Source of the DNA: a virus
Reading direction: 5' to 3' (one strand)
DNA: 64,000 bases
Virus record (IMG/VR): IMGVR_UViG_3300012642_000011
Location: 32,001 to 96,000 of that record
Numbering within the stretch: the stretch's first letter is position 1; each line of letters starts with the position of its first letter. Below, in pieces: positions 1 through 64,000 of this stretch. The position numbers were made by a program, and so were the translations under genes. The notes below the pieces were generated by a model. It ran no database searches. It was not told where the DNA came from and saw only the letters and a program-made list of their open reading frames with translations.

Positions 1-1
1 G

Positions 2-141
2 TACTTAAGGTCTGGTCAGAATGCTGATGTGTGGAAGTTGATCGACCAGCTTAAGGACAAGGGCGTTGCTGCTCACATCACATTGAAGAAGACAGAGAGG
101 TCTAAGATTGCAGAGGTGGCATCTGCTATCTTGGAAAAGTG
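2..141 (+). CDS. 3' end of an upstream gene (partial; product not recognisable)
   Basis: Open frame from the window edge to a TGA at 139-141 (…GVAAHITLKKTERSKIAEVASAILEK*). No recognisable domain. Confidence 0.3.
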
Positions 142-285
142 ATGCTCTTCAGATCAAATAACTGAATAATTCAGAAGGCCGTTGACCCTATTGTGATATT
201 GAAAATAGAGTCAGCGGCCTTCTCTTTTTGTGTCTATTTAGAGAAAACTGATACCAGAACCAAAAAGACGAGCAGGAGAATAACC

Positions 286-3200
286 TTGAGCGGGAATGCA
301 AACTACCTGAGTTCTCAGTACACTTCACCAGTTGAGACGAAGAAGATCACATCTGTTTTCAATGCAGCCAGTGCGATTGCTCTGGCCTTAATTGTGCTTG
401 TGATGACCTTTCTTCCTTTAGGTATTTCTTCTCTTACAAATAATAATTCAGGTTCTCCCGATCAGCATTCTGTTTCTGTAGGTCAGGCAGAGGCATCATT
501 GTTCTGTAGCCCAGGACTAGGCGTTGGAATGGGTGATAAAAATGATTGGACTACACCACTAAGTACTTTCCCTAATGGAGAATCAGAGAACAGAGTATTC
601 ACTGCACAAGAGGCATTTGCTAACAACGCTTTCTTTGTCAACTTTTATGGTGAGAATGAGAACCCTGGCTGGTTCTTCTTTGCAAGAGATGTGAACCAAG
701 AGGCATGGGGTGAGAACCCACGCATGGAAGACATTCAGAGTTCACGAGGTGGCGCTGGGTGTATTATAAACCCTCTAGGAAGAACTGTTGCTAATCTTGG
801 TCTTGCACTTGCCAATGGATTCTCGTTTGTCTCAGGAGCGGTTATCAGTTGGGCGTTCAACCCTGAATTCATCTGCCAGCCAAATGCCCCAGAAGGCACA
901 GTATGCTTTAACCTTCTTGGATTTATTGGTGGAGATGGAGGAAGTGAAGAAGGTCTGATCGCTTCTCTCACCAAGAGTATTTATTTCCCTCTCCTTGTTT
1001 TGATGTCTGTGCTTTCTGGAATGTGGATTATTTGGGAAGGAGGCAAGAGACGAGTAAGGTCAGCACTAGGTGGAGCATTGTGGTCTATTGTCGTGGTTAT
1101 GCTCGGTATTGGATTCCTCGGTAACCCACAACTTCTTGCACGTGCCCCTATGGAGATCACTAACACCATGGCATCTTGTGTAATTGGCGTCATGGGTGGA
1201 GATAACTGTTTGACAGGAGAACGTGGTGTATCTTTGGTGCCTGAGAATGGTACATCATCAAGAGATAACCTGTGTGTTTCCTCATCAAATGGTTCTGGAA
1301 TTGGATCAGGAAAAACCATGTCCATGACAGTCAATTCCATTAATTGCCAAATTTGGAAGAGTTTTGTTCTTAACCCCATTTCCTACGGATCTTTTGGTAC
1401 AAGTTTTGAAAGACTTGATGCATATAGTCCTCAGGTTAGACCATTGATTGAGAAAGCAGGATATAGTCCAGAAGATTTCTGTGTCAACATGGGGTCAAGT
1501 AGGTCTGCTGACAGCATGAAGAATGGTATTCTCGTTCTAGACAAGTCAGATGTGCAGATTTGTAACTTGATGATCTATCAAGCATTCTTGTCTTCAAAGG
1601 CTTCAATGCAACCAGACATTACCATAGATGCTCTCAATAATCCTGAATCAAGAGACGCTGATTGGTATAAGTTGGTCAACGTCATTGCCCAAGATCAAGG
1701 AATGTGGTCTTCATGGAATTCCAATAATTCAATGGGATTCACAGAAGACTTGACCATGAGTGGATTGGCTGTCTTCATGTCCATTGTTGGTGGGCTGATC
1801 TTGATGGCTATTGGACTCTCTGCCCTCATGTTCTACATACTGTCTTTGATCATGTTGATCTTTGCTCCCTTCTTCTTGCTCTTTGCAGCACATCCAGGTA
1901 GAGGAAAGAGGATCTTCTTCGGCTGGCTTGAGAATGTTGTTGGCTACCTGATCAAATATGTCGTATCCGCTTTGTTCTTGGTCATCACTATAGCATTCTA
2001 TGGTGCAGCACTTGCAGGCATGGACAACATTTTGATGACTATGATTTTCATCATCCTTATCAGCCTTGTTCTGTGGTACTACAGGTCAGAAATAATGGAA
2101 CTCATTGGTCGTGTCAATATGGGTGGAGAACAGATAGGACGTAAGACCACTGATGCGCTTAAGCAGAGGTTCGGCAACGATGGAGAACGTTGGAAGAGAG
2201 TCAGCAGAAGTGCAATGGGCGGTGCTGTGGGATCAGCCTTTGCTGGTGGAAGCCTCAAGGCTGGAGTTGTGGATGGTGCAACCAGAGAACTCAAGAAGGG
2301 CAACACCACTCTGGCAGCCACTATGCGTGCTATGGATCGTACAAGCCTTCAGAACAGGAAAGAACTCAAGGCCAAGATGGAGCAGTCTGCAAATGCTGTC
2401 AGAAATGCAGAGGCTACACACAATGCAGCAGTCTCTTCTTACAACACTGTAAAGCAGGATGCAGAGGGAAGATCGGAATCTGTACGAGATCATCAGGCAA
2501 AGCTTTCTTATCTTGACCAGAACAAGAAGGCCAACGATCAGGCTGCTCAGGACGTACTCTATGACATGCAAGAATCCGAATACAATAAGCATCAACAATT
2601 CATTAATGACATCAATAATGATGAATCATTGAGTGATGAAGAGAAGCAGGAGGCCATCTCCCAGTTCGAGCAGACCAGTTCTACCAAGAGCAACCAGCAA
2701 ATGTATGCTGACCTTGCCGAGTTGAAAGAACTTGAAAATGCTATCCGTGACATGAAGTTGAACATTCAAGTTGCTGAAGCCAACGGCGAAGATACTACTG
2801 CGCTTGAGAATCAGTTGCAAGACCTCAAGGATGAGAAGCAAGAACTCATGGGAAGGCATTCTACTGAAGAATGGAACAATGCCAAGGAGAAGTTCGAGAT
2901 GGAGTTCGAAACCGAACTCTCTATCAGAGACATTGAGCGCTTTGATGCCGATTCCGAATCCGCAATGGTTGAGCATGTTGTGAAACTTGCTGAAGACAAA
3001 GAAGCACTTGCAAACATCTCTGATGATGTAACAAGTCGTGGAAATGATCTTGCTATTGCAGCATCTACATTGGCAGCATCAAAGATTGCTCATGATGCTT
3101 ACTCCAACAAATACTATGATTTGAATGCATCTGATCTGTACACCCACAAGGATGTTGAGAGGACAGAAAATGAAGTCATGAAGAGTCAGGATGTTCAAAG

Positions 3201-5976
3201 AGTCATTGATGGACAAATGACACCAGAAGAGTTCGCTGAGAAGTGGAACGGTGAAGACTACATGGACACCAACTACTACCAGAGATTCAGAGATTCTGAG
3301 AGAGTTATGGACCCTGAAGATGAATACGATGTTCAAGACTTCAAGGACAAATGGGGAAATGATGCTACACCATTGAACACTAATGCTCTCAAGGATAATG
3401 CAAATCTCTCTCACATAGAGGATGCTGATCGTTTTAGAAGAACATCTGAAGGTGTGTCTATTGATGAGTTTGACATGGACACCGCTTCAAGAAGAGACTT
3501 CAATTGGGAAGACACCATTGATCCTCGCGGTAATGATGATCCAAACGATCTCCCTAACGATGATGATCTAAGAGATCCTAACGGAAACGACGATCCAAAC
3601 GATCTTCCTGACGATGATAATGTCAACAGTGGTGATAATGAGGGTCCAAGAACACGCGACTATGAGCGCCCACTCGATAGCGATAGGACTACAGGCAGGT
3701 TTAATACCGCTGCTGATGATGAGCCTATTGATTACGAGATGCCTACGCCTGAAACCATGCCATATGGTTATGATGACTCTTATAGTGATGATCTGCCTGA
3801 TGATGACGATGCGCCATTCGTTGATCCTGTTACAAATGAGAATTATACTCAGGAAGAAGTCGAAGAGATGCAGGCTGCAGGCTACCAGTTCTCCACTCCT
3901 GATACTGACAAGCCATATACTCGTGAGGACTTGTCAAGATACAGTGATGAAGAGATCGCAGAAATGTATCCTGATCCTGCTGTATCTGAATCTGCAAGAG
4001 ACTTTGATGCTCCTGCACGAACCGCTGAGGACTTGTCAAGGTACAGTGATGAAGAGATCGCAGAGATGTACCCTGATCCTGCTGTATCTGAATCTGCAAG
4101 AGACTTTGATGCTCCTGCACGAACCGCTGAGGACTTGTCAAGGTACAGTGATGAAGAGATTGCAGAGATGTATCCTGATAACAGACCTGAAGTTTCATCT
4201 TCAACGGATCTTCCATCTGCAACAACACCTGTTGATACACGAGCAGAGACAGTACCACCTGTTGTTGTTCCTGTTGATCCAGTACAACAGCCACAGGACC
4301 AGCATGTTGATGCATCTTTTGACAGTACCTCAAGTCAGGACAGAAATGTGGACAGCGTACCTGAGGTGGAGACTCCTGTTGAAACCGACACAACAACTGC
4401 CCGTAACGAAAGACCAGTTCGTGATCAGGGACCAGTTCGTGACGAAGTACCAATGGCTGTTCCAACATCTGAGGACAGAAGAGTTCCTTCAGGAGAGATG
4501 CCTGATGTTATCCCTTCAACACCTGTAGAATCAATCGTTGACAGGCCAGATGAGACTCTGACACGAGTGGAATCTGCACCAGTTGAGGGAACACGAGATC
4601 CAGTGCAAACAGAGGAAGTTCGCACACCACGCTCATCTGATGAGACAAGTCGTGTAGTGAATGAGAACAATGATCGTGTGGTTCCAAGTGTTGACAACTC
4701 TGATGATAGAGCAGTCCCAACTCAAAATGACAATAATGTCTTGAGGGATGCCGAAAATGAGTTGAGAGATGCTGATGTTGCTAACAGAAATGCACAAGAG
4801 TACTTGAGGGCTGAGGCTGAAAGACTTGCTAGGGCACAGCAGGCAAATACTGATACTGTAGCAGACAGGGCGGTAGTAGCAGATAGCCTTTCTGAAGGGG
4901 CGATAAGAGATCTCCCATCAAGGTCTGACAACATGAATGATGCTGTTGTAGATAGAGAGGGTGTTGCTCCAACTATTCCTGTTAGGGAAGCCCCTGTTGC
5001 CTCTGAGAAGCGTCAGAATGAGTTCAGCGCACAATCACGTCAAGATGATGTGAGAGCGCCGCAGATCGATAGCAGTGCTCTTCCAGAGAACATTGTGGTA
5101 GATGATGCATCTTCTGTTGCTCCTACTCCATCTGTGGATCGCAATGTGGCAACTCCTGTAAACAACGTTGACACAACACCTGCTGAAAGCAGAAGAAGCA
5201 ATGTGGATGCAACAGAAGCAAGACCTGTAATTAACGAGACAAGGCAGGTTCCTTCTGAGAAGCCAGCAGTGGTAGAAAACAATGAGTCTGCACCTAGAGT
5301 GAATGACAGAATCGACAATGTAGTGATTGATAGAGATGCATCAGCAACTCCTTCAGACACCAGAACTGAGGCACCTAGAGCAGAAAAGGTTGAAACAGTT
5401 AAACCACAGCGTGATACACCTGTTGAGCCAAAGGTAGTGACTGTAGAGAAGGAAGTTCCTGCCGTTGTTGAGAGGACAGTTCCTTCAGAGAATAATGCAT
5501 CGCAGAGGGTAGTTGAGAATGATTCTCAGACACGTCCTTCTGGCGAGGGTTCTTCACAGAGACGTGATGGTGAGGAGACAACGTTGGCTGATAGAGTTGG
5601 ATCTTTCTTCAGAAGTAAGGATGAATCTTCTACTGCTGGAAATGATAGAAGAAGTGAAAATGTCGATTCTAACAGAGGTGAGAGCGATTCTACGAGACAA
5701 AAAGCAAGGTCTATCTCTGATAATGCTAGAAGAATCAGAGAGCAGGCAGAGGCGGCTTTGAGAGAGGCTGACAAGATCGGTTCTGAAGCAGACAGGGTAG
5801 AGAGAAATGTGGGAAGTCGAAACGTGGACCCACGAGGAACAATGGCTGATAGGGATACGGATTCTGAGGTAAGAAGATATATGTCTGAAAACAAATCTGA
5901 ACCTGACAATAAGCCTAAGTTGAGAAGGGTTGCTCCCAAGGTGGACAGAAGAATGAAGGAAGAGCGTGATTCGTGA
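286..5976 (+). CDS. Giant polytopic membrane protein, paralog 1, with VirB6/ConG-like topology, a coiled-coil core and an acidic repeat-rich cytoplasmic tail
   Basis: ORF track gives 193..5976. The likely true start is TTG 286, 7 nt after AGGAG at 274-278. The protein has a signal-anchor helix, a large extracytoplasmic domain, two clusters of 3-4 TM helices with a P-G-x-G motif (…FAAHPGRGKR…), and a ~1300-aa tail with coiled-coil and D/E/P-rich repeats. It is paralogous to 23000..27169 and 27166..30483. Confidence 0.55.
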   Translation: MSGNANYLSSQYTSPVETKKITSVFNAASAIALALIVLVMTFLPLGISSLTNNNSGSPDQHSVSVGQAEASLFCSPGLGVGMGDKNDWTTPLSTFPNGESENRVFTAQEAFANNAFFVNFYGENENPGWFFFARDVNQEAWGENPRMEDIQSSRGGAGCIINPLGRTVANLGLALANGFSFVSGAVISWAFNPEFICQPNAPEGTVCFNLLGFIGGDGGSEEGLIASLTKSIYFPLLVLMSVLSGMWIIWEGGKRRVRSALGGALWSIVVVMLGIGFLGNPQLLARAPMEITNTMASCVIGVMGGDNCLTGERGVSLVPENGTSSRDNLCVSSSNGSGIGSGKTMSMTVNSINCQIWKSFVLNPISYGSFGTSFERLDAYSPQVRPLIEKAGYSPEDFCVNMGSSRSADSMKNGILVLDKSDVQICNLMIYQAFLSSKASMQPDITIDALNNPESRDADWYKLVNVIAQDQGMWSSWNSNNSMGFTEDLTMSGLAVFMSIVGGLILMAIGLSALMFYILSLIMLIFAPFFLLFAAHPGRGKRIFFGWLENVVGYLIKYVVSALFLVITIAFYGAALAGMDNILMTMIFIILISLVLWYYRSEIMELIGRVNMGGEQIGRKTTDALKQRFGNDGERWKRVSRSAMGGAVGSAFAGGSLKAGVVDGATRELKKGNTTLAATMRAMDRTSLQNRKELKAKMEQSANAVRNAEATHNAAVSSYNTVKQDAEGRSESVRDHQAKLSYLDQNKKANDQAAQDVLYDMQESEYNKHQQFINDINNDESLSDEEKQEAISQFEQTSSTKSNQQMYADLAELKELENAIRDMKLNIQVAEANGEDTTALENQLQDLKDEKQELMGRHSTEEWNNAKEKFEMEFETELSIRDIERFDADSESAMVEHVVKLAEDKEALANISDDVTSRGNDLAIAASTLAASKIAHDAYSNKYYDLNASDLYTHKDVERTENEVMKSQDVQRVIDGQMTPEEFAEKWNGEDYMDTNYYQRFRDSERVMDPEDEYDVQDFKDKWGNDATPLNTNALKDNANLSHIEDADRFRRTSEGVSIDEFDMDTASRRDFNWEDTIDPRGNDDPNDLPNDDDLRDPNGNDDPNDLPDDDNVNSGDNEGPRTRDYERPLDSDRTTGRFNTAADDEPIDYEMPTPETMPYGYDDSYSDDLPDDDDAPFVDPVTNENYTQEEVEEMQAAGYQFSTPDTDKPYTREDLSRYSDEEIAEMYPDPAVSESARDFDAPARTAEDLSRYSDEEIAEMYPDPAVSESARDFDAPARTAEDLSRYSDEEIAEMYPDNRPEVSSSTDLPSATTPVDTRAETVPPVVVPVDPVQQPQDQHVDASFDSTSSQDRNVDSVPEVETPVETDTTTARNERPVRDQGPVRDEVPMAVPTSEDRRVPSGEMPDVIPSTPVESIVDRPDETLTRVESAPVEGTRDPVQTEEVRTPRSSDETSRVVNENNDRVVPSVDNSDDRAVPTQNDNNVLRDAENELRDADVANRNAQEYLRAEAERLARAQQANTDTVADRAVVADSLSEGAIRDLPSRSDNMNDAVVDREGVAPTIPVREAPVASEKRQNEFSAQSRQDDVRAPQIDSSALPENIVVDDASSVAPTPSVDRNVATPVNNVDTTPAESRRSNVDATEARPVINETRQVPSEKPAVVENNESAPRVNDRIDNVVIDRDASATPSDTRTEAPRAEKVETVKPQRDTPVEPKVVTVEKEVPAVVERTVPSENNASQRVVENDSQTRPSGEGSSQRRDGEETTLADRVGSFFRSKDESSTAGNDRRSENVDSNRGESDSTRQKARSISDNARRIREQAEAALREADKIGSEADRVERNVGSRNVDPRGTMADRDTDSEVRRYMSENKSEPDNKPKLRRVAPKVDRRMKEERDS
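3526..3633 (+). repeat. Two tandem in-frame copies of an ~54-bp (18-aa) acidic unit, GNDDPNDLP(N/D)DDD
   Basis: Direct reading of the sequence: …GNDDPNDLPNDDDLRDPNGNDDPNDLPDDDN…. Confidence 0.5.
3925..4195 (+). repeat. Tandem 102-bp (34-aa) repeat, ~2.7 copies (EDLSRYSDEEIAEMYPDPAVSESARDFDAPARTA)
   Basis: Copies start at 3925, 4027 and 4129. Copies 1 and 2 differ at 3 positions, all synonymous. Confidence 0.9.
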
Positions 5977-7391
5977 TGGCTTTGAAGGATGATCTAAAAT
6001 CAAAGGCCGTTGATGCTGTTTCTTCTAATTCAGAAAGAATTCAGAAAACAAGAGATACGATTCGTCGTGCTCGGAAAGTTGCGCAACTTTCAACTTCCAC
6101 TTTCTCCAACTTGGCTTCTGTTTTAATGAATCCTGCAACATGGGTCGCTGCTCTCGTTGTGGCTCTTTTATTCAGTATTGTCGTTGGCGGAATGGCTGTT
6201 TCTCAAACTTTTGGAAGGAATGAGAATGCTGATGGTTGCTTTGGAATCGGTGGTCCCAGAGGCAAAGGAGGCGGAAGTGTAAACGTTCCCGATACAGGAG
6301 ACATGTGGGGAAATGCTAATGCTATTGCTACATGGCTATTGTCTCATAACTTTGCTGTTCTGGGAAACAAGCCAATGACTTTGAATCAGGCTGCTGGAAT
6401 CCTTGGAAACTGGGGTCAGGAGTCAATGTATAACCCTTCTGCAGTTCAGCCCGGTCAATCAAGGCCAGATTTAAGCAATGAAGAGATCCTTTCATGGGGA
6501 GATGTCGGAGGAAAGGCTATTGGTCTTGCTCAGTGGGATGGTGTTCGTCGTCCACGATTAGTCCAGTTTGCTCAAGAGAGGGGTGTTCAATGGAATGATA
6601 TGTCAATCCAACTTGAATTCTTTGCTTATGAACTTGAGAATGAGATGTCTGTGATGACTTTTGAATTTGGATTCAATGACATCACCAAGAATGCAGAAGA
6701 AATGGTGATTGCATTTGAGAAGGGATTCGAGCGAGCAGGAAAGCCACACTATGAAAGAAGAATCCAGTTCGCCAATGACTTCCTTGCACAGTTCAATGGC
6801 GGTTATGCTGGTGGAACATCAGGTGGAAGTTGTACTATGAATTCTGCCAATACTTTAGATACATCTGATGTTGCACAGTTGGCTGCAAGACTGTCATACC
6901 CAACATCAGGTCAATCTTATGTTGATCCTAGTGATCTCAGTGGTCAGTCTGTGGCTAAAGCAGAGTATATTCAGGCTAAGAAGCAGGCTATGGATACAGC
7001 AGACAGAGATCCTTTGGAAACCCTGTATGCGTCTTGTGACCGATTTGTTGCTACAGTATTAAAACTTACTGTGGATAAGAATGTCCCATGGGGAGCAACA
7101 AGTCATCAGACTGAGTACTTTGCTAATTCTCCTAACTGGGAGAGGTACACAAAGAAGTCTGAAGCAAAGCCGGGAGACGTTTGGGTAACACAAACAAGTG
7201 GTCACATCATCCTTTATATTGGTGATGTGAACGGAACTGACAGTATTGCCCATGCATCTTATCAGGATAGGGTTGCTGGAATCGATCCATCTAGTTATTT
7301 GAATGAAAATTTGGTAGATACAAGTGGTAGAGCATACTACGGTTACAGGTTTGTGGGAGAGAGGTCTGGAAATGGCGAACTGGTTTATTGA
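5976..7391 (+). CDS. CwlT-like bifunctional cell-wall hydrolase with an N-terminal TM anchor, a lysozyme-like/muramidase domain and a C-terminal NlpC/P60- or CHAP-like peptidase
   Basis: Start overlaps the upstream stop (TGATG). The motifs GILGNWGQES…GLAQWDG…LVQFAQERG resemble the phage/ICE muramidase family. The C-terminal …KPGDVWVTQTSGHIILYIGDVNG… resembles an NlpC/P60 or CHAP core. The gene sits directly downstream of the VirB6-like giant gene, as cwlT follows conG in ICEBs1. Confidence 0.65.
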   Translation: MALKDDLKSKAVDAVSSNSERIQKTRDTIRRARKVAQLSTSTFSNLASVLMNPATWVAALVVALLFSIVVGGMAVSQTFGRNENADGCFGIGGPRGKGGGSVNVPDTGDMWGNANAIATWLLSHNFAVLGNKPMTLNQAAGILGNWGQESMYNPSAVQPGQSRPDLSNEEILSWGDVGGKAIGLAQWDGVRRPRLVQFAQERGVQWNDMSIQLEFFAYELENEMSVMTFEFGFNDITKNAEEMVIAFEKGFERAGKPHYERRIQFANDFLAQFNGGYAGGTSGGSCTMNSANTLDTSDVAQLAARLSYPTSGQSYVDPSDLSGQSVAKAEYIQAKKQAMDTADRDPLETLYASCDRFVATVLKLTVDKNVPWGATSHQTEYFANSPNWERYTKKSEAKPGDVWVTQTSGHIILYIGDVNGTDSIAHASYQDRVAGIDPSSYLNENLVDTSGRAYYGYRFVGERSGNGELVY

Positions 7392-8331
7392 TGAATCAGG
7401 CAAGACAAAAGTGGTGCCCGCTGCCATTTTGAGCATTGTGATCGTCGCTATAGTGATAGGTGTTACTATTTTAGTGACCAATCTGATGGGCGGAGATGAA
7501 GAGAACATCAAAGCTGAACTCTCTTCTGATCAAATCAGTGAGGCTAAAACGGAGGCTTCTGAATTCATTCGTGAGGATGGAACTTTTGGTATCAGGTTGG
7601 ATTCTCTCAGTGATAAAAACGTCTGGGAAGCATCATCTGTAATCAATCATGATGGTGTTGACGTTGATCGATACTATGTTTCGCGTTCAGATGTCTATGA
7701 GTCCTTGAGATCAAGGATTTTGAATAATTCTCCTGTGTCTTACAGCACAAATGCTGTTTCTCAGTGGGATAGGCTTGAGGCATCTAAGATGACTGGTTTT
7801 AAAATTAACAATGTCTCTTCTGAAGTTGTTTCTGATCCATATTTCCTTTCTCAAGGAGAAGGGAAGAATACTATTGCAGTTGATATCAAGGTGAATTTTG
7901 AATCACTTCAGAGAGAGTTTCAAAAAACTGCTGATGATGTGAGTTGGGATGGTAAGTTCAATGTGAATGAGCAGACATATAATGATTCTGCAGTGTTGAC
8001 AATGACTTCAGCAGGAAATGGATGGAATGTTTATAATGTTAAAGATATTCAGCATCCTTTCCTTTTGGCTACATGGTCGAACCCCAATATCTCTGACATG
8101 AGTGAAGGGTATGGAGAATTCATCACTGTAGAGCAATGGCAGAGTTCTGCTAAGAAGTTGGAACCTTCTGATCTTCCTAAGCCAACATCAGTTCCCAGCC
8201 CCAATTCCACGTATACAGGTTCGGGTTATCCAGGTATGAAACCTTCAAGTACTCCTTCTAAGTCTGACGCAAAGCCAGAGCCTGCAAATACGAGTTCCCC
8301 ATCCCCTTCTTCAAGCAAAGGAAGTAATTGA
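7372..8331 (+). CDS. Membrane-anchored secreted protein with an S/P-rich C-terminus
   Basis: ATG 7372 overlaps the upstream gene. There is an N-terminal TM (AAILSIVIVAIVIGVTILV) and an S/P/T-rich C-terminal linker. Confidence 0.5.
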   Translation: MANWFIDESGKTKVVPAAILSIVIVAIVIGVTILVTNLMGGDEENIKAELSSDQISEAKTEASEFIREDGTFGIRLDSLSDKNVWEASSVINHDGVDVDRYYVSRSDVYESLRSRILNNSPVSYSTNAVSQWDRLEASKMTGFKINNVSSEVVSDPYFLSQGEGKNTIAVDIKVNFESLQREFQKTADDVSWDGKFNVNEQTYNDSAVLTMTSAGNGWNVYNVKDIQHPFLLATWSNPNISDMSEGYGEFITVEQWQSSAKKLEPSDLPKPTSVPSPNSTYTGSGYPGMKPSSTPSKSDAKPEPANTSSPSPSSSKGSN

Positions 8332-8332
8332 C

Positions 8333-8857
8333 ATGAGTAATATTGAGAACAATGAGGAAGAGAACAAGGAAAGAGATCTTTCTATTGATGAGTTCAATTC
8401 CATGATGGGAGTAGAGGAAGTTGAAGTCGTAGAGGAAGAGGAATCTGATCCTTATCTGGAAGATGATTTGAGAAGGTTGAACTCAGATGACTTCTTGATT
8501 GATGGTGATGATTACTCTGCTATTATTGATCAGTATGATGGCATTATCTCGTGGAGGCTTGAAGGCTATAGGGACCAAGATACAGGCGATATCGTCAGTG
8601 CTAAAAAAATGAGGAATGATCCTCCTACATTGATTGTTGAAAACAACAACGGGGATGTTATCAATTTTAAAATCACTCAGGAACTTGCAAGAACACTTTC
8701 CTCATCATTGAATGACATATATGAAACAATGTCAGGGAAGAAGAGAGTGAGTCATTCTACTGACAAGGACATCATTGAGTGGTTGTCTAAAAATAAGATC
8801 AAAACCGGCTTTCTTCTTGCTTTCATTATCCTTTTGATCTTCATGATAGTCATCTGA
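8333..8857 (+). CDS. Acidic tail-anchored membrane protein
   Basis: D/E-rich N-terminus and a single C-terminal TM (GFLLAFIILLIFMIVI). Uninterrupted ORF. Confidence 0.5.
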   Translation: MSNIENNEEENKERDLSIDEFNSMMGVEEVEVVEEEESDPYLEDDLRRLNSDDFLIDGDDYSAIIDQYDGIISWRLEGYRDQDTGDIVSAKKMRNDPPTLIVENNNGDVINFKITQELARTLSSSLNDIYETMSGKKRVSHSTDKDIIEWLSKNKIKTGFLLAFIILLIFMIVI

Positions 8858-8893
8858 TATTTCGTTTCAAAGAAGCAATGAAGGATAGATAAA

Positions 8894-9439
8894 ATGTCTC
8901 AAACACGAGTTTCCAAGACGGCTGTCGCAAAATTGAATGTCTCTATTATTGTCAAAACAATTACATTCTCTATTGTGTTAGCGTTCTTGCTGTATACAGT
9001 GATGTCACTGACACTTCTTAGAGTAATTCCTAACACATCTGGTGTTGGTGCATTAGGTGGTCATGTAGCACCTGTGAGGAATAACATTTTCCCTGGAGGA
9101 AATATTACAGCAGGTAATTTTGCAATTGTGAACACTACTCAAGAACAGGGTGAAAGCATTGTTGATCGTGCCCGTCAGTCTTTCATTCCGCAGAAAAACG
9201 TGGCAAAGGTGGAGATTCTTTCTGGACCATTTGGGAAGATCTCTGAATCAGGTGATGGTGCTTTCACTGTTGACAATGTTCCTATGGATGGAGTATTGCC
9301 CCAGTCAGCAGAAGGAAAGAAACTTCTTGATAATGAGTATGTTGCCAAGTGTGTTGAGGGAGCATGTAACAAGGGAGAATTGATGATTCTTCCTGCAAAC
9401 AATGTGTATGGTTTACCCTTAGATGAGGAGGTAAAGTGA
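8894..9439 (+). CDS. Secreted or membrane-anchored protein of unknown function
   Basis: RBS aaggatag; N-terminal TM/signal (ITFSIVLAFLLYTVMSLTLL). Confidence 0.5.
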   Translation: MSQTRVSKTAVAKLNVSIIVKTITFSIVLAFLLYTVMSLTLLRVIPNTSGVGALGGHVAPVRNNIFPGGNITAGNFAIVNTTQEQGESIVDRARQSFIPQKNVAKVEILSGPFGKISESGDGAFTVDNVPMDGVLPQSAEGKKLLDNEYVAKCVEGACNKGELMILPANNVYGLPLDEEVK

Positions 9440-9673
9440 ATGAGGTTTGAAGATCTTGTAGGTGAGAAACAAAAAGAGCCTGAGAAGAGAGTAGTTCAAG
9501 ACCTGAAGAGGACAGATAAGAAAGTCAAGGGGATTAAGAAGTACCGTTCATCCTCTGTTAAGCCAAGCACTTTTGTCTTGAACGTGATTTTTGTCAGAAC
9601 CGTTGCTTCTTTGATTGCAATCGGTTTGATTGTATGGTTCGTATGGTGGATGATTTCTCTTTACTCTGGCTGA
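9440..9673 (+). CDS. Small basic protein with a C-terminal TM helix
   Basis: Start overlaps the upstream stop (TGAATG). K/R-rich N-terminus followed by a TM (VASLIAIGLIVWFVWWMISL). Confidence 0.4.
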   Translation: MRFEDLVGEKQKEPEKRVVQDLKRTDKKVKGIKKYRSSSVKPSTFVLNVIFVRTVASLIAIGLIVWFVWWMISLYSG

Positions 9674-9721
9674 GATCAAAGTTGACAAAACCACAGTGTA
9701 AGGTTATCGTGATGATGAGAC

Positions 9722-10177
9722 ATGAGAAAGGAGGGGGATGTGAACAAAGAGAACATACACAGTATGACTGTCTTGGATACTTTGGTTGCAATGAGATCTT
9801 CCTCTCAAGACGTTTCTTCTGTTAAACAGTTGACTGATCATCTCGAAACTCTTTCTCGTAATAATGAGACTAAAGTACAGCAACATCTCTATTCTTACTT
9901 GAATCAGATCATCATGAATGCGTTAAAGAAGAATAAAGTTGATTCTTTTCTGATTTCCGATATGGAGATCAGAGTGAGGATATATGAGATCGATGGTCAC
10001 TATCGTTGCGCTTTGGCTTTGGCAATTATTCCTTCTTTAGATTTTCCTGTTGATTCTGATGCTATTTTGAAGAGCATTGTTTTTGCTGTGAAGAAGTTGG
10101 GATTGCAGTATTTTGTCAACGATATCTGTATTAATGATAAACAGGCGATACTACGAGGTGATCTGGATGAGTACTGA
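9722..10177 (+). CDS. Hypothetical protein
   Basis: Uninterrupted ORF on the coding strand. Start uncertain (ATG 9722 or ATG 9764). Confidence 0.4.
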   Translation: MRKEGDVNKENIHSMTVLDTLVAMRSSSQDVSSVKQLTDHLETLSRNNETKVQQHLYSYLNQIIMNALKKNKVDSFLISDMEIRVRIYEIDGHYRCALALAIIPSLDFPVDSDAILKSIVFAVKKLGLQYFVNDICINDKQAILRGDLDEY

Positions 10178-10460
10178 TCCCATTGAGGAGTTCTCGAAGA
10201 ATTCTCTGCCCCCTAAGTTGACAGAGGTAAATAGAAATGCTATTGATAAGATCAACTATCATTTGAAAGAGCATGGGGTTCTATCTCGGGAATCAAGAAT
10301 CGAGTTCGAGGATGATGATGATTGCACTATTGAGGAACTCATTAATGATGCAATGAACGATGCTGTTCATTTTAGCAATGATCTTCATTCTTATAACTCC
10401 ATTAAAATAGAAAAAGAAGAGATGGAAGAGGGAATAGATTACTTCGATGAGGAGTTTTAA
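10167..10460 (+). CDS. Small acidic protein ending …DYFDEEF
   Basis: ATG 10167 overlaps the upstream gene end. D/E-rich with an acidic-aromatic C-terminus. Confidence 0.4.
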   Translation: MSTDPIEEFSKNSLPPKLTEVNRNAIDKINYHLKEHGVLSRESRIEFEDDDDCTIEELINDAMNDAVHFSNDLHSYNSIKIEKEEMEEGIDYFDEEF

Positions 10461-10467
10461 CATGTAG

Positions 10468-10496
10468 TTGACAGAGAACTCTGTTAGCGATACAAT
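10468..10496 (+). promoter_or_regulatory. Sigma-70-type promoter: TTGACA (10468-73), 17-nt spacer, TACAAT (10491-96)
   Basis: Near-consensus -35/-10 with a 17-nt spacer, ~60 nt upstream of the sigma-factor gene. Confidence 0.55.
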
Positions 10497-10553
10497 GTAA
10501 GTTCAGTAAAAGCGGAAACACGCGAGTTAGGTATAGGAGTAGTGGTCTGAGAT

Positions 10554-11489
10554 ATGTCTACTGTAAAGTATGAGTCTATCAGTAAGTTGGATAAGGAAGA
10601 GCAGCTTCGTTTAGGGGAGATTGTTCAGAAGAACTTACCTTTCTATGAGAAGTCTATTGATCCCAATCTGAGTAGTGAAGAGAAAGCAGAACTGCGTAAG
10701 AAGTACTACCATGAGATCAAAGCGTACAATGATGCAACAGAGACTCTCATTAAGGCTAATGTTGGTTTAGTTACGTCTCAGGTTAAGGCTTTTGCAAGCA
10801 AAATTCCATCCTCAACCAGTTATGACGAGGATGACATGATTCAGTGTGGTATGAATGGACTCTTTACTGCTATTCGAAAGTATGACCCATCTAGAGGAAA
10901 TAATCTCTCCACAGTTGCAACATGGTGGATCTATCAGGAGATCACTAGAACCTATAACAAGGAAGCAAAGTTGATCAGGCTTCCAGAGAACAGAGTTGCT
11001 GACAACTCTTACCTGCAGAGTCTTCATAGGGATTTCCCCGAATTGTCCACTGCAGAGATCGAAAGAATGGCTTTTGAAGAGAGAAATCTGACCAGAGAAG
11101 ACATTACTGTGATTTCCAATGCATCTTCTTCCACTATCTCACTGAATGGTTTCTCTGCTGATGGTGATGAGGAGAAAGATATTACTGATCTCATCTCTTA
11201 TAAGTATGCGGATGATAATGCTATGGAGGCTGCTGAGCGAGCAGACGTGAACTCCAAGATCAGGGATTGCTTCCTTTCATTGACTGAAAAAGAGCAGGAT
11301 TGTATTCGTGCTCTCTTCGGTTTAGGAGATGGAAAGAAGAAGGGCGTTGTTACCTTAAAGAAGGTTAGAGCAAAGAGTAAGTATAAATTTAACACGCCGG
11401 AGGAAGTTGAAGAGTTTGGGAAGAAGTCTCTTGTTAAACTTAAAGTGGCACTTGAAAAAAACGGCATTACAAAGAGTGATGTCTTGTGA
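10554..11489 (+). CDS. Sigma-70-family RNA polymerase sigma factor with regions 2 and 4 and no region 1.1
   Basis: Region 2.x-like: …GMNGLFTAIRKYDPSRGNNLSTVATWWIYQEITRTYNK…. Region-4-like HTH: LTEKEQDCIRALFGLGDG…VTLKKV. RBS AGGAG. Confidence 0.8.
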   Translation: MSTVKYESISKLDKEEQLRLGEIVQKNLPFYEKSIDPNLSSEEKAELRKKYYHEIKAYNDATETLIKANVGLVTSQVKAFASKIPSSTSYDEDDMIQCGMNGLFTAIRKYDPSRGNNLSTVATWWIYQEITRTYNKEAKLIRLPENRVADNSYLQSLHRDFPELSTAEIERMAFEERNLTREDITVISNASSSTISLNGFSADGDEEKDITDLISYKYADDNAMEAAERADVNSKIRDCFLSLTEKEQDCIRALFGLGDGKKKGVVTLKKVRAKSKYKFNTPEEVEEFGKKSLVKLKVALEKNGITKSDVL

Positions 11490-11505
11490 GATGAAATTTT
11501 GGTGA

Positions 11506-11814
11506 TTGCTTATGAGTCCAGACAGCAAAAGGATTGATGCTTTCTTTGTATGTATTAAAGTTCCGCAAGAGGAAACACAGTCTTCTGCCGATGCTGTAAT
11601 TTCCAAGTCATTATCCCGATTGTTCTCCCAGCGTTGGGACAGGGTGACAGAGAGTTCAGGATTCGGTGGAGAAATTGTCTATCAGATAGATACTCCTGGC
11701 AGAATGTCTGAGAAGAACTTGAATGATTTCTTCGTTAAGATGGACATCTTCTTAGAAACGCATAAAGAGAAATTTCTTCCACGTTTTGTTCAGAAAGAGG
11801 GTATTGACTCATGA
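11506..11814 (+). CDS. Hypothetical small protein (possible sigma-factor partner; an STAS-like fold is speculative)
   Basis: Immediately downstream of the sigma gene. Contains …RVTESSGFGGEIVY…, vaguely STAS-like. Confidence 0.3.
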   Translation: MLMSPDSKRIDAFFVCIKVPQEETQSSADAVISKSLSRLFSQRWDRVTESSGFGGEIVYQIDTPGRMSEKNLNDFFVKMDIFLETHKEKFLPRFVQKEGIDS

Positions 11815-13097
11815 GTAACAATAAACCATTGTTCACTAAAGAAACCTTTAAACTTCAACCGATAGAATTCAGGATAGGCGCTATCTTTTCTGATGGTATG
11901 TGGTATACCAAGGAGAAAATCGAAAAGTATACAAAGGCATCCTATGATGAAATCACAGAATGGATTGATCAGGCTGTAAAAGATGGTGTAGTAATCCCAG
12001 CATCTGATGGCTCAAAATCATATCGTATGTCTTATGATTCATTGGTCAAATGGATGAAGGAAAACCGTATAGAGATGGGTTCTCAGATTATCAGTGACAT
12101 CTTCCCTTCACGTGTTTGGGATAAGAAAACTGAAACAGAAGGATTCATTGATGCTCCGCTAAGAGAACTTGGCGTGGTTTCCTTCCAAGCATCCCCTGAA
12201 GCGTTGAAAGTGATTCAGGAAAGATTAAAAGGTATAGCAAAGATTAGAAGCCAAGAGATTCCTGGCAAGTACAAGGCATTCTGTTTGAGTTCTACATACA
12301 TTGCTCCTATCATCAAGTCCACACTTGCTGAATTAGGAGAAGGTAAGGCTAAGACATATGCAAGAGCGATCACCATGAGAAGAGAACTGGTTGATTTCTC
12401 TACTGCATTCTCCCATGGGATCATTGATTTCTATTCTAAGTTCGGGAAGACGTTAGTCAGAAAAGAAATGGACACTATCAAGATCTTCCTTCCTGAACCA
12501 GAGGATCAAGATTCACAGATCATGACGTGGGTTATTGATGCTATTGAAAAGTTCAATCAAGACGCTCCCGTACCATTCTCAGGATACTTGCATTCAGTGC
12601 TGTCAAAAAGGCCCTATGATTTGCCTGTGATTTATCTTGGTAAAGAACTTGCTGAGTTCCAAAAAAACAGGTCAAGAAAAATCAAAGAGATGAGGAAGCA
12701 GCAAGGCAAGCCTGATGACCACGTGTTTTCCAATGAGGAAGTTGCAAGAGCAATGGGACTTCCTATCATTGAGTTCAAGGATTTGGAAGAGCAACACAAG
12801 ATGTGGGTTGAGACTAGGAAGAACACCCCATTGACATGGGATGAAAGTTCCGAAGAAAAAATGGTGGAGTCTTCTATCTATGGAGGTCCAGTCTTTAGCC
12901 ATGAATCAGATGACATCCTTGCTTCAAATATTTCCCATGCTATCATCAAGACAGCGTTGATGACAAGTCGATATGATGAAGCAATCAAAATGATCAAACA
13001 AATGGGCACCAGTGATATTGATATGAATTCTATCAGGACTATTTCCCCCGAGTTTATTGAGTCACTGGGAAGGCACATGGGAGTTGATGATCAATGA
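11811..13097 (+). CDS. Hypothetical protein of 428 aa
   Basis: Translationally coupled (ATGA overlap). No recognisable motif. Confidence 0.45.
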   Translation: MSNNKPLFTKETFKLQPIEFRIGAIFSDGMWYTKEKIEKYTKASYDEITEWIDQAVKDGVVIPASDGSKSYRMSYDSLVKWMKENRIEMGSQIISDIFPSRVWDKKTETEGFIDAPLRELGVVSFQASPEALKVIQERLKGIAKIRSQEIPGKYKAFCLSSTYIAPIIKSTLAELGEGKAKTYARAITMRRELVDFSTAFSHGIIDFYSKFGKTLVRKEMDTIKIFLPEPEDQDSQIMTWVIDAIEKFNQDAPVPFSGYLHSVLSKRPYDLPVIYLGKELAEFQKNRSRKIKEMRKQQGKPDDHVFSNEEVARAMGLPIIEFKDLEEQHKMWVETRKNTPLTWDESSEEKMVESSIYGGPVFSHESDDILASNISHAIIKTALMTSRYDEAIKMIKQMGTSDIDMNSIRTISPEFIESLGRHMGVDDQ

Positions 13098-13699
13098 CCT
13101 CAAGAAGCAGAGAAGATATGGATTTTATTGAAGAGTCCAGAAGAAGGGCTAAACTCGCATCCGGTGAAGTCACATCAGAAGATGAGGTACTTTATTCTAC
13201 TGCTGAAGAATACAATAGAATCCCATGGTGGAAGAGATACATTACATGGTCTGCTTTCTTTTTCATCTGCGCTCTAGTGTCATCTGGTGCCACTCTTGCT
13301 CTCTTCATGGCTTTGGAAAAGGTCTATAGTGTTGATACTATCAAGTACATTCTTGAAAGTGGAGGATTGGTTTACGCTAAAGAGACCAAGGATTATTTCC
13401 TTCTCTCCATTTATGATTACAAGTGGGCGATTATTCTTGGTCTCTTTGCTCTGTTCCTCATGCTTTCCATACTCATGCTGCTTCTTGAATTGAGAAGGAT
13501 TAAAAAGATAGATGATAAAAATATGCTCCTTCAAGAATCCGATAGCGTAGAAGATTCAAAAAGTGATTCTTTGAGTGATGAGGAAGAGCAGTATATGGAT
13601 TCTTTCAACACAGTAGACGAAGTTGAAAATGAGTTTCCTGCAGAAGACACTGATATCGAAAAGTTTTTAAATGATCAGAAGAATAGGAACGGTCAGTGA
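13094..13699 (+). CDS. Two-TM membrane protein with an acidic C-terminus
   Basis: Two hydrophobic helices, then an S/D/E-rich tail. Overlaps the upstream stop. Confidence 0.45.
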   Translation: MTSRSREDMDFIEESRRRAKLASGEVTSEDEVLYSTAEEYNRIPWWKRYITWSAFFFICALVSSGATLALFMALEKVYSVDTIKYILESGGLVYAKETKDYFLLSIYDYKWAIILGLFALFLMLSILMLLLELRRIKKIDDKNMLLQESDSVEDSKSDSLSDEEEQYMDSFNTVDEVENEFPAEDTDIEKFLNDQKNRNGQ

Positions 13700-14391
13700 G
13701 TAACAGGACAACAAAGCAAAAACAGGACTTGAAGATAAAGATTCTAATCGGTATTTTAATTGCATTCCTCATCATCACGATTGGCTTGATTTTCCTTGTC
13801 ATCAATGGTGTCAATAAAGACAGTGTAGTGAAAGACAATAGCGAGAGCAGTCCTGCCAGTAGTAGTCAACAGGTGGATCAGATAAGCAGAACACTGTCGG
13901 GAAAGACTGTTGAAGAAGACAAGAAAGATGCTGTAGAGTCCATAAGAAGAATCATTGAAGAGGCTGCTAAAAACCCTTCAAACAAGCCAGATTTGATGTC
14001 TCAAGTTGATGCTATCGAAAAAGAAGAAGATGGCGTTGTGACAGATGATCTCAAGTCAATGATCAGAACTGATGGATTTGATCCTATTACTAAGAATATA
14101 AGAACTGTCAATACATTGCAGTCTTTGGTTGTTGTTGCTGATGCAGTCAAGGACGAAAAGGGTAAGGTCAATCTTGTCCAAGATGATGCTTGGAATCAGG
14201 CTTTCGTGGATCAGGAAGCAGGGTATGCTCTTGTTCCATTGACAGTATTCCATTCAACAGGAGCATTTGATTTCCATATGGTTTACGTTGAGGGCAAATG
14301 GGAGTTCGCTCCCAAAACATTCATTGATGATGTTGCCAGATTCTCCCAGCAAGCATCTGAATCCCAATCTGAATCCTCCCCATCTTCGTAA
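13696..14391 (+). CDS. Membrane-anchored extracytoplasmic protein
   Basis: N-terminal TM (ILIGILIAFLIITIGLIFLVI); coupled start. Confidence 0.45.
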   Translation: MSNRTTKQKQDLKIKILIGILIAFLIITIGLIFLVINGVNKDSVVKDNSESSPASSSQQVDQISRTLSGKTVEEDKKDAVESIRRIIEEAAKNPSNKPDLMSQVDAIEKEEDGVVTDDLKSMIRTDGFDPITKNIRTVNTLQSLVVVADAVKDEKGKVNLVQDDAWNQAFVDQEAGYALVPLTVFHSTGAFDFHMVYVEGKWEFAPKTFIDDVARFSQQASESQSESSPSS

Positions 14392-14401
14392 GTCGAGGAT
14401 T

Positions 14402-15861
14402 AAATAAGGGTTGGCAACTGTTGCCCCAGATAGTATTCTAAAGTAATTTTGCTATACTATAAGATAAAGACATCAGAACAAAAGAAGGGGGAGAGAATGA
14501 GCACCATTGTTTTACAATATGCCCTCAACCCCACCACAGAACAAGAAGAAAAACTCAAATCCCACAGCGGAGCAGTAAGATTTGCATACAACTGGCTTCT
14601 CAATGAAATACTTGACAACTGGGCAAAAGTCAAAAACAGTGAAACTAATGAGTACCTCAACACCTCATCCTACGCACTGAGAAATCACTTGAACGCCCAC
14701 AAAGAAGAAGTAGCACCATGGTGGAAAGAAAACAGCAAGGAAGCCTTCGCCACAGGAGCCAATAATCTCTCCCTTGCGCTGAAAGGCTACTACAATAAAC
14801 GCACTGGACTCCCCAAATTCAAGAAGCGAGATCTGAATCACTCTGAAGGTGTGACTTTCACAACCGGAACCAGACGTTTAGAGCAAGGGGATAAACACAT
14901 CACCCTGCCACGTTTAGAAACCATCAAACTCCACGAGAAAGCCACTAAAGCGCGATGGTTACTCAACCACGGAGCAAAACTCACTCTCGCCAGTGTTAAA
15001 TATTCGAGAACCCGATGGTTCGTCACTCTTACTTTCAGAGTAAATGAGGATTTAGAGCAGCAATACCACTTGAAGCGCACTAAGAAAGACAAAAAGAGAT
15101 CCGCCATTGGTGTCGATCTCGGTGTGAAGAATCTTGCTGTGTTCTCGGACGGAACTGTGATCGAGAATCCGAGAATATACGAGAAATACTTGAAAAAACT
15201 CCGCCGTTTGAACAAGAGGCTGTCACGTCGTCAAGGTTTGGACAAGAAAACGGGGCAGATGCCTTCACGCCGGTACGAGAGGGCGAAAGCAGATGTGGCA
15301 AAAATGCATGCTAAAATCGCCAATATTGAGGAGGATAATCTTCACAAGTTAAGCAAGAGGCTGGTGGATGATTACTCATTAATTGGCTTGGAGGACTTGA
15401 ACGTGGCGGGTATGGTGAAGAATCATCGTTTGTCTCGTCGTATTGCTCATGCTCAGTTTGGCAAGTTGCGTCAATTGGTGGCGTATAAGTCTGCATGGTA
15501 TGGGTCGAAAACTGTCCTGATTGACAGGTTTTACCCGAGCACTCAAGTGTGTTCTCAATGTGGTGCAAGATCGAAAGTCAAGATCTTGTTGCATGTGAGA
15601 GTATTTGAGTGTGATAATTGTGGTGTTAGGATCGATAGGGATCTGAATGCTGCGATTAATATTGAGAAACAAGCCGTCGCCCAGAGTTGCGGGGAGACGT
15701 TAAACGGTCGTGGAGACGGAAGCGCTGGCTTGGTTTCACCAAGTGAAACTCCTGTCTGTGAAGCGATTAGTGAGAGCAGGATTCTCACAATCGCGTAAGC
15801 GATAATCTATTTACTACTATTTAGATTAACGGTTGATCATGGACTCGATCAACCCTTATTT
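14402..15861 (+). mobile_element. IS200/IS605-family tnpB-only element (IS1341-like) with left-end and right-end hairpins and 12-bp inverted termini
   Basis: LE AAATAAGGGTTG at 14402-13 followed by hairpin GGCAAC-T-GTTGCC at 14413-25. RE hairpin GGTTGATC-atggactc-GATCAACC at 15831-54 followed by CAACCCTTATTT at 15850-61, the reverse complement of the LE terminus. A single tnpB lies between them. Confidence 0.7.
14497..15798 (+). CDS. tnpB: TnpB (OrfB) RNA-guided endonuclease of the IS200/IS605 family
   Basis: ATG 14497 follows GGGGGAG. Intact RuvC triad context: IGVDLGVKNLAVFSDG, …LIGLEDLNVAGM…, …RIDRDLNAAINI…. C-terminal Zn finger CSQCG…CDNCG. Confidence 0.9.
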   Translation: MSTIVLQYALNPTTEQEEKLKSHSGAVRFAYNWLLNEILDNWAKVKNSETNEYLNTSSYALRNHLNAHKEEVAPWWKENSKEAFATGANNLSLALKGYYNKRTGLPKFKKRDLNHSEGVTFTTGTRRLEQGDKHITLPRLETIKLHEKATKARWLLNHGAKLTLASVKYSRTRWFVTLTFRVNEDLEQQYHLKRTKKDKKRSAIGVDLGVKNLAVFSDGTVIENPRIYEKYLKKLRRLNKRLSRRQGLDKKTGQMPSRRYERAKADVAKMHAKIANIEEDNLHKLSKRLVDDYSLIGLEDLNVAGMVKNHRLSRRIAHAQFGKLRQLVAYKSAWYGSKTVLIDRFYPSTQVCSQCGARSKVKILLHVRVFECDNCGVRIDRDLNAAINIEKQAVAQSCGETLNGRGDGSAGLVSPSETPVCEAISESRILTIA

Positions 15862-15915
15862 TTGTTAAGATAGTGGTATCGAAAAGAGTATCCTATTAAT
15901 ATAAAGAGGGGCATT

Positions 15916-18219
15916 ATGTCATTAACCTTGGCTAGAGTAGAGTTGAATAATTTCAGATTGCATAAGAATGTGGTTTTTGAACCTAAACAGACAGGTTTAG
16001 TCACTATCACAGGTCCTAATGGGTCTGGAAAGTCTTCTATTGTCAATGCTGTGGAATGGGCCTTATACGGCACAAAGCATAAGGGCATCTCTAAGAACTC
16101 TGATCTGATTCGAGAAGGTGTTGATCCGAAGAAAACAGAGGTCTTTGTCAAGGTAGATTTCATTTCAGGAGACACTGTTTACAGAGTGATCAGGACAATC
16201 AAAAGTGCCTCTCTGACAGAAGCAGAAATTTATCGTTCCCCCTCATTGGAGGATTATAAGAATGATAAATCCGAAGGAAAAATGGAGATTGAGGATCGTG
16301 ATCCCTTTGCTGCTGGTGTCTCCGATGTATCCAGAGAAGTCAAGAGAATCCTTGGCATGGACGAGAAGGGTTTTCTTACTGCCGTTAAGGTAGCCCAAAA
16401 GGAAGTTGACGGAATTATTCTCAGCGGTAAGGCTGAGCGAGGAAAGGTCATTGAGGATCTTACGGGTATTTCATCGTTGACTATTGCTTTAAAGAAGGCT
16501 AGAGAAGAGCATCGTGATCTGAAGAAAACAAGTGAATTCTTCACGGCCAGCAGGGATGACTTGAATGCGCTGCAGGCAGAGGTAGATGCACTGATTCCAA
16601 AGGTAGGAGATAAGAGAGAAGCACTTGTATCTGTCAGGGATGATGCTAAAGAGAAGAAGGAATCCTTTGATCAATTAAAGGAAGAAGTTCGTCAGCAACA
16701 GGAGATTGTTGATCAGAATAAGATGAATTCCGAGAAGATCATCGAGATCAAGGGAAGAATTAAAGCTGGTGAAGTCACTGTTTCTGATCTTCTCCAAGAG
16801 AGACAGGATAAGAAGAAAGAACTCACTGTCTTTGGTCATTCACCTATGACTTTGGATGCGGCAGAGAAAGCCATGTCTTCACTGAACGCAGAGATGTCTT
16901 CATTGTCATCAGCAAGGATCAATCTTGAGTCTAGGGTTTCTTCTATTGAGAGTAAGAAGAAATCTTTAGATGAATCTATTGCAAAAAAGGGCTATGAGAA
17001 GATAGAAGATCTCATAGGTGAGATGAGAACTCTCAAGGCAGACTCCGAATCATTGCAAAATGAAATCAATGATCTTCAGGATCAGTCTTCTTCAGTTGTC
17101 TCAGAAGGAAAGAAGATCAATGTTGCTATTGATGCTTTGACGCAAGATGATGGAACTTGCCCCACATGCTTGCAGAGAGTTGCTGATCCTTCAGAAGCAG
17201 TTGAGTTGCTTCAAGGGCAGGTGGCTTCTTTGAGGAAGAAAAACAAGGAGATCAAGTCCTCTATTGAAGAGAAGAAGGCGCTTCTTGCAGAGAAGAAAAC
17301 TAATTTTGATGAGTTGAATCAGATCAGAGTGTCATGGAAGTCCATTGCAGAGGACATTGAAACCATTGAGTCCATGAAGAAGGAGATCATGGATTACGAG
17401 TTCAAGGAAAAGATTGTTTCGAACAAGATCAAGAGCGCGGAATCTGATCTTGCTGATGCAAGGGATTTGAAGTCGAAGAAGGATGAGTATGACAGAATTA
17501 TTGCTCGCTACAATAAGGCTGATGAGGTACTGTCTGGTTTGAAAACACAGCTGTCCTCTTTGGAAGAGTCAATAGGTGAAAATAAGCCATTGAGTGAGGC
17601 CAAAATGGCTTCTTTGAGAAAGAAGATGGATGCTGCATCTGATGCGTACATCAAGGTCGCTGAGAAGTATTCATCTGACAAGGCTGATTACAAAGAGATT
17701 GAGGAAAGTCTGAAGTACAAGCAGAAAGAACTTGATGCTATGAAGGAAAGCGTTGAGAAGTACGAGAAGTCTTTGCTTGCTGTGGAGAGGTCTGTGTCAG
17801 CATTGAAGGTTGTTGAAGAGTATCGTGAAGATAGAATCTCTGAATCAATTCCTTTGATTGAAGCACATGCGTCTGAAATGATGAACCGTTTTACTTCTGG
17901 AAAGTTCACTCAGATTCTGATGGATCATAACTTCAATGTATCCATTGTCAGAGCAAATGGTGTAAAGGTTCCTATTGGTACGTTGTCAGGTGGAGAAATG
18001 TCAGCAGCAGCCATTGCTATCAGGTTGGCTATTGCTATTGTTTTGGACACAAGTCTTCTCATTCTTGATGAAGCATTGGTTTCACAGGATTTGGAGAGAT
18101 CTGAGAGGATTCTTTCTGTAGTCAAGGATTATTTCCATGGTCAGATCATCTTGATTGCGCATAGCAGTGTTATCCATGAGGTTTCTGATCAGAACTTTGA
18201 ACTGAACAGGGATGATTGA
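15916..18219 (+). CDS. SMC/Rad50(SbcC)-family ATPase with a coiled coil and a CxxC zinc hook
   Basis: N-terminal Walker A (ITGPNGSGKSSIVNAVEWALYG). Long coiled coil with CPTC hook at nt 17158-17169. C-terminal ABC signature and Walker B (LSGGEMSAAAIAIRLAIAIVLDTSLLILDEA). No SbcD/Mre11-like neighbour. Confidence 0.8.
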   Translation: MSLTLARVELNNFRLHKNVVFEPKQTGLVTITGPNGSGKSSIVNAVEWALYGTKHKGISKNSDLIREGVDPKKTEVFVKVDFISGDTVYRVIRTIKSASLTEAEIYRSPSLEDYKNDKSEGKMEIEDRDPFAAGVSDVSREVKRILGMDEKGFLTAVKVAQKEVDGIILSGKAERGKVIEDLTGISSLTIALKKAREEHRDLKKTSEFFTASRDDLNALQAEVDALIPKVGDKREALVSVRDDAKEKKESFDQLKEEVRQQQEIVDQNKMNSEKIIEIKGRIKAGEVTVSDLLQERQDKKKELTVFGHSPMTLDAAEKAMSSLNAEMSSLSSARINLESRVSSIESKKKSLDESIAKKGYEKIEDLIGEMRTLKADSESLQNEINDLQDQSSSVVSEGKKINVAIDALTQDDGTCPTCLQRVADPSEAVELLQGQVASLRKKNKEIKSSIEEKKALLAEKKTNFDELNQIRVSWKSIAEDIETIESMKKEIMDYEFKEKIVSNKIKSAESDLADARDLKSKKDEYDRIIARYNKADEVLSGLKTQLSSLEESIGENKPLSEAKMASLRKKMDAASDAYIKVAEKYSSDKADYKEIEESLKYKQKELDAMKESVEKYEKSLLAVERSVSALKVVEEYREDRISESIPLIEAHASEMMNRFTSGKFTQILMDHNFNVSIVRANGVKVPIGTLSGGEMSAAAIAIRLAIAIVLDTSLLILDEALVSQDLERSERILSVVKDYFHGQIILIAHSSVIHEVSDQNFELNRDD

Positions 18220-18235
18220 TCTCTGACTTCATTGT

Positions 18236-18276
18236 GCGCCTTCTCGTATTGGTCGAGAAGGCGCTTTTCTTTTCTT
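18236..18276 (+). terminator. Rho-independent terminator
   Basis: GCGCCTTCTCG-tattggt-CGAGAAGGCGC (11-bp perfect stem) followed by TTTTCTTTTCTT. Confidence 0.8.
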
Positions 18277-18380
18277 CAGCAGTCAGGATTCTGGGTTGCT
18301 AATATGCTTTTGATATGCTGAAAACACCTTTGGATTCATGATATTGAAAATAGTTATAAGGCACCAATATAGGAGTTATC

Positions 18381-19661
18381 GTGAGTCTTTCTTTTGAATC
18401 AAATACTATCTCAAAATACAAGATTGTGGAGAATGATGCATGGAATGATTGCTTCAATCTTCTTCTTGATCCTTCTGTCTCTGAAATCGAAGCCAATGGC
18501 CCTGATAAGTTTTTTATGAAGAAGAATGGTAGAAGGATTCATATTTCTCATATTAATATGACAGAAAAACAGTACAATGAAGCCCTTGAAGAGACTATGA
18601 AAAATAAAAAGGTCATGAGGGCATATGGTGAATTCTCGTGGGATGTATCACTGTTCGAAGGCATCCTTATGTATAATGTTCCCGATGCCAAGACAAGAGT
18701 CAGGGCAAGATGCCACGTCGTATTGCCCCCTGCTGCAACATATGCTCCTCAGGTGACCATTGCTAAGAAGAGTATCTCATTGAGCACATTGGATTCCATT
18801 GCAGGGCAAGGGTCCATGTCAACAGAGATGAAGAACTTCTTAGAGTGTGCTGTAGCATCTGATCTCACTGTGGTGTTTAGTGGTGGTACAGGTGCAGGAA
18901 AGACCACGATGATGGAAGCAGTGACGAAAATTATTGATCCAGAGTATAGAATCGGTATTGCTGAGGACTTGCCAGAACTTGAGTTGATCCAACCAAACGT
19001 TTCTTACCTTCAGTCGGTGCCTTATTCACCTGGTATGGATGTCAACAATGTGGTTACTCTTGAATGGGTTATCCAGCAGTTCCAGAGAATGAGAACAGAC
19101 AAACTTCTCGTTGGTGAGATTAGAGGTAAAGAGTTCTCATCATTCCTGATTGCCGCTAACTCTGGTATGGATGGATCTATGACCACAATGCACGCTGACA
19201 ACCCAAGAGCATGCTTAACAAAGATGTCAGAGTTCACATCTGCGGGCAGGCCAGGATCAAACATTAGAATGGTTAACCAATCCATTGGTGCATCTGTTGA
19301 CATTATTGTTCAGTTGGTCAAGCATAAAGACAAGCACAGGGTCAGCCACATTGAAGAAGTCTTAAGAGGTGTTGGTCAGGGAGAGGACGCAAAGATGACT
19401 TCCTCCACGCTTTACCAGTGGGATGAAGAAAAGGATGTCTTCTTAAAGAAGAGTCAGTTCAGTGATGAACTCCGTGAGAAGTTGCAGAAGAAATCTGCTG
19501 ACATTCAACAGTTCTTGGACAGCGCGCCGAATGTTCCACAACCTGCACATATGTCAAGGCCCACTCACTATGACCCAGCATCAGCGCACAAGACATCAAC
19601 ACCTTTGAGTAACATTGGTAGCAATCCATTTAAAACAGGTGGTAGCGGAAGGACAATATGA
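18381..19661 (+). CDS. VirB11/CpaF(TadA)-family secretion ATPase
   Basis: GTG start follows AGGAG. Walker A …VFSGGTGAGKTTMMEAV…. RIGIAEDLPELEL matches the Asp box/Walker B region of type II/IV secretion ATPases. Confidence 0.75.
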   Translation: MSLSFESNTISKYKIVENDAWNDCFNLLLDPSVSEIEANGPDKFFMKKNGRRIHISHINMTEKQYNEALEETMKNKKVMRAYGEFSWDVSLFEGILMYNVPDAKTRVRARCHVVLPPAATYAPQVTIAKKSISLSTLDSIAGQGSMSTEMKNFLECAVASDLTVVFSGGTGAGKTTMMEAVTKIIDPEYRIGIAEDLPELELIQPNVSYLQSVPYSPGMDVNNVVTLEWVIQQFQRMRTDKLLVGEIRGKEFSSFLIAANSGMDGSMTTMHADNPRACLTKMSEFTSAGRPGSNIRMVNQSIGASVDIIVQLVKHKDKHRVSHIEEVLRGVGQGEDAKMTSSTLYQWDEEKDVFLKKSQFSDELREKLQKKSADIQQFLDSAPNVPQPAHMSRPTHYDPASAHKTSTPLSNIGSNPFKTGGSGRTI

Positions 19662-20707
19662 GAAGATCAGATAGGATCACCGTAGAGGATTTAAGACACT
19701 ATGTTCCCATCTTCCAGCAAGCAGATCATGCTATGGATTTATTGTTAGAAGAAGACCTTGATCCTCATGAGAGGAACAGGTTGGAATCAGTGGCTCGTAT
19801 GAGGTCAATTGCTATCTCTAGGATCAGCGACTTGTGCGCGCCATTGATTGTAAAAGAAGTGGCTTCAATTATTAAATCTTCTAGAATCCCCATTTCTCAA
19901 GATCCCACTATCTTCGATACTGTGTACCAAGCTGGAATCGGTGGAATGATCAGGGGTTTGAGAAAGTTTGATGTAGACAAGATCAATGTCTCTTCTACTA
20001 ATTATCTTCTTCAGTGGATCACTACTTATAGCAAGAAGGAGATGCTTTCTTTGGAAACACCTGAAGGCATTGCTCCTAGTAGGTATCAGAAGATGAAGAA
20101 GATTGCTGCTGTAAGATCGAAACTTTCTTCGGAGCGTGGAAGAGAAGTCTCCAATGAAGAAGTGCTTGAGTATTTCCATTCTGGTTCTGCTGACATTGAA
20201 AACAAGAATGGACGCGTGGGTTCTTCAGATGTTGCTTATGAATCCAATAAGAAGATGACTATTGATCTCATTGAAGAGCAAGAAGCATTGTATAAAGGCG
20301 ACATGGGCGTAGTGTCCATTGATACTCAGGATACTGTCTCTACAGGTTCTTTCTCTGATCATGACAGCGAGATTTTAGGGGAGAGTCTTTTTGGCCGTTT
20401 TCTTGAGACAGGAGATTTCACAGATCAGGCTAAAGCCGTTCTTCTTTCTGAGATGAATGTGCCTTCTATGGGTGATTATCTTTTAAATGTGGTGTCAACA
20501 ATGACGCCTTCTGAGTACAGATCTTTGGCTACGGTATGGAAGAAATACCTTCGTGATCCACATTCTCTCTTCTTCTCCTTCCTTAAGGATCTTGAGAAAG
20601 ATCCTCATGAGGAGTTCCATGTGGGAGCGTTGATATCAAGGATAGAACAAGAAAGCGAGACGAGGAATACGAATTATTCCAAACTCTTTAATAAAGGAGC
20701 GAAATAA
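19658..20707 (+). CDS. Second sigma-70-family paralog, with a divergent region 2
   Basis: …YQAGIGGMIRGLRKFDVDKINVSSTNYLLQWITTYSKKEM… aligns with the sigma region 2.1-2.4 pattern. The C-terminus is weakly conserved. Confidence 0.5.
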   Translation: MRRSDRITVEDLRHYVPIFQQADHAMDLLLEEDLDPHERNRLESVARMRSIAISRISDLCAPLIVKEVASIIKSSRIPISQDPTIFDTVYQAGIGGMIRGLRKFDVDKINVSSTNYLLQWITTYSKKEMLSLETPEGIAPSRYQKMKKIAAVRSKLSSERGREVSNEEVLEYFHSGSADIENKNGRVGSSDVAYESNKKMTIDLIEEQEALYKGDMGVVSIDTQDTVSTGSFSDHDSEILGESLFGRFLETGDFTDQAKAVLLSEMNVPSMGDYLLNVVSTMTPSEYRSLATVWKKYLRDPHSLFFSFLKDLEKDPHEEFHVGALISRIEQESETRNTNYSKLFNKGAK

Positions 20708-20949
20708 TGAATGCTATACCTACGAGTCTGATTGTGCAGTGGGGGATGTATGCGTTATGTGCAATCATCATCATTGTTGCCATAGTAGTCATTGTACTCA
20801 CTGTGAAGAGGAGGTATGATGACCTTCACGATGTCCTTCCTGATGAGGATGGAGTAGTAGAAAAGCCTCAGAAAAAGGTCGTTATTGAGGAAGAAGATGA
20901 AGAATCTGTCTTCTTCTTGGAAGATGACGAGATTAATACCATCAAATGA
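20707..20949 (+). CDS. Small single-TM protein with an acidic C-terminus
   Basis: TM (YALCAIIIIVAIVVIVLTV) then an E/D-rich tail. ATGA-coupled start. Confidence 0.4.
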   Translation: MNAIPTSLIVQWGMYALCAIIIIVAIVVIVLTVKRRYDDLHDVLPDEDGVVEKPQKKVVIEEEDEESVFFLEDDEINTIK

Positions 20950-21090
20950 TATCAATGCTATGATAATTGTAGGCAAAATGGCAAAGTTTTGATATTATGT
21001 AGTGTCATGTGAGTGATTCTCATGATGAATTGATACACTGAATGTGATTCAGGAAGTTCCTGATGAACTAAAAAGACAAAGGAGAAGCTT

Positions 21091-21381
21091 ATGGCTGAGA
21101 CTTACACAAAGGCAGATCTTGTTGCTGATGTTGCAACAAAGAAGGACATCTCCAAGGCTGAGGCAGCACGCATTGTTGACCTCGTAATTGACTTGATCAA
21201 GAACGAGTTGGGCGATGGCAACGACGTGAAGATTAGCGGGTTGTTCACTGCTAAGGTCTCCACCAGCGAGGCACGTAAGGGTGTTCACCCACGTACCCGC
21301 GAGGAGATTGATATTCCTGCCAAGAAGCGAGTCAAGTTCACACCTGCTGCTGTTATCAAGCGCACAGTTGCTGGCGAGTGA
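21091..21381 (+). CDS. hup: HU-family DNA-binding protein
   Basis: 97 aa. …GFGTF-like arm …SGLFTAKVSTSEARKGVHPRTREEIDIPAKKRVKFTPAAVIK…; RBS AGGAG. Confidence 0.85.
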   Translation: MAETYTKADLVADVATKKDISKAEAARIVDLVIDLIKNELGDGNDVKISGLFTAKVSTSEARKGVHPRTREEIDIPAKKRVKFTPAAVIKRTVAGE

Positions 21382-21413
21382 TCTGAGAATAACTCAACAA
21401 CAATTTAATATGT

Positions 21414-21447
21414 AAAGAGGGAGGAATTATTTCCTCCCTCTTTTGTT
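21414..21447 (+). terminator. Rho-independent terminator
   Basis: AAAGAGGGAGGAA-ttat-TTCCTCCCTCTTT (13-bp stem) followed by T-rich sequence. Confidence 0.85.
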
Positions 21448-21518
21448 ATATTATGGGAGGAAATAGAAGATATAAATATTTTTTGTTTTCCTGATAAGCG
21501 TAAACAGACAGGGGCGAT

Positions 21519-21965
21519 ATGAGACTGAACAATAAAGCATTCATCAACATTACACTTCCAGAGCATTATGTCGATGATCTCAAACTTGCTGCATACGAAG
21601 AAATGAGAACTGCGTCAACAAAATATAAACTCAATTTGACTTCTGAGGAAAAAGACAACATTTTCTATCATTCATTCAAACAATTGGAATTCAAAGTTAA
21701 AGAAATTGCAAGAACTGACTGGGAAATAGGCCAAAAGAAAGTGTCTATCAGAGTTGATCATTACGAAGACATAGAAATAGACATTCCAGAAGATCTCGGT
21801 TCTCATATGAACAAAAGCGTTCTACGAGAGAGCAAGAAATGGTCCTTTGACTATGAGAACAACAAGGGATCAATCCCATTGAATGAATTGCAATCAGAGA
21901 TTATGACTATGCTAGATAAGTTCTTGAGAACAGCAATCATGTATGGAGTAGGATCATATGCCTGA
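21519..21965 (+). CDS. Hypothetical protein
   Basis: Uninterrupted ORF between the two HU-like genes. No recognisable motif. Confidence 0.4.
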   Translation: MRLNNKAFINITLPEHYVDDLKLAAYEEMRTASTKYKLNLTSEEKDNIFYHSFKQLEFKVKEIARTDWEIGQKKVSIRVDHYEDIEIDIPEDLGSHMNKSVLRESKKWSFDYENNKGSIPLNELQSEIMTMLDKFLRTAIMYGVGSYA

Positions 21966-22311
21966 GCCAAGGAAAGCAACAGGAAACACAAGAGAACTTG
22001 CAAGAAAAGTCTCAACTCATGTTGGAATCAGGCCGGATATTGTCCATGATGTGATCGATGGGACCATTGATATCATTGTTGATGAAATCATGAATAATGG
22101 AGAATTAAAGATACCAGGATTCATTGAGATCACGAGTTATGAGCATAATAAGTCAACATATGGGAAGTCCAAAAGGCTGAAAACAAGTTTGAGTTGGAAG
22201 ATCAGACAACTGTGGAAACTCATGAACAATGGAAAGATTGATAAGCCAACAAAGGACACGTGGAGACAATTAGCATTAGATCATGTTATTCCTAATACGA
22301 AGCAAAAATGA
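21958..22311 (+). CDS. HU/IHF-like DNA-binding protein, divergent
   Basis: …ELARKVSTHVGIRPDIVHDVIDGTIDIIVDEIMNNGELKIPGFIEITSY…KSKRLKTSL… fits the HU fold pattern. Confidence 0.45.
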   Translation: MPEPRKATGNTRELARKVSTHVGIRPDIVHDVIDGTIDIIVDEIMNNGELKIPGFIEITSYEHNKSTYGKSKRLKTSLSWKIRQLWKLMNNGKIDKPTKDTWRQLALDHVIPNTKQK

Positions 22312-22381
22312 TCAATAAAAGAGCACACCCATCTATGATATTCAACAATATGATTAGGATAACACAGAAAAGAGAGAAGAA

Positions 22382-22933
22382 ATGACGGCAAAACTCACAT
22401 ATAATTCTCTTCCACCAGAGATCAAAGCGATAGCCAACGAGTCCTTGGGTGCAGGTGTGCTCAAGTCAATGTTTGGCAGCTATGCTCATACATACCATAT
22501 GGTCATTAAGATTTCCAACGGGGAATTTGTGGGTTTTGGACTTTACCATTTTAAAAATGTAAGGATTCCTGGAAAAGGAACCAAAACAGTAGGAGTCATT
22601 GACTGTGTTTGCGTATCGACACCTTACAGAAAAGATGGATTTGGGACTCTGATCACTTTCAGTGTGCTAAGGAAGATTGCAAGTTATGGTGCAAGCAGAG
22701 TAGAACTTATTCTTAAGACACCAAGAGTTGAGGACAGGGATGGTGAACCAGGCGTACCCTTAATCGGGAACCAACAAGTGCTACAAACGCTTGGTTTCAG
22801 AAGAGTGAAAATTCAAGATGGATACTTTGCTGAGAATTCAAAGAGATGGGGATATGAATGTCGCTTCTGTGGCAACTGGCCTGATACATGCAAGGGGATC
22901 ACTTACGTCATTGACGATGATTCATCTGAATGA
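22382..22933 (+). CDS. GNAT-family N-acetyltransferase-like protein
   Basis: GNAT motif A-like …VCVSTPYRKDGFGTLITFSVL…. Confidence 0.45.
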   Translation: MTAKLTYNSLPPEIKAIANESLGAGVLKSMFGSYAHTYHMVIKISNGEFVGFGLYHFKNVRIPGKGTKTVGVIDCVCVSTPYRKDGFGTLITFSVLRKIASYGASRVELILKTPRVEDRDGEPGVPLIGNQQVLQTLGFRRVKIQDGYFAENSKRWGYECRFCGNWPDTCKGITYVIDDDSSE

Positions 22934-22999
22934 TCATAAAACATCATCCCATTAGAAAATTGATATAAATAATGGGTGCTACAGGAGATTAATATATCT

Positions 23000-25900
23000 A
23001 TGTCTAAGAACAAGGGATCAGTATATCTTGAAAAATCTGTGATAGAAAAAACTTCTATCATCAGACCTTTCTTTTTTATGCTCTTTTCCCTTTTAGCGGT
23101 TATCTCCTTCGCTTTTGTAGGATTGTCATCCAGTATGCAAGCCACTACAGCATCCGCACAAAGTTCTGAATCAGACAAACAAGAAAGAGAACTACAAAAC
23201 AAAGTCAGAGAGGCTTTCAACAATTATTTCAAGGAATTCAAAGACCCTGACCAAGAAGGCGAAAAGCCAATATTTGATTATGTAGACCCGACTCAGGAAA
23301 GAAACACTATTGGTGGTGCCTTGGCTAGAGTTGCAGGTGCAGGAAAGTACCTAAACCAAGCTCCCCTAGCATATACCAGTAAAGACACTCCCACAACAGT
23401 CAATAAAAACTTCATGTGTAATGTTGACGACAAGTGGGCAGGAACGCCTCTCTATCACAACTGTGACATCCCTAACGTTCCTACAGAGATGCTTCAAGAT
23501 CTTATCTCCTTCATTGGATTCACAGGCCCCAAGGGTGCAAACGTGACCTCTTCTAAAATTGACACTCCTGCATTCGGAATGCCTAGTGCAATTACTAAGG
23601 CTATGGAACCCTCTTCAGATCCAAGCAAAAGATACTACAAGTACTCTGGTCTTGAACTCTTCGGATACAACCTAAGATACACCAACTACTACGGTGAATG
23701 GGACCAGATTAGAGTTGCTACATCAGCAAGAATGCTTTCTAACTTCGGTATGATGGACATGATTGGTATGTCAGGAAAAGCAGCATTTTCCGGCGTACAT
23801 AAAGGTTTAGGAATAGCCGGTGAAGAATTCATCAGTGGAATGAAAAAGGGCGACATCATTGGCGCTATCGGCGGTCTCTACTCTGGATTTGTCATTGGAT
23901 CTGTCACAGATTCTGTGAATACTGTTCTGGACACATCAGATTATAATGTTGTCGCAAACTACGCATGGTTTAGGGACAATTATGGTTCCACGCTCTATAA
24001 CGCCAGAGAACTCTCCAATGAAGAAATCTCCCGTGAGGCTGTAAAACAACTTGTTGCTATGGTCATGGGTACAACTCCAGAAGAGGCAAAAGTTCCCGCT
24101 GATCTTCTGTCCATCTCCAGTCCACCACAGGGTCCAAAAGAAGGCATCTCTTACTGTGAATATGCTGATCGTAATGGGAAAGTAGTCAAGGTCAAACCCT
24201 CTAGAGCACCTGGCATCAGTGAGGAAGCATGTGCGTCCAGAGCAAAAGATGCTCAAGGTGCTGTTGACGTTGACGATGCAAAGTATACATGGTCAGAAGA
24301 TGGAACCCAAAAAGCAGAGTCATTGAAAGAATGGGTTGCTAGAGACAAGGCGTTCTCCATCGGTGAGAAGTATAACATGGCATGTAAGCCTAATCTGGAC
24401 GTAAAAGACGAAGAGGCTGTGGCTGCAGAAGTTGCCAAGGTTGTCAATTGCTGGTCAGAGGAATGGAACAAGGCCAGAGATGAAGCGCTGATTAAGTCTG
24501 AAAAAGAAGTCACTAAAGAGTGGACTAAAGATGCTATCAGTAGCCAAAAGTTCCTTAAATGGATTCAAGAAGATCCCGCTAGAAACTTTAATGCTCCATG
24601 GAACAGGTTTGTTTGCCTTGATTCCTCAGGAAAAGACCTCAGGATAAATGGTCACAATGTTAAGGTATTTAACCCAGACGGGTCTTTGAATGACCAGTGT
24701 GGGGGAGGTGCTCCACGTCCTCCTATTCAAAATGGCTTCTTCGGAAACGGATATGTTGATGGGCAGTCAAAGCCTGACGTAGATACAAGAAACACATTGT
24801 CACAAAAGAGTATGTTTGAGGTTATTTTCCCTATCGACCTCATTTTCAGCAGTATTGCCAAATCTGGTCTCGACATTGCTATTTTCTTCAACAGAATTGC
24901 CAACACTGTCATCAATCTTTCCTTCATGCCTATTGGAGAAGAGTTGGGAATCAATAAGATTGTTGTCAGCCTAATGGAATCATATAGAGATGGCATCTTC
25001 TTCCCTATCAGCGTCATCATAGGTGCAGCAGTCGGCGTGATCATGATTTTCCAAGTTATTATCAAGAGAAACTTCAGAGAGCAGTTCCTCAACGCTTTGC
25101 TTGCTATGCTCACTATGATTGCAGGAGTTGCGCTGTTAACTAGGCCAGCAGAAACCATCAAAGCAGTAGAGACCATTCCTACCAACTTTGAGTCATGGGT
25201 TATGGGAACTATCTTTAATTTTGGAAAATCACAGGATGTCTTGTGTTCTGTCACAGGTGAATCCATGTCTGATAGCACTGTTGGATTTGATGGAGAAGCA
25301 ACAGGAAACAGTGTTCAGGGTAACGTGAGATTCTTGATGTGTGAAAGTTGGAGAGCATTCTCATTCACACCATGGGTTGTAGGCCAGTGGGGAACTTCCT
25401 ACGACGAACTTTATGCCAATGGAACTGAAGGCGTCAAGGGAACCATGCAGAATTCCAATGAGCAACTTGTAGGATCTGCTCCTGTAGAAATGGGCGGCGG
25501 AAAAACTGTGAACAACTGGGCTTTGTACCATTTGAGCACAATAACCAGCGGAACTGCCTATGAGAAGGATCTGACAGAACCCAATGGTTCTATTGATCCC
25601 GATTTCTACAGAATTGTTGACATGCAGGCAGGTCCAAACAACGGTGCTGGAACAGATGGACGATACTTCAGCGCATGGACAGGTCAAGACTATGGCAGCA
25701 GGATAACAAGTGGTCTCTCTGGTGCTGTGACATCTGTAGTGTCATCTGTGGTGATCATTTCCTATTCTGTAGTCAAGATACAGATTTCTATCATCACAAC
25801 AATAATGCTGATCATGCTTCCTTTTGTTCTGCTTGTTGGAATCCTCCCCGGACCAGGTAGAAGGATGCTTAGAGGCTATGCTGCAACCATTCTGGGCTTG

Positions 25901-27169
25901 ATGATTCAGCGTGTTGTTTTGGTTGTTCTCATGTCTCTTATGTTCAAAGTTTTGATTGGGTTCGCCAACTTCGGCGGTAGCCCGCTGATTTCTCTTGTCC
26001 TTGTATGTATTGGAGCAGTAATCTTCTATTCACTCAAGAAGGAAGCATTAGAAGGGGCGTTTAACATCACCAATGGCATAGGAAGGCATGTGGCTGCCGG
26101 AATTGCAAATGAGCCTATCAAGTCTACAATTAATGTTCTTGGTCAAAACAGGTTCATCTCTAATCGTGCAGAGCACACTAAGGCTGCGGCCAAGGGCGTG
26201 GTTTCAGGTGGAATTGGTTCTTACATGTCTGGAAGCAGAGACCTCAAGGGCGCTCTTGCAGGGGCAAAGGCTGGCTACGATTACGAGACAGGAAAGGTTC
26301 ACAAGAACCAGAGGAGGCGTGGATTCTCTGCACTTGAGTCCTTCGGAACTGCATATTCTTCTACAAGTAATAAGATTAGAAACGATCTTGAAAACGAGAT
26401 GAGAGAGAATGGCGCAGTAGATGAACTTTACGGAACAAAGAAAGACTTCGAGGAGCAGAAGGGTGATGAGAATAAGAGAAATTCAACTATGAGTATGTAC
26501 GACTATGGAAAGAATCTCTCTGCATACAATGACCTCTCTACCAAGGAGAGAGTTGATGAAAATGGCAAGAAGTTCAAAGTCAACCCAGCTAATGAGGATG
26601 ACATTGACTTTACACGAGGACTTGCTGGAATTCCAGAGAGTTCAAGGATTTACAAGCCATCTAACCCTAAGATTGACATCAACTCTGCTTCTGAAGCAAG
26701 GGCTGCTAGAAAGTACATGGATGCTAGGGCTAAAAAGAGGGATGAGGAAATAGATAAGATTGCAGAAGATGACTCTTACTCAACAGATTTCTCATCAGTT
26801 TCTGAAGCAAGGGCTGCCTATAACAAAGCCAACGCAGATCAAGGTGATCAGCAGCAGGATGATACATCTACATCCGGTGAACAGATGAACAATCAACATC
26901 AGCCAGAGCAGGATGAAACAACATCCCCTGTTTCAACACCAGACGTAGAGATTACTGGAAAGGTGAAGGTGCGTCGTCTAAGGATCATCAAGAAGAGAAG
27001 GACATCTACAGAAAAGATGGAAGACGCAATTAAGAAGTTCAGGGCAAGTCAGGACTTCAATTACGCATTGTCTGATCTTATCTTGGGGGAGAAAGAGAAA
27101 GAGATCAGAATCCTTCAAGAAGCAAAAGAGTATGAGAACAATAAGAAAGATGAGGGAGGGGATCAATGA
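23000..27169 (+). CDS. Giant polytopic membrane protein, paralog 2 (VirB6/ConG-like topology)
   Basis: ATG 23000 lies 12 nt after AGGAG. Signal peptide (…AFVGLSSSMQATTASA), ~560-aa Cys-containing ectodomain, two TM clusters (…LPFVLLVGILPGPGRR…) and a low-complexity cytoplasmic tail. Shares the NNWALYHLSTIT block with paralog 3. Confidence 0.6.
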   Translation: MSKNKGSVYLEKSVIEKTSIIRPFFFMLFSLLAVISFAFVGLSSSMQATTASAQSSESDKQERELQNKVREAFNNYFKEFKDPDQEGEKPIFDYVDPTQERNTIGGALARVAGAGKYLNQAPLAYTSKDTPTTVNKNFMCNVDDKWAGTPLYHNCDIPNVPTEMLQDLISFIGFTGPKGANVTSSKIDTPAFGMPSAITKAMEPSSDPSKRYYKYSGLELFGYNLRYTNYYGEWDQIRVATSARMLSNFGMMDMIGMSGKAAFSGVHKGLGIAGEEFISGMKKGDIIGAIGGLYSGFVIGSVTDSVNTVLDTSDYNVVANYAWFRDNYGSTLYNARELSNEEISREAVKQLVAMVMGTTPEEAKVPADLLSISSPPQGPKEGISYCEYADRNGKVVKVKPSRAPGISEEACASRAKDAQGAVDVDDAKYTWSEDGTQKAESLKEWVARDKAFSIGEKYNMACKPNLDVKDEEAVAAEVAKVVNCWSEEWNKARDEALIKSEKEVTKEWTKDAISSQKFLKWIQEDPARNFNAPWNRFVCLDSSGKDLRINGHNVKVFNPDGSLNDQCGGGAPRPPIQNGFFGNGYVDGQSKPDVDTRNTLSQKSMFEVIFPIDLIFSSIAKSGLDIAIFFNRIANTVINLSFMPIGEELGINKIVVSLMESYRDGIFFPISVIIGAAVGVIMIFQVIIKRNFREQFLNALLAMLTMIAGVALLTRPAETIKAVETIPTNFESWVMGTIFNFGKSQDVLCSVTGESMSDSTVGFDGEATGNSVQGNVRFLMCESWRAFSFTPWVVGQWGTSYDELYANGTEGVKGTMQNSNEQLVGSAPVEMGGGKTVNNWALYHLSTITSGTAYEKDLTEPNGSIDPDFYRIVDMQAGPNNGAGTDGRYFSAWTGQDYGSRITSGLSGAVTSVVSSVVIISYSVVKIQISIITTIMLIMLPFVLLVGILPGPGRRMLRGYAATILGLMIQRVVLVVLMSLMFKVLIGFANFGGSPLISLVLVCIGAVIFYSLKKEALEGAFNITNGIGRHVAAGIANEPIKSTINVLGQNRFISNRAEHTKAAAKGVVSGGIGSYMSGSRDLKGALAGAKAGYDYETGKVHKNQRRRGFSALESFGTAYSSTSNKIRNDLENEMRENGAVDELYGTKKDFEEQKGDENKRNSTMSMYDYGKNLSAYNDLSTKERVDENGKKFKVNPANEDDIDFTRGLAGIPESSRIYKPSNPKIDINSASEARAARKYMDARAKKRDEEIDKIAEDDSYSTDFSSVSEARAAYNKANADQGDQQQDDTSTSGEQMNNQHQPEQDETTSPVSTPDVEITGKVKVRRLRIIKKRRTSTEKMEDAIKKFRASQDFNYALSDLILGEKEKEIRILQEAKEYENNKKDEGGDQ

Positions 27170-30100
27170 TGAAGAATAATGCAGTGTATATGGATGCATC
27201 TTCATTTAAGAAGACGAAACCTGCATCATTCAAATCAATATTCTCCTTCTTCATGGCAGGATTTTTCATTGTTGTTGCTTTGCTTCCTACTATGACTTCT
27301 TTGACAACTTTCGGCAACAAGAATGAACCTACAGTAAGTTCAGCATCTGCACTGGAATGGAATAAGTTCATGATGTGTGAGGTGTTCCCTGAGCCTGCAG
27401 ATAGAATCTATCAGTATGCTTCTACCACTGATCTTCAGTTTGCTTTCAGGTCGAAGAGTGCTATGACTTCTGGTGCAGACAAAGTAGATTCTTTTTTGAA
27501 CGGTATATTAAATCTCACTTCTGTTACCAACATCAATGAACTTAATAGCCATATTCTTGGCTATAATGTGACAGAACTCACTGAGATGAAATACCCTGTG
27601 GACATGGAACTTGATCCAGAGGAAAGGTTCAATAAGGGCGCGCATATCAACCCATTCGATAGGTTCGGTGTTGCTGGACTTACTTTCAGTGGTTACATGG
27701 GTGAATGGAGGCATGTGGTCATTGATGCATGTGCTCAAAATACTGAACCATCTGATCCTAAAGCGGGATTGTTCTATGAGGACAGGCTAGAACCACGAAG
27801 CGTGTGGGCTGACATCAACGACAGTAAAGATCCTAGAACAAAGATCTTCAATAAGGGTTATCCTCCTGTGGGCGTAGCGTTCATGAACATTGTTGCTAAC
27901 TGGATTTTCACGCTGGCAAAGATTATTGTAGTTTTGACGGTTGCTCTTGTTGGCATTGCCTTCAGTGACATCATCACTTTGATCGGTCTTGACACACTAT
28001 TGGGATCATCAGGTGGTTTCATCACTGCTCTCTTCAATAGCGTGTTCATGCCGTTCATTGTCCTTGTCTTTGTGTTTGTTGGTATTAGCATCATCCGTGC
28101 AGGAGCCAGTGGCAAGACGAGACAGGCCCTCTCAGAGACGATTAGATCCATTGTGCTGTTCTTCCTCGCCATCTTCATTTCGTTCTCTCCAGGATGGGTT
28201 ATCACGCTTCCCAATAACCTCTCTATGATCATTCAGGCTGTCACTCTTAGCGCTATGAATAATAGTCTTTCTGGTGGTGGCGGAATGTGTGCTACAGACA
28301 TTGGAAGCTTTGAAGGAAAGATTCTTAGTTCATCCATTGATGTTGACTATGCAATTGACAATCCAGAAAAGACTATGAGCATCATTGATCAAGCATCTAC
28401 CACCATCAGGTCATCTGTAGGGTGCCAAATGTGGCAAATGCTTCTTCTCAAGCCATGGGCACAGGCACAGTATGGCACAGATTGGAATAATCTTTGGGCA
28501 AGAGGAGAAATTCCTGATTGGGCACCTAATGGCGCAACAGATCTGGAAAACAGAGATGAAAACGCTGAAATGGTAGGAGATGCTGCTGTTCCTATGGGTG
28601 ATGGAACATTCATCCATAACTGGGCATTGTTCCAAATCAGCACACAGACCAATGTCCACGCTCCTATCGGTCACGAGGGAGATGTTGCCAAAAAGACTAC
28701 TGGACTTGCAAATGATTGGTGGAGAGTTGCGGATGTCTTGAGTGGATACTACGAGAAGAGTGTTCCTCCTTCTGGTGAACCAGGCGAGCCTACAGATGAA
28801 TACAAAGTGATCGCTGATGACATCAACGTTTCTCCTTATTGGGACACATGGACTGGTGGAAACACTATGGAGAGGATTTGGGTGGCAGGTAGCGCTGTCA
28901 TCATTGCAGCAGTCGGATCTTCTGGTATCATCATTTTTGCATCTCTTTCAGCAATTTATGCTATCGGTGTGACATTGATGATTGCGTTTGCCCCTGTAGT
29001 CCTCTTGGTCGGTTGTTTCCCAGGTCAGGGTTGGGAGATCTTTAAGAGTTGGATCACCTTGATAGTGCAAGCAACTGGTAAGCGTATTGCTGCAGGAATT
29101 CTTCTTGTCCTTGCTATTGCCTTCACATCAGCAGCATTGAAGATGATGGAAGATATTGGATGGATACAGGGAATCCTTCTTCTCATTGTTTCCATGTTGG
29201 CATTGATCAAGGGAAGAGAAATGGTCTTCAGAACAATGTCATCCTTCAGCTTTGCAGGATACAGCATGACGCGTTCTGCTCAGAGAGTATCTGCAGGAAT
29301 GAAGAAAACTGTAAGCAAGACAACTGTTGATCCAACAGTGGCAACAGGAAGAATGATTGGATCTGTCGCTGGTGGTGCTGCAGCAGCAAGAGCAAATGGT
29401 GGAAGCACATTGAATGGTCTCGCTTATGGTTTCAAGAATGAGATGACGAACATCACTTATCGTAATAAGCACTTGAGAAACATTATTACTCAGTACGAAA
29501 TCTCAAAACAGAACATGGGCCATGCATCAATTGGTCAACATACATGTGGAGGTTGTGGTGAACCACTTGATCGAGACGGTTCAGGGGTGTTCTATGGAGG
29601 TAGAGATGCATCTGGAAAGTACTTCTGCAACACCTGTCTTGAAGAGGACACAGCAGGTCTTCTCTCCCCCGTTACAGCAAAGGTAGGTAAGAAAGAATAC
29701 CACTGCAACAGATGTGGACAAGACCTCTCTCCTGACAGTGGAACCTTTAACTTCAAGGGCGGCAAGGATGCTGCTGGAAACCTTTATTGCAGACGCTGCT
29801 TCTTTGATGAGATGGACAGTACTGTTGAAGGCGTCGATGGAAGATCTAAGATTGCAGAGTATGAAGGTTCAGAAGTCAAGTACCATGAGGAAGTTTTGAC
29901 TCCTGAAAGGGTTGTTAAGGATGCAAGGGAAACAGCACGAATAGAGAAGAAGATGCTACATAAGCAACAAAAGCATCAAAGGAAGACTGCAAAGAACCAG
30001 AATAAGGTCAACAGTAGAGGAAAGTTGACACGTGAGCAAGCAGAAAGAATCTATGCTGCCATGAATGATGCCAACAACAGGGCTAAGCACGTCAAGACTG

Positions 30101-30483
30101 AATCTTTGAAAGAAGATAATTTCTACGCTAAGTATCAACAGATGATCAATGATGCTACAGACAAGAGGAGACCATACATTGAAGAGAAGGTAAGAAATAC
30201 TTTTGAGCGCAAGATCAATGAGGTTGACAGAAGGATTGTAGAGCATAGGGAAAGCGGAGATGAAAACAAGGATAGTTTGATCCCAACGCTTCCTGAGGAA
30301 ATCAAGCCTTATATTGATGAGCAGGAGTACAATAAACATTGGGTACTTGGAAACTACAATGCTGTGCGATCCATGTACATCACTGCTTATGCTGATCGAT
30401 TCAGAGATCAATTCAACGAGAACGTTATCAATGACGAGTTCCTGTTGTCTCTTTACGAGAAGAAAATTGAAACAGAGAGGTGA
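27166..30483 (+). CDS. Giant polytopic membrane protein, paralog 3, with tandem C-terminal zinc ribbons
   Basis: Translationally coupled (ATGATG). TM clusters (…FAPVVLLVGCFPGQGWE…). HNWALFQISTQT block. Two CxxC…CxxC ribbons (HTCGGCGEP…CNTC; YHCNRCGQD…CRRC), then a coiled-coil tail. Confidence 0.6.
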   Translation: MMKNNAVYMDASSFKKTKPASFKSIFSFFMAGFFIVVALLPTMTSLTTFGNKNEPTVSSASALEWNKFMMCEVFPEPADRIYQYASTTDLQFAFRSKSAMTSGADKVDSFLNGILNLTSVTNINELNSHILGYNVTELTEMKYPVDMELDPEERFNKGAHINPFDRFGVAGLTFSGYMGEWRHVVIDACAQNTEPSDPKAGLFYEDRLEPRSVWADINDSKDPRTKIFNKGYPPVGVAFMNIVANWIFTLAKIIVVLTVALVGIAFSDIITLIGLDTLLGSSGGFITALFNSVFMPFIVLVFVFVGISIIRAGASGKTRQALSETIRSIVLFFLAIFISFSPGWVITLPNNLSMIIQAVTLSAMNNSLSGGGGMCATDIGSFEGKILSSSIDVDYAIDNPEKTMSIIDQASTTIRSSVGCQMWQMLLLKPWAQAQYGTDWNNLWARGEIPDWAPNGATDLENRDENAEMVGDAAVPMGDGTFIHNWALFQISTQTNVHAPIGHEGDVAKKTTGLANDWWRVADVLSGYYEKSVPPSGEPGEPTDEYKVIADDINVSPYWDTWTGGNTMERIWVAGSAVIIAAVGSSGIIIFASLSAIYAIGVTLMIAFAPVVLLVGCFPGQGWEIFKSWITLIVQATGKRIAAGILLVLAIAFTSAALKMMEDIGWIQGILLLIVSMLALIKGREMVFRTMSSFSFAGYSMTRSAQRVSAGMKKTVSKTTVDPTVATGRMIGSVAGGAAAARANGGSTLNGLAYGFKNEMTNITYRNKHLRNIITQYEISKQNMGHASIGQHTCGGCGEPLDRDGSGVFYGGRDASGKYFCNTCLEEDTAGLLSPVTAKVGKKEYHCNRCGQDLSPDSGTFNFKGGKDAAGNLYCRRCFFDEMDSTVEGVDGRSKIAEYEGSEVKYHEEVLTPERVVKDARETARIEKKMLHKQQKHQRKTAKNQNKVNSRGKLTREQAERIYAAMNDANNRAKHVKTESLKEDNFYAKYQQMINDATDKRRPYIEEKVRNTFERKINEVDRRIVEHRESGDENKDSLIPTLPEEIKPYIDEQEYNKHWVLGNYNAVRSMYITAYADRFRDQFNENVINDEFLLSLYEKKIETER

Positions 30484-30836
30484 GACATAATATGGATGAA
30501 GAAAGCAATATTGTTACATGGGAAATCATTGCCAAAGTAGCTGCATTGAAACCAGTGTTTAATATGCATATGCAATTAGTACAGCAAGGTTTTGACCTCT
30601 CAGAGATGGATGACTGGTATCCATCAGAAATTATCAATTATATTGACTTAAGAGAATCTACGAGAATGTGGGATGAGTCTGATTATGATGGGCTGACACT
30701 TGAGTTCATTCAAGGATGGATCAGACTGTATGAGGGGAATTTGGGTGTAGACATCACAATGACTCCTTCAGAGATTTATCGTAGATCAGAGAAATATGAC
30801 GAACAAGATTTAGAAGAAACACAAGAAGACCTGTGA
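30480..30836 (+). CDS. Small acidic protein
   Basis: Coupled start; D/E-rich. Confidence 0.4.
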   Translation: MRHNMDEESNIVTWEIIAKVAALKPVFNMHMQLVQQGFDLSEMDDWYPSEIINYIDLRESTRMWDESDYDGLTLEFIQGWIRLYEGNLGVDITMTPSEIYRRSEKYDEQDLEETQEDL

Positions 30837-30889
30837 TGACAGTGATATTCATTGCACAATTCATCCACTAACTAATCAAAGGAATAACA

Positions 30890-32095
30890 ATGGGACTTTT
30901 GGATAAGGCAAAGAGTAAAATTCAGGCTTATAGCGAGGGGTTTGGGGAAGAAACTATCCGTCGTGTAGATTGGAATGACCCCAGAAATGAATATAATGAC
31001 GAAGAAGAGACCATTGAGAATGATTTTGATCAGTATGATGACGACGATGACGATCAAAACTATGTAGACTATGATGACTCTGACGTTCATGATTATGATG
31101 AGGAAGAAGATTCCTTTGATGATGAAGAGTACGAAGAGGAAGACCCTGATCCTGTTGCTAAACCAGAAAAGCCAAAGAAGGAAAGAAAGAAGGTAAACTT
31201 TGGGGAGAAGATCAATGCTCTCAAATCATCTTTACCTACACCTAAAGTGAAAGAAAAGGAAGAAGAAACAGAATTTTTTGTAGAAGATAATCATGATGCC
31301 TTTGAAGGCATTGAATTCAATACTGAAGAGGGCAAGAAGAAGAGGGCAAGTGACATACTTGAAGGCTTTAGTATCCCTGAGACATTTGAAATCCCCAATG
31401 ATGTTTTCTTAAGAGAAGATCTCGATGACCTTGAGCTTGATTTCCAAGTTCCCAAAGGCTACGACATTGCACAAGTGAACAGTTTCGTCTCAAGGGTAAA
31501 AGCGTCTGTAGGATTTCTTCAAGATAAACTCAAGGAGAGAAACAAGCATATTGTTGTGCTTGCTAACATTATTGACAGACAGACCATTGACTTGCATAAC
31601 ATGAGATACGATTATGAAATGGTGTCAAAAAACAATAGCGTGAGTGTTATGGCAGGCGAATCCAACGATGAACTTCAGACTAAAGTTAACTTGTTATTTG
31701 CCGAAAATGCCAAGTTGAAAAAGGAAAAGAATGCACAGATCGAGAAAATGATTGCTACACAGAGTGATAGCGAAATTCAGAAGAAATACTCTGATCTCAA
31801 TAAGAAGTATAAAATTCTTGAAGATAATTATTCCCTCTTGTTGTCACAACTTGAAGAGATTGAAAAATCAAACCATGAACTTCAAAACGAACTCAATTAT
31901 CAAGAAGAGAAGAGAGAAGATGAAATTTTATCTTCTGATGAAAGAAGAGTTGTTCACGATGATGACTTTGATCTTCCTGATGTAGATGATGACGATTCAT
32001 CAAATTACAATGTGAAGCAGCAGAAAACAATTAATACTGATTTCTTTATCGATGAAGATGATGAATTTGACATCGAGGGAGGATGGGATAAATGA
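30890..32095 (+). CDS. Highly acidic coiled-coil protein
   Basis: Long D/E/Y runs, a central heptad-like coiled coil, and a C-terminus …DEDDEFDIEGGWDK. Confidence 0.5.
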   Translation: MGLLDKAKSKIQAYSEGFGEETIRRVDWNDPRNEYNDEEETIENDFDQYDDDDDDQNYVDYDDSDVHDYDEEEDSFDDEEYEEEDPDPVAKPEKPKKERKKVNFGEKINALKSSLPTPKVKEKEEETEFFVEDNHDAFEGIEFNTEEGKKKRASDILEGFSIPETFEIPNDVFLREDLDDLELDFQVPKGYDIAQVNSFVSRVKASVGFLQDKLKERNKHIVVLANIIDRQTIDLHNMRYDYEMVSKNNSVSVMAGESNDELQTKVNLLFAENAKLKKEKNAQIEKMIATQSDSEIQKKYSDLNKKYKILEDNYSLLLSQLEEIEKSNHELQNELNYQEEKREDEILSSDERRVVHDDDFDLPDVDDDDSSNYNVKQQKTINTDFFIDEDDEFDIEGGWDK

Positions 32096-32634
32096 ATGAA
32101 TTCGTATTGACCTATTTGGTGCATTTTATCCCGCTATTTCTTGCTTTCGTATTATTGATAGTGACAAAGTTGGATATGGTTAGATTCATCTTCCTGATGA
32201 TTTTTCTGACTGGTTTGAAGATTGTTGCTTCTTACTTCCTTTTGGGGACAATTCTCATATTCTCTCCGCTTATTGTTCTTGCCGTGTCATTGGCCGCACT
32301 GTTCTTAATGGCAGGTCTGTTTGGGCAGAAAGCAGGGGCTGAGGATTACAAAGTGTTCCTTGTCATCATGTCTATGTTCCCATGGTATATTGGATTCTGG
32401 CCGTCTGCAATGTTTGTTGTCTTGCTCATTGCTTTCATAGGAATTGCTACATATAGAAGTTTTTCCAAAGCAAAGAAAGAATGGGGAGTCACCGGAGGAA
32501 CTCCTGCAAGTATCATGTTAGAGGTAGGAGAAGACAAGTGGAATAAGATGATTGGTGGGATTCACTTCATTTCCCCTGCGATGTTAGCAGCAATGGTGAC
32601 AGCAGTGACCACTATTATTACTACAATGCTGTAA
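32092..32634 (+). CDS. Polytopic membrane protein with ~5 TM helices
   Basis: Hydrophobic throughout; coupled start. Confidence 0.5.
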   Translation: MNEFVLTYLVHFIPLFLAFVLLIVTKLDMVRFIFLMIFLTGLKIVASYFLLGTILIFSPLIVLAVSLAALFLMAGLFGQKAGAEDYKVFLVIMSMFPWYIGFWPSAMFVVLLIAFIGIATYRSFSKAKKEWGVTGGTPASIMLEVGEDKWNKMIGGIHFISPAMLAAMVTAVTTIITTML

Positions 32635-32703
32635 AATAGATCAATTTTTTCGATATACATATTACGATACCATTGGCAACTCTGATCAGGAAAGTGACAA
32701 TTC

Positions 32704-33738
32704 ATGGCTAAAAAGAAATATGATGATCCATTTGAGGAATACCTCAATGAAGGTCGTGATAAACAGGAGGCTGAGAGGAAGAAACTCATCATCGGCGGCG
32801 TAGCAAGTCTGGCTGTCGTGGGCGCTCTGACTGGTGGTACTTTACTTCTTCTCAATAACGATAAGGATGATACTCCTAAAGACGATTCATCTTCTTCAGA
32901 TAGCAATTATATGAAGAAGGGTGACCCTAATTCTGGGAACACAAACACAGAAGCAAACATTGCTCAAGACCTCAGCCTTGCTGATAGCAATGACATTGAT
33001 GATAAGCCTGAATGGCTGGAAAAGTTCACAGAAAAATCTTCTCCTATCAGTTTTGATGGTACTACATGGGCTACTCAAGCGGACAAAGAGATGGTTGATG
33101 CTGTGATTGCTAGTGTAAACACTCAGGAAAGCGATCTCTACGCTGCTTCAAACATGCTTCCTTCTGAAGAGGCAGGTTTCACCTCTGATGATTCCAAGGC
33201 TGTAGATGAAACTGGATTCCCTAACCCTATGTACAGTTACTGGACTCAAGAGCAATTTGTTTTTGATACCAATATGATTCTGGAAATGTTCACCAATCCT
33301 GATGTTGGCGAGTGGGGAGAGTATGAGTTGCCTGGATCTGATCCTGCAAAGAACTTTAAAGCAACATCATTGAATCCTGTTTTGAGTTCAAGTCTTAAGG
33401 AAAAGATTGATAATGATGGCGCAAAGCAAACCAATATTGGTCTTCCTCTTGATTGGGGGAACAATGAATATGGTATGGCTGGTCAGTTCCCTGAATTCGG
33501 CTATAGATGGTATGGAGAGGTCAATGGAATTAAAACGCAGATGAAGTATGATGATTCTTCTTCGGCATATGATGTCACATTGACTGCTGATGTCACCTAT
33601 CGTGCTCTTTTAAAGAATGGTGGCTCTATAGAGAAACAAGGAACACTAGTCTTGGATCTCATTTCTGGTCAGAAGGAAAACGTTGAAAGTTCAAGGAAGA
33701 TATTAGTTAATAATGCTTCTTTGACTATGGAGGAATAA
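32704..33738 (+). CDS. TM-anchored secreted protein
   Basis: N-terminal anchor (LIIGGVASLAVVGALTGGTLLLL) and an S/D-rich linker. Confidence 0.5.
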   Translation: MAKKKYDDPFEEYLNEGRDKQEAERKKLIIGGVASLAVVGALTGGTLLLLNNDKDDTPKDDSSSSDSNYMKKGDPNSGNTNTEANIAQDLSLADSNDIDDKPEWLEKFTEKSSPISFDGTTWATQADKEMVDAVIASVNTQESDLYAASNMLPSEEAGFTSDDSKAVDETGFPNPMYSYWTQEQFVFDTNMILEMFTNPDVGEWGEYELPGSDPAKNFKATSLNPVLSSSLKEKIDNDGAKQTNIGLPLDWGNNEYGMAGQFPEFGYRWYGEVNGIKTQMKYDDSSSAYDVTLTADVTYRALLKNGGSIEKQGTLVLDLISGQKENVESSRKILVNNASLTMEE

Positions 33739-35933
33739 TGAAAAAGCAAACACGAAAGGTCAACATGTTGGCATTGTCCGTCATTGCTGGCGGAACTGCT
33801 CTAGCAACGGCTGCTCCTGCTGTTGCTCAGGGTATTAATTTCGGTATCTGGGGAAATGATGGCGGATCAAGTACAGAAAACTTGAGTTCTGATTCTGTCA
33901 ACTGGTTCTCCGTATCTGCTAGAAATGGAAATACTGCTTGGGAAAACTTCCGAAAGTTCAGTGGTCTTGAGCCAAAGTATCTTGATGGTGAACTTAATGA
34001 GTTGAAAAACTTTGATAGAGAAGTCTGCGAAAAATCAAATACTATTTGGTACACGGTAAATAATAATAATGGAAGTTATTATTGGGTAAACACTATCAAT
34101 GGTACAGATAAGAGAACTATCTTGACTAAGGATGGTAAACTTGCCAGCACTGCTGACCACAAGGCAATTGGTGTCAATGGAACAGTATTGAACCCTGCTT
34201 TGACATATGGAGTCAAACCAACTCAGAAACAGATTGATGCCATGATCAAGGAGTATGGTACGGCTAAGTTGAACTCCCAGCCATGGACGCTTGTCTGCTC
34301 TGGCTCTCTTGTTGGTGCCCAGCCTCAGGGAAATAAGTGGACAGAGTACAAAGATAAAGATGGTAAGGCCACAAGAGACAGGAATGATGCTCTTGAAAAG
34401 ACAAGGGCTACAGGAAAGGTGAAAAGCTGGACCAATCCTATCAATGTGAACTTGATTGCAAAGCCAGATTTTGACCCAGGAAAAATCGCTTTGCAGAGCC
34501 AGTCAAAAGCAAATGTAACTCAGTTTGGAAACCTGTGGAAACAGGCTCAAGCAGAAGATCTTAATGGAAAATCCATTGAAGATGTAAATACATTGGTTGA
34601 AAGCGCTATGTCTAAAGACAAGGCCGCTTCTTACGAGATGGACTTAAATGACCAAAACAAGGAGGCTATTGCTGAAGGTGGAGTTATGTCCATTAATCAG
34701 TTCAATCAGCCAGGAACAATTACTGTTCGAGAAACTGAGACAGTGATTGAGAAGAGAACATGTGAAAAGAAGTATGAATTGAAAAATGAAGAATGGGTAC
34801 CAAGCACAACCTGTAGTGGATGGGGTGAAGAGAAAGTAGGGGTTGGCTCCACTGTCAGCACTACAAATACAACACAGGAGAACGTAGGTTTCTGGCAGAT
34901 CCTTGTTGTTCAGTGTAATCCTGAAGAATTTAACAAGGTCAAGAGTACTCTGGAAAATGCTGTTCAGAAAAATGGTGAACAGAAAAATGAAGTACTTTCT
35001 TCTGAGATAATTAATCAGGGAACAGGAACTGCTGGCGTTATCAAGACTATTATGTATAATGATACCACTCAGAAGAAACTTGGAAATCCAAGTCAGACTG
35101 ATGGAGTATTGCGTAGAACTGCACAAAATGGTTTCTATGATAAAGAATGTGGTCTTCAGTGCTATGCTCCACCTACATCAAGGGTAAGTGGTGGCGATGA
35201 TGGAAGGATTCAACCCAACGAACTTCCTGCTTATTCTCCAGGCAAGGATGGTGGAACTGGTGTGAAGATTTCTGATGATAGTAAGTTTGATGGAAAGAAT
35301 TTGGCAATCTTCAGAGATAACGATCCAAAAAGAACGATTACGATTAACCTTTGGAGACCTGAGATTGCTCCCAAGGCTACACCAAAGACAACAACAGTCT
35401 TCAAAGATCCCAACGGCACACCTGGTGCTGATGGTTCTGCAGGAGAATTTGTCATGACCGATAGTAAAAAGAACTCTGTTTTTGGATCTGATTCCGTAGC
35501 AGAGCAAAAGGGTTGGGATAAAGCGACATTCAAATCCCCCAATGTTTCCGTTCTTGATGGATCTCACAATGTGTTCAATGTAAGAGCAAATTGGCCTTCA
35601 GAAAAGGGTAATCCTCAAGTATTGAATGCTGCATGGGAATATGATGTGACAGGTAAAGCGGATATTCCAACTACGGTGGGAGTATCTAAGAATGTTTCTA
35701 CACCTGTCATGAAAAACGTTGGCACAGTGGAAGCACCTATTGAGGGTAGATGCTTTGCTATGTTTAACTCTAACGCTGAGGATCTTGGTAGTGAGTACTT
35801 GAATGCAAACACAGGAAGTGGAACTTCAACTGGTTTCAATAATCCGTTTGCTTATAAAACTGAAGGTGATGAAAGAATTTACAATAACCCTTACAACATT
35901 GTCATTGACTTTGTGAGGGCAACAGCAGAGTGA
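33738..35933 (+). CDS. Large secreted protein with a classical signal peptide
   Basis: Signal peptide MKKQTRKVNMLALSVIAGGTALATAAPAVAQG. 731 aa, G/N/T-rich, with Cys pairs. Confidence 0.6.
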   Translation: MKKQTRKVNMLALSVIAGGTALATAAPAVAQGINFGIWGNDGGSSTENLSSDSVNWFSVSARNGNTAWENFRKFSGLEPKYLDGELNELKNFDREVCEKSNTIWYTVNNNNGSYYWVNTINGTDKRTILTKDGKLASTADHKAIGVNGTVLNPALTYGVKPTQKQIDAMIKEYGTAKLNSQPWTLVCSGSLVGAQPQGNKWTEYKDKDGKATRDRNDALEKTRATGKVKSWTNPINVNLIAKPDFDPGKIALQSQSKANVTQFGNLWKQAQAEDLNGKSIEDVNTLVESAMSKDKAASYEMDLNDQNKEAIAEGGVMSINQFNQPGTITVRETETVIEKRTCEKKYELKNEEWVPSTTCSGWGEEKVGVGSTVSTTNTTQENVGFWQILVVQCNPEEFNKVKSTLENAVQKNGEQKNEVLSSEIINQGTGTAGVIKTIMYNDTTQKKLGNPSQTDGVLRRTAQNGFYDKECGLQCYAPPTSRVSGGDDGRIQPNELPAYSPGKDGGTGVKISDDSKFDGKNLAIFRDNDPKRTITINLWRPEIAPKATPKTTTVFKDPNGTPGADGSAGEFVMTDSKKNSVFGSDSVAEQKGWDKATFKSPNVSVLDGSHNVFNVRANWPSEKGNPQVLNAAWEYDVTGKADIPTTVGVSKNVSTPVMKNVGTVEAPIEGRCFAMFNSNAEDLGSEYLNANTGSGTSTGFNNPFAYKTEGDERIYNNPYNIVIDFVRATAE

Positions 35934-35950
35934 TCTGATGTTCTCTGATA

Positions 35951-35990
35951 AAATGGGCTGGGTGTTAAACATCCGGCCCATTTGTCTTTG
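35951..35990 (+). terminator. Rho-independent terminator
   Basis: AAATGGGCTGG-gtgttaaacat-CCGGCCCATTT followed by GTCTTTG. Confidence 0.6.
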
Positions 35991-36062
35991 GGTTGAAATT
36001 TTGGTATGATTGTTACAGAATGATCGATATAGCTATAGATCTGAAGGAATCGAGAGGACAAC

Positions 36063-37769
36063 ATGGCGTCACCAGAGCAGATGAATGACAACCATCCCGA
36101 TAACAAGGCTGCATCAGGACAGAAAAGGACAAGAAAGAAGTATCCTATTTCTGATACTGCTGTAGCAGGCAGTCTTGTGGCCCTTGCTGCTGCAGGCGCG
36201 TTGGCAATCGGCGGCAGTGTTGTCATGAATGTTAACAATTACAACAGCATTGTTTCTCCTGTGAAGAAGGAATCTCCTTATATTGAGGTTTCTCAAGTAA
36301 GTTCCATTTCAAAGGATTGGGCTAGATCACTTGCTAATCAGAGGCCATCTGTCATACCCAAGGATGATAAGTGGAATGTTCAGGATAATTCCTCCCCTCA
36401 GCATCCTATTGATCCCTCTATATGTTCTGAGATGAAGGAAGTTCCTGCCACTGTGACTTCAACGTTTAAAGCGGGCAGTGATTCCATGAGCGTTCATGTG
36501 CAGGCATATGGTGCCGGTCAGGCTGCAGATCAGTTCTACGCTTATAAGAATATGCTTGAATCGTGCTCCAATGTCAAGGAAGTCAAGACCAGTAATGGTA
36601 AGGCTATTATTTTTGACGATGGGTTCCTCATCACAATGGGTGATGGTATGGTAGGTGGCTTTGGGTTCAAGGACAGCAAGGTAAGAGACGGTGCTGTAAA
36701 GTTCTATGAAGAGAAGATGTTCTCTACTTTGAAGGATACTCAGTGTCGTGATCTTAGCGTGGTTCAGGGAGCAAGTTCGCGTTCTCCGTTCTATGGAGAG
36801 GACAAGTATAAGGGTCTCTTTGATAAGGCTAGGATGTCTACAAGCGTTCCTGTGAATGATGTTCCTAAGCCCAAGGAAGTCAAGTTGACATCGATTAAGG
36901 ATAAGGATATTTCTCAGCCTGAGTCTCCTATCCCTTCAAGTTATCCAAAGATGCCTGATAAGGAAGTGAAGAAGCCTGAGGTTCCTGCTGCTATTCCTGT
37001 CCAGAAGGCAGATGACTTTGATCAGTACGCTTCCTTTGAGATTCCTGATGACAATGGTCCCGGTTGTGGTTGGGAGTGGAGTGCTCAGCACGCTTTGAAT
37101 TATGATCGTCCTGCCCTCTCTCAGAAGGCTGATGCTGAGAAGCAAAAGGTTCAGTCTGAAGTTGATCGTACTGCACAGAAGTATGTAGATGATCAGAAGG
37201 CGTGGAGAGATAAGATTGAGCAGTTAACACCTGCTATTAATTCATGGAATACATATTCTACTAAGGTCAACAATGTTCACGATAAGTGGAATTATCTGAA
37301 TACTGAGCGCGCTAAGATTGAAGGCGCGTGGAATGAGTATATTTCCAGATACGAGGACTGGTTCACTTTTGATGACAGGCAGGCGGCAGCATCTGATCGC
37401 TATGACGCCGCATTGAAGAAGTGTGTTGATCAGCAGGATAAGGTTTCAGAGTGGGAGGAAAAGTGGGGCGAGAAGTATGCTCAGCAGGATGCTATCATTA
37501 ATTCTGCCACTGTGGAAAAGGAAATCGAGGAAGATGGGGAGACAAGGAAAGAGAGAGTCTTTGATCCTGATAAGTTGAGTGATGAACAGAAGAAGATCAT
37601 TGCTGAGGACATTCCTGACAGGCCAGAGGACTGCACAGAACTTCCTGAGAAGCCAAGTATCCTCACACAGTCTCGTCCAAAGGAGCCTAAGGCACCTAGC
37701 ATTCCAAGCGATGTGACAATTCCTGAATCTTGGAGAAGTGTGGATGATGTAATCAAAGAAAATCAGTGA
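36063..37769 (+). CDS. Membrane-anchored secreted protein of 568 aa
   Basis: N-terminal anchor (VAGSLVALAAAGALAIGGSVV); P/E/K-rich linker. Confidence 0.5.
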   Translation: MASPEQMNDNHPDNKAASGQKRTRKKYPISDTAVAGSLVALAAAGALAIGGSVVMNVNNYNSIVSPVKKESPYIEVSQVSSISKDWARSLANQRPSVIPKDDKWNVQDNSSPQHPIDPSICSEMKEVPATVTSTFKAGSDSMSVHVQAYGAGQAADQFYAYKNMLESCSNVKEVKTSNGKAIIFDDGFLITMGDGMVGGFGFKDSKVRDGAVKFYEEKMFSTLKDTQCRDLSVVQGASSRSPFYGEDKYKGLFDKARMSTSVPVNDVPKPKEVKLTSIKDKDISQPESPIPSSYPKMPDKEVKKPEVPAAIPVQKADDFDQYASFEIPDDNGPGCGWEWSAQHALNYDRPALSQKADAEKQKVQSEVDRTAQKYVDDQKAWRDKIEQLTPAINSWNTYSTKVNNVHDKWNYLNTERAKIEGAWNEYISRYEDWFTFDDRQAAASDRYDAALKKCVDQQDKVSEWEEKWGEKYAQQDAIINSATVEKEIEEDGETRKERVFDPDKLSDEQKKIIAEDIPDRPEDCTELPEKPSILTQSRPKEPKAPSIPSDVTIPESWRSVDDVIKENQ

Positions 37770-37782
37770 TCATTGTTTGCTG

Positions 37783-37820
37783 AATTGGGGAAGGTGAACT
37801 GCCTTCCCCAATTCTCTTTG
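37783..37820 (+). terminator. Rho-independent terminator
   Basis: AATTGGGGAAGG-tgaactg-CCTTCCCCAATT (12-bp perfect stem) followed by CTCTTTG. Confidence 0.8.
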
Positions 37821-37981
37821 TAAATATAAGTTTTTAAAGTTTCTTTTCAAGGATGAGTTTTATAGAAGTGTGTTTGTTAGAATATAAATAGTCCACACCA
37901 CAGGGGTGAGGAGGCAGACTTCGTAAACTGAAGCCCGCATAAATAGCCGAATAGGCGAGTAACAAAAAGGATGGTATAATC

Positions 37982-38548
37982 ATGAAAGATCCAGTTCACG
38001 TTGAGGGAAGCGTTATCAAGATCGAGGAAATGCGTAAGGTTGGAAAGGACAACCAGAGCGTTCTTAACTTCCTCGTAGTTGAAGAGTATAGGGAGAAGGT
38101 TGGAGAGAATGAGTGGAATGTTAAAGCCACTAAGTTCTACAACTGTACAGCATGGAGAAGTCGTGCTGAGGCTCTTGAAAAGACACTTGTTCCAGGCATG
38201 AAGGTATACTTCTCATTGAGCAGAGATTTGGAGCCTAAGAAGGATAAGAACGGCGAGGTTATCCTTGATTCCAATGACCGTCCTGAGACTGTTTACGAGC
38301 GATACACAGTTCTTAATGGTGGACCTGATATCATGTGGGATGCTATGCAGTACTCTGATGAGGAGAAGCGCACTAAGGCAGAAGAGAGTCTTGAGAAGAT
38401 GCTGAAGAAGAGGGGCGATAGCGGTTCTAGTTCTAGAAGTTCTTCATCTTCCTCAACGTCATCTTCAAAGAAGACGACTTCTGCTAAGAAGTCAGAACCT
38501 GTCGATGATATTGACGATTTTGATGATGATGAATTCAGTGACTTCTGA
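37982..38548 (+). CDS. ssb: Single-stranded DNA-binding protein-like, with an OB fold and an acidic C-terminal tip
   Basis: OB-fold-like N-terminus (…SVLNFLVVEEYREKVGENEWNVKATKFYNCTAWRSRAE…), an S-rich linker and a C-terminal …DDIDDFDDDEFSDF. Confidence 0.65.
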   Translation: MKDPVHVEGSVIKIEEMRKVGKDNQSVLNFLVVEEYREKVGENEWNVKATKFYNCTAWRSRAEALEKTLVPGMKVYFSLSRDLEPKKDKNGEVILDSNDRPETVYERYTVLNGGPDIMWDAMQYSDEEKRTKAEESLEKMLKKRGDSGSSSRSSSSSSTSSSKKTTSAKKSEPVDDIDDFDDDEFSDF

Positions 38549-38583
38549 GATTAAAAAGTAATTTCATTCTGATCACTCCCTTG

Positions 38584-38614
38584 AGGGTCTGCCAATAAGG
38601 CAGGCCCTCTTTCA
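38584..38614 (+). terminator. Rho-independent terminator (one mismatch in the stem)
   Basis: GAGGGTCTGCC-aataa-GGCAGGCCCTC followed by TTTC. Confidence 0.6.
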
Positions 38615-38739
38615 ATGTGTATATTTATACGTCTGATATAAAAGATAGTGAGTTATCATCAGGGCACAACTGTGTTCGTGATCATTCTCGGGATCATATT
38701 GATGATCCATTATACTGCAGACTTTAAAAAGAGGACGTT

Positions 38740-39465
38740 ATGAGTTCAACATATGATAATGATGCCATAGAGGAAGAAGGTAAAGACAACGAGAGCGTAT
38801 TCTTCTTGGATGGAGATGAAAAGATTGAATATGATGTCAGTGTGTACAACAAGAACTATATTGAGCAGAACAGATTGACACATCAAAAATGGTTCAAGAT
38901 CACAGTTGCTATCGTGGCATCATTGGCGGCAGTGTCCATTCTGACATATCTGGTGCTTCTTTCTTTTCTTTCTCCGGTATCGTTGAATAATAAATCATCA
39001 AATGATAAAAGCTTTTCCATGCCTATGTTTGAGGCTATGGGGAAACCTGATCCTGTTAAATATGGTCATGTTAACATCAAAGTATCCAAAAATACTATTT
39101 CAGCATCAGACGGTAACAGTCTTGCTCTCAAGAACGCTTCTCTTACATCTGCTCAAAGCGATACATGCCAAATTGCAGATCCCCAAAGTTTCTGTTTAGT
39201 TGCACAAGGGGAATTTAAGGGAGAAAAGATTGATGTATACTATTTCAAGGACATTGCCGGTTCTCTTTTCTTCAATTCTCCTTCTGCATTCAAGCAGGTT
39301 GAGGGTGTTAAGGGAAGAATCGTGGCTTTAAGTGATATTTCGTTTAAAGGTGAAAACAGAACTGTGGTAGCAACGGGAGAAAAGAATTCATCTGGATTCC
39401 TGATCCTTACACCAAAGAACAGTAGTGTAGATTTTGTCAAGGATTTGGCTTCATCATTGAATTGA
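38740..39465 (+). CDS. Membrane-anchored extracytoplasmic protein
   Basis: Acidic N-terminus, one TM (ITVAIVASLAAVSILTYLVLLSFL), then a secreted domain. Confidence 0.45.
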   Translation: MSSTYDNDAIEEEGKDNESVFFLDGDEKIEYDVSVYNKNYIEQNRLTHQKWFKITVAIVASLAAVSILTYLVLLSFLSPVSLNNKSSNDKSFSMPMFEAMGKPDPVKYGHVNIKVSKNTISASDGNSLALKNASLTSAQSDTCQIADPQSFCLVAQGEFKGEKIDVYYFKDIAGSLFFNSPSAFKQVEGVKGRIVALSDISFKGENRTVVATGEKNSSGFLILTPKNSSVDFVKDLASSLN

Positions 39466-39480
39466 TTATAAGGAGTAAAA

Positions 39481-40491
39481 ATGACGAATGCAATTATAGT
39501 GATATGCGTATACTTGTTTGTATACCCTATTCTTTTTAGATTGATGGCTGTATTGCATACTGAAATGAGAGTGAAGCCTGCTATGGAGAAGGCAAGGAAG
39601 AATAAGGCTAAAAAGATCCCTAAACCTATCTGGTCTAATAAATGGGGACCAAGGCTTTCCTTTGCCTTCAAAGATAAGAGAGTAGCCACTTTTGGTAAGT
39701 CAACTTTAGGATCACTTCAAAATAGACAGATCGCTTTAATAATCTACATACTAGGAATGATCCTGATGGTTTACTCAACATTCTCAAGCGAAATTATGAA
39801 TCAAGCTCTTGGATACGTAGCAGCATTCTGTGTGTTTCTCATAGCGGTATTCTACGCTATGAATCGTGCCAAGAGCGTAGTTGATGTTAGGAGCAATAAG
39901 ATTGGGAAGATGTTTGAAATTGCTGCTGCCAAATTGAGCATCTCAAGAGAGTATGCTGAAAACCCCAATGCTGTTGTTGAAGTAAAAGAATGGAGAGATC
40001 TTGTTTACCCCCAAGAAGTAAAGTTTTATATCCCACCTACACTTGACCAAAATGCTGAAGATGGGTTCTTGAGACAATTCAATCAAGTGTTTGGATCAGA
40101 AACCACATTTGTGACGCACAATACTCAAGATAATGGTAATCCTGGTTGGGATGGAGAGAATGGAGAGTACACTATCAAGGCTGTGCCACCATTGCCTATG
40201 AAAGCACCATGGAGTGAGAAGTATGTGCTGGATGAAAGAATTGCATGGAGCTTTTTCCCTATTGCTCTTGGCGTTGAAAATGGTGTAGAACTCGTTGATC
40301 CAGAGACAGGGGAAAAGGAGAATGTTCTTGGATTTGATCTTGCAGGAGAGCAAGTCTCCCTTGCCAAGAAACATGGTGTTAAATTAGGTGGAGAAATCGT
40401 TGTAGCACCCATGGTACTCATTGCAGGTGGTACTGGTGGTGGCAAGGCAGAGGACATCAACACCAAAGTCTTGAGATATGTCGAAGATTGA
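39481..40491 (+). CDS. Membrane protein with a C-terminal P-loop-like motif (GGTGGGKA)
   Basis: Three TM helices in the N-terminal half. …LIAGGTGGGKAED… lies within 20 aa of the stop. Confidence 0.4.
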   Translation: MTNAIIVICVYLFVYPILFRLMAVLHTEMRVKPAMEKARKNKAKKIPKPIWSNKWGPRLSFAFKDKRVATFGKSTLGSLQNRQIALIIYILGMILMVYSTFSSEIMNQALGYVAAFCVFLIAVFYAMNRAKSVVDVRSNKIGKMFEIAAAKLSISREYAENPNAVVEVKEWRDLVYPQEVKFYIPPTLDQNAEDGFLRQFNQVFGSETTFVTHNTQDNGNPGWDGENGEYTIKAVPPLPMKAPWSEKYVLDERIAWSFFPIALGVENGVELVDPETGEKENVLGFDLAGEQVSLAKKHGVKLGGEIVVAPMVLIAGGTGGGKAEDINTKVLRYVED

Positions 40492-40503
40492 GAGAAACAG
40501 TCT

Positions 40504-41349
40504 ATGGCACGTTACCGTGGTAAGTCAAAAGTAGAAAACGATCCGTTAGATGAAGCGTTTGAGAATGGTTTCTATTTCAATCACTCTGACGTGAAGTTCA
40601 CTCTATATAGGTCAAGGATGAGTCCATTCAGGTGGTCACCCACGGATGCTAGAAGTGTGCTCATAGGATACAACACCCAAGATGAAATTGATCATATTCT
40701 ACAAAGAGTGAAAAATCATTCTAGGACACATCAAGACTCCATGTACTTTGAAATCATTGATTTCTCTGAAAACAAGAAAGATGAGTTCAAGAACAACATC
40801 AGAGAACATAGCAAAGCAATCAATTTCAAGTATGCCCACAGTGTTGAAAAAGAAGTCACAAGAATACAAAAGTACAGACAGAGAATTCATGAATCCAATT
40901 ATGGTTATTATGATTCTACAAGGAGATTCTATATCCCTTTCTTTATTTTGGCGGATAGAAAGTTGACATCATCAGAATCAAAAGCCATTCATGTGTTGAT
41001 CACTTCTCCCAACAAGAACGTGTACCCATTCTTTGCTATTGAAGATGTGACTGCTATGCCAGACGATCTCATTAAAAAATTCGATATGTTTGCTGCCATA
41101 GGTGATACCAACACATATGCCATGTCTTCTCTCTATCCTCAAAGATATGTGGAATCTGGAACGCCTAAAAAAGATTGGATAGGTGTAGGTTACTCTAAGA
41201 GTAAAAAACACAATGTGATTCTGCATTCGACAAACACACGAGAAATCAATGAATATGGCATGGAAGTCAACAACCTGAAAAAGAAAAAACTTGAGGCATA
41301 TAAGAAGTATTTGACCACTCTGGATGATATGATCATAGAAATGGAATGA
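40504..41349 (+). CDS. Hypothetical protein (possibly the continuation of the upstream ORF)
   Basis: Starts 12 nt after the previous stop. No recognisable motif. Confidence 0.4.
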   Translation: MARYRGKSKVENDPLDEAFENGFYFNHSDVKFTLYRSRMSPFRWSPTDARSVLIGYNTQDEIDHILQRVKNHSRTHQDSMYFEIIDFSENKKDEFKNNIREHSKAINFKYAHSVEKEVTRIQKYRQRIHESNYGYYDSTRRFYIPFFILADRKLTSSESKAIHVLITSPNKNVYPFFAIEDVTAMPDDLIKKFDMFAAIGDTNTYAMSSLYPQRYVESGTPKKDWIGVGYSKSKKHNVILHSTNTREINEYGMEVNNLKKKKLEAYKKYLTTLDDMIIEME

Positions 41350-42008
41350 GGTATATAATGGGAAGATTTGAAGAAGTAACTTTAGGTGAATTGAGAGAAG
41401 GGGATAAAATCCCCGGACCTAATGGTGAATTGGTAACAGTGGTGAAAGGATACGATCATCACATTCCAGAGAAAATGTATGAGATAGAAAATGATAATGG
41501 GGATACTCTAAAAGTGTCAGGAAATCATTTAATGTATGTGGAATCCTCTATTGATACAAGTTACCATCCGACTAGAGTGAAGAATGATAAGAAAACCCTG
41601 AAAAAATATGATAATAATAAAATGTCTGACATCAGGGATTACGTCAACACTCATCAAACAGGAGACCACGATGTATCTCTTCATGAAGTAGTATCTTTTA
41701 TGGATGCCCAAAATGATCAAGCAGTCATTAACGTTCTACAAAGAATTGCTGCATCTATCGGACCAGTGGCAGAAGACAACTATAGTGTCCGTGACCTCTA
41801 TGATGATGAAGTAGTACAAGATAATAATTCTATTCAAAAGTATGATAAAAGGGAATTTTTTCAACAGATTCTGGCGTTATCCCCTAGAGACAAGAAAGAC
41901 AAAAATATACCTGTCATTATAGGCAGAGTGATCACAGCAGACCAGATGTTTGAAGAAATGGAATACTCTGAAATTTCCATACCAAATCCCCCTTCGATCA
42001 CAAGTTGA
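41346..42008 (+). CDS. Hypothetical protein with a weak Hint-like N-terminal pattern
   Basis: …GDKIPGPNGELVTVVKGYDHHIPEKMYEIENDNGDTLKVSGNHLMYV… loosely resembles Hint/intein-N β-strand spacing but lacks a catalytic Cys. Confidence 0.3.
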   Translation: MRYIMGRFEEVTLGELREGDKIPGPNGELVTVVKGYDHHIPEKMYEIENDNGDTLKVSGNHLMYVESSIDTSYHPTRVKNDKKTLKKYDNNKMSDIRDYVNTHQTGDHDVSLHEVVSFMDAQNDQAVINVLQRIAASIGPVAEDNYSVRDLYDDEVVQDNNSIQKYDKREFFQQILALSPRDKKDKNIPVIIGRVITADQMFEEMEYSEISIPNPPSITS

Positions 42009-42075
42009 AGCATGATCAGTTGCGTTGCTTATTGTGATAATATAGTTAAGAAAACTTCTAACGGAGGAATAACAC

Positions 42076-42777
42076 ATGGACCAAAAAACTTATCAGGGAT
42101 CTTCCTTGAACGGCTATCAGATGAGTCAGGGATATCCTGACACTGAAGTTGACAATAATCAGAAATTCTATCGTAGTGTCCTGACATGGACAGCGGCCAC
42201 TTTGGTGATCTGTGGTCTTTCTGCCCTTTTCATTGGCCCACTCGTCCCACCTGCAATGGTGCTCCCCATCTCTATTGCTGTGCTTGTAGGCTTGCTGGTT
42301 GCCTCATTTGTAAGGAACCTTTTATACAAATTTGCTGATTTCTTCGCTATCGTGGTTCCTGCTGCACTCGGTCCTGTGATCTATGCTGTAGTAGCGCAGT
42401 ATACTAGCGCAGGTATGGGTTCAGTCGTCATCAATGCTCTTCTTGGAACTGCTATGATCTTCTGCATTATGGCTGCTATTGGATGGACCAGTAAGAAGAA
42501 CTTCATGTCCATGGGCAAGTATCTCTTTGCCATCGTACTTGGATTGATCGCTTTCTCCTTGCTGAATATCTTCCTTCTGAAGTCAGCAATGATCTCCTTT
42601 GTCATCTCCATTGGAGTCTTGATCATCTTTTCCCTTTACATCATATATGATTTGCAGGCTGTGAAGACAAGGGCATTTGGAGACAAGGCATCTATCTACG
42701 CTTTGAACATATTCCTTGACATTTACAACATCTTCATCAGTCTACTGCAAATCTTGGGGTTCCTTTCCAAAGACTGA
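42076..42777 (+). CDS. Bax-inhibitor-1/YccA-family membrane protein
   Basis: 233 aa with 7 predicted TM helices and a Q/G-rich N-terminus. RBS GGAGG. Confidence 0.65.
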   Translation: MDQKTYQGSSLNGYQMSQGYPDTEVDNNQKFYRSVLTWTAATLVICGLSALFIGPLVPPAMVLPISIAVLVGLLVASFVRNLLYKFADFFAIVVPAALGPVIYAVVAQYTSAGMGSVVINALLGTAMIFCIMAAIGWTSKKNFMSMGKYLFAIVLGLIAFSLLNIFLLKSAMISFVISIGVLIIFSLYIIYDLQAVKTRAFGDKASIYALNIFLDIYNIFISLLQILGFLSKD

Positions 42778-42804
42778 TAAGACTAATTGATTCAGTTCAC
42801 GTTA

Positions 42805-42838
42805 CAGGCCAGAGCATACGTTCTGGCCTGTTTTCTTT
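42805..42838 (+). terminator. Rho-independent terminator
   Basis: CAGGCCAGA-gcatacgt-TCTGGCCTG followed by TTTTCTTT. Confidence 0.8.
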
Positions 42839-42934
42839 GTGGACATTCTTTGCAAAATGGCATGCTCTGTGATAGAATTGCCTCTTTAGAGAAGAAGATA
42901 TCATTTAACCTATTTCAAGGGAGTGGATTGCAAA

Positions 42935-44386
42935 ATGGCATCAAATAAAAAATATGCATTGAATGTGAAAACAGGTGAAGTCACATTGTGTACTGCAAGT
43001 GTAGGCTCATGCCCACATCAGAAGGACTCAGAACATTTCAGTAATGAGTCAGAAGCAAGAGCCGCTTATGAGGAAATGAATCAGACTTTGAGCACACCAT
43101 TGAAGAAATCTGATAAGAAAGTTTCACTTGATTCCATCATGGATATTACCCAGATTCAGCCTTTGATCAAGAATAAGTATCTCCGTTCACCGCAGCACCC
43201 CAAGGATGATACTTTGAGGATTCTCTGCTATGCACCCCGAGCACAGATGGAAGGCAAGTGGAACAACATCACTAGGCAGGCTAGAGGATTGATAGTTCAG
43301 TCTTCAAGAGATGACTTTGCTGACGCAGTTGTCGTCCAGAGGCCATGGGAAAAGTTCTATACATTGAGTCAGATGGAGTCGGGTTGGCATTTGGGAGATG
43401 ATGAAGAAGGCACAGAGTCTGTCGATGACGATCAGTTGGGCACTATTGATTTCAATGCTAAGGCTGAAGTCACAGATAAACTTGATGGTTCCATGCTTGT
43501 TCTCTACAGAGACCCTGATGGTCAGCCAGCAGTGGCAACCAAGGGTTCCTTTGACATGCCTAAAGAGTTTAATAAGCATATTCAAGAGAATGAGAACATG
43601 TACAATACGATGAACGATCTTCTTGACAATCATTCTCAGAACACATTTATTTTCGAAGGCGTCAGCCCTACTAATAGGATTGTTTTGAAATACGATAAGC
43701 GAGATATAAGACTTATCGGCATCACCCAGAAGAAGAGTGGATTGTATGTTCCTCTTGATGATTATAATGATGTGTGGAGTGCAGACAAAGGTCTTAACAG
43801 AACGTCTCCAATGAAGGCAAACACTCTCAATGAGGCTCTTGCTTTGCCTCCAAGGCAGAACGCAGAAGGAATCATTGTCAGAATCATCACTGATGACCCT
43901 ACTACACAGAAGCAAATCAAGATCAAACAGGAAGATTATCTTGCTTTGCACAAGGTGAGAACAAACTTCTCCCCCGTTGACATCAGAAATGCTATGCGTG
44001 AAGAGAATCCAAGTCAGTATGAAGTCTTTGAAGCGTTGAAGAAGGGTGATTCATCATGGATGAAGTCAAACCACACTATAACCAATGGTCTTGATCCCAA
44101 GGATGACGCTGAAGAGATTGAGAGGAGGAAGAAGATGCTGAACAAGGCATTCACTGAAGGCTTGTCAGAGCAGTTGAAAGGCTATGAGATCGCTCAACAG
44201 TTCAGTCACATCAAGGAGAAGAAGGACGCAGTAATGCAGATTCAGAAACTTGATGCAAGCAAGGAAGCAAAGTCAACAGCGATGTCTCTTCACGGCTTAT
44301 CCAAAGAGGATCTGAAGCAAGCGGATGGAAAAAGATTCATCACTATAGCGGCTAGAAAGGTCGGACTTGACATCTTGGATGGATAA
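42935..44386 (+). CDS. ATP-dependent RNA ligase-like nucleotidyltransferase (Rnl1-like) with a KxDG motif
   Basis: ATG 42935 lies 11 nt after AGGGAG. Motif I …EVTDKLDGSMLVLYRD… resembles T4 Rnl1 KEDGSL. Downstream …IFEGVSP… and a K-rich segment are consistent with ligase motifs. Confidence 0.5.
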   Translation: MASNKKYALNVKTGEVTLCTASVGSCPHQKDSEHFSNESEARAAYEEMNQTLSTPLKKSDKKVSLDSIMDITQIQPLIKNKYLRSPQHPKDDTLRILCYAPRAQMEGKWNNITRQARGLIVQSSRDDFADAVVVQRPWEKFYTLSQMESGWHLGDDEEGTESVDDDQLGTIDFNAKAEVTDKLDGSMLVLYRDPDGQPAVATKGSFDMPKEFNKHIQENENMYNTMNDLLDNHSQNTFIFEGVSPTNRIVLKYDKRDIRLIGITQKKSGLYVPLDDYNDVWSADKGLNRTSPMKANTLNEALALPPRQNAEGIIVRIITDDPTTQKQIKIKQEDYLALHKVRTNFSPVDIRNAMREENPSQYEVFEALKKGDSSWMKSNHTITNGLDPKDDAEEIERRKKMLNKAFTEGLSEQLKGYEIAQQFSHIKEKKDAVMQIQKLDASKEAKSTAMSLHGLSKEDLKQADGKRFITIAARKVGLDILDG

Positions 44387-44433
44387 GTGGTATACTTTAC
44401 CTCGGTGGGGTCACAGAAGAACCCACAGGCACC

Positions 44434-45048
44434 TTGTATGTGCTTTCAATGAACACAAGGAAGATACCGATGGAGAGCTTAATTGAGTTAAACAAGAGAA
44501 TCACTAAGGACATTGCTGTTATCGTCAATCCCTCATTTCAGGTGATTGAGAAGAAGTCATGGAAGGATGTAGCGACACTGCTAAGCAGAAATGAAGCATA
44601 TGTCATCCTGCCACGTGAAGATAACAGCCTGATTCGTAGTGCTCATCTTGAGTTCTCATGGCCTCTCGTGGTATGCCAGACACGTTATTCTCGCCCAAAT
44701 CACTCAAACAAGAAGAAGAGGGAACTTGATTCTCCTTCTAACAAGAATGAGATCTTGAAGAGGGACGGTAAGGTGTGTAGGTACTGCAATGGTTATGGTG
44801 ACACCCTTGACCACGTTGTGCCTAAGTCCAAGTTGATCAAGCAGGGAAAGAACCCAAACACTTGGGGAAACCTTGTGATCGCTTGCAAGGCTTGCAACTC
44901 TAAGAAGTCTGACAAGACTCCTGAGGAAGTTGGATTCAAGTCTCCTGTCATCACACCAGGATACGTAGAGACATCTCCTTCCAGTGTTGACGGTCTTGAA
45001 GAGTTGATCTACACTGCTATCATGGAGGGCAGTGCAGCCTCAATGTAA
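44434..45048 (+). CDS. HNH endonuclease
   Basis: …CRYCNGYGDTLDHVVPKS…NLVIACKACNSKK… is an HNH/Zn-finger core. The start may be ATG 44470 (RBS AGGAAG). Confidence 0.8.
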   Translation: MYVLSMNTRKIPMESLIELNKRITKDIAVIVNPSFQVIEKKSWKDVATLLSRNEAYVILPREDNSLIRSAHLEFSWPLVVCQTRYSRPNHSNKKKRELDSPSNKNEILKRDGKVCRYCNGYGDTLDHVVPKSKLIKQGKNPNTWGNLVIACKACNSKKSDKTPEEVGFKSPVITPGYVETSPSSVDGLEELIYTAIMEGSAASM

Positions 45049-45058
45049 TCCATGAATC

Positions 45059-45115
45059 ATGTGGCCGTTGCTGATAATCAATCTGATTGTTAGCAACGGC
45101 CACATTTGTTTTCTG
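45059..45115 (+). terminator. Rho-independent terminator with a long loop
   Basis: ATGTGGCCGTTGCT…(19-nt loop)…AGCAACGGCCACAT (14-bp perfect stem) followed by TTGTTTTCTG. Confidence 0.75.
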
Positions 45116-45127
45116 TTATTATAAGGT

Positions 45128-46723
45128 ATGAAGAAGAATTTTATTAGACACTTGACACCAGAAGAGAAAGAGACCTTCTATGGGGCTATCGTCCTTGCAC
45201 AGTCAGAGATGCCTCACCTGATTGATATATTCCTTTCCATGCGTCCTTTCTATGACTCTACTGCTAAAACAGCCTATGTGGATGCTGACATCAGAGTGGG
45301 ATTGAGCGATTGGTTTTTCACTAAAACCACGCCAGCAGAAAGAGCGTTTGTTGTCACACATGAAGCATTGCATGTGCTTAATGCCCATGTGATTAGAACC
45401 CAAGAGTACGAATTGGATGATGCTCAAATTAGTGCAGACCTTGAAATCAACACCACATTGTTGGATTCCATGAAACTTACTGTGATAAAGGCACCTCAAG
45501 GAATCTTAACGCCCAAAAGATATGGACTTGCTCCCCGAAAGTCTATGGAATATTATTTAAAGAAATTAAATGCGAAGAAGAAAAGAAATCCTGACGACAT
45601 TGAGATCACAGATGAACCTCATGACTATGATGAACAAGAACAGGATGAAGATCAGGAGATAGAAGAGGAAGAAAATGCAACTGTCAATGAGGGCGAGTCT
45701 GACTCAGAAGATTACTATGAGACAGAGAACAAAATAGAGGAAGATGGTGATGAGGGAAGTTCCTCTGAGGACAGTTCTAGTGATGGTGATGAAAGCCAAG
45801 AGGGAGATGGTAACCAAGAAGGAGAAGGGGCCGGAGAGGGCGCTGAGAGCGATTCTGAGAGCAGTGGAGACGGTGAAGGATCAGAGTCAGGGTCAAGTGG
45901 TTCTAACGCTTCAGAAGGCTATGCAGAGTCTTCTGAAGCAGGATATGAATGCGACCAACTGAATGATGAAAGAAAGCATCATGCTGATGAAGCAGGTATT
46001 GAAAAGGCAGGATCAGTAGAGCAGATTAATGCAATTTCATCTGCAATACAAAGGATTGAAGAGGAAATCAAATCTTCTTCTGGATATAGCGAGAATGTCA
46101 GTGATGCTTTGGCGGCAATGGTGGCTAATATCACAGCGCCGAAGATGGATTGGACAAAAGAGTTTGCTCGTCTGATCAGTCAGGCTTACACAGAAGCAAA
46201 ATCAGGTCATGAGCACCTTTCTTACAAGAGAGTGAACAGAAGGTCACAGGGTGATTTCATCATGCCAGGTAGAATCTCCTATGAGCCTACTTTGATGTTT
46301 GCAACTGATATCTCTGGTTCCATGGGGACAGAGAAAATTGAGGCCGCTGTATCTGAGGCAGAAGGAATTGTTGCAAAGGCTTTCAAGACAAGAAGGAACA
46401 TGAGTTTTTTCGCGGTATCAACTTCTGTTTCTCAGATCAGAAAAGTAAGGTCGTTTAAAGAACTTGACTTGAGTATCGGTGGTGGCACCACGATGTCTGT
46501 AGGGTATAGGTATGTGACAGAACTGCCTCGTAAAGATCAGCCTGATGTTTTCGTACTTGCCACAGATGCCGAACTCGGGGGAGATGATTGGCAGAAGATC
46601 GCTGACATAGTAAGCGCTAACCCTCAAATCGTTTATGTAATGCTTGTCATATCTGAAAAAGACAACCTTGTTCCCGAAGGAATTAAAGGATTGATAAAAA
46701 TTTTGCAACTCTCTGAGTTTTAG
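45128..46723 (+). CDS. DUF2201-type protein with an N-terminal putative metallopeptidase (HExxH) and a C-terminal VWA-like domain with an acidic insert
   Basis: …AFVVTHEALHVLNAHV… lies in a DUF2201_N-like context. C-terminal …FATDISGSMG… has MIDAS-like DxSxS and …VFVLATDAEL…. Confidence 0.7.
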   Translation: MKKNFIRHLTPEEKETFYGAIVLAQSEMPHLIDIFLSMRPFYDSTAKTAYVDADIRVGLSDWFFTKTTPAERAFVVTHEALHVLNAHVIRTQEYELDDAQISADLEINTTLLDSMKLTVIKAPQGILTPKRYGLAPRKSMEYYLKKLNAKKKRNPDDIEITDEPHDYDEQEQDEDQEIEEEENATVNEGESDSEDYYETENKIEEDGDEGSSSEDSSSDGDESQEGDGNQEGEGAGEGAESDSESSGDGEGSESGSSGSNASEGYAESSEAGYECDQLNDERKHHADEAGIEKAGSVEQINAISSAIQRIEEEIKSSSGYSENVSDALAAMVANITAPKMDWTKEFARLISQAYTEAKSGHEHLSYKRVNRRSQGDFIMPGRISYEPTLMFATDISGSMGTEKIEAAVSEAEGIVAKAFKTRRNMSFFAVSTSVSQIRKVRSFKELDLSIGGGTTMSVGYRYVTELPRKDQPDVFVLATDAELGGDDWQKIADIVSANPQIVYVMLVISEKDNLVPEGIKGLIKILQLSEF

Positions 46724-46820
46724 AAACAGCCTTTAGTTAAAATAGACTTGTGTCGGCAGAGTCCGAAGAGATAAGAAATACTTTAACGTATAGATGCCAG
46801 AAATAAAAGGAGAATGTCAA

Positions 46821-47957
46821 ATGGTAGCAAAAAGTGAAATTGAAAAGAATATTCAGGATTATGTACAATCGTTTAGCAACGATAAGAGCGTTTTCAAAAG
46901 TTCTGGCATCATGCTTATGAGCGATAAGCCTAAGAATGTTCCCACTATAAGCACAGGATCAATGGTTCTGGACAATGCTTTGGGCGGTGGAATCCCTGTA
47001 GGCAGAGTTATTGAGATCTTTGGGCCAGAATCCTCAGGTAAGACGACGTTCGCTTTGACATCCATTGCTGAAGTCCATAAGAATGGTGGTTATGCGGGTT
47101 TCATTGACATGGAATATGCCCTTGATCCCAGTTATGCTGCGAAATTGGGCGTAGATATGGATAAATTGGTTTATGCACAGCCTTCTTATGCTGAAAAGGC
47201 AATTGATCTCATGTGTCAACTTGCTGAAGACGGCATGCTTAAACTTGTTGTCTTGGACTCTATTGCTGCTATGGTTCCACTTGCTGAACTTGAAGGCGGT
47301 GCAGAAGATATCACTGTTGGGCTTCTTGCTCGTAAACTCTCTGCGGGATTGAGAAAGTTGATTGGTCTCGCCAGTCAGACAGGAACAACTTTTATTTTGA
47401 TCAACCAGACTCGTGATCAGATTGGTGGATTCTCTCCTTATGGTACACCACAGACGACTCCCGGTGGTAAGGCAACGAAGTTCTATGCTTCACAGAGAAT
47501 TGAAATTAAGAGGTCGAAGATTGAAGAGCGTTCAGGAAACAATGAATCTGCAGCATCTGCATCAAAGTTGACGTTCGAGGTCAAGAAGAACAAGATTGCA
47601 CCTCCCGGTGCCAAGGGTTCTACAGTTATCAGGTTCGGGTCAGGACTGGATAGAGTAGCAGAACTTCTTACAGTTGGGGATAAGTTCGGAGTTATTCAGA
47701 GACCGAACAATAGGACTTATATTGACGCTGAGACAGGTGAAATCATCGGTAAGTCAAGGGCAGAGGCTGAGACATTCCTCTCAGAAAACCCCGATGTCAT
47801 TGATAGGATGATGAGAACTGCTCGTGAAAACATGAAGGAAGGTGGTTTTGATTCTCAGAACCTTGAAGTTGATTTGAATGATGATATCGATGAGGATCTT
47901 GCTGCCGTTGAGGAAACGGAAACTGTTTCCATCAAGGCTCCTGAGTCAAAGAAGTGA
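46821..47957 (+). CDS. recA: RecA recombinase
   Basis: ATG 46821 lies 8 nt after AAGGAG. Walker A …EIFGPESSGKTTFAL…. Loops L1/L2 (…TQTTPGGKATKFYASQRIEI…). Acidic C-terminus. Confidence 0.95.
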   Translation: MVAKSEIEKNIQDYVQSFSNDKSVFKSSGIMLMSDKPKNVPTISTGSMVLDNALGGGIPVGRVIEIFGPESSGKTTFALTSIAEVHKNGGYAGFIDMEYALDPSYAAKLGVDMDKLVYAQPSYAEKAIDLMCQLAEDGMLKLVVLDSIAAMVPLAELEGGAEDITVGLLARKLSAGLRKLIGLASQTGTTFILINQTRDQIGGFSPYGTPQTTPGGKATKFYASQRIEIKRSKIEERSGNNESAASASKLTFEVKKNKIAPPGAKGSTVIRFGSGLDRVAELLTVGDKFGVIQRPNNRTYIDAETGEIIGKSRAEAETFLSENPDVIDRMMRTARENMKEGGFDSQNLEVDLNDDIDEDLAAVEETETVSIKAPESKK

Positions 47958-47980
47958 TGATCTTCTAACATCCAATTGAT

Positions 47981-48020
47981 AACTCTCCCAGATATAACTC
48001 TGGGAGAGTTATTTATTTTA
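47981..48020 (+). terminator. Rho-independent terminator after recA
   Basis: AACTCTCCCAGA-tataac-TCTGGGAGAGTT (12-bp perfect stem) followed by ATTTATTTTA. Confidence 0.85.
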
Positions 48021-48029
48021 AGGAAGACA

Positions 48030-49367
48030 ATGGTATCATTAAAAGAAACAGACTTTGTAGCCTATCACACTATGGAAGCGGCCATGCGCGCCCGAATCAT
48101 GCCTATGCTTGTGGGCGATCCTGCAACATCAAAGACGGCTATGGTTAAAGCACTGGCAGAACGTTTAGGGTATTTTTTGATCATTATTGTGCCGTCAAGA
48201 ATGGAGCCACAGGATATCTCTGGTTTCCCTACGAAAGAAGACGTTATCAATGAGAGTGGCGAAAAAATAGGAATCATGACTGCATATGCTCCACAATATT
48301 GGCAGTGGATAGTGATGGAGAAAAAGAGAGTCATGGTTTTCGTTGATGAATTCTCCAACACACCGCCATCAGTGCGTGCATCATTGCTTTCCTTCTTCCA
48401 AGACAGGCAATTTCCCAATGGTGATTATCTTCCTGAGGAGACGATTTTAGTAGGGGCAATGAACCCAACGTCTTCAGCAGCAGATGGTTATGAGATGGAT
48501 AAGGCAACAGTGAACAGAATGATGTTCATTGCGTGGAAGCCAACAGTGGAATCATGGTTATCGGGAATGATTGATAATTGGGGAAAGGGTGATCAACTTT
48601 CTGATGAAGAGAAAAGATGGAGGCAGATTGTTCACGACTTCATTAAGGAGAATCCTGGATGGCTACACAATATGGATGGGACTATAGATGATGGTAAATC
48701 GGTAAGTGGTTCAACATTAAATGATAGGATGAAAGGTAACTCACGTCAAGTGTCCAATTCCAGTATTGACGGCATGGCTGCAATGATGGGGATGGGGGAT
48801 ATAAATGACGATGTATCTATGACTGTGATGCAGTATGCATGGCCGTCAAGAAGAAGTTGGGATAATCTGATTAAAGTGCTTTCCTCTATGCAGACAACAG
48901 ACCCCATGATTGAGGATAATGCTGCTGTGGGGCTTATTGGAATCAAGGCTGCTAGTGTCTTTAGGGGATGGCTGAAAAGAAATAATCTTGAGTCAAGGAT
49001 CAACGTCTCCGAAATATTTGCAGATCCCCAATCCTTTGATGGTTGGGGAACATTGTCACATAGTGAGGTCAATGATGTTCTTCGCTATGCTGAACAGAAT
49101 TCAGTTGATCCAAAGTCAATCAATAATTTTGCCAAAGTATTGACATTCTTGGCAAGAGCAGACAGGTCATCAGAGGCTGCACCTTACGTGATGAAACTCA
49201 TGGATAGTCAGAAGCGGGCTATTTCTAGTATCAGAGAAGATGAGATTAGAGAAAAGATGAAAGAGTTCTTCAACAACCAGATGATGAGCATCACAAGATT
49301 GTATCAGGGTGTTCATGGTGCTTCATATAAGGCGCGTGAGAGCGCTAACAAGAGCATCAAGGATTAA
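48030..49367 (+). CDS. MoxR-like (AAA_5) AAA+ ATPase
   Basis: ATG 48030 follows AAGGAAG. Walker A …LVGDPATSKTAMVKALAERLG…. Walker B …VMVFVDEFSNTPPSVRASLLSFFQDR…. Confidence 0.8.
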   Translation: MVSLKETDFVAYHTMEAAMRARIMPMLVGDPATSKTAMVKALAERLGYFLIIIVPSRMEPQDISGFPTKEDVINESGEKIGIMTAYAPQYWQWIVMEKKRVMVFVDEFSNTPPSVRASLLSFFQDRQFPNGDYLPEETILVGAMNPTSSAADGYEMDKATVNRMMFIAWKPTVESWLSGMIDNWGKGDQLSDEEKRWRQIVHDFIKENPGWLHNMDGTIDDGKSVSGSTLNDRMKGNSRQVSNSSIDGMAAMMGMGDINDDVSMTVMQYAWPSRRSWDNLIKVLSSMQTTDPMIEDNAAVGLIGIKAASVFRGWLKRNNLESRINVSEIFADPQSFDGWGTLSHSEVNDVLRYAEQNSVDPKSINNFAKVLTFLARADRSSEAAPYVMKLMDSQKRAISSIREDEIREKMKEFFNNQMMSITRLYQGVHGASYKARESANKSIKD

Positions 49368-49429
49368 AAGACAGTAACTGATCAGACGGCGATTTTGATA
49401 GAATCTCAATCGGAAGAATTTTTATAGGG

Positions 49430-50905
49430 GTGGTTTTGGAGATGACTGACAAATCTAAAGAGTTGTATGATTTGGCGCAGAGACAGTTGGTTGCGTCTTT
49501 ACTCTATGATAGCAGTGAATCTAAAAGAGCTCTTGAGATTGTCAGTTATGAAGACTTCGAAGATCCAGTCATGGAGAGTATTTTCTATGCTATTTTCCAG
49601 TTGTCCAGAACAGACAGTGACATCAACCAGTATACTGTTAGCCAAGAACTTGCAAGATCCAACAATCTTGAAACCATTGGTGGTATTTCAGCAATTTACT
49701 CATTGACTAGCGAGGGCGAAGAGTACGCTACAAAGTCAACAATAGAAAGACTTTCTTCTGTCGTCAGTGAGTTCGCCACAAAGAATAGAATCAAAAAGGT
49801 ACTTGAGGAAAACAAAGATTTCCTTTCGCTTGATTCAGGAGTGACAGCATCTGAGACCATCTCTGGTATGATGAGCAGTTTCAACACGGAATTGATCAGT
49901 CTTTCTGATAATGCTACAACAACCGACTTGTCTGAGTATCTTGAGAATTACAATGAAATACTTGAGGATAGGAAGATCAAGGCAGAGGAGAACAAGGAAC
50001 TTGCCAATGGGTTGCAAGGAATCCCCTCGTGGTTAGACACTTTAGACAAGTACACGCGAGGCTGGCAAGATAGCCAGTTGATTACAGTGGGTGCTCGTAC
50101 TGGTGTTGGTAAGTCCGTTTTTGCTGTCATGTCTGCCGTGAGCGCTGCATCGGCAGGAAAATCTGTTCTCTTCTTCTCATTGGAGATGGGACATGCGTCC
50201 ATTGTTGACAGGATTGTTTCTTGCCTTTCAAACGTTTCCTTGAACAATTTGAAGAGTGGAAATATTGATGAGGAAGATCAAGAGAACTTGGACGTTGCTC
50301 TTGAGCGATTTAAAGACATGAAGATTAAAATTGATACGGATGAGAAGTTGACTACTGATTCCATTCGTGCGCGTTGTGATCGTCAAGCACAGTCTGAGGC
50401 AGGATTAGACATGGTGATCATTGATTATCTTCAGTTGATCACACCTAAAGGCAAACATGGAAGCCGTCAGGAACAGGTTGCTGAAATCTCTAGAGATATG
50501 AAGTTGATTGCAAAGAGTCTTGGCGTTCCTGTGATGGTGCTCGCTCAGTTGAAGAGATCAAGCGGCAACGAAAGTGAAGAAGAGGATAAACTGCCAAAGA
50601 TTGATGACATTCGTGAGTCTGGATCTTTGGGACAGGATTCTGATATCGTTATTCTTCTCCATAGAGAGCCTTCAAAGGATGGGTCAACACCAAAGACAAC
50701 AGTCATCCTTGCAAAGAACAGAGATGGTGAATCGCAGAAATTCATCCATTGTCATTCCAATCTCCAATATTCTCGATTTGATGAGATTAAAACAGAGGAT
50801 TCGATTGATAACATTGATGAAGAGATTGAAGAAAGTGCAGGAGATGAGGGCAGTGATTTTGAAGATTTCGATTTCGATGATGACGATGTGAGTGATTTCC
50901 TATGA
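49430..50905 (+). CDS. dnaB: DnaB-family replicative helicase with an SSB-tip-like acidic C-terminus
   Basis: …LITVGARTGVGKSVFAVMSAVSAA… (Walker A); …DMVIIDYLQLI…; …VMVLAQLKRS…. C-terminal …DFEDFDFDDDDVSDFL. The start could be ATG 49442. Confidence 0.9.
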   Translation: MVLEMTDKSKELYDLAQRQLVASLLYDSSESKRALEIVSYEDFEDPVMESIFYAIFQLSRTDSDINQYTVSQELARSNNLETIGGISAIYSLTSEGEEYATKSTIERLSSVVSEFATKNRIKKVLEENKDFLSLDSGVTASETISGMMSSFNTELISLSDNATTTDLSEYLENYNEILEDRKIKAEENKELANGLQGIPSWLDTLDKYTRGWQDSQLITVGARTGVGKSVFAVMSAVSAASAGKSVLFFSLEMGHASIVDRIVSCLSNVSLNNLKSGNIDEEDQENLDVALERFKDMKIKIDTDEKLTTDSIRARCDRQAQSEAGLDMVIIDYLQLITPKGKHGSRQEQVAEISRDMKLIAKSLGVPVMVLAQLKRSSGNESEEEDKLPKIDDIRESGSLGQDSDIVILLHREPSKDGSTPKTTVILAKNRDGESQKFIHCHSNLQYSRFDEIKTEDSIDNIDEEIEESAGDEGSDFEDFDFDDDDVSDFL

Positions 50906-51369
50906 CACAGACAGATTTTAATGGATTACTAGATGTTATGCGTCTGGATGAAGATGATAAGATTGCTTCTGCTCTCAAGAAGTCTGAAACAGAAGACAAG
51001 GTGAATGCTTTCTTATCTTTATTTCTTACTTATATCCAGAACGAAGAACCGGCTAAGAAGTATAGGAAACTCTTCAGTAAAAAGTCTCAATCTGAGATTG
51101 CTCGATTCATGGCAGATGTAAAGAACACGTATAGGATTATGGTGCTTAATGGGGATTGGAGTGAGAGGAAGTTAGTGGAGATGATTGATCTTGCTGTTGA
51201 TCACAGGAGAGACATCAATCAGTATACACTATCATCTTTAGATCAAATGAGGAGTAGGAATAAAAAGCCAACTCAGCGAACAAGAAATGTTAAGAAAAGA
51301 TCAACTTCAGGAGTGTCTCCTGAATCACATTCTGCATCCCCGCGCAATAGAAGGAGGAAGGCGTCATGA
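50902..51369 (+). CDS. Small protein with a strongly basic C-terminus (possible nucleic-acid binder)
   Basis: ATGA-coupled to dnaB. C-terminal …RSRNKKPTQRTRNVKKRSTSGVSPESHSASPRNRRRKAS. Confidence 0.4.
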   Translation: MTQTDFNGLLDVMRLDEDDKIASALKKSETEDKVNAFLSLFLTYIQNEEPAKKYRKLFSKKSQSEIARFMADVKNTYRIMVLNGDWSERKLVEMIDLAVDHRRDINQYTLSSLDQMRSRNKKPTQRTRNVKKRSTSGVSPESHSASPRNRRRKAS

Positions 51370-52082
51370 CAAAGGATCTCTCAGAAATCAGAGTATCTGA
51401 AAGAAGGATGGCAGTAAACCACAATGAGACTGATTATGAGTCTTTCAAAGAGGTCAAAGAGTCTATCAGGCGCGGTGTTGGCAAGGTCAACAGGGACATT
51501 GAGAAACAGAGACGAAAAGAGTCTTTGATGGAGTGGGTGCGAAGCGTGCCACAAAGATGGTCAAAAGTAACAGTCAATAATCTACCTGAAGAGAATGCGC
51601 AAAGGATCAAAGATCTCATAGATGAAAAAGGCGTGTCATCTGTCTACATCTGTCATGGGTCAACAACAGAGATGATGGATATATGTTATGCTCTCGGGAG
51701 AAGATTTGTCAGTGGTGGCAGAGCGAGGTTTGAGAACTTTGCTTTTGTTAACGAAGAGTCTCTTTCTGCCCTGTCCAAATCAGGTTTTGAGGGTAAGAAA
51801 GAAGTTGATAAACTTTTCGCAAAGAATAAAAGAGTCTACGTCCTTACAGGCGTGATTAGAGATCATTACGATCCAAGAGAACTTTCTTTTATGAAGAGAT
51901 TGATTGAACATATCTATAGTAATGAATTATTCCTGATTGTTTCATCTTCTATTGATTTCCATGAGTTCTGTGGAAACATTGAAGGGGCAGAGGATATTCT
52001 TCAGGAGATTTTCAAGGATTCAGTAATCGTGTTGGAAGACAAGAAGGACTCTGATTTGTTAGACATGTTCAGCAAAGACTAA
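51366..52082 (+). CDS. Hypothetical protein in the helicase-loader position, with a degenerate P-loop-like segment
   Basis: …KGVSSVYICHGSTTEMMDICYALGRRF… resembles a DnaC/IstB Walker A region that lacks the Lys. Gene order is dnaB–X–this gene. Confidence 0.25.
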   Translation: MTKDLSEIRVSERRMAVNHNETDYESFKEVKESIRRGVGKVNRDIEKQRRKESLMEWVRSVPQRWSKVTVNNLPEENAQRIKDLIDEKGVSSVYICHGSTTEMMDICYALGRRFVSGGRARFENFAFVNEESLSALSKSGFEGKKEVDKLFAKNKRVYVLTGVIRDHYDPRELSFMKRLIEHIYSNELFLIVSSSIDFHEFCGNIEGAEDILQEIFKDSVIVLEDKKDSDLLDMFSKD

Positions 52083-52155
52083 TGATTCAACTTGTGTTCT
52101 TCTGATCTCTTTGCTATCATAGGTACAAACCAGACCGTAGAGTTAGGAAGAAATA

Positions 52156-54645
52156 GTGAGTTTTTTCAAGGACAGGAAAGTAGAGGAAGAGGATACTAAC
52201 CTCTCAGGATTGCTCGGGGAGAAGGGTCTTCCCTCTGATGAGTATGATCCCAATTCCGTGGCTAACAAGCGTGTTCCTAAGAAGACATGGCTGACTCTTG
52301 GCGCAGCAGGTCTTGTTTTTGGAACTGCCGCACTTGGAGCAGGATCTGTCGTGATGGCACCTGCCTTGGCTATTGCTGCTCCGAGCGTTGAGAGTTATAA
52401 GAATCTTCCTGAAAGTCTCCCTGATGCAACCATTGCTCAGAGAAGTGTGATGTATGACATCAATGGTGAGCCTTTCGCTGAAATCTATTCTCAGGATCGA
52501 GTGGTACTTGATTCTCTCGACAAGGTGAGTGACAACGTAAAGAATGCTTTGATCTCCACTGAGGACAAGAGATTCTATGAGCACAGTGGTTTTGACCCTG
52601 TGGGAACTGCACGTGCTGCCATTAGTGGTTCTGGTGGTGGATCTGGTATTACTCAGCAGTTGATCAAGAACTATCAGTTCTATGACATGGCTGGAAAAAA
52701 CAAGGAAAAGGCTATTGAGGCAACTTTAAGTCGTAAGATTCAGGAGTTGAAGTTTTCTCTTGATTATGAGAAGAACCACTCAAAGGATGAGATTCTTCTC
52801 AACTACTTGAACCTTGTTTCATTCGGCTCTCCCTCTACTTACTCCATTGAAGGAGCATCCAAGTACTTCTTTGGAAAGTCTGCCAAGGATCTTGATGTGG
52901 CTGAAGCCGCAGTCCTTGTAGGTACTGTGCAGAATCCAGTTAGCCTAAATCTCAACAAGGTCAACAAGGATGTTTTCAACGAGTACTCTAAGATCTATGT
53001 AGAAAAGTCTTCTAAGCAGGCAAGAATGTATCTCGACAAGGAGATCGAGAAGGGAAACATTGATGAGGCTCAGAAGAAGACAACAATCAAGATTAAAGAA
53101 CGTCAGAATGAGGTCTTGTCAAGAATGGCCGATGAGGGCCATATTGACAAGGATAAGGTTGAGGAGTTTTATGCGACTCCGTTGAACCTTGTCTACAAGA
53201 AGTCTTCTACAGGAAACTGTACCTCATCCGAGTATGAGTCTTATTGTGAGCGTGTCCTTAAAGAATTGAGCAATTCACCTCGTCTTGGAGAGACTGAGGA
53301 AGAGCGTGCTATTGTCATTGATAAGGGCGGATTGCATATTCATACTTATCTTGATCCTAAGGTTCAGGACAAGGTAACCAATCGACTGAAGAGTGACTTT
53401 GGTTATGAGAATCGTGTCGTTGCCCCTACTGCTATCGTCCAGCCCGGAACAGGTGGAATCCTTGCCGCTGATGTGAACAGAGAATACGGAGATGGTGACG
53501 GAAAGACCACTATCGATGTTCCTTCTGTCAGGACAGGTACAGGTTCTGCTTACAAGATGTTCACACTTGCTGCTGCTCTTGAAAATGGCATGTCTCCACA
53601 GCAGTTGGAATTCTCCACACCATGTCCTCTTTATTTCAGTGACTTCGATGAGCCTAGTGGCGGATTCAGTAACAGCCTTGGTTGTAGCAAACTTCAGTCA
53701 CAGAATTTGAACTTTGAGCAGGCTACTGCTTACTCATCAAACACATGGTTCACTGCCCTTGCTGAGAAGATTGCTTATCCCAATGGAGAGTTTGTTGGTC
53801 TTGAGCCTGTCTTTAAAATGACAGATTCACTCGGTCTGCATACTCCTGAGAACGTCACTAACAGGTCAATGTCCTATGTCCTTGGTGCTACAGGAAACTC
53901 TACTATTGATATGGCTGCTGCCTATGCCGCCTTCGCTAATGAAGGTGTGTACTGTCCTCCTACATCAGTGAAGAGTTATGAATACTCTGATGGAACTTCA
54001 CCCGTTGTTCCTGAGAGTTATAACCCTGAAGACACTAGTTGCCGTGCGGCTATGAGTCCTAGAACAGCGTCCACTGTTCTTCGTGCTATGCGAGCAAACA
54101 CTGTACCTGGTCATGTTGACAATGCCTTCGGTTTGATGGGTAACGTTCCCGGTTATGATGCTGTAGGAAAGTCTGGTACTAACCAGAACTACAACTACAC
54201 ATGGGGTCAGGTTTCCAAGAATTATTCTCTCTTCATCAACATCACTGACATGGATAAGATGACTCGTGGTGTGAATGGAAACTTCTGGTTCCGTGGTGGC
54301 CGTGCAGGTACAAGCACTGCTGTGATTGCTGGATCATCTGTGATGAAGGATGTACTCAAGGGAACTACACCTGTTCCTCTTGACTTCAACAACACCAGCA
54401 CTGATCGTGTCAATGTCCCTGTTGAGCGAAAGGATTTCTTTACAGTTCCTTCCGTAGTGGGTATGTCTCCTGAGCAGGCATTGGATACGTTGAGGTCAAC
54501 TGGCGTCAAGTCCAATGTAAGCAAGGAGAAGATTGCTTCTCAGAATGGTCTCCCATCCGGTGTGATCGGTGAACAGTCAATTCCTGCTGGGGAGAAACTT
54601 GCTGTGGGAACGCAGAAGGAGATTGTTCTCAAGATGGTCAATTGA
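52156..54645 (+). CDS. Class A penicillin-binding protein (GT51 glycosyltransferase plus transpeptidase) with a C-terminal PASTA domain
   Basis: GTG start follows AGGAAG. TM anchor; GT51 motif EDKRFYEHSGFD; transpeptidase SxxK (GSAYK), SSN and KSG motifs; C-terminal PASTA-like …FTVPSVVGMSPEQALDTLRSTGV…. Confidence 0.85.
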   Translation: MSFFKDRKVEEEDTNLSGLLGEKGLPSDEYDPNSVANKRVPKKTWLTLGAAGLVFGTAALGAGSVVMAPALAIAAPSVESYKNLPESLPDATIAQRSVMYDINGEPFAEIYSQDRVVLDSLDKVSDNVKNALISTEDKRFYEHSGFDPVGTARAAISGSGGGSGITQQLIKNYQFYDMAGKNKEKAIEATLSRKIQELKFSLDYEKNHSKDEILLNYLNLVSFGSPSTYSIEGASKYFFGKSAKDLDVAEAAVLVGTVQNPVSLNLNKVNKDVFNEYSKIYVEKSSKQARMYLDKEIEKGNIDEAQKKTTIKIKERQNEVLSRMADEGHIDKDKVEEFYATPLNLVYKKSSTGNCTSSEYESYCERVLKELSNSPRLGETEEERAIVIDKGGLHIHTYLDPKVQDKVTNRLKSDFGYENRVVAPTAIVQPGTGGILAADVNREYGDGDGKTTIDVPSVRTGTGSAYKMFTLAAALENGMSPQQLEFSTPCPLYFSDFDEPSGGFSNSLGCSKLQSQNLNFEQATAYSSNTWFTALAEKIAYPNGEFVGLEPVFKMTDSLGLHTPENVTNRSMSYVLGATGNSTIDMAAAYAAFANEGVYCPPTSVKSYEYSDGTSPVVPESYNPEDTSCRAAMSPRTASTVLRAMRANTVPGHVDNAFGLMGNVPGYDAVGKSGTNQNYNYTWGQVSKNYSLFINITDMDKMTRGVNGNFWFRGGRAGTSTAVIAGSSVMKDVLKGTTPVPLDFNNTSTDRVNVPVERKDFFTVPSVVGMSPEQALDTLRSTGVKSNVSKEKIASQNGLPSGVIGEQSIPAGEKLAVGTQKEIVLKMVN

Positions 54646-54661
54646 CAATTTTGAAAAAACG

Positions 54662-54692
54662 AAAGAGCAAGTCATTCATTGGCTTGCTCTTT
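54662..54692 (+). terminator. Probable terminator (stem-loop with a weak T-tract)
   Basis: AAAGAGCAAG-tcattcattgg-CTTGCTCTTT, followed immediately by a TATAAT-like box. Confidence 0.5.
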
Positions 54693-54741
54693 CGCTATAA
54701 TAAAGTAAAGTTTAGACCATTTTAAAGGGAGTGTATCATTG

Positions 54742-55902
54742 ATGAAGTTTAAAATAAATTCCGAAGATTTTTCCAATGCAATTTCTTGGGTTACACAGGG
54801 AGCAGCGTTAAAGGAAACACATCCCGTCATTTTGGCATTGGATTCAGAGGATTCAGCGCATGTGTACTTCTTTGATGGTACACAATATGCAAAGGATAAT
54901 CTTGACATCAGCAACTTCAATGGTGATTTTGAGGAAACAAAAATTCTCATGGACGCCAAGTTTGTGAAGAACCTTGCCAAAGTCATCAAGGATTTTCCTG
55001 GTGAAATGCAGATCGAAGAGCAGAAGAGCCAACTTCTTGTGAAAACGCAAGGGGGAAACAAGTTCCATATTCCTCTTCTGGATCAAGTCTCACCATCAGA
55101 GCCAGAGATTATCACTATTGGTGAAGTTGATGAAGCAGAGTTCTTTGAAATCATTTCAAGAGTGTCCAAGATTTCCGATCCATCCAGTACGCTGACACTT
55201 GTCAACTCTGTTGGGTTTGTTTTCGATATGGAGAAAACAGGATCTGAACAGGTTATTGCTATTGCGACAGACAAGTTCGCATTCAGTGAAGTCAGAGTTC
55301 CCTTCGTGCCAGCAAAGACAGCAGGTGGAAAGAAAAAACAGCAGTTGACATATGCTCTTCCTGCTTCCAAGGCTACTATCGCCAACTCCACTAAGACAGT
55401 AGGGTCTCCTGTTGCATTGATTACATCTACCAATATGGGATTCGGTTATTCCTTCGGTGACGGTAGAATCGTCCTTTTCTCAACCAACTCTGATGAAGTT
55501 ATGATGAAGCCTTCCGAACAGATGAAGGCGGCTGCTGAAAAAACGAATCAGTCTGCTACATTCAGCAAGAAGGATTTTGAGAAAGCATTGAACGCTATTT
55601 CCAACCTTTCTTTGGATTCTAACACCAAGAATCTAAAGGTTGTCATCAAGAATTCTAAGATGAGCATGAGTGACATTGATGACAATAACAGCATTAATAT
55701 TGACCTCATTGATTCAGAGATTGAAGAAGACATTGAGATCACTGTTCTCAGAGATGCTGTGAGAAAGGCTATGTTGCCTGTCACTACCGCCAACATGAAA
55801 ATCAAGTGGGTGGAGCAATCAAAGGTCATGCAGGTTGTCTGTGTAGACAATGATGGAAATGACATTGAAGAGATCTTCACTGTGTGTATTGTCGCGCTCT
55901 GA
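54742..55902 (+). CDS. dnaN: DNA polymerase III beta sliding-clamp-like protein
   Basis: ATG 54742 lies 10 nt after AGGGAG. ~387 aa. The N-terminal pattern MKFKI…ISWVTQGAALKETHPVILAL… matches clamp domain I. It lies in the replication cluster. Confidence 0.5.
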   Translation: MKFKINSEDFSNAISWVTQGAALKETHPVILALDSEDSAHVYFFDGTQYAKDNLDISNFNGDFEETKILMDAKFVKNLAKVIKDFPGEMQIEEQKSQLLVKTQGGNKFHIPLLDQVSPSEPEIITIGEVDEAEFFEIISRVSKISDPSSTLTLVNSVGFVFDMEKTGSEQVIAIATDKFAFSEVRVPFVPAKTAGGKKKQQLTYALPASKATIANSTKTVGSPVALITSTNMGFGYSFGDGRIVLFSTNSDEVMMKPSEQMKAAAEKTNQSATFSKKDFEKALNAISNLSLDSNTKNLKVVIKNSKMSMSDIDDNNSINIDLIDSEIEEDIEITVLRDAVRKAMLPVTTANMKIKWVEQSKVMQVVCVDNDGNDIEEIFTVCIVAL

Positions 55903-55916
55903 TTGATCATTGATCA

Positions 55917-55954
55917 AAATAGCACTGAGATTTTCTTCTCAGTGCTATTTTGCT
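55917..55954 (+). terminator. Rho-independent terminator
   Basis: AAATAGCACTGAGA-ttttct-TCTCAGTGCTATTT (14-bp stem) followed by TGCTG. Confidence 0.8.
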
Positions 55955-56005
55955 GTAAACATCTGATATTTTTATTCGATACCATAGTTATTTAAAGGCG
56001 GACAC

Positions 56006-56671
56006 ATGTTGTTTCTTAGTTTATCAGTTATTTTTTCTCTTCTCCTTTTCTTCATCAGTTTTAAGACTCAAGAAAAATGGATGAAGAGTGAAAAAATGCA
56101 CCCATTTGATTGGAAGAAACTCAACCTTGTTGCACTTAGTGTCACATTACTTGCAAATTTTGGCTTGTCCTTTTTTATAGCAGATCACATTAATAATTCT
56201 ACATCATTGAGTGCTTTGCTTGCTGCTGTAACCTCTTCTCTTGTGTACACATCAGTACAAACAGTCACTGACTTCAAGGTGAGAAGAGCATACAGATGGA
56301 CACTTATCATGGGTTATGTTTCTGTGATTGCTTGCGCCTTATGGGATTACGCGGCAAACGATATGATGTCCTCATTCATGTTCTACCTGCTTGTTCTTAT
56401 TATTGTAGGACTGGGAATCCTCTTCAAAGGTATTGGAATGTCTGATACCAGAGCAATGATCCTTGTCTGTGCTTCCATTGTTCCCATTGCAGGTGTGCAA
56501 GGTTTGAATTACTACCTCTACTTATTCCTCTTTTTCCTCATTGGTTATACATTGATTTTTAAAATCAGGAATAAAGAGGTAAAGATATTGACTACTAAAA
56601 TTTCATTCCCCATGGTGCCCATTTTTATCTGGCCTGCATTGATCATAGTATTAAAAACAGTTTTGCTATGA
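56006..56671 (+). CDS. Polytopic membrane protein, possibly an A24 prepilin-peptidase-like protein (TadV/CpaA type)
   Basis: 6-7 TM helices. …TDFKVRRAY… resembles the first Asp box (D-x3-RRIPN). …GIGMSDTRAMIL… resembles the second (G-G-GDVKL). A late FPMVP resembles PilD PFGP. Confidence 0.3.
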   Translation: MLFLSLSVIFSLLLFFISFKTQEKWMKSEKMHPFDWKKLNLVALSVTLLANFGLSFFIADHINNSTSLSALLAAVTSSLVYTSVQTVTDFKVRRAYRWTLIMGYVSVIACALWDYAANDMMSSFMFYLLVLIIVGLGILFKGIGMSDTRAMILVCASIVPIAGVQGLNYYLYLFLFFLIGYTLIFKIRNKEVKILTTKISFPMVPIFIWPALIIVLKTVLL

Positions 56672-56704
56672 TAGGGGAAAGTTTTATGACAAAGGAGAAA
56701 ACCC

Positions 56705-57646
56705 ATGGATGACATTCTCGACAGTATTGAAGACCTTGAACTTGAAGATCAAGAAGAGGACTTTTCCGGTGAAGTAATTGAAGTAGATGATTCAATGATC
56801 TCAGATGTCAATGACATCATTGAAAGTTCTGCAACCATGAGTCGTGAGGAAGCAGAAGACCTCACTACAGCAATCAGATCAACTTCAGATGCTCTTTATA
56901 TTCTTCTTGCTAGAGCACACGATGGCAAGGCATACAGAATTCTTGGCTACAATACGTGGAAAGAGTATGTGCAGACAGAGTTCGAAATCTCTCCACAAAC
57001 CAGTTATAGACTTCTTGACATGTCAAGAGTCATCCGTGAACTTGAGCAAGCAACACCTGAAGGAACAAAGGTAAAGTTGACACAAGCTCAGGCTATCGCT
57101 ATCAAGAAGGAACTTCCTCGCATCACTGATGAGGTGAGAGAAGCCACAGAAGGTAAGACTGCAGAAGAGGCAGAAGACTTCCTTGAAGAGATGATGAAGA
57201 AAAAGAAAGAGCAGCAGAAAGAAGACAAGAAGGCTATTGAGGCCAAGGAGAAGTCATTGGCTGAAGCGGAGGCTGACGGCATCAGTAAGGGCCTTGAAAT
57301 GGCTGCAGATGCTTTCCTTGAAGAGCATGATGGAAAGGAAACCAATAAGGACAGTGAAGGGTTCACACCAGACGCTCCTGACAACATCACTTCATCTGCA
57401 GATGGTGAGTTCATTGATGTTCAAATCAAGGGCGAAGGTGGAGTTTCACCAGAAGTAATGTATGTGCTGAGCAACCTCTCCAACATGGCTATCTCCTCCG
57501 AGACCTTCCCTGATCCTGAAGTGATTGTTGACGCTGTTCCTGGCTCTTCACTTGACCAGATGTACGATCAGATCACTAGCCTTCAGGAGTACGTCAACAG
57601 GCTTGCTACTCTCCTTGAAGAGAGAAAGTACAGGGAGAGTGAGTGA
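56705..57646 (+). CDS. Acidic protein with a ParB/KorB-like HTH segment
   Basis: …GYNTWKEYVQTEFEISPQTSYRLLDMSRVIREL… fits the ParB-type HTH pattern. E/K-rich coiled coil. Confidence 0.3.
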   Translation: MDDILDSIEDLELEDQEEDFSGEVIEVDDSMISDVNDIIESSATMSREEAEDLTTAIRSTSDALYILLARAHDGKAYRILGYNTWKEYVQTEFEISPQTSYRLLDMSRVIRELEQATPEGTKVKLTQAQAIAIKKELPRITDEVREATEGKTAEEAEDFLEEMMKKKKEQQKEDKKAIEAKEKSLAEAEADGISKGLEMAADAFLEEHDGKETNKDSEGFTPDAPDNITSSADGEFIDVQIKGEGGVSPEVMYVLSNLSNMAISSETFPDPEVIVDAVPGSSLDQMYDQITSLQEYVNRLATLLEERKYRESE

Positions 57647-57703
57647 TCTTCTACTGTTTTTGATACAATGCTGAACATAAGCACATAAGACAGAAGAAAG
57701 AGG

Positions 57704-59788
57704 TTGCGAGTGACAAACTTCGCCAATGAAACAACAGAAAACACTTCCGTAGTAACACTGGATGTCACGATGAAAGATAATGGATTTTCACCTATGGAGA
57801 TCTCGCAACTTCCTAAAAATTATAAAGAAGAAATAGACGAGATGGCTGTCGGATTCTATGAATCCGGCAGAATCTGTGTACTTGCAGATGATAAACTATC
57901 TTCCCGTTTCCTTACCCATCAGTTCGTTTCTGACTTCTCTCGCTATTCCACGAGGATCGATGAAGATTCAGATATGAGATTTGTTCATATTGACGATGAG
58001 AACTTGCAGATTTTCTCTCGCGCCTTTGCTTCCTCTGTAAACAATGATGAATCCACAGATGAGGATTCCAATGATGACGATGATGTGAGAGAGGAAAATC
58101 TCACACACGAGGAAGAATCATACTCCAAGGCTGCAAAGCATATTAAGGGACTTATTTCTCGATTCAAAAAGAATGATGTCAAAGAGAATGATGAAGATGA
58201 GTTCCCTTCGGATTACTTCAACATTAACACTGTCGATGAAGACAGTGTAGACATCGATGCGAGCGATCTTTTTAACTTCATCTTTGAGAAAGTAACAGAT
58301 GACCATGCCATTGAGGATTCCTCTATCTGCGTAGTGACAGATTCCCCAACTGTTGCACAGGCTGTCTCATTGCTCAAGAGCGATGCGAAGATCATCATCT
58401 ATGGTGAGAAAGAACACCTTGTAGAGTTCTTGAATGAGGGCGTTAGCGAAGATGACAATTGGGAAGTAAGCGATGCAGATATCCCGCTTGAGAAGAACTT
58501 CATTGAGGACTATTTGTACCACAATACCAATAAGTACATCAATGAAAAGTTCAAGATTGACTTCACTAAGGAAGACATCAGGATTGCTATCAATGCTGTA
58601 GAGGAAAAGGTCGGAAAGAGTGCTGCATATCATGATGGTTTCTCAGTGCTCTCGCCTTCCATCTGGATCATCATTACACAGAAAATTGCGGGTAACTATG
58701 TTCTTGCACAGAATGAAGATCTTTACGACGATGAAGGAAAGCCTTCACTTGTCAAAGTAGCAGATCACTTTGCTGATGGAAAGATTGTCAGTGACATTGT
58801 TAAGTTGAACCCCATCTCTTACAAGAAGTCATCTGACTTGTACAAAATTCTTTCAGACAAGATTATAGGTCAGGATGAAGCACTCAAACAGATTGTCGAT
58901 AGCCTTAAGATTGCTACCAATGGCCTCACTGATGACCAGAAGCCTTTGAGATCATTCCTCTTCGCTGGACCTACAGGAACAGGAAAGACAGAAGCGGCAA
59001 AGCAGATTGCTGAGAACATTGCTGACGAGAAGATGAGTTTCCTTTTCATCAACATGTCTGAATACACTGAAAAGCACAAGGTATCATCACTCTTCGGTGC
59101 TCCTCCTGGCTATGCTGGCTTCGATGAGAACGGTGGCGGCATTTTGACAAAGTTTGTCAAGGACAATCCGCGTACAGTGATCCTTCTTGATGAGGTAGAA
59201 AAGGCGCACGAGGACATTTGGATGGCGTTCATGAGCGTTCTTGATGAGGGAAAGGCAACATCATCCTCTGGTGACGTTGTTGACTTTTCCAAGTCTATTA
59301 TTGTCCTCACAACCAATACAGGAGTTGAGTCTTCTGCGAATGCTAAGAAGATCTCCGGGTTCCAGCCGTCAAACTTCATGGACAATGCTGAAAAAGAATC
59401 CAAGGATGCTTTCAGAAAAGAGATGGAGAAAAACTTCAAACCTGAGTTCCTCAACAGACTTGACGGAATGATCATCTTCAATAATCTTGATGAAAAAACG
59501 GGTTACCTTATTGCTCAGAAGGAAATCAATACTCTGTCAGAAAGAATGAAAAGGAATTCTGATGTTCACATTGAGGACTTTGATCACAGCATTCTTGACA
59601 TCATCATTGAGAAATCTCAGATCAATAAGTATGGCGCAAGAGAAATCAAGCGAGAGACATCTAAAGTCATCTCCCATGCTCTTGCTGAATACCTTGAGAC
59701 AAGAGATAATAATTCTTCGCACGGAATTGTCATCTCTGTAAACGAAAATAAGGATATTGTAATTACTGAATCAATTCAAACAAAGTGA
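57704..59788 (+). CDS. Clp/Hsp100-family single-AAA+ ATPase (ClpA/B D2-like) with a novel acidic N-terminal region
   Basis: …SFLFAGPTGTGKTEAAKQIAEN… (Walker A); …VILLDEVEKAHEDIWMAFMSVLDEG… (Walker B/sensor); …GAREIKRE… (D2-small). The start (TTG 57704 or GTG 57710) is uncertain. Confidence 0.7.
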   Translation: MRVTNFANETTENTSVVTLDVTMKDNGFSPMEISQLPKNYKEEIDEMAVGFYESGRICVLADDKLSSRFLTHQFVSDFSRYSTRIDEDSDMRFVHIDDENLQIFSRAFASSVNNDESTDEDSNDDDDVREENLTHEEESYSKAAKHIKGLISRFKKNDVKENDEDEFPSDYFNINTVDEDSVDIDASDLFNFIFEKVTDDHAIEDSSICVVTDSPTVAQAVSLLKSDAKIIIYGEKEHLVEFLNEGVSEDDNWEVSDADIPLEKNFIEDYLYHNTNKYINEKFKIDFTKEDIRIAINAVEEKVGKSAAYHDGFSVLSPSIWIIITQKIAGNYVLAQNEDLYDDEGKPSLVKVADHFADGKIVSDIVKLNPISYKKSSDLYKILSDKIIGQDEALKQIVDSLKIATNGLTDDQKPLRSFLFAGPTGTGKTEAAKQIAENIADEKMSFLFINMSEYTEKHKVSSLFGAPPGYAGFDENGGGILTKFVKDNPRTVILLDEVEKAHEDIWMAFMSVLDEGKATSSSGDVVDFSKSIIVLTTNTGVESSANAKKISGFQPSNFMDNAEKESKDAFRKEMEKNFKPEFLNRLDGMIIFNNLDEKTGYLIAQKEINTLSERMKRNSDVHIEDFDHSILDIIIEKSQINKYGAREIKRETSKVISHALAEYLETRDNNSSHGIVISVNENKDIVITESIQTK

Positions 59789-61101
59789 GAGTAAATATGA
59801 GTTCATCTTATCATTCAGAAGAGTCCGATTTCAATACGGGCAAAGAGTCAGAGTACGACTTCATTACTGAAGCCATGTCAGAGGAATCTGATGAAGGCGA
59901 TATCCCCTACGACCCAAGTATTTTCACGAGAGAGCCTGCTTTCTCAAGCAGTGCTGATTATTTTGGGAGCAGTGGCTTAACAGATGATGAAGACGAAGGT
60001 AATGACTTCTTCAACGATGAAGAAGATGAATCACCTACAACTCCATCTTATTCTCAGACAAACAACGAGGAAGACGTGAAGAAGATCAGCATTTTCGGAA
60101 ACAGTAAGAAAGCAGAACCTGAGCCACAAAACGACATGGTTAACCAGAGTCAAGAAGAGATGTTCAGCACGGATTATTCTGAGAATGAAACACAGGATGA
60201 TTATTCTTCACCAGTTGCGTCTGAATATACTTCTGCACCAGAAGATAACACTCAGGAATCTTCTACCACCATTGAGTATGAAGACACTAAAGAAGGAGAA
60301 ACAGAAACAGTCTCACCAACAGAGGATTATTCTTCATACTACAATGAAGAGGAACCCTCTACTAATACCAATGAAAGCGATACTGAAAAGCCCTTTGATT
60401 CAAGTGTCTTTGAACCCAGGGTTGAAGAGATCACTTACTCCTTCGGATACGATAACATTGCTCTCAATGAAAACAATGCTGAAGAGTCAACTGTTGCAAA
60501 CACAGATAATAAAACACAAAATGTTGAGCATGTCAACGATGATGTGACATCTGTAGTCACAGATGCACAAGAAGATACTGTTTCATCTACAGATGAGACA
60601 ACGGAAGATCATCAGTCTTCTGTTAGTGATCATCACGTTTCAGATAGCACACCTGTTGCAAATAGCACACCTGTTCAGATGGTGACACCACCTGAAGAGC
60701 ATTCAACATATGAGATTACTCTTAGTGACGTTGAGAATGTTTTTGCTACCTACAATGAATATTCTAAGATGTCAGACGATGAGAAGAAGAGGATTCATGA
60801 GCAGGTAGAAGGCGAATTGAATTATGCAAACATCGTCTACCACATGATGACAGGAAAGATCACTGAAGAAGATGAAGGATTGAATCTTCTTCGATCAGTC
60901 ATCAATATTGAAGACCCACTGGATAGAGCATTCACTGTACTCGATTACGATAATGATAATCTCATGCTCCTTGGCGCTAAAGTTGAAGAGTATTCCAACA
61001 TTGATCTTGGAGACCCTTTTGATAAAATAAAGTATGCAAGACGAATAGTTTATGCAATCGGAGAGTTGGATCAGGATTCTTTAGATCGTATCCAGAAGTG
61101 A
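59785..61101 (+). CDS. Acidic S/T/E-rich low-complexity protein
   Basis: Coupled start; long D/E/S/T runs. Confidence 0.45.
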   Translation: MRVNMSSSYHSEESDFNTGKESEYDFITEAMSEESDEGDIPYDPSIFTREPAFSSSADYFGSSGLTDDEDEGNDFFNDEEDESPTTPSYSQTNNEEDVKKISIFGNSKKAEPEPQNDMVNQSQEEMFSTDYSENETQDDYSSPVASEYTSAPEDNTQESSTTIEYEDTKEGETETVSPTEDYSSYYNEEEPSTNTNESDTEKPFDSSVFEPRVEEITYSFGYDNIALNENNAEESTVANTDNKTQNVEHVNDDVTSVVTDAQEDTVSSTDETTEDHQSSVSDHHVSDSTPVANSTPVQMVTPPEEHSTYEITLSDVENVFATYNEYSKMSDDEKKRIHEQVEGELNYANIVYHMMTGKITEEDEGLNLLRSVINIEDPLDRAFTVLDYDNDNLMLLGAKVEEYSNIDLGDPFDKIKYARRIVYAIGELDQDSLDRIQK

Positions 61102-61165
61102 AGCAGTCAACTAAGTAGTAACAACGATCTTCCTCTCTGAAATAGATTCGAATGGAGAGTAGAAG

Positions 61166-63934
61166 ATGAGAATAGTTGAAGTTGACTTGTGGGAGGGAGA
61201 GGAGATTGTACCTCTTCTCCCTCCTGAGGGCGTTGATGAACTTTCAGAAGATAATGAGACTTTAGAAGAAGAGAAGTTTAATCTATTTAGTGAAGACAAT
61301 AAGCCAGAATGGGCATACACTAAAACTTATAAAAGAGTCATCATTCATGTTGACAACAACAAGATCAAATTCTATTCCATTGAAGATCTTTCTACAGATG
61401 AAGATCTTAATAAACTAGAGGGTTTCTCCAAAACTTCCAAAAACATCTGGGAAGCTAACAGGTCATCTGTCAATGCATTTATTCTTCGCCATATTATCAA
61501 GTCTATTCATGGTGGATTGTCCTCCAAAGAAGACGTGAAAGCATTGGCTACACTTGCTGACAACGCTGTTGATCCGCATGTGAGAATTAGTGATGATAAG
61601 ACCACTATTGAAATCTCTGCTCCACAAGTATGGGTGTATACTGATGTGTTGAGAAAACTTAGTGCCTACTACAGAAGAACAGGCATTTATTCCCTTCAAA
61701 TAGGAAAACTTCTTGATTTCCAATCTCTTTGTGAGAACATGGATGAAAGGTTTCCCCCATTCCGTGTAGATGATGACGTGTACGGACTAGTCAATGACCC
61801 AATTGAAGGATTTGATGGCACACTGGATTCATTGAGGTTCGTTGACATTGAAGAACTCAATGTCATCAGAGCAAACAAACAAAGCAATGACCAGTTGAGG
61901 AAATCAGAGAAAACTCTCGCTGAGAAGATGAGGGAATCAGGATATGCCACCCTGCATGACCTTATTATGACTATTCCACGAAAGTATATTTTCAAGAATG
62001 AATCACAGGACTTAAAAGACCTTGAAGAAGGAGAAACAGCGACAATCGTTGGAAAGATTGATTCCTCAGGAGAATTCGGCAACCCAAGAACAAGAGCATC
62101 AGGAATCTATTTCATGATCAAAACTGAAGGTGGTAACAACCTCCGAGTCAGTTTCTTCAATCAAAGATGGTTGCTTACACGTTTCAAGACGGGTGATGAA
62201 GTCATTGTTACAGGAAAATTCGGTTACTTCAATTTAAAGCCCCAAATCAGTGGAATCTCCATTGATCACATGGAAGATGCTGAACTTCTTCCTGTTGTCC
62301 CTGTGTACAAACAGCAACCCTCCAAGGGAATCACTACCAAACTGATTCTTTCTGCTATCAGAGAGTTGATAGCAAGAAGCGGTGCTGATATCTCCATGCC
62401 TGAATACTTTGAACCAGATAATAAGATGCCTACAGGAGAAGCGTTCAATGAACTGCACTTCCCATCTTCCCCAGAGCACCATGAAGCATGCATGGACACA
62501 CTTGCCTTCTATGAGATGGTCTATATGCAACTCGTCCTTCAAGAATCAAGAAGGAATCAGGTTTCTCATCAAGGAATCAAGATGGAAGAATCCGATTCAG
62601 CATTACAACAGAAAGCAATTGAGTCTCTTCCATTTACGTTGACCAATGCTCAGTCTCAAGCACTAGAGAAAATTAATCATTCTCTAGCAGGAAGTGAACC
62701 ATCATCAACCCTCGTCAACGCTGACGTAGGTTCAGGAAAGTCTATCATTGCTTTCCTGTCATGCCTGAGAGCAGCAGAATCGGGCTACCAGTCTGCTATT
62801 GTTGGCCCAACAGATGTTCTTGCCCGACAGTTGTATGCAGGTCTTGAGAGGGCTGTTGCGCCCCTTGGAGACGATGTTAGCATTGCTCTGATCACAGGAA
62901 GCATGAAAGTAAAAGAGAAGAATGCTATTTACAAGAAGGTGGCGGATGGAGAGATCGACATTGTGGTAGGAACACTGTCACTCGTCAAAACAAAAATGAA
63001 ATACAATAATCTCGGATTGATTGTGATTGACGAACAACAGAAATTCTCCGCAGAAGATCGAAGCAGACTTCTTTCCAGCAGAGAAGATGAGCGTGTTCCA
63101 GATCTCATCCAGCAGACAGCAACGCCTATTCCACGCTCTATTGCTCAGAGTTTCTTTGGCGATGTAGATATGATTATTCTTGATGAGAAGCCACCTGGCA
63201 GAATCCCCATTGTCACTGAATGGATACAAGAATCTCCTACTCAAATTATCAATGAGAAGGATCACCCCATGTGGCAGGACATCATAGATGAAGCAAAAAC
63301 AGGGAACCAGACCTTCATCATTGCCCCAATGGTGAAGGAATCAGATAAGATCGATGCAGCATCAGTGGAAAAAGCATATGAATCCATTAACAATGGAGTG
63401 CTGTCCTCTATTAATGTAGGATACGTCCATGGAAAAATGAAACCAGATGATCAAATGGAAGCAATGACCAAGTTCCGCAACAAGGAATATGATGTCCTTG
63501 TCGCATCCACTGTTGTTGAAGTTGGTGTAGACATCCCTGATGCCACTAGGGTCATTGTACTCTCTGCAGACAGATTGGGATCAGCCTCATTGCACCAAAT
63601 TAGAGGTCGTGTAGGAAGAAACCAAAAGCCATCCAAATGCTATCTCGTCTCCATTGGAAACACTAAGAATAGCCAAAAGAGACTACAGAACATTGTGGAT
63701 CACGCAGATGGATTCGATGTTGCTCAGGCAGACATGGAAAACCGTGGAACAGGAACTGTCTTCGGAACAGAGCAATCAGGAAACAGCGAAATGCTCTTTG
63801 CTGACCTTCTGACACATAAACACTTGATTGATGAAACAGTGGAATCTGCAAAGAGGATATTGAATTCAGAGAACAGAGAACAAGCACTTAAAGATGCATC
63901 TCAACTATTCATTTCAAAGGGGAGACTACTGTGA
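61166..63934 (+). CDS. recG: RecG-like branched-DNA helicase
   Basis: Wedge/OB region (…GETATIVGKI…RVSFFNQRWLLTRFKTGDEVIVTGKF…). Helicase motifs (…VGSGKSIIAF…; …IVIDEQQKFS…; …VASTVVEVGVDIPDATRVIVLSADRLGSASLHQIRGRVGR…). Confidence 0.85.
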   Translation: MRIVEVDLWEGEEIVPLLPPEGVDELSEDNETLEEEKFNLFSEDNKPEWAYTKTYKRVIIHVDNNKIKFYSIEDLSTDEDLNKLEGFSKTSKNIWEANRSSVNAFILRHIIKSIHGGLSSKEDVKALATLADNAVDPHVRISDDKTTIEISAPQVWVYTDVLRKLSAYYRRTGIYSLQIGKLLDFQSLCENMDERFPPFRVDDDVYGLVNDPIEGFDGTLDSLRFVDIEELNVIRANKQSNDQLRKSEKTLAEKMRESGYATLHDLIMTIPRKYIFKNESQDLKDLEEGETATIVGKIDSSGEFGNPRTRASGIYFMIKTEGGNNLRVSFFNQRWLLTRFKTGDEVIVTGKFGYFNLKPQISGISIDHMEDAELLPVVPVYKQQPSKGITTKLILSAIRELIARSGADISMPEYFEPDNKMPTGEAFNELHFPSSPEHHEACMDTLAFYEMVYMQLVLQESRRNQVSHQGIKMEESDSALQQKAIESLPFTLTNAQSQALEKINHSLAGSEPSSTLVNADVGSGKSIIAFLSCLRAAESGYQSAIVGPTDVLARQLYAGLERAVAPLGDDVSIALITGSMKVKEKNAIYKKVADGEIDIVVGTLSLVKTKMKYNNLGLIVIDEQQKFSAEDRSRLLSSREDERVPDLIQQTATPIPRSIAQSFFGDVDMIILDEKPPGRIPIVTEWIQESPTQIINEKDHPMWQDIIDEAKTGNQTFIIAPMVKESDKIDAASVEKAYESINNGVLSSINVGYVHGKMKPDDQMEAMTKFRNKEYDVLVASTVVEVGVDIPDATRVIVLSADRLGSASLHQIRGRVGRNQKPSKCYLVSIGNTKNSQKRLQNIVDHADGFDVAQADMENRGTGTVFGTEQSGNSEMLFADLLTHKHLIDETVESAKRILNSENREQALKDASQLFISKGRLL

Positions 63935-64000
63935 GCACAGCAGCAGAACAAACAACAAAGAGAAACAAGTTTGCTTGGCTTGACAAAGATAAACCTTTCA
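63931..64000 (+). CDS. 5' end of the next gene (partial)
   Basis: GTG overlaps the recG stop and the frame is open to the window end (VSTAAEQTTKRNKFAWLDKDKPF…). Confidence 0.3.
   Translation, partial: MSTAAEQTTKRNKFAWLDKDKPF

Follow-up and report, generated by a model that had tools for sequence, protein, structure and literature searches.

A probable tnpA-less IS607-type TnpB/ωRNA element inserted in a host transcription terminator

Introduction

The 64-kb stretch of DNA analysed here (“the window”) carries a tnpB gene flanked on either side by an exact 12-bp inverted repeat, which raises the question of where the mobile element ends and the host begins. The answer bears on the family of the element and the first base of its guide. 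An earlier note, made from the letters alone, had read the locus as an IS605-family element bounded by inverted termini, with the guide taken from the sequence beyond the right-hand repeat. The sequences on which it drew (the two 12-mers, the palindrome GGCAAC-T-GTTGCC and a hairpin with an 8-bp stem) are all present at their positions in the window. Comparison with related sequences nevertheless makes it very probable that the locus is a solo, tnpA-less IS607-type TnpB/ωRNA element of ~1.42 kb, inserted in a host terminator. The main features, from left to right, are as follows.

14402..14410, + strand: host left flank, what remains of the host terminator's left arm (AAATAAGGG), from empty sites
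14411..15832, + strand: mobile element, 1,422 bp, with left end, tnpB, ωRNA and right end, without tnpA
14411..14496, + strand: left end, from comparison of the left junctions of four copies
14497..15798, + strand: tnpB, 433 aa, predicted RNA-guided RuvC nuclease, from Pfam, NCBIfam and alignment to ISDra2
~15676..15832, + strand: predicted ωRNA scaffold, ~157 nt, from RNAalifold, pair counts and a covariance model
15827..15863, + strand: terminator rebuilt at the right junction, from inverted repeat I23, terminator scan and fold
15833..15852, + strand: predicted guide, identical to the target in the empty allele (TTGATCATGGACTCGATCAA)

Insertion site and ends of the element

The insertion point is fixed by two metagenome contigs with an empty site (L010 and L014), which read ...AAATAACGGTTGATCATGGACTCGATCAACC(G/C)TTATTTTTG... 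and in which AAATAACGG runs directly into TTGATCATGG. The junctions in the window are ...AAGGG|TTGGCAA on the left and ...TTAACGG|TTGATC on the right. Because GG is present at both, comparison of empty and occupied sites yields two equivalent registers, 14411-15832 and 14409-15830. The GG before the left end (14409-10) and the GG closing the right end (15831-32) were found in all copies (L072, L244, and L017), and likewise at both junctions of the element of the closest distinct relative (P0002; 6 sites). Neither a target site duplication (TSD) nor a true terminal inverted repeat (TIR) was found at the element junctions when the window, these three copies and the P0002 sites were compared. Judged by sequence, GG at both junctions is the signature of IS607, whose elements have a GG core dinucleotide, no TIR and no TSD (PMC10711439; bioRxiv 10.1101/2023.11.20.567912), and the window element resembles ISXfa1 and CboIStron in all three respects.

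The 12-mer AAATAAGGGTTG at 14402-14413 has its exact reverse complement, CAACCCTTATTT, at 15850-15861, a pairing that exceeds chance only modestly (two or more matches at ≤1 mismatch in 3 of 100 shuffles). Such an exact repeat would suit a TIR-bounded element spanning 14402-15861 with its guide from 15862, as the earlier note had it. The empty alleles, however, contain both 12-mers, contiguous with an 8-nt loop and differing by one polymorphic base per arm. Since L010 and L014 carry them as one hairpin, the 12-mers are host sequence: they are the arms of an intrinsic terminator and not the ends of an element. By the earlier note, a lack of other copies with these termini would refute its reading; L072, L244, and L017 do not have them. 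IS607 and IS605 elements have no TIRs according to the literature. The TIR-bounded reading is refuted by the empty sites and the second-site copies, and its remaining probability is negligible. More generally, insertion into a hairpin makes host sequence mimic terminal inverted repeats, a trap that may await the delimitation of other elements.

Copies at other sites support the IS607-type boundaries. An independent copy elsewhere (L072) is 97.7% identical by blastn and has only the stretch 14418-15832 in common with the window; L072, L244, and L017 together are 96-98% identical and share only this same stretch. Copies whose right flanks differ have an invariant right end, ...TTTAGATTAACGG, and all three agree exactly in ending with ...GATTAACGG. 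Near-identical copies show at least four different left junctions and at least two different right junctions, although L017, and L244 relative to L072 (with different left and right flanks joined), may be assembly chimeras. The possible chimeras arise because reads are too short to span the repeat that the element forms, and contig breaks were discounted as evidence of polymorphism on the same ground. The left boundaries were ambiguous in pairs of multi-copy distant relatives, which gave no TAM (target-adjacent motif) and were left out. An apparent rearrangement at the L003-L072 junction was traced to Nextera adapters at the ends of contigs. The element DNA had no blastn match in phage and plasmid collections.

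The left end is less uniform than the right. Its tip (14411-14417, TTGGCAA) differs between copies, the first 7-8 nt reading TTGGCAA, TTGGCGA, TTGCCGA or CTGTCGAG. A strict GG-crossover model would not predict such variation, which counts against the IS607-type reading. The conserved left block starts at 14418 (CTGTTGCCCC), and the left end of a distant relative reads GGGTGTTAACTGTTGT. The fold of the palindrome GGCAAC-T-GTTGCC (14413-14425) does not stand out from that of shuffled sequence (z = +0.56), and the palindrome probably binds a protein instead of forming a DNA hairpin. An extended -10-like promoter is predicted at 14450-14458 (TGCTATACT); the motif TGnTAnnAT lies upstream of tnpB or tnpA in 7/7 related elements, and a ribosome binding site, GGGGGAG, precedes the tnpB ATG. 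The candidate TAM is GGG (14408-14410), of which 14409-14410 form the core dinucleotide, and it precedes the left end in four of the four distinct left junctions. A G-rich candidate TAM is a further likeness to IS607 systems, where TAMs are GGG in ISXfa1 (Xylella fastidiosa) and TGGG in Cbo (Clostridium botulinum CboIStron/IS607) (PMC10711439; bioRxiv 10.1101/2023.11.20.567912).

The TnpB protein and its lineage

The TnpB protein matches the Pfam domains HTH_OrfB_IS605, OrfB_IS605, and Cas12f1-like_TNB. As the earlier note had recognized, its RuvC and zinc-finger motifs are intact: the catalytic residues D207, E299, and D382 are kept, as are the two CxxC pairs C352/C355/C372/C375 (CSQC at 352 and CDNC at 372). 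TnpB aligns to ISDra2 TnpB (8exa/8bf8) with E = 8.5e-47 through its C-terminal half, and shares the fold and domain order of that protein (8exa, 8bf8, 8h1j); ISDra2 residues D191/E278/D361 align to D207/E299/D382, and the zinc finger aligns as well. The gene is under purifying selection, with dN/dS of 0.05-0.19 between copies. These features suggest an intact nuclease and a probably active element. An exact-protein look-up did not return the TnpB sequence of the window.

Several lines of evidence point to an affinity of this protein with the IS607 lineage. Its top NCBIfam model is IS607_TnpB at 342.4 bits, just under the cut-off of 350 bits, and named homologues carry the annotation IS607 TnpB, although the window protein is only ~40-44% identical to them. 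The closest distinct relative, P0002 (61% identity), is encoded directly after a serine-recombinase (Resolvase-domain) tnpA in 8/8 contigs, and its element has the ends RGG|...TAACGG|. No tnpA was found in the 64-kb window by tblastn with the TnpA of this nearest relative (best match E = 0.048, elsewhere), and the start codon of tnpB follows the left end after only 86 bp, too little to encode a further gene. This makes the element at most a non-autonomous derivative, in contrast to an autonomous IS607, which encodes a serine-recombinase TnpA (MerR-like HTH and resolvase catalytic domain) upstream of tnpB. Both the missing tnpA and the score below the cut-off count against the IS607-type reading. 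In IS607, tnpA-less copies are known beside full ones, as here, where the relative P0002 has tnpA immediately upstream. The window element differs from described IS607 systems in having neither tnpA nor a group I intron, and its probable host, an uncultured small-genome bacterium, differs from those of ISXfa1 and CboIStron.

The IS605 assignment of the earlier note did not survive this comparison. It would imply an IS200/IS605-type (Y1 “peel-and-paste”) tnpB-only element at 14414-15835, with the TAM GGTTG and a guide from 15836. GGTTG does occur at both window junctions, and the empty-site comparison alone permits this register; the domain name OrfB_IS605 and the small palindrome at the left end also point that way. 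On the other hand, that palindrome is not thermodynamically significant, and copies with the other right flank (L072 and L244) end in ...AACGG|ATACTA rather than ...GGTTG, the terminus AACGG being family-wide. Moreover, no Y1 HUH gene is present in the element, the nearest relative encodes a serine recombinase rather than a Y1 transposase and relatives carry a resolvase instead, and IS200_TnpB scores 281.5 bits on the same protein, below both its cut-off of 425 and the score of IS607_TnpB. IS200/IS605 elements have subterminal imperfect palindromes at both ends and insert 3' of a fixed tetra- or pentanucleotide, with no core dinucleotide in common, whereas the two ends here share GG. ISDra2 itself has a Y1 transposase, single-stranded DNA hairpin ends, a TTGAT TAM 5' of the left end and no shared core dinucleotide. 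Membership in IS200/IS605 is highly improbable, L072 and L244 having already largely refuted it.

The ωRNA and its guide

Modeling of the 3' end of the IS607-type element predicts a structured ωRNA with strong covariation support. The final 123 nt of tnpB lie within the scaffold, which stops at the right-end terminus ACGG (15829-15832) and includes the following parts.

15676-84/15690-98, + strand: helix
15707-11/15763-67, + strand: helix
within the scaffold, + strand: internal three-way region, including the hairpin CUUGG-UUUCA-CCAAG
15770-76/15782-88, + strand: helix GUGAGAG/UUCUCAC
15790-15803, + strand: hairpin AUCGC-GUAA-GCGAU
15803-09/15822-28, + strand: helix UAAUCUA/UAGAUUA

RNAalifold on eight relatives gave 36 pairs, 16 of them with compensatory changes; 97.1% were paired in the eight relatives, a value equaled in none of 500 shuffles, and slid controls gave 0-3. 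A covariance model (R1) scored 175 bits on the window and found 40 further matches in distant relatives, at the 3' end of tnpB, and across these 41 sequences 30 of the 36 pairs are compensatory. The model also picks up relatives in Bifidobacterium and gut viral contigs. Neither gathering nor permissive searches returned an Rfam family. Pattern scans of viral sequences gave no match to the conserved ωRNA core or to the target sequence. The ωRNA had previously been placed at roughly 15700-15861; the structured RNA overlapping the tnpB 3' end is borne out by covariation, whereas the scaffold ends at 15832. An ωRNA (reRNA) that overlaps the tnpB 3' end and reads into the right flank is typical of IS607, and the 3'-overlapping ωRNA with a flank-derived guide is shared with ISDra2.

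The terminus AACGG is conserved family-wide and followed by variable sequence, which agrees with the earlier proposal of a guide read from the right flank, although not with its start. With the right end at 15832, the predicted guide starts from 15833, the first base past AACGG and 29 nt upstream of 15862; its length of 20 nt is an assumption. The base that follows the right end varies, being T or A here and any of the four bases across the family of the element, unlike in ISXfa1, where this base is fixed and part of the scaffold. The guide sequence is unique in the window, and in the empty sites it comes directly after GG. Within the host terminator it takes in what is left of the left arm, then the loop and some of the right arm; it is self-complementary because it forms the terminator hairpin. 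This self-complementarity could impair targeting and counts against the IS607-type reading.

The host terminator and the downstream gene

The host intrinsic terminator lies behind gene 13696-14391 and has a 15-bp stem and a U-run; the intact hairpin of the empty site folds at -20.4 kcal/mol (z = -5.8). Insertion of the element splits its left arm, and a terminator is rebuilt at the right junction because the right-end tail TAACGG mimics the displaced arm. Joined to host TTGATC, this tail makes up a new left arm (15827-15838) that is complementary to the host right arm GATCAACCCTTA (15847-15858) except for one C·C mismatch, and a T-run follows at 15859-15863. The hairpin GGTTGATC...GATCAACC at 15831-15854 was also matched by the terminator scan. 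The rebuilt terminator folds at -12.1 kcal/mol (z = -2.7) in the window and at -14.8 kcal/mol (z = -3.3) in allele L016, and it probably ends the tnpB and ωRNA transcripts. The leader of the Rad50-like gene downstream is unchanged in empty alleles and a terminator lies between tnpB and this gene; the element therefore does not supply the promoter of the SMC/Rad50-like gene, as had been suggested. Genes for PBP1, sigma-70, RecG, ClpB-like and T4SS-like proteins, together with relatives on contigs of 670-727 kb, suggest that the host DNA is a small-genome cellular chromosome and not phage-like.

Coexisting alleles and a model of retention

Empty and occupied alleles coexist in public metagenomes. 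In sample ERZ28621121, the empty-allele contig L014 is found alongside L006, a left-flank contig whose last bases are AAATAA, the exact point where empty and occupied alleles diverge. A GG/GG crossover may have brought the element into the left terminator arm behind gene 13696-14391, by the IS607 serine recombinase mechanism with the recombinase supplied in trans. The element carries a predicted left-end promoter of its own, an intact RuvC nuclease gene and a predicted ωRNA of ~157 nt stopping at ...TTAACGG. The ωRNA would read on into the flank, where the guide TTGATCATGGACTCGATC..., together with a GGG-type TAM (AAGGG|), would specify the vacant form of its own site. By analogy with other systems, the ribonucleoprotein may cut empty alleles and cause the element to be re-copied by recombination (retention or homing). 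Cutting of empty alleles and re-copying have been shown experimentally for other IS605 and IS607 TnpBs. The right-end tail mimicking the displaced arm may in turn rebuild a terminator that insulates the Rad50-like gene and that probably determines where the ωRNA ends.

A different view holds that TnpB is immobile and host-retained (domesticated or a relic), and that presence and absence reflect only deletion and strain recombination. The lack of tnpA, the decay of the left-end tip between copies, purifying selection compatible with a host function, and mosaic SNP patterns in the flanks indicating frequent strain recombination are in line with it. Yet the catalytic triad is intact, unlike in nuclease-dead TldR-type derivatives, conservation of both ωRNA scaffold and right-end terminus is complete, at least four left and two right junctions occur among near-identical copies, and the guide continues to match the element's own vacant site, as that of a selfish element would. 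We consider domestication improbable. The mobile IS607-type element is cleanly delimited and probably active, with a candidate TAM (GGG), a guide start (15833) and an ωRNA model absent from Rfam. It appears to be an ordinary tnpA-less element that leaves TnpB biology as known unchanged, and its coexisting alleles make the retention or homing model testable on natural populations.

One feature of these alleles fits a simple crossover poorly: 11/11 occupied left junctions read AAGGG and 2/2 empty alleles read AACGG (G versus C at 14408). Simple GG insertion or excision would need an extra SNP, tight linkage or selection to produce this split, which counts against the IS607-type reading. An “AA crossover” register (element 14408-15829, with G14408 inside the element) would explain the split; it was rejected as a general rule because neither L244 nor L017 has a left flank ending in AA and because CGG would need to be a family-wide invariant target motif. 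The CGG of the empty alleles is also the trinucleotide that ends the right end family-wide (...AACGG). A tentative and rather doubtful idea is RNA-guided homing in which empty AACGG alleles are natural TAM-escape variants and the right-end tail deliberately re-creates the terminator. If the first part is true, CGG at the right end would protect occupied sites from self-cleavage; if the second is, the insertion would be neutral and the terminator would set the ωRNA 3' end. More simply, the G/C base may be a SNP tightly linked to an insertion of single origin.

The replacement of the host arm TAA[C/G]GG by the tail TAACGG, with the terminator hairpin re-formed, recalls integrases at tRNA genes. 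The resemblance stops there, as no integrase or att system is involved in the window element, and the identity of 6-9 nt between tail and host arm may be due to chance or target preference. A tRNA-Trp gene in contig L234 has a related element at its 5' end, and ARAGORN still calls the tRNA across the junction.

Empty sites and element boundaries

The element, whose ends, guide and RNA structure are well defined, is a tnpA-less IS607-type TnpB-ωRNA element situated in a host terminator. An earlier note on this DNA had recognized a tnpB element, which proved real, but its key point, the inverted termini, was a misreading of host terminator arms. The sequences quoted there were all found, at the positions given:

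14402-14413, left: 12-mer AAATAAGGGTTG
14413-14425, left end: palindrome GGCAAC-T-GTTGCC
15831-15854, right junction: hairpin GGTTGATC...GATCAACC
15850-15861, right: 12-mer CAACCCTTATTT, exact reverse complement of AAATAAGGGTTG

A look-up of contigs encoding the exact upstream protein (13696-14391) and the exact downstream Rad50-like protein (15916-18219) returned many near-identical metagenome contigs, two of which (L010 and L014) lack tnpB. Reading on from the upstream stop codon, these empty sites have GTCGAGGATTAAATAACGGTTGATCATGGACTCGATCAACC(G/C)TTATTTTTGTTAA and, directly after it, the leader of the Rad50-like gene. The empty-site sequence folds into a 15-bp stem with an 8-nt loop and a U-run (-20.4 kcal/mol, z = -5.8), and is a textbook intrinsic terminator of the host. 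Because L010 and L014 carry this hairpin intact, both 12-mers are host sequence, the arms of one hairpin now 1.4 kb apart through the insertion, rather than the ends of the element. The 12-mer pair is only modestly above chance (two matches at ≤1 mismatch in 3 of 100 shuffles), and shuffled sequences fold just as well as the left palindrome (z = +0.56). Nor is the element the source of the promoter for the Rad50-like gene, as had been suggested, since the leader of that gene is already present in the empty alleles, a few polymorphisms apart.

Near-identical copies with other flanks occur in contigs L072, L244, and L017 (TnpB 96-98% identical), and the stretch common to L072 and the window by blastn is exactly 14418-15832 (97.7% identity). 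The right end terminates at ...TTTAGATTAACGG in all copies, followed by TTGATCATGG... in the window and L017 and by ATACTATCAC... in L072 and L244. The left junctions (at the slash) are as follows:

Window: AAATAAGGG/TTGGCAA-CTGTTGCCCC
L244: GAAGAGGG/TTGGCGA-CTG..
L017: CCATGGGGG/TTGCCGA-CTG..
L072: AGAAAGGGG/CTGTCGAG-CTG..

Every copy has GG (actually GGG) before the left end and GG closing the right end, which together with the empty sites gives element boundaries of 14411 and 15832. Because GG stands at each junction, 14409-15830 is an equally valid register. Neither a target duplication nor a genuine inverted repeat is present. The left-end tip (14411-14417 in the window; first 7-8 nt: TTGGCAA, TTGGCGA, TTGCCGA, or CTGTCGAG) is far more variable than the remaining 1.4 kb (96-98% identical), and of the two palindrome halves the left one drifts between copies and the right one (GTTGCC) is conserved. 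This variation may represent neutral decay of a putative TnpA-binding site in copies that lack tnpA.

Some near-identical elements have one flank in common and the other unrelated (L017 1-361; L244 1-622 versus L072 1-2921; L234 versus L237), for which there are three possible causes: copies may have recombined, the genomes may be mosaic, or short-read assembly may have produced chimeras over the 1.4-2 kb repeat. Since the reads are shorter than this repeated element, assembly chimeras may account for the contigs in which one right flank goes with several left flanks (L017/window, L244/L072, L234/L237). An apparent rearrangement between tnpB and a distant region was rejected, as Nextera adapter sequence (CTGTCTCTTATACACATCTGACGCTGCCGACGA) is present at the contig ends concerned (L003 5051-5123 and L072 6556-6604).

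TnpB and family affiliation

14497-15798: tnpB open reading frame, 433 aa, with HTH_OrfB_IS605, OrfB_IS605, and Cas12f1-like_TNB matches

Alignment of the protein to ISDra2 TnpB (PDB 8exa/8bf8; E = 8.5e-47) locates the RuvC triad at D207, E299, and D382, and the Zn-finger cysteines are C352/C355/C372/C375, in agreement with the earlier claim that both motifs are retained. The gene is intact and under purifying selection (dN/dS 0.05-0.19 between copies). IS607_TnpB ranks first among NCBIfam models with 342 bits, just missing its cut-off of 350, and IS200_TnpB scores 281 bits (cut-off 425). Named homologues, at 40-44% identity, are mostly from Actinobacteria and annotated as IS607 TnpB. Among distinct relatives the closest is P0002 (61% identity), which in all eight contigs found (approximately six sites) directly follows a Resolvase-domain gene of 193-200 aa. 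That gene has an HTH at its N-terminus and contains the motif YTRVSSHDQ. The ends of the P0002 element are RGG/GTAGAG... and ...TCTAACGG/T. The GG ends of the P0002 and window elements are those published for IS607, whose hallmarks are GG-to-GG crossover for excision and integration, a dsDNA circle intermediate, neither TIR nor TSD, and a TAM of GGG (ISXfa1) or TGGG (Cbo). As tnpA is absent from the window element and undetectable in the 64 kb, the element is, strictly, derived from the IS607 lineage and non-autonomous; five further relatives (57-62% identity) are also solo tnpB genes.

The left end contains an extended -10-like box (TGCTATACT, 14450-14458), and a TGnTAnnAT box precedes the first gene by 30-50 nt in 7/7 related elements (the window element and those of L232, L240, L241, L245, L246, and L247). 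Its presence in all seven implies that the left end carries a putative promoter belonging to the element itself.

The P0002 element (tnpA and tnpB) is also found at the 5′ end of a tRNA-Trp gene (L234, about 2017-2088), where ARAGORN still calls tRNA-Trp over the right-end junction, and within another tnpB gene, in its 3′ part (L238 2067-2450).

ωRNA, predicted guide, and rebuilt terminator

The DNA motif GCCCAGAGTTGCGGGGAG(A/G)C is kept letter-for-letter in relatives at only 55-62% protein identity. Eight elements were aligned from 30 nt before this motif to the right end, and RNAalifold gave 36 consensus pairs, 16 of them with compensatory double changes, with 97.1% of cells paired; none of 500 column shuffles matched this covariation, and slid-partner controls gave 0-3 covarying pairs. 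The covariance model built from the alignment scores 175 bits on the window (15647-15832) and has 40 further full or partial matches, all at the 3′ ends of tnpB homologues (L021-L046, L084, L180, L181, L183, L209, and others). These homologues are distant relatives with about 30-40% protein identity, some of them in Bifidobacterium genomes and human-gut viral contigs, and most of the matches end in ...AACGG. In the alignment of these matches 30/36 pairs covary, a level reached by 0/500 shuffles, although fitting to the model biases this alignment in favour of structure. No matching family exists in Rfam 15. The proposal of a structured ωRNA at the tnpB 3′ end is thus borne out by strong covariation.

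Full-length matches share a conserved ...(G/A)(C/T)AACGG terminus with unrelated sequence beyond it, which sets, independently, the border between scaffold and guide at 15832/15833. A guide starting at 15833, TTGATCATGGACTCGATCAA..., is therefore predicted; it is unique in the window, and the start proposed earlier (15862) lies 29 nt too far downstream. By analogy with characterised IS605/IS607 systems, the TnpB-ωRNA complex would recognise GGG followed by TTGATCATGG..., its own site in the empty state, and cutting there would provoke recombinational re-copying of the element; for transposition proper, a serine TnpA would have to act in trans.

With its sequence TAACGG, the right-end tail exactly matches the displaced host arm of the empty alleles (also TAACGG), and it departs by one base from the left flank in the window (TAAGGG). 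Through this likeness a terminator is re-formed at the right junction (stem 15827-15838/15847-15858, T-run 15859-15863). Its folding energy is -12.1 kcal/mol in the window, where the stem has one C·C mismatch, and -14.8 kcal/mol in allele L016, where the stem is perfect. The re-formed terminator should block read-through into the Rad50-like gene and may set the ωRNA 3′ end. It also makes the guide self-complementary, and this could lower activity.

Alleles in populations

Empty and occupied alleles have flank haplotypes in common, such as a right-flank haplotype (34G>T with deletion of 49-51) present in empty L010 and L014 and occupied L015 and L016, and the left-flank SNPs are mosaic among alleles, which indicates frequent recombination. 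In sample ERZ28621121, left-flank contig L006 ends at AAATAA and contig L014 is the empty allele, the expected assembly bubble.

Base 14408, which immediately precedes the GG core, is G in 11/11 occupied left junctions and C in 2/2 empty alleles (the comparison names occupied L001-L009 and L011 against empty L010 and L014). CGG might then be a non-TAM and the empty alleles escape variants, which we consider unlikely; CGG is also the invariant close of the right end across the family. The simplest reading is a SNP fully linked to an insertion of single origin, and one coherent history for such a linked SNP runs from C...G (L010, perfect stem) through C...C (L014, mismatch) to G...C (perfect stem, creating GGG), followed by insertion.

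Genomic context

All window open reading frames of at least 200 aa (1-64000) are on the + strand, including:

193-5976, +: 1,927-aa TrbL/VirB6-like protein
18381-19661, +: VirB11-like ATPase
52156-54645, +: class A PBP (PBP1) with PASTA domain
61166-63934, +: RecG
same strand, elsewhere in the window: lysozyme, sigma-70, HU, and ClpB-like ATPase

The 64 kb contain no tRNA or other Rfam match. Homologues of the PBP are encoded on contigs of 670-727 kb, which suggests a very small cellular genome, and one of these contigs (727,572 bp) also carries a related TnpB (P0004). We infer that the window is part of the chromosome of an uncultured small-genome bacterium and not a phage. In the open reading frame at 45128-46723, a DUF2201_N metallopeptidase-like region occurs together with a strong match to a PHROG HNH endonuclease (E = 2e-40), and the gene may be another selfish or defence-related one.
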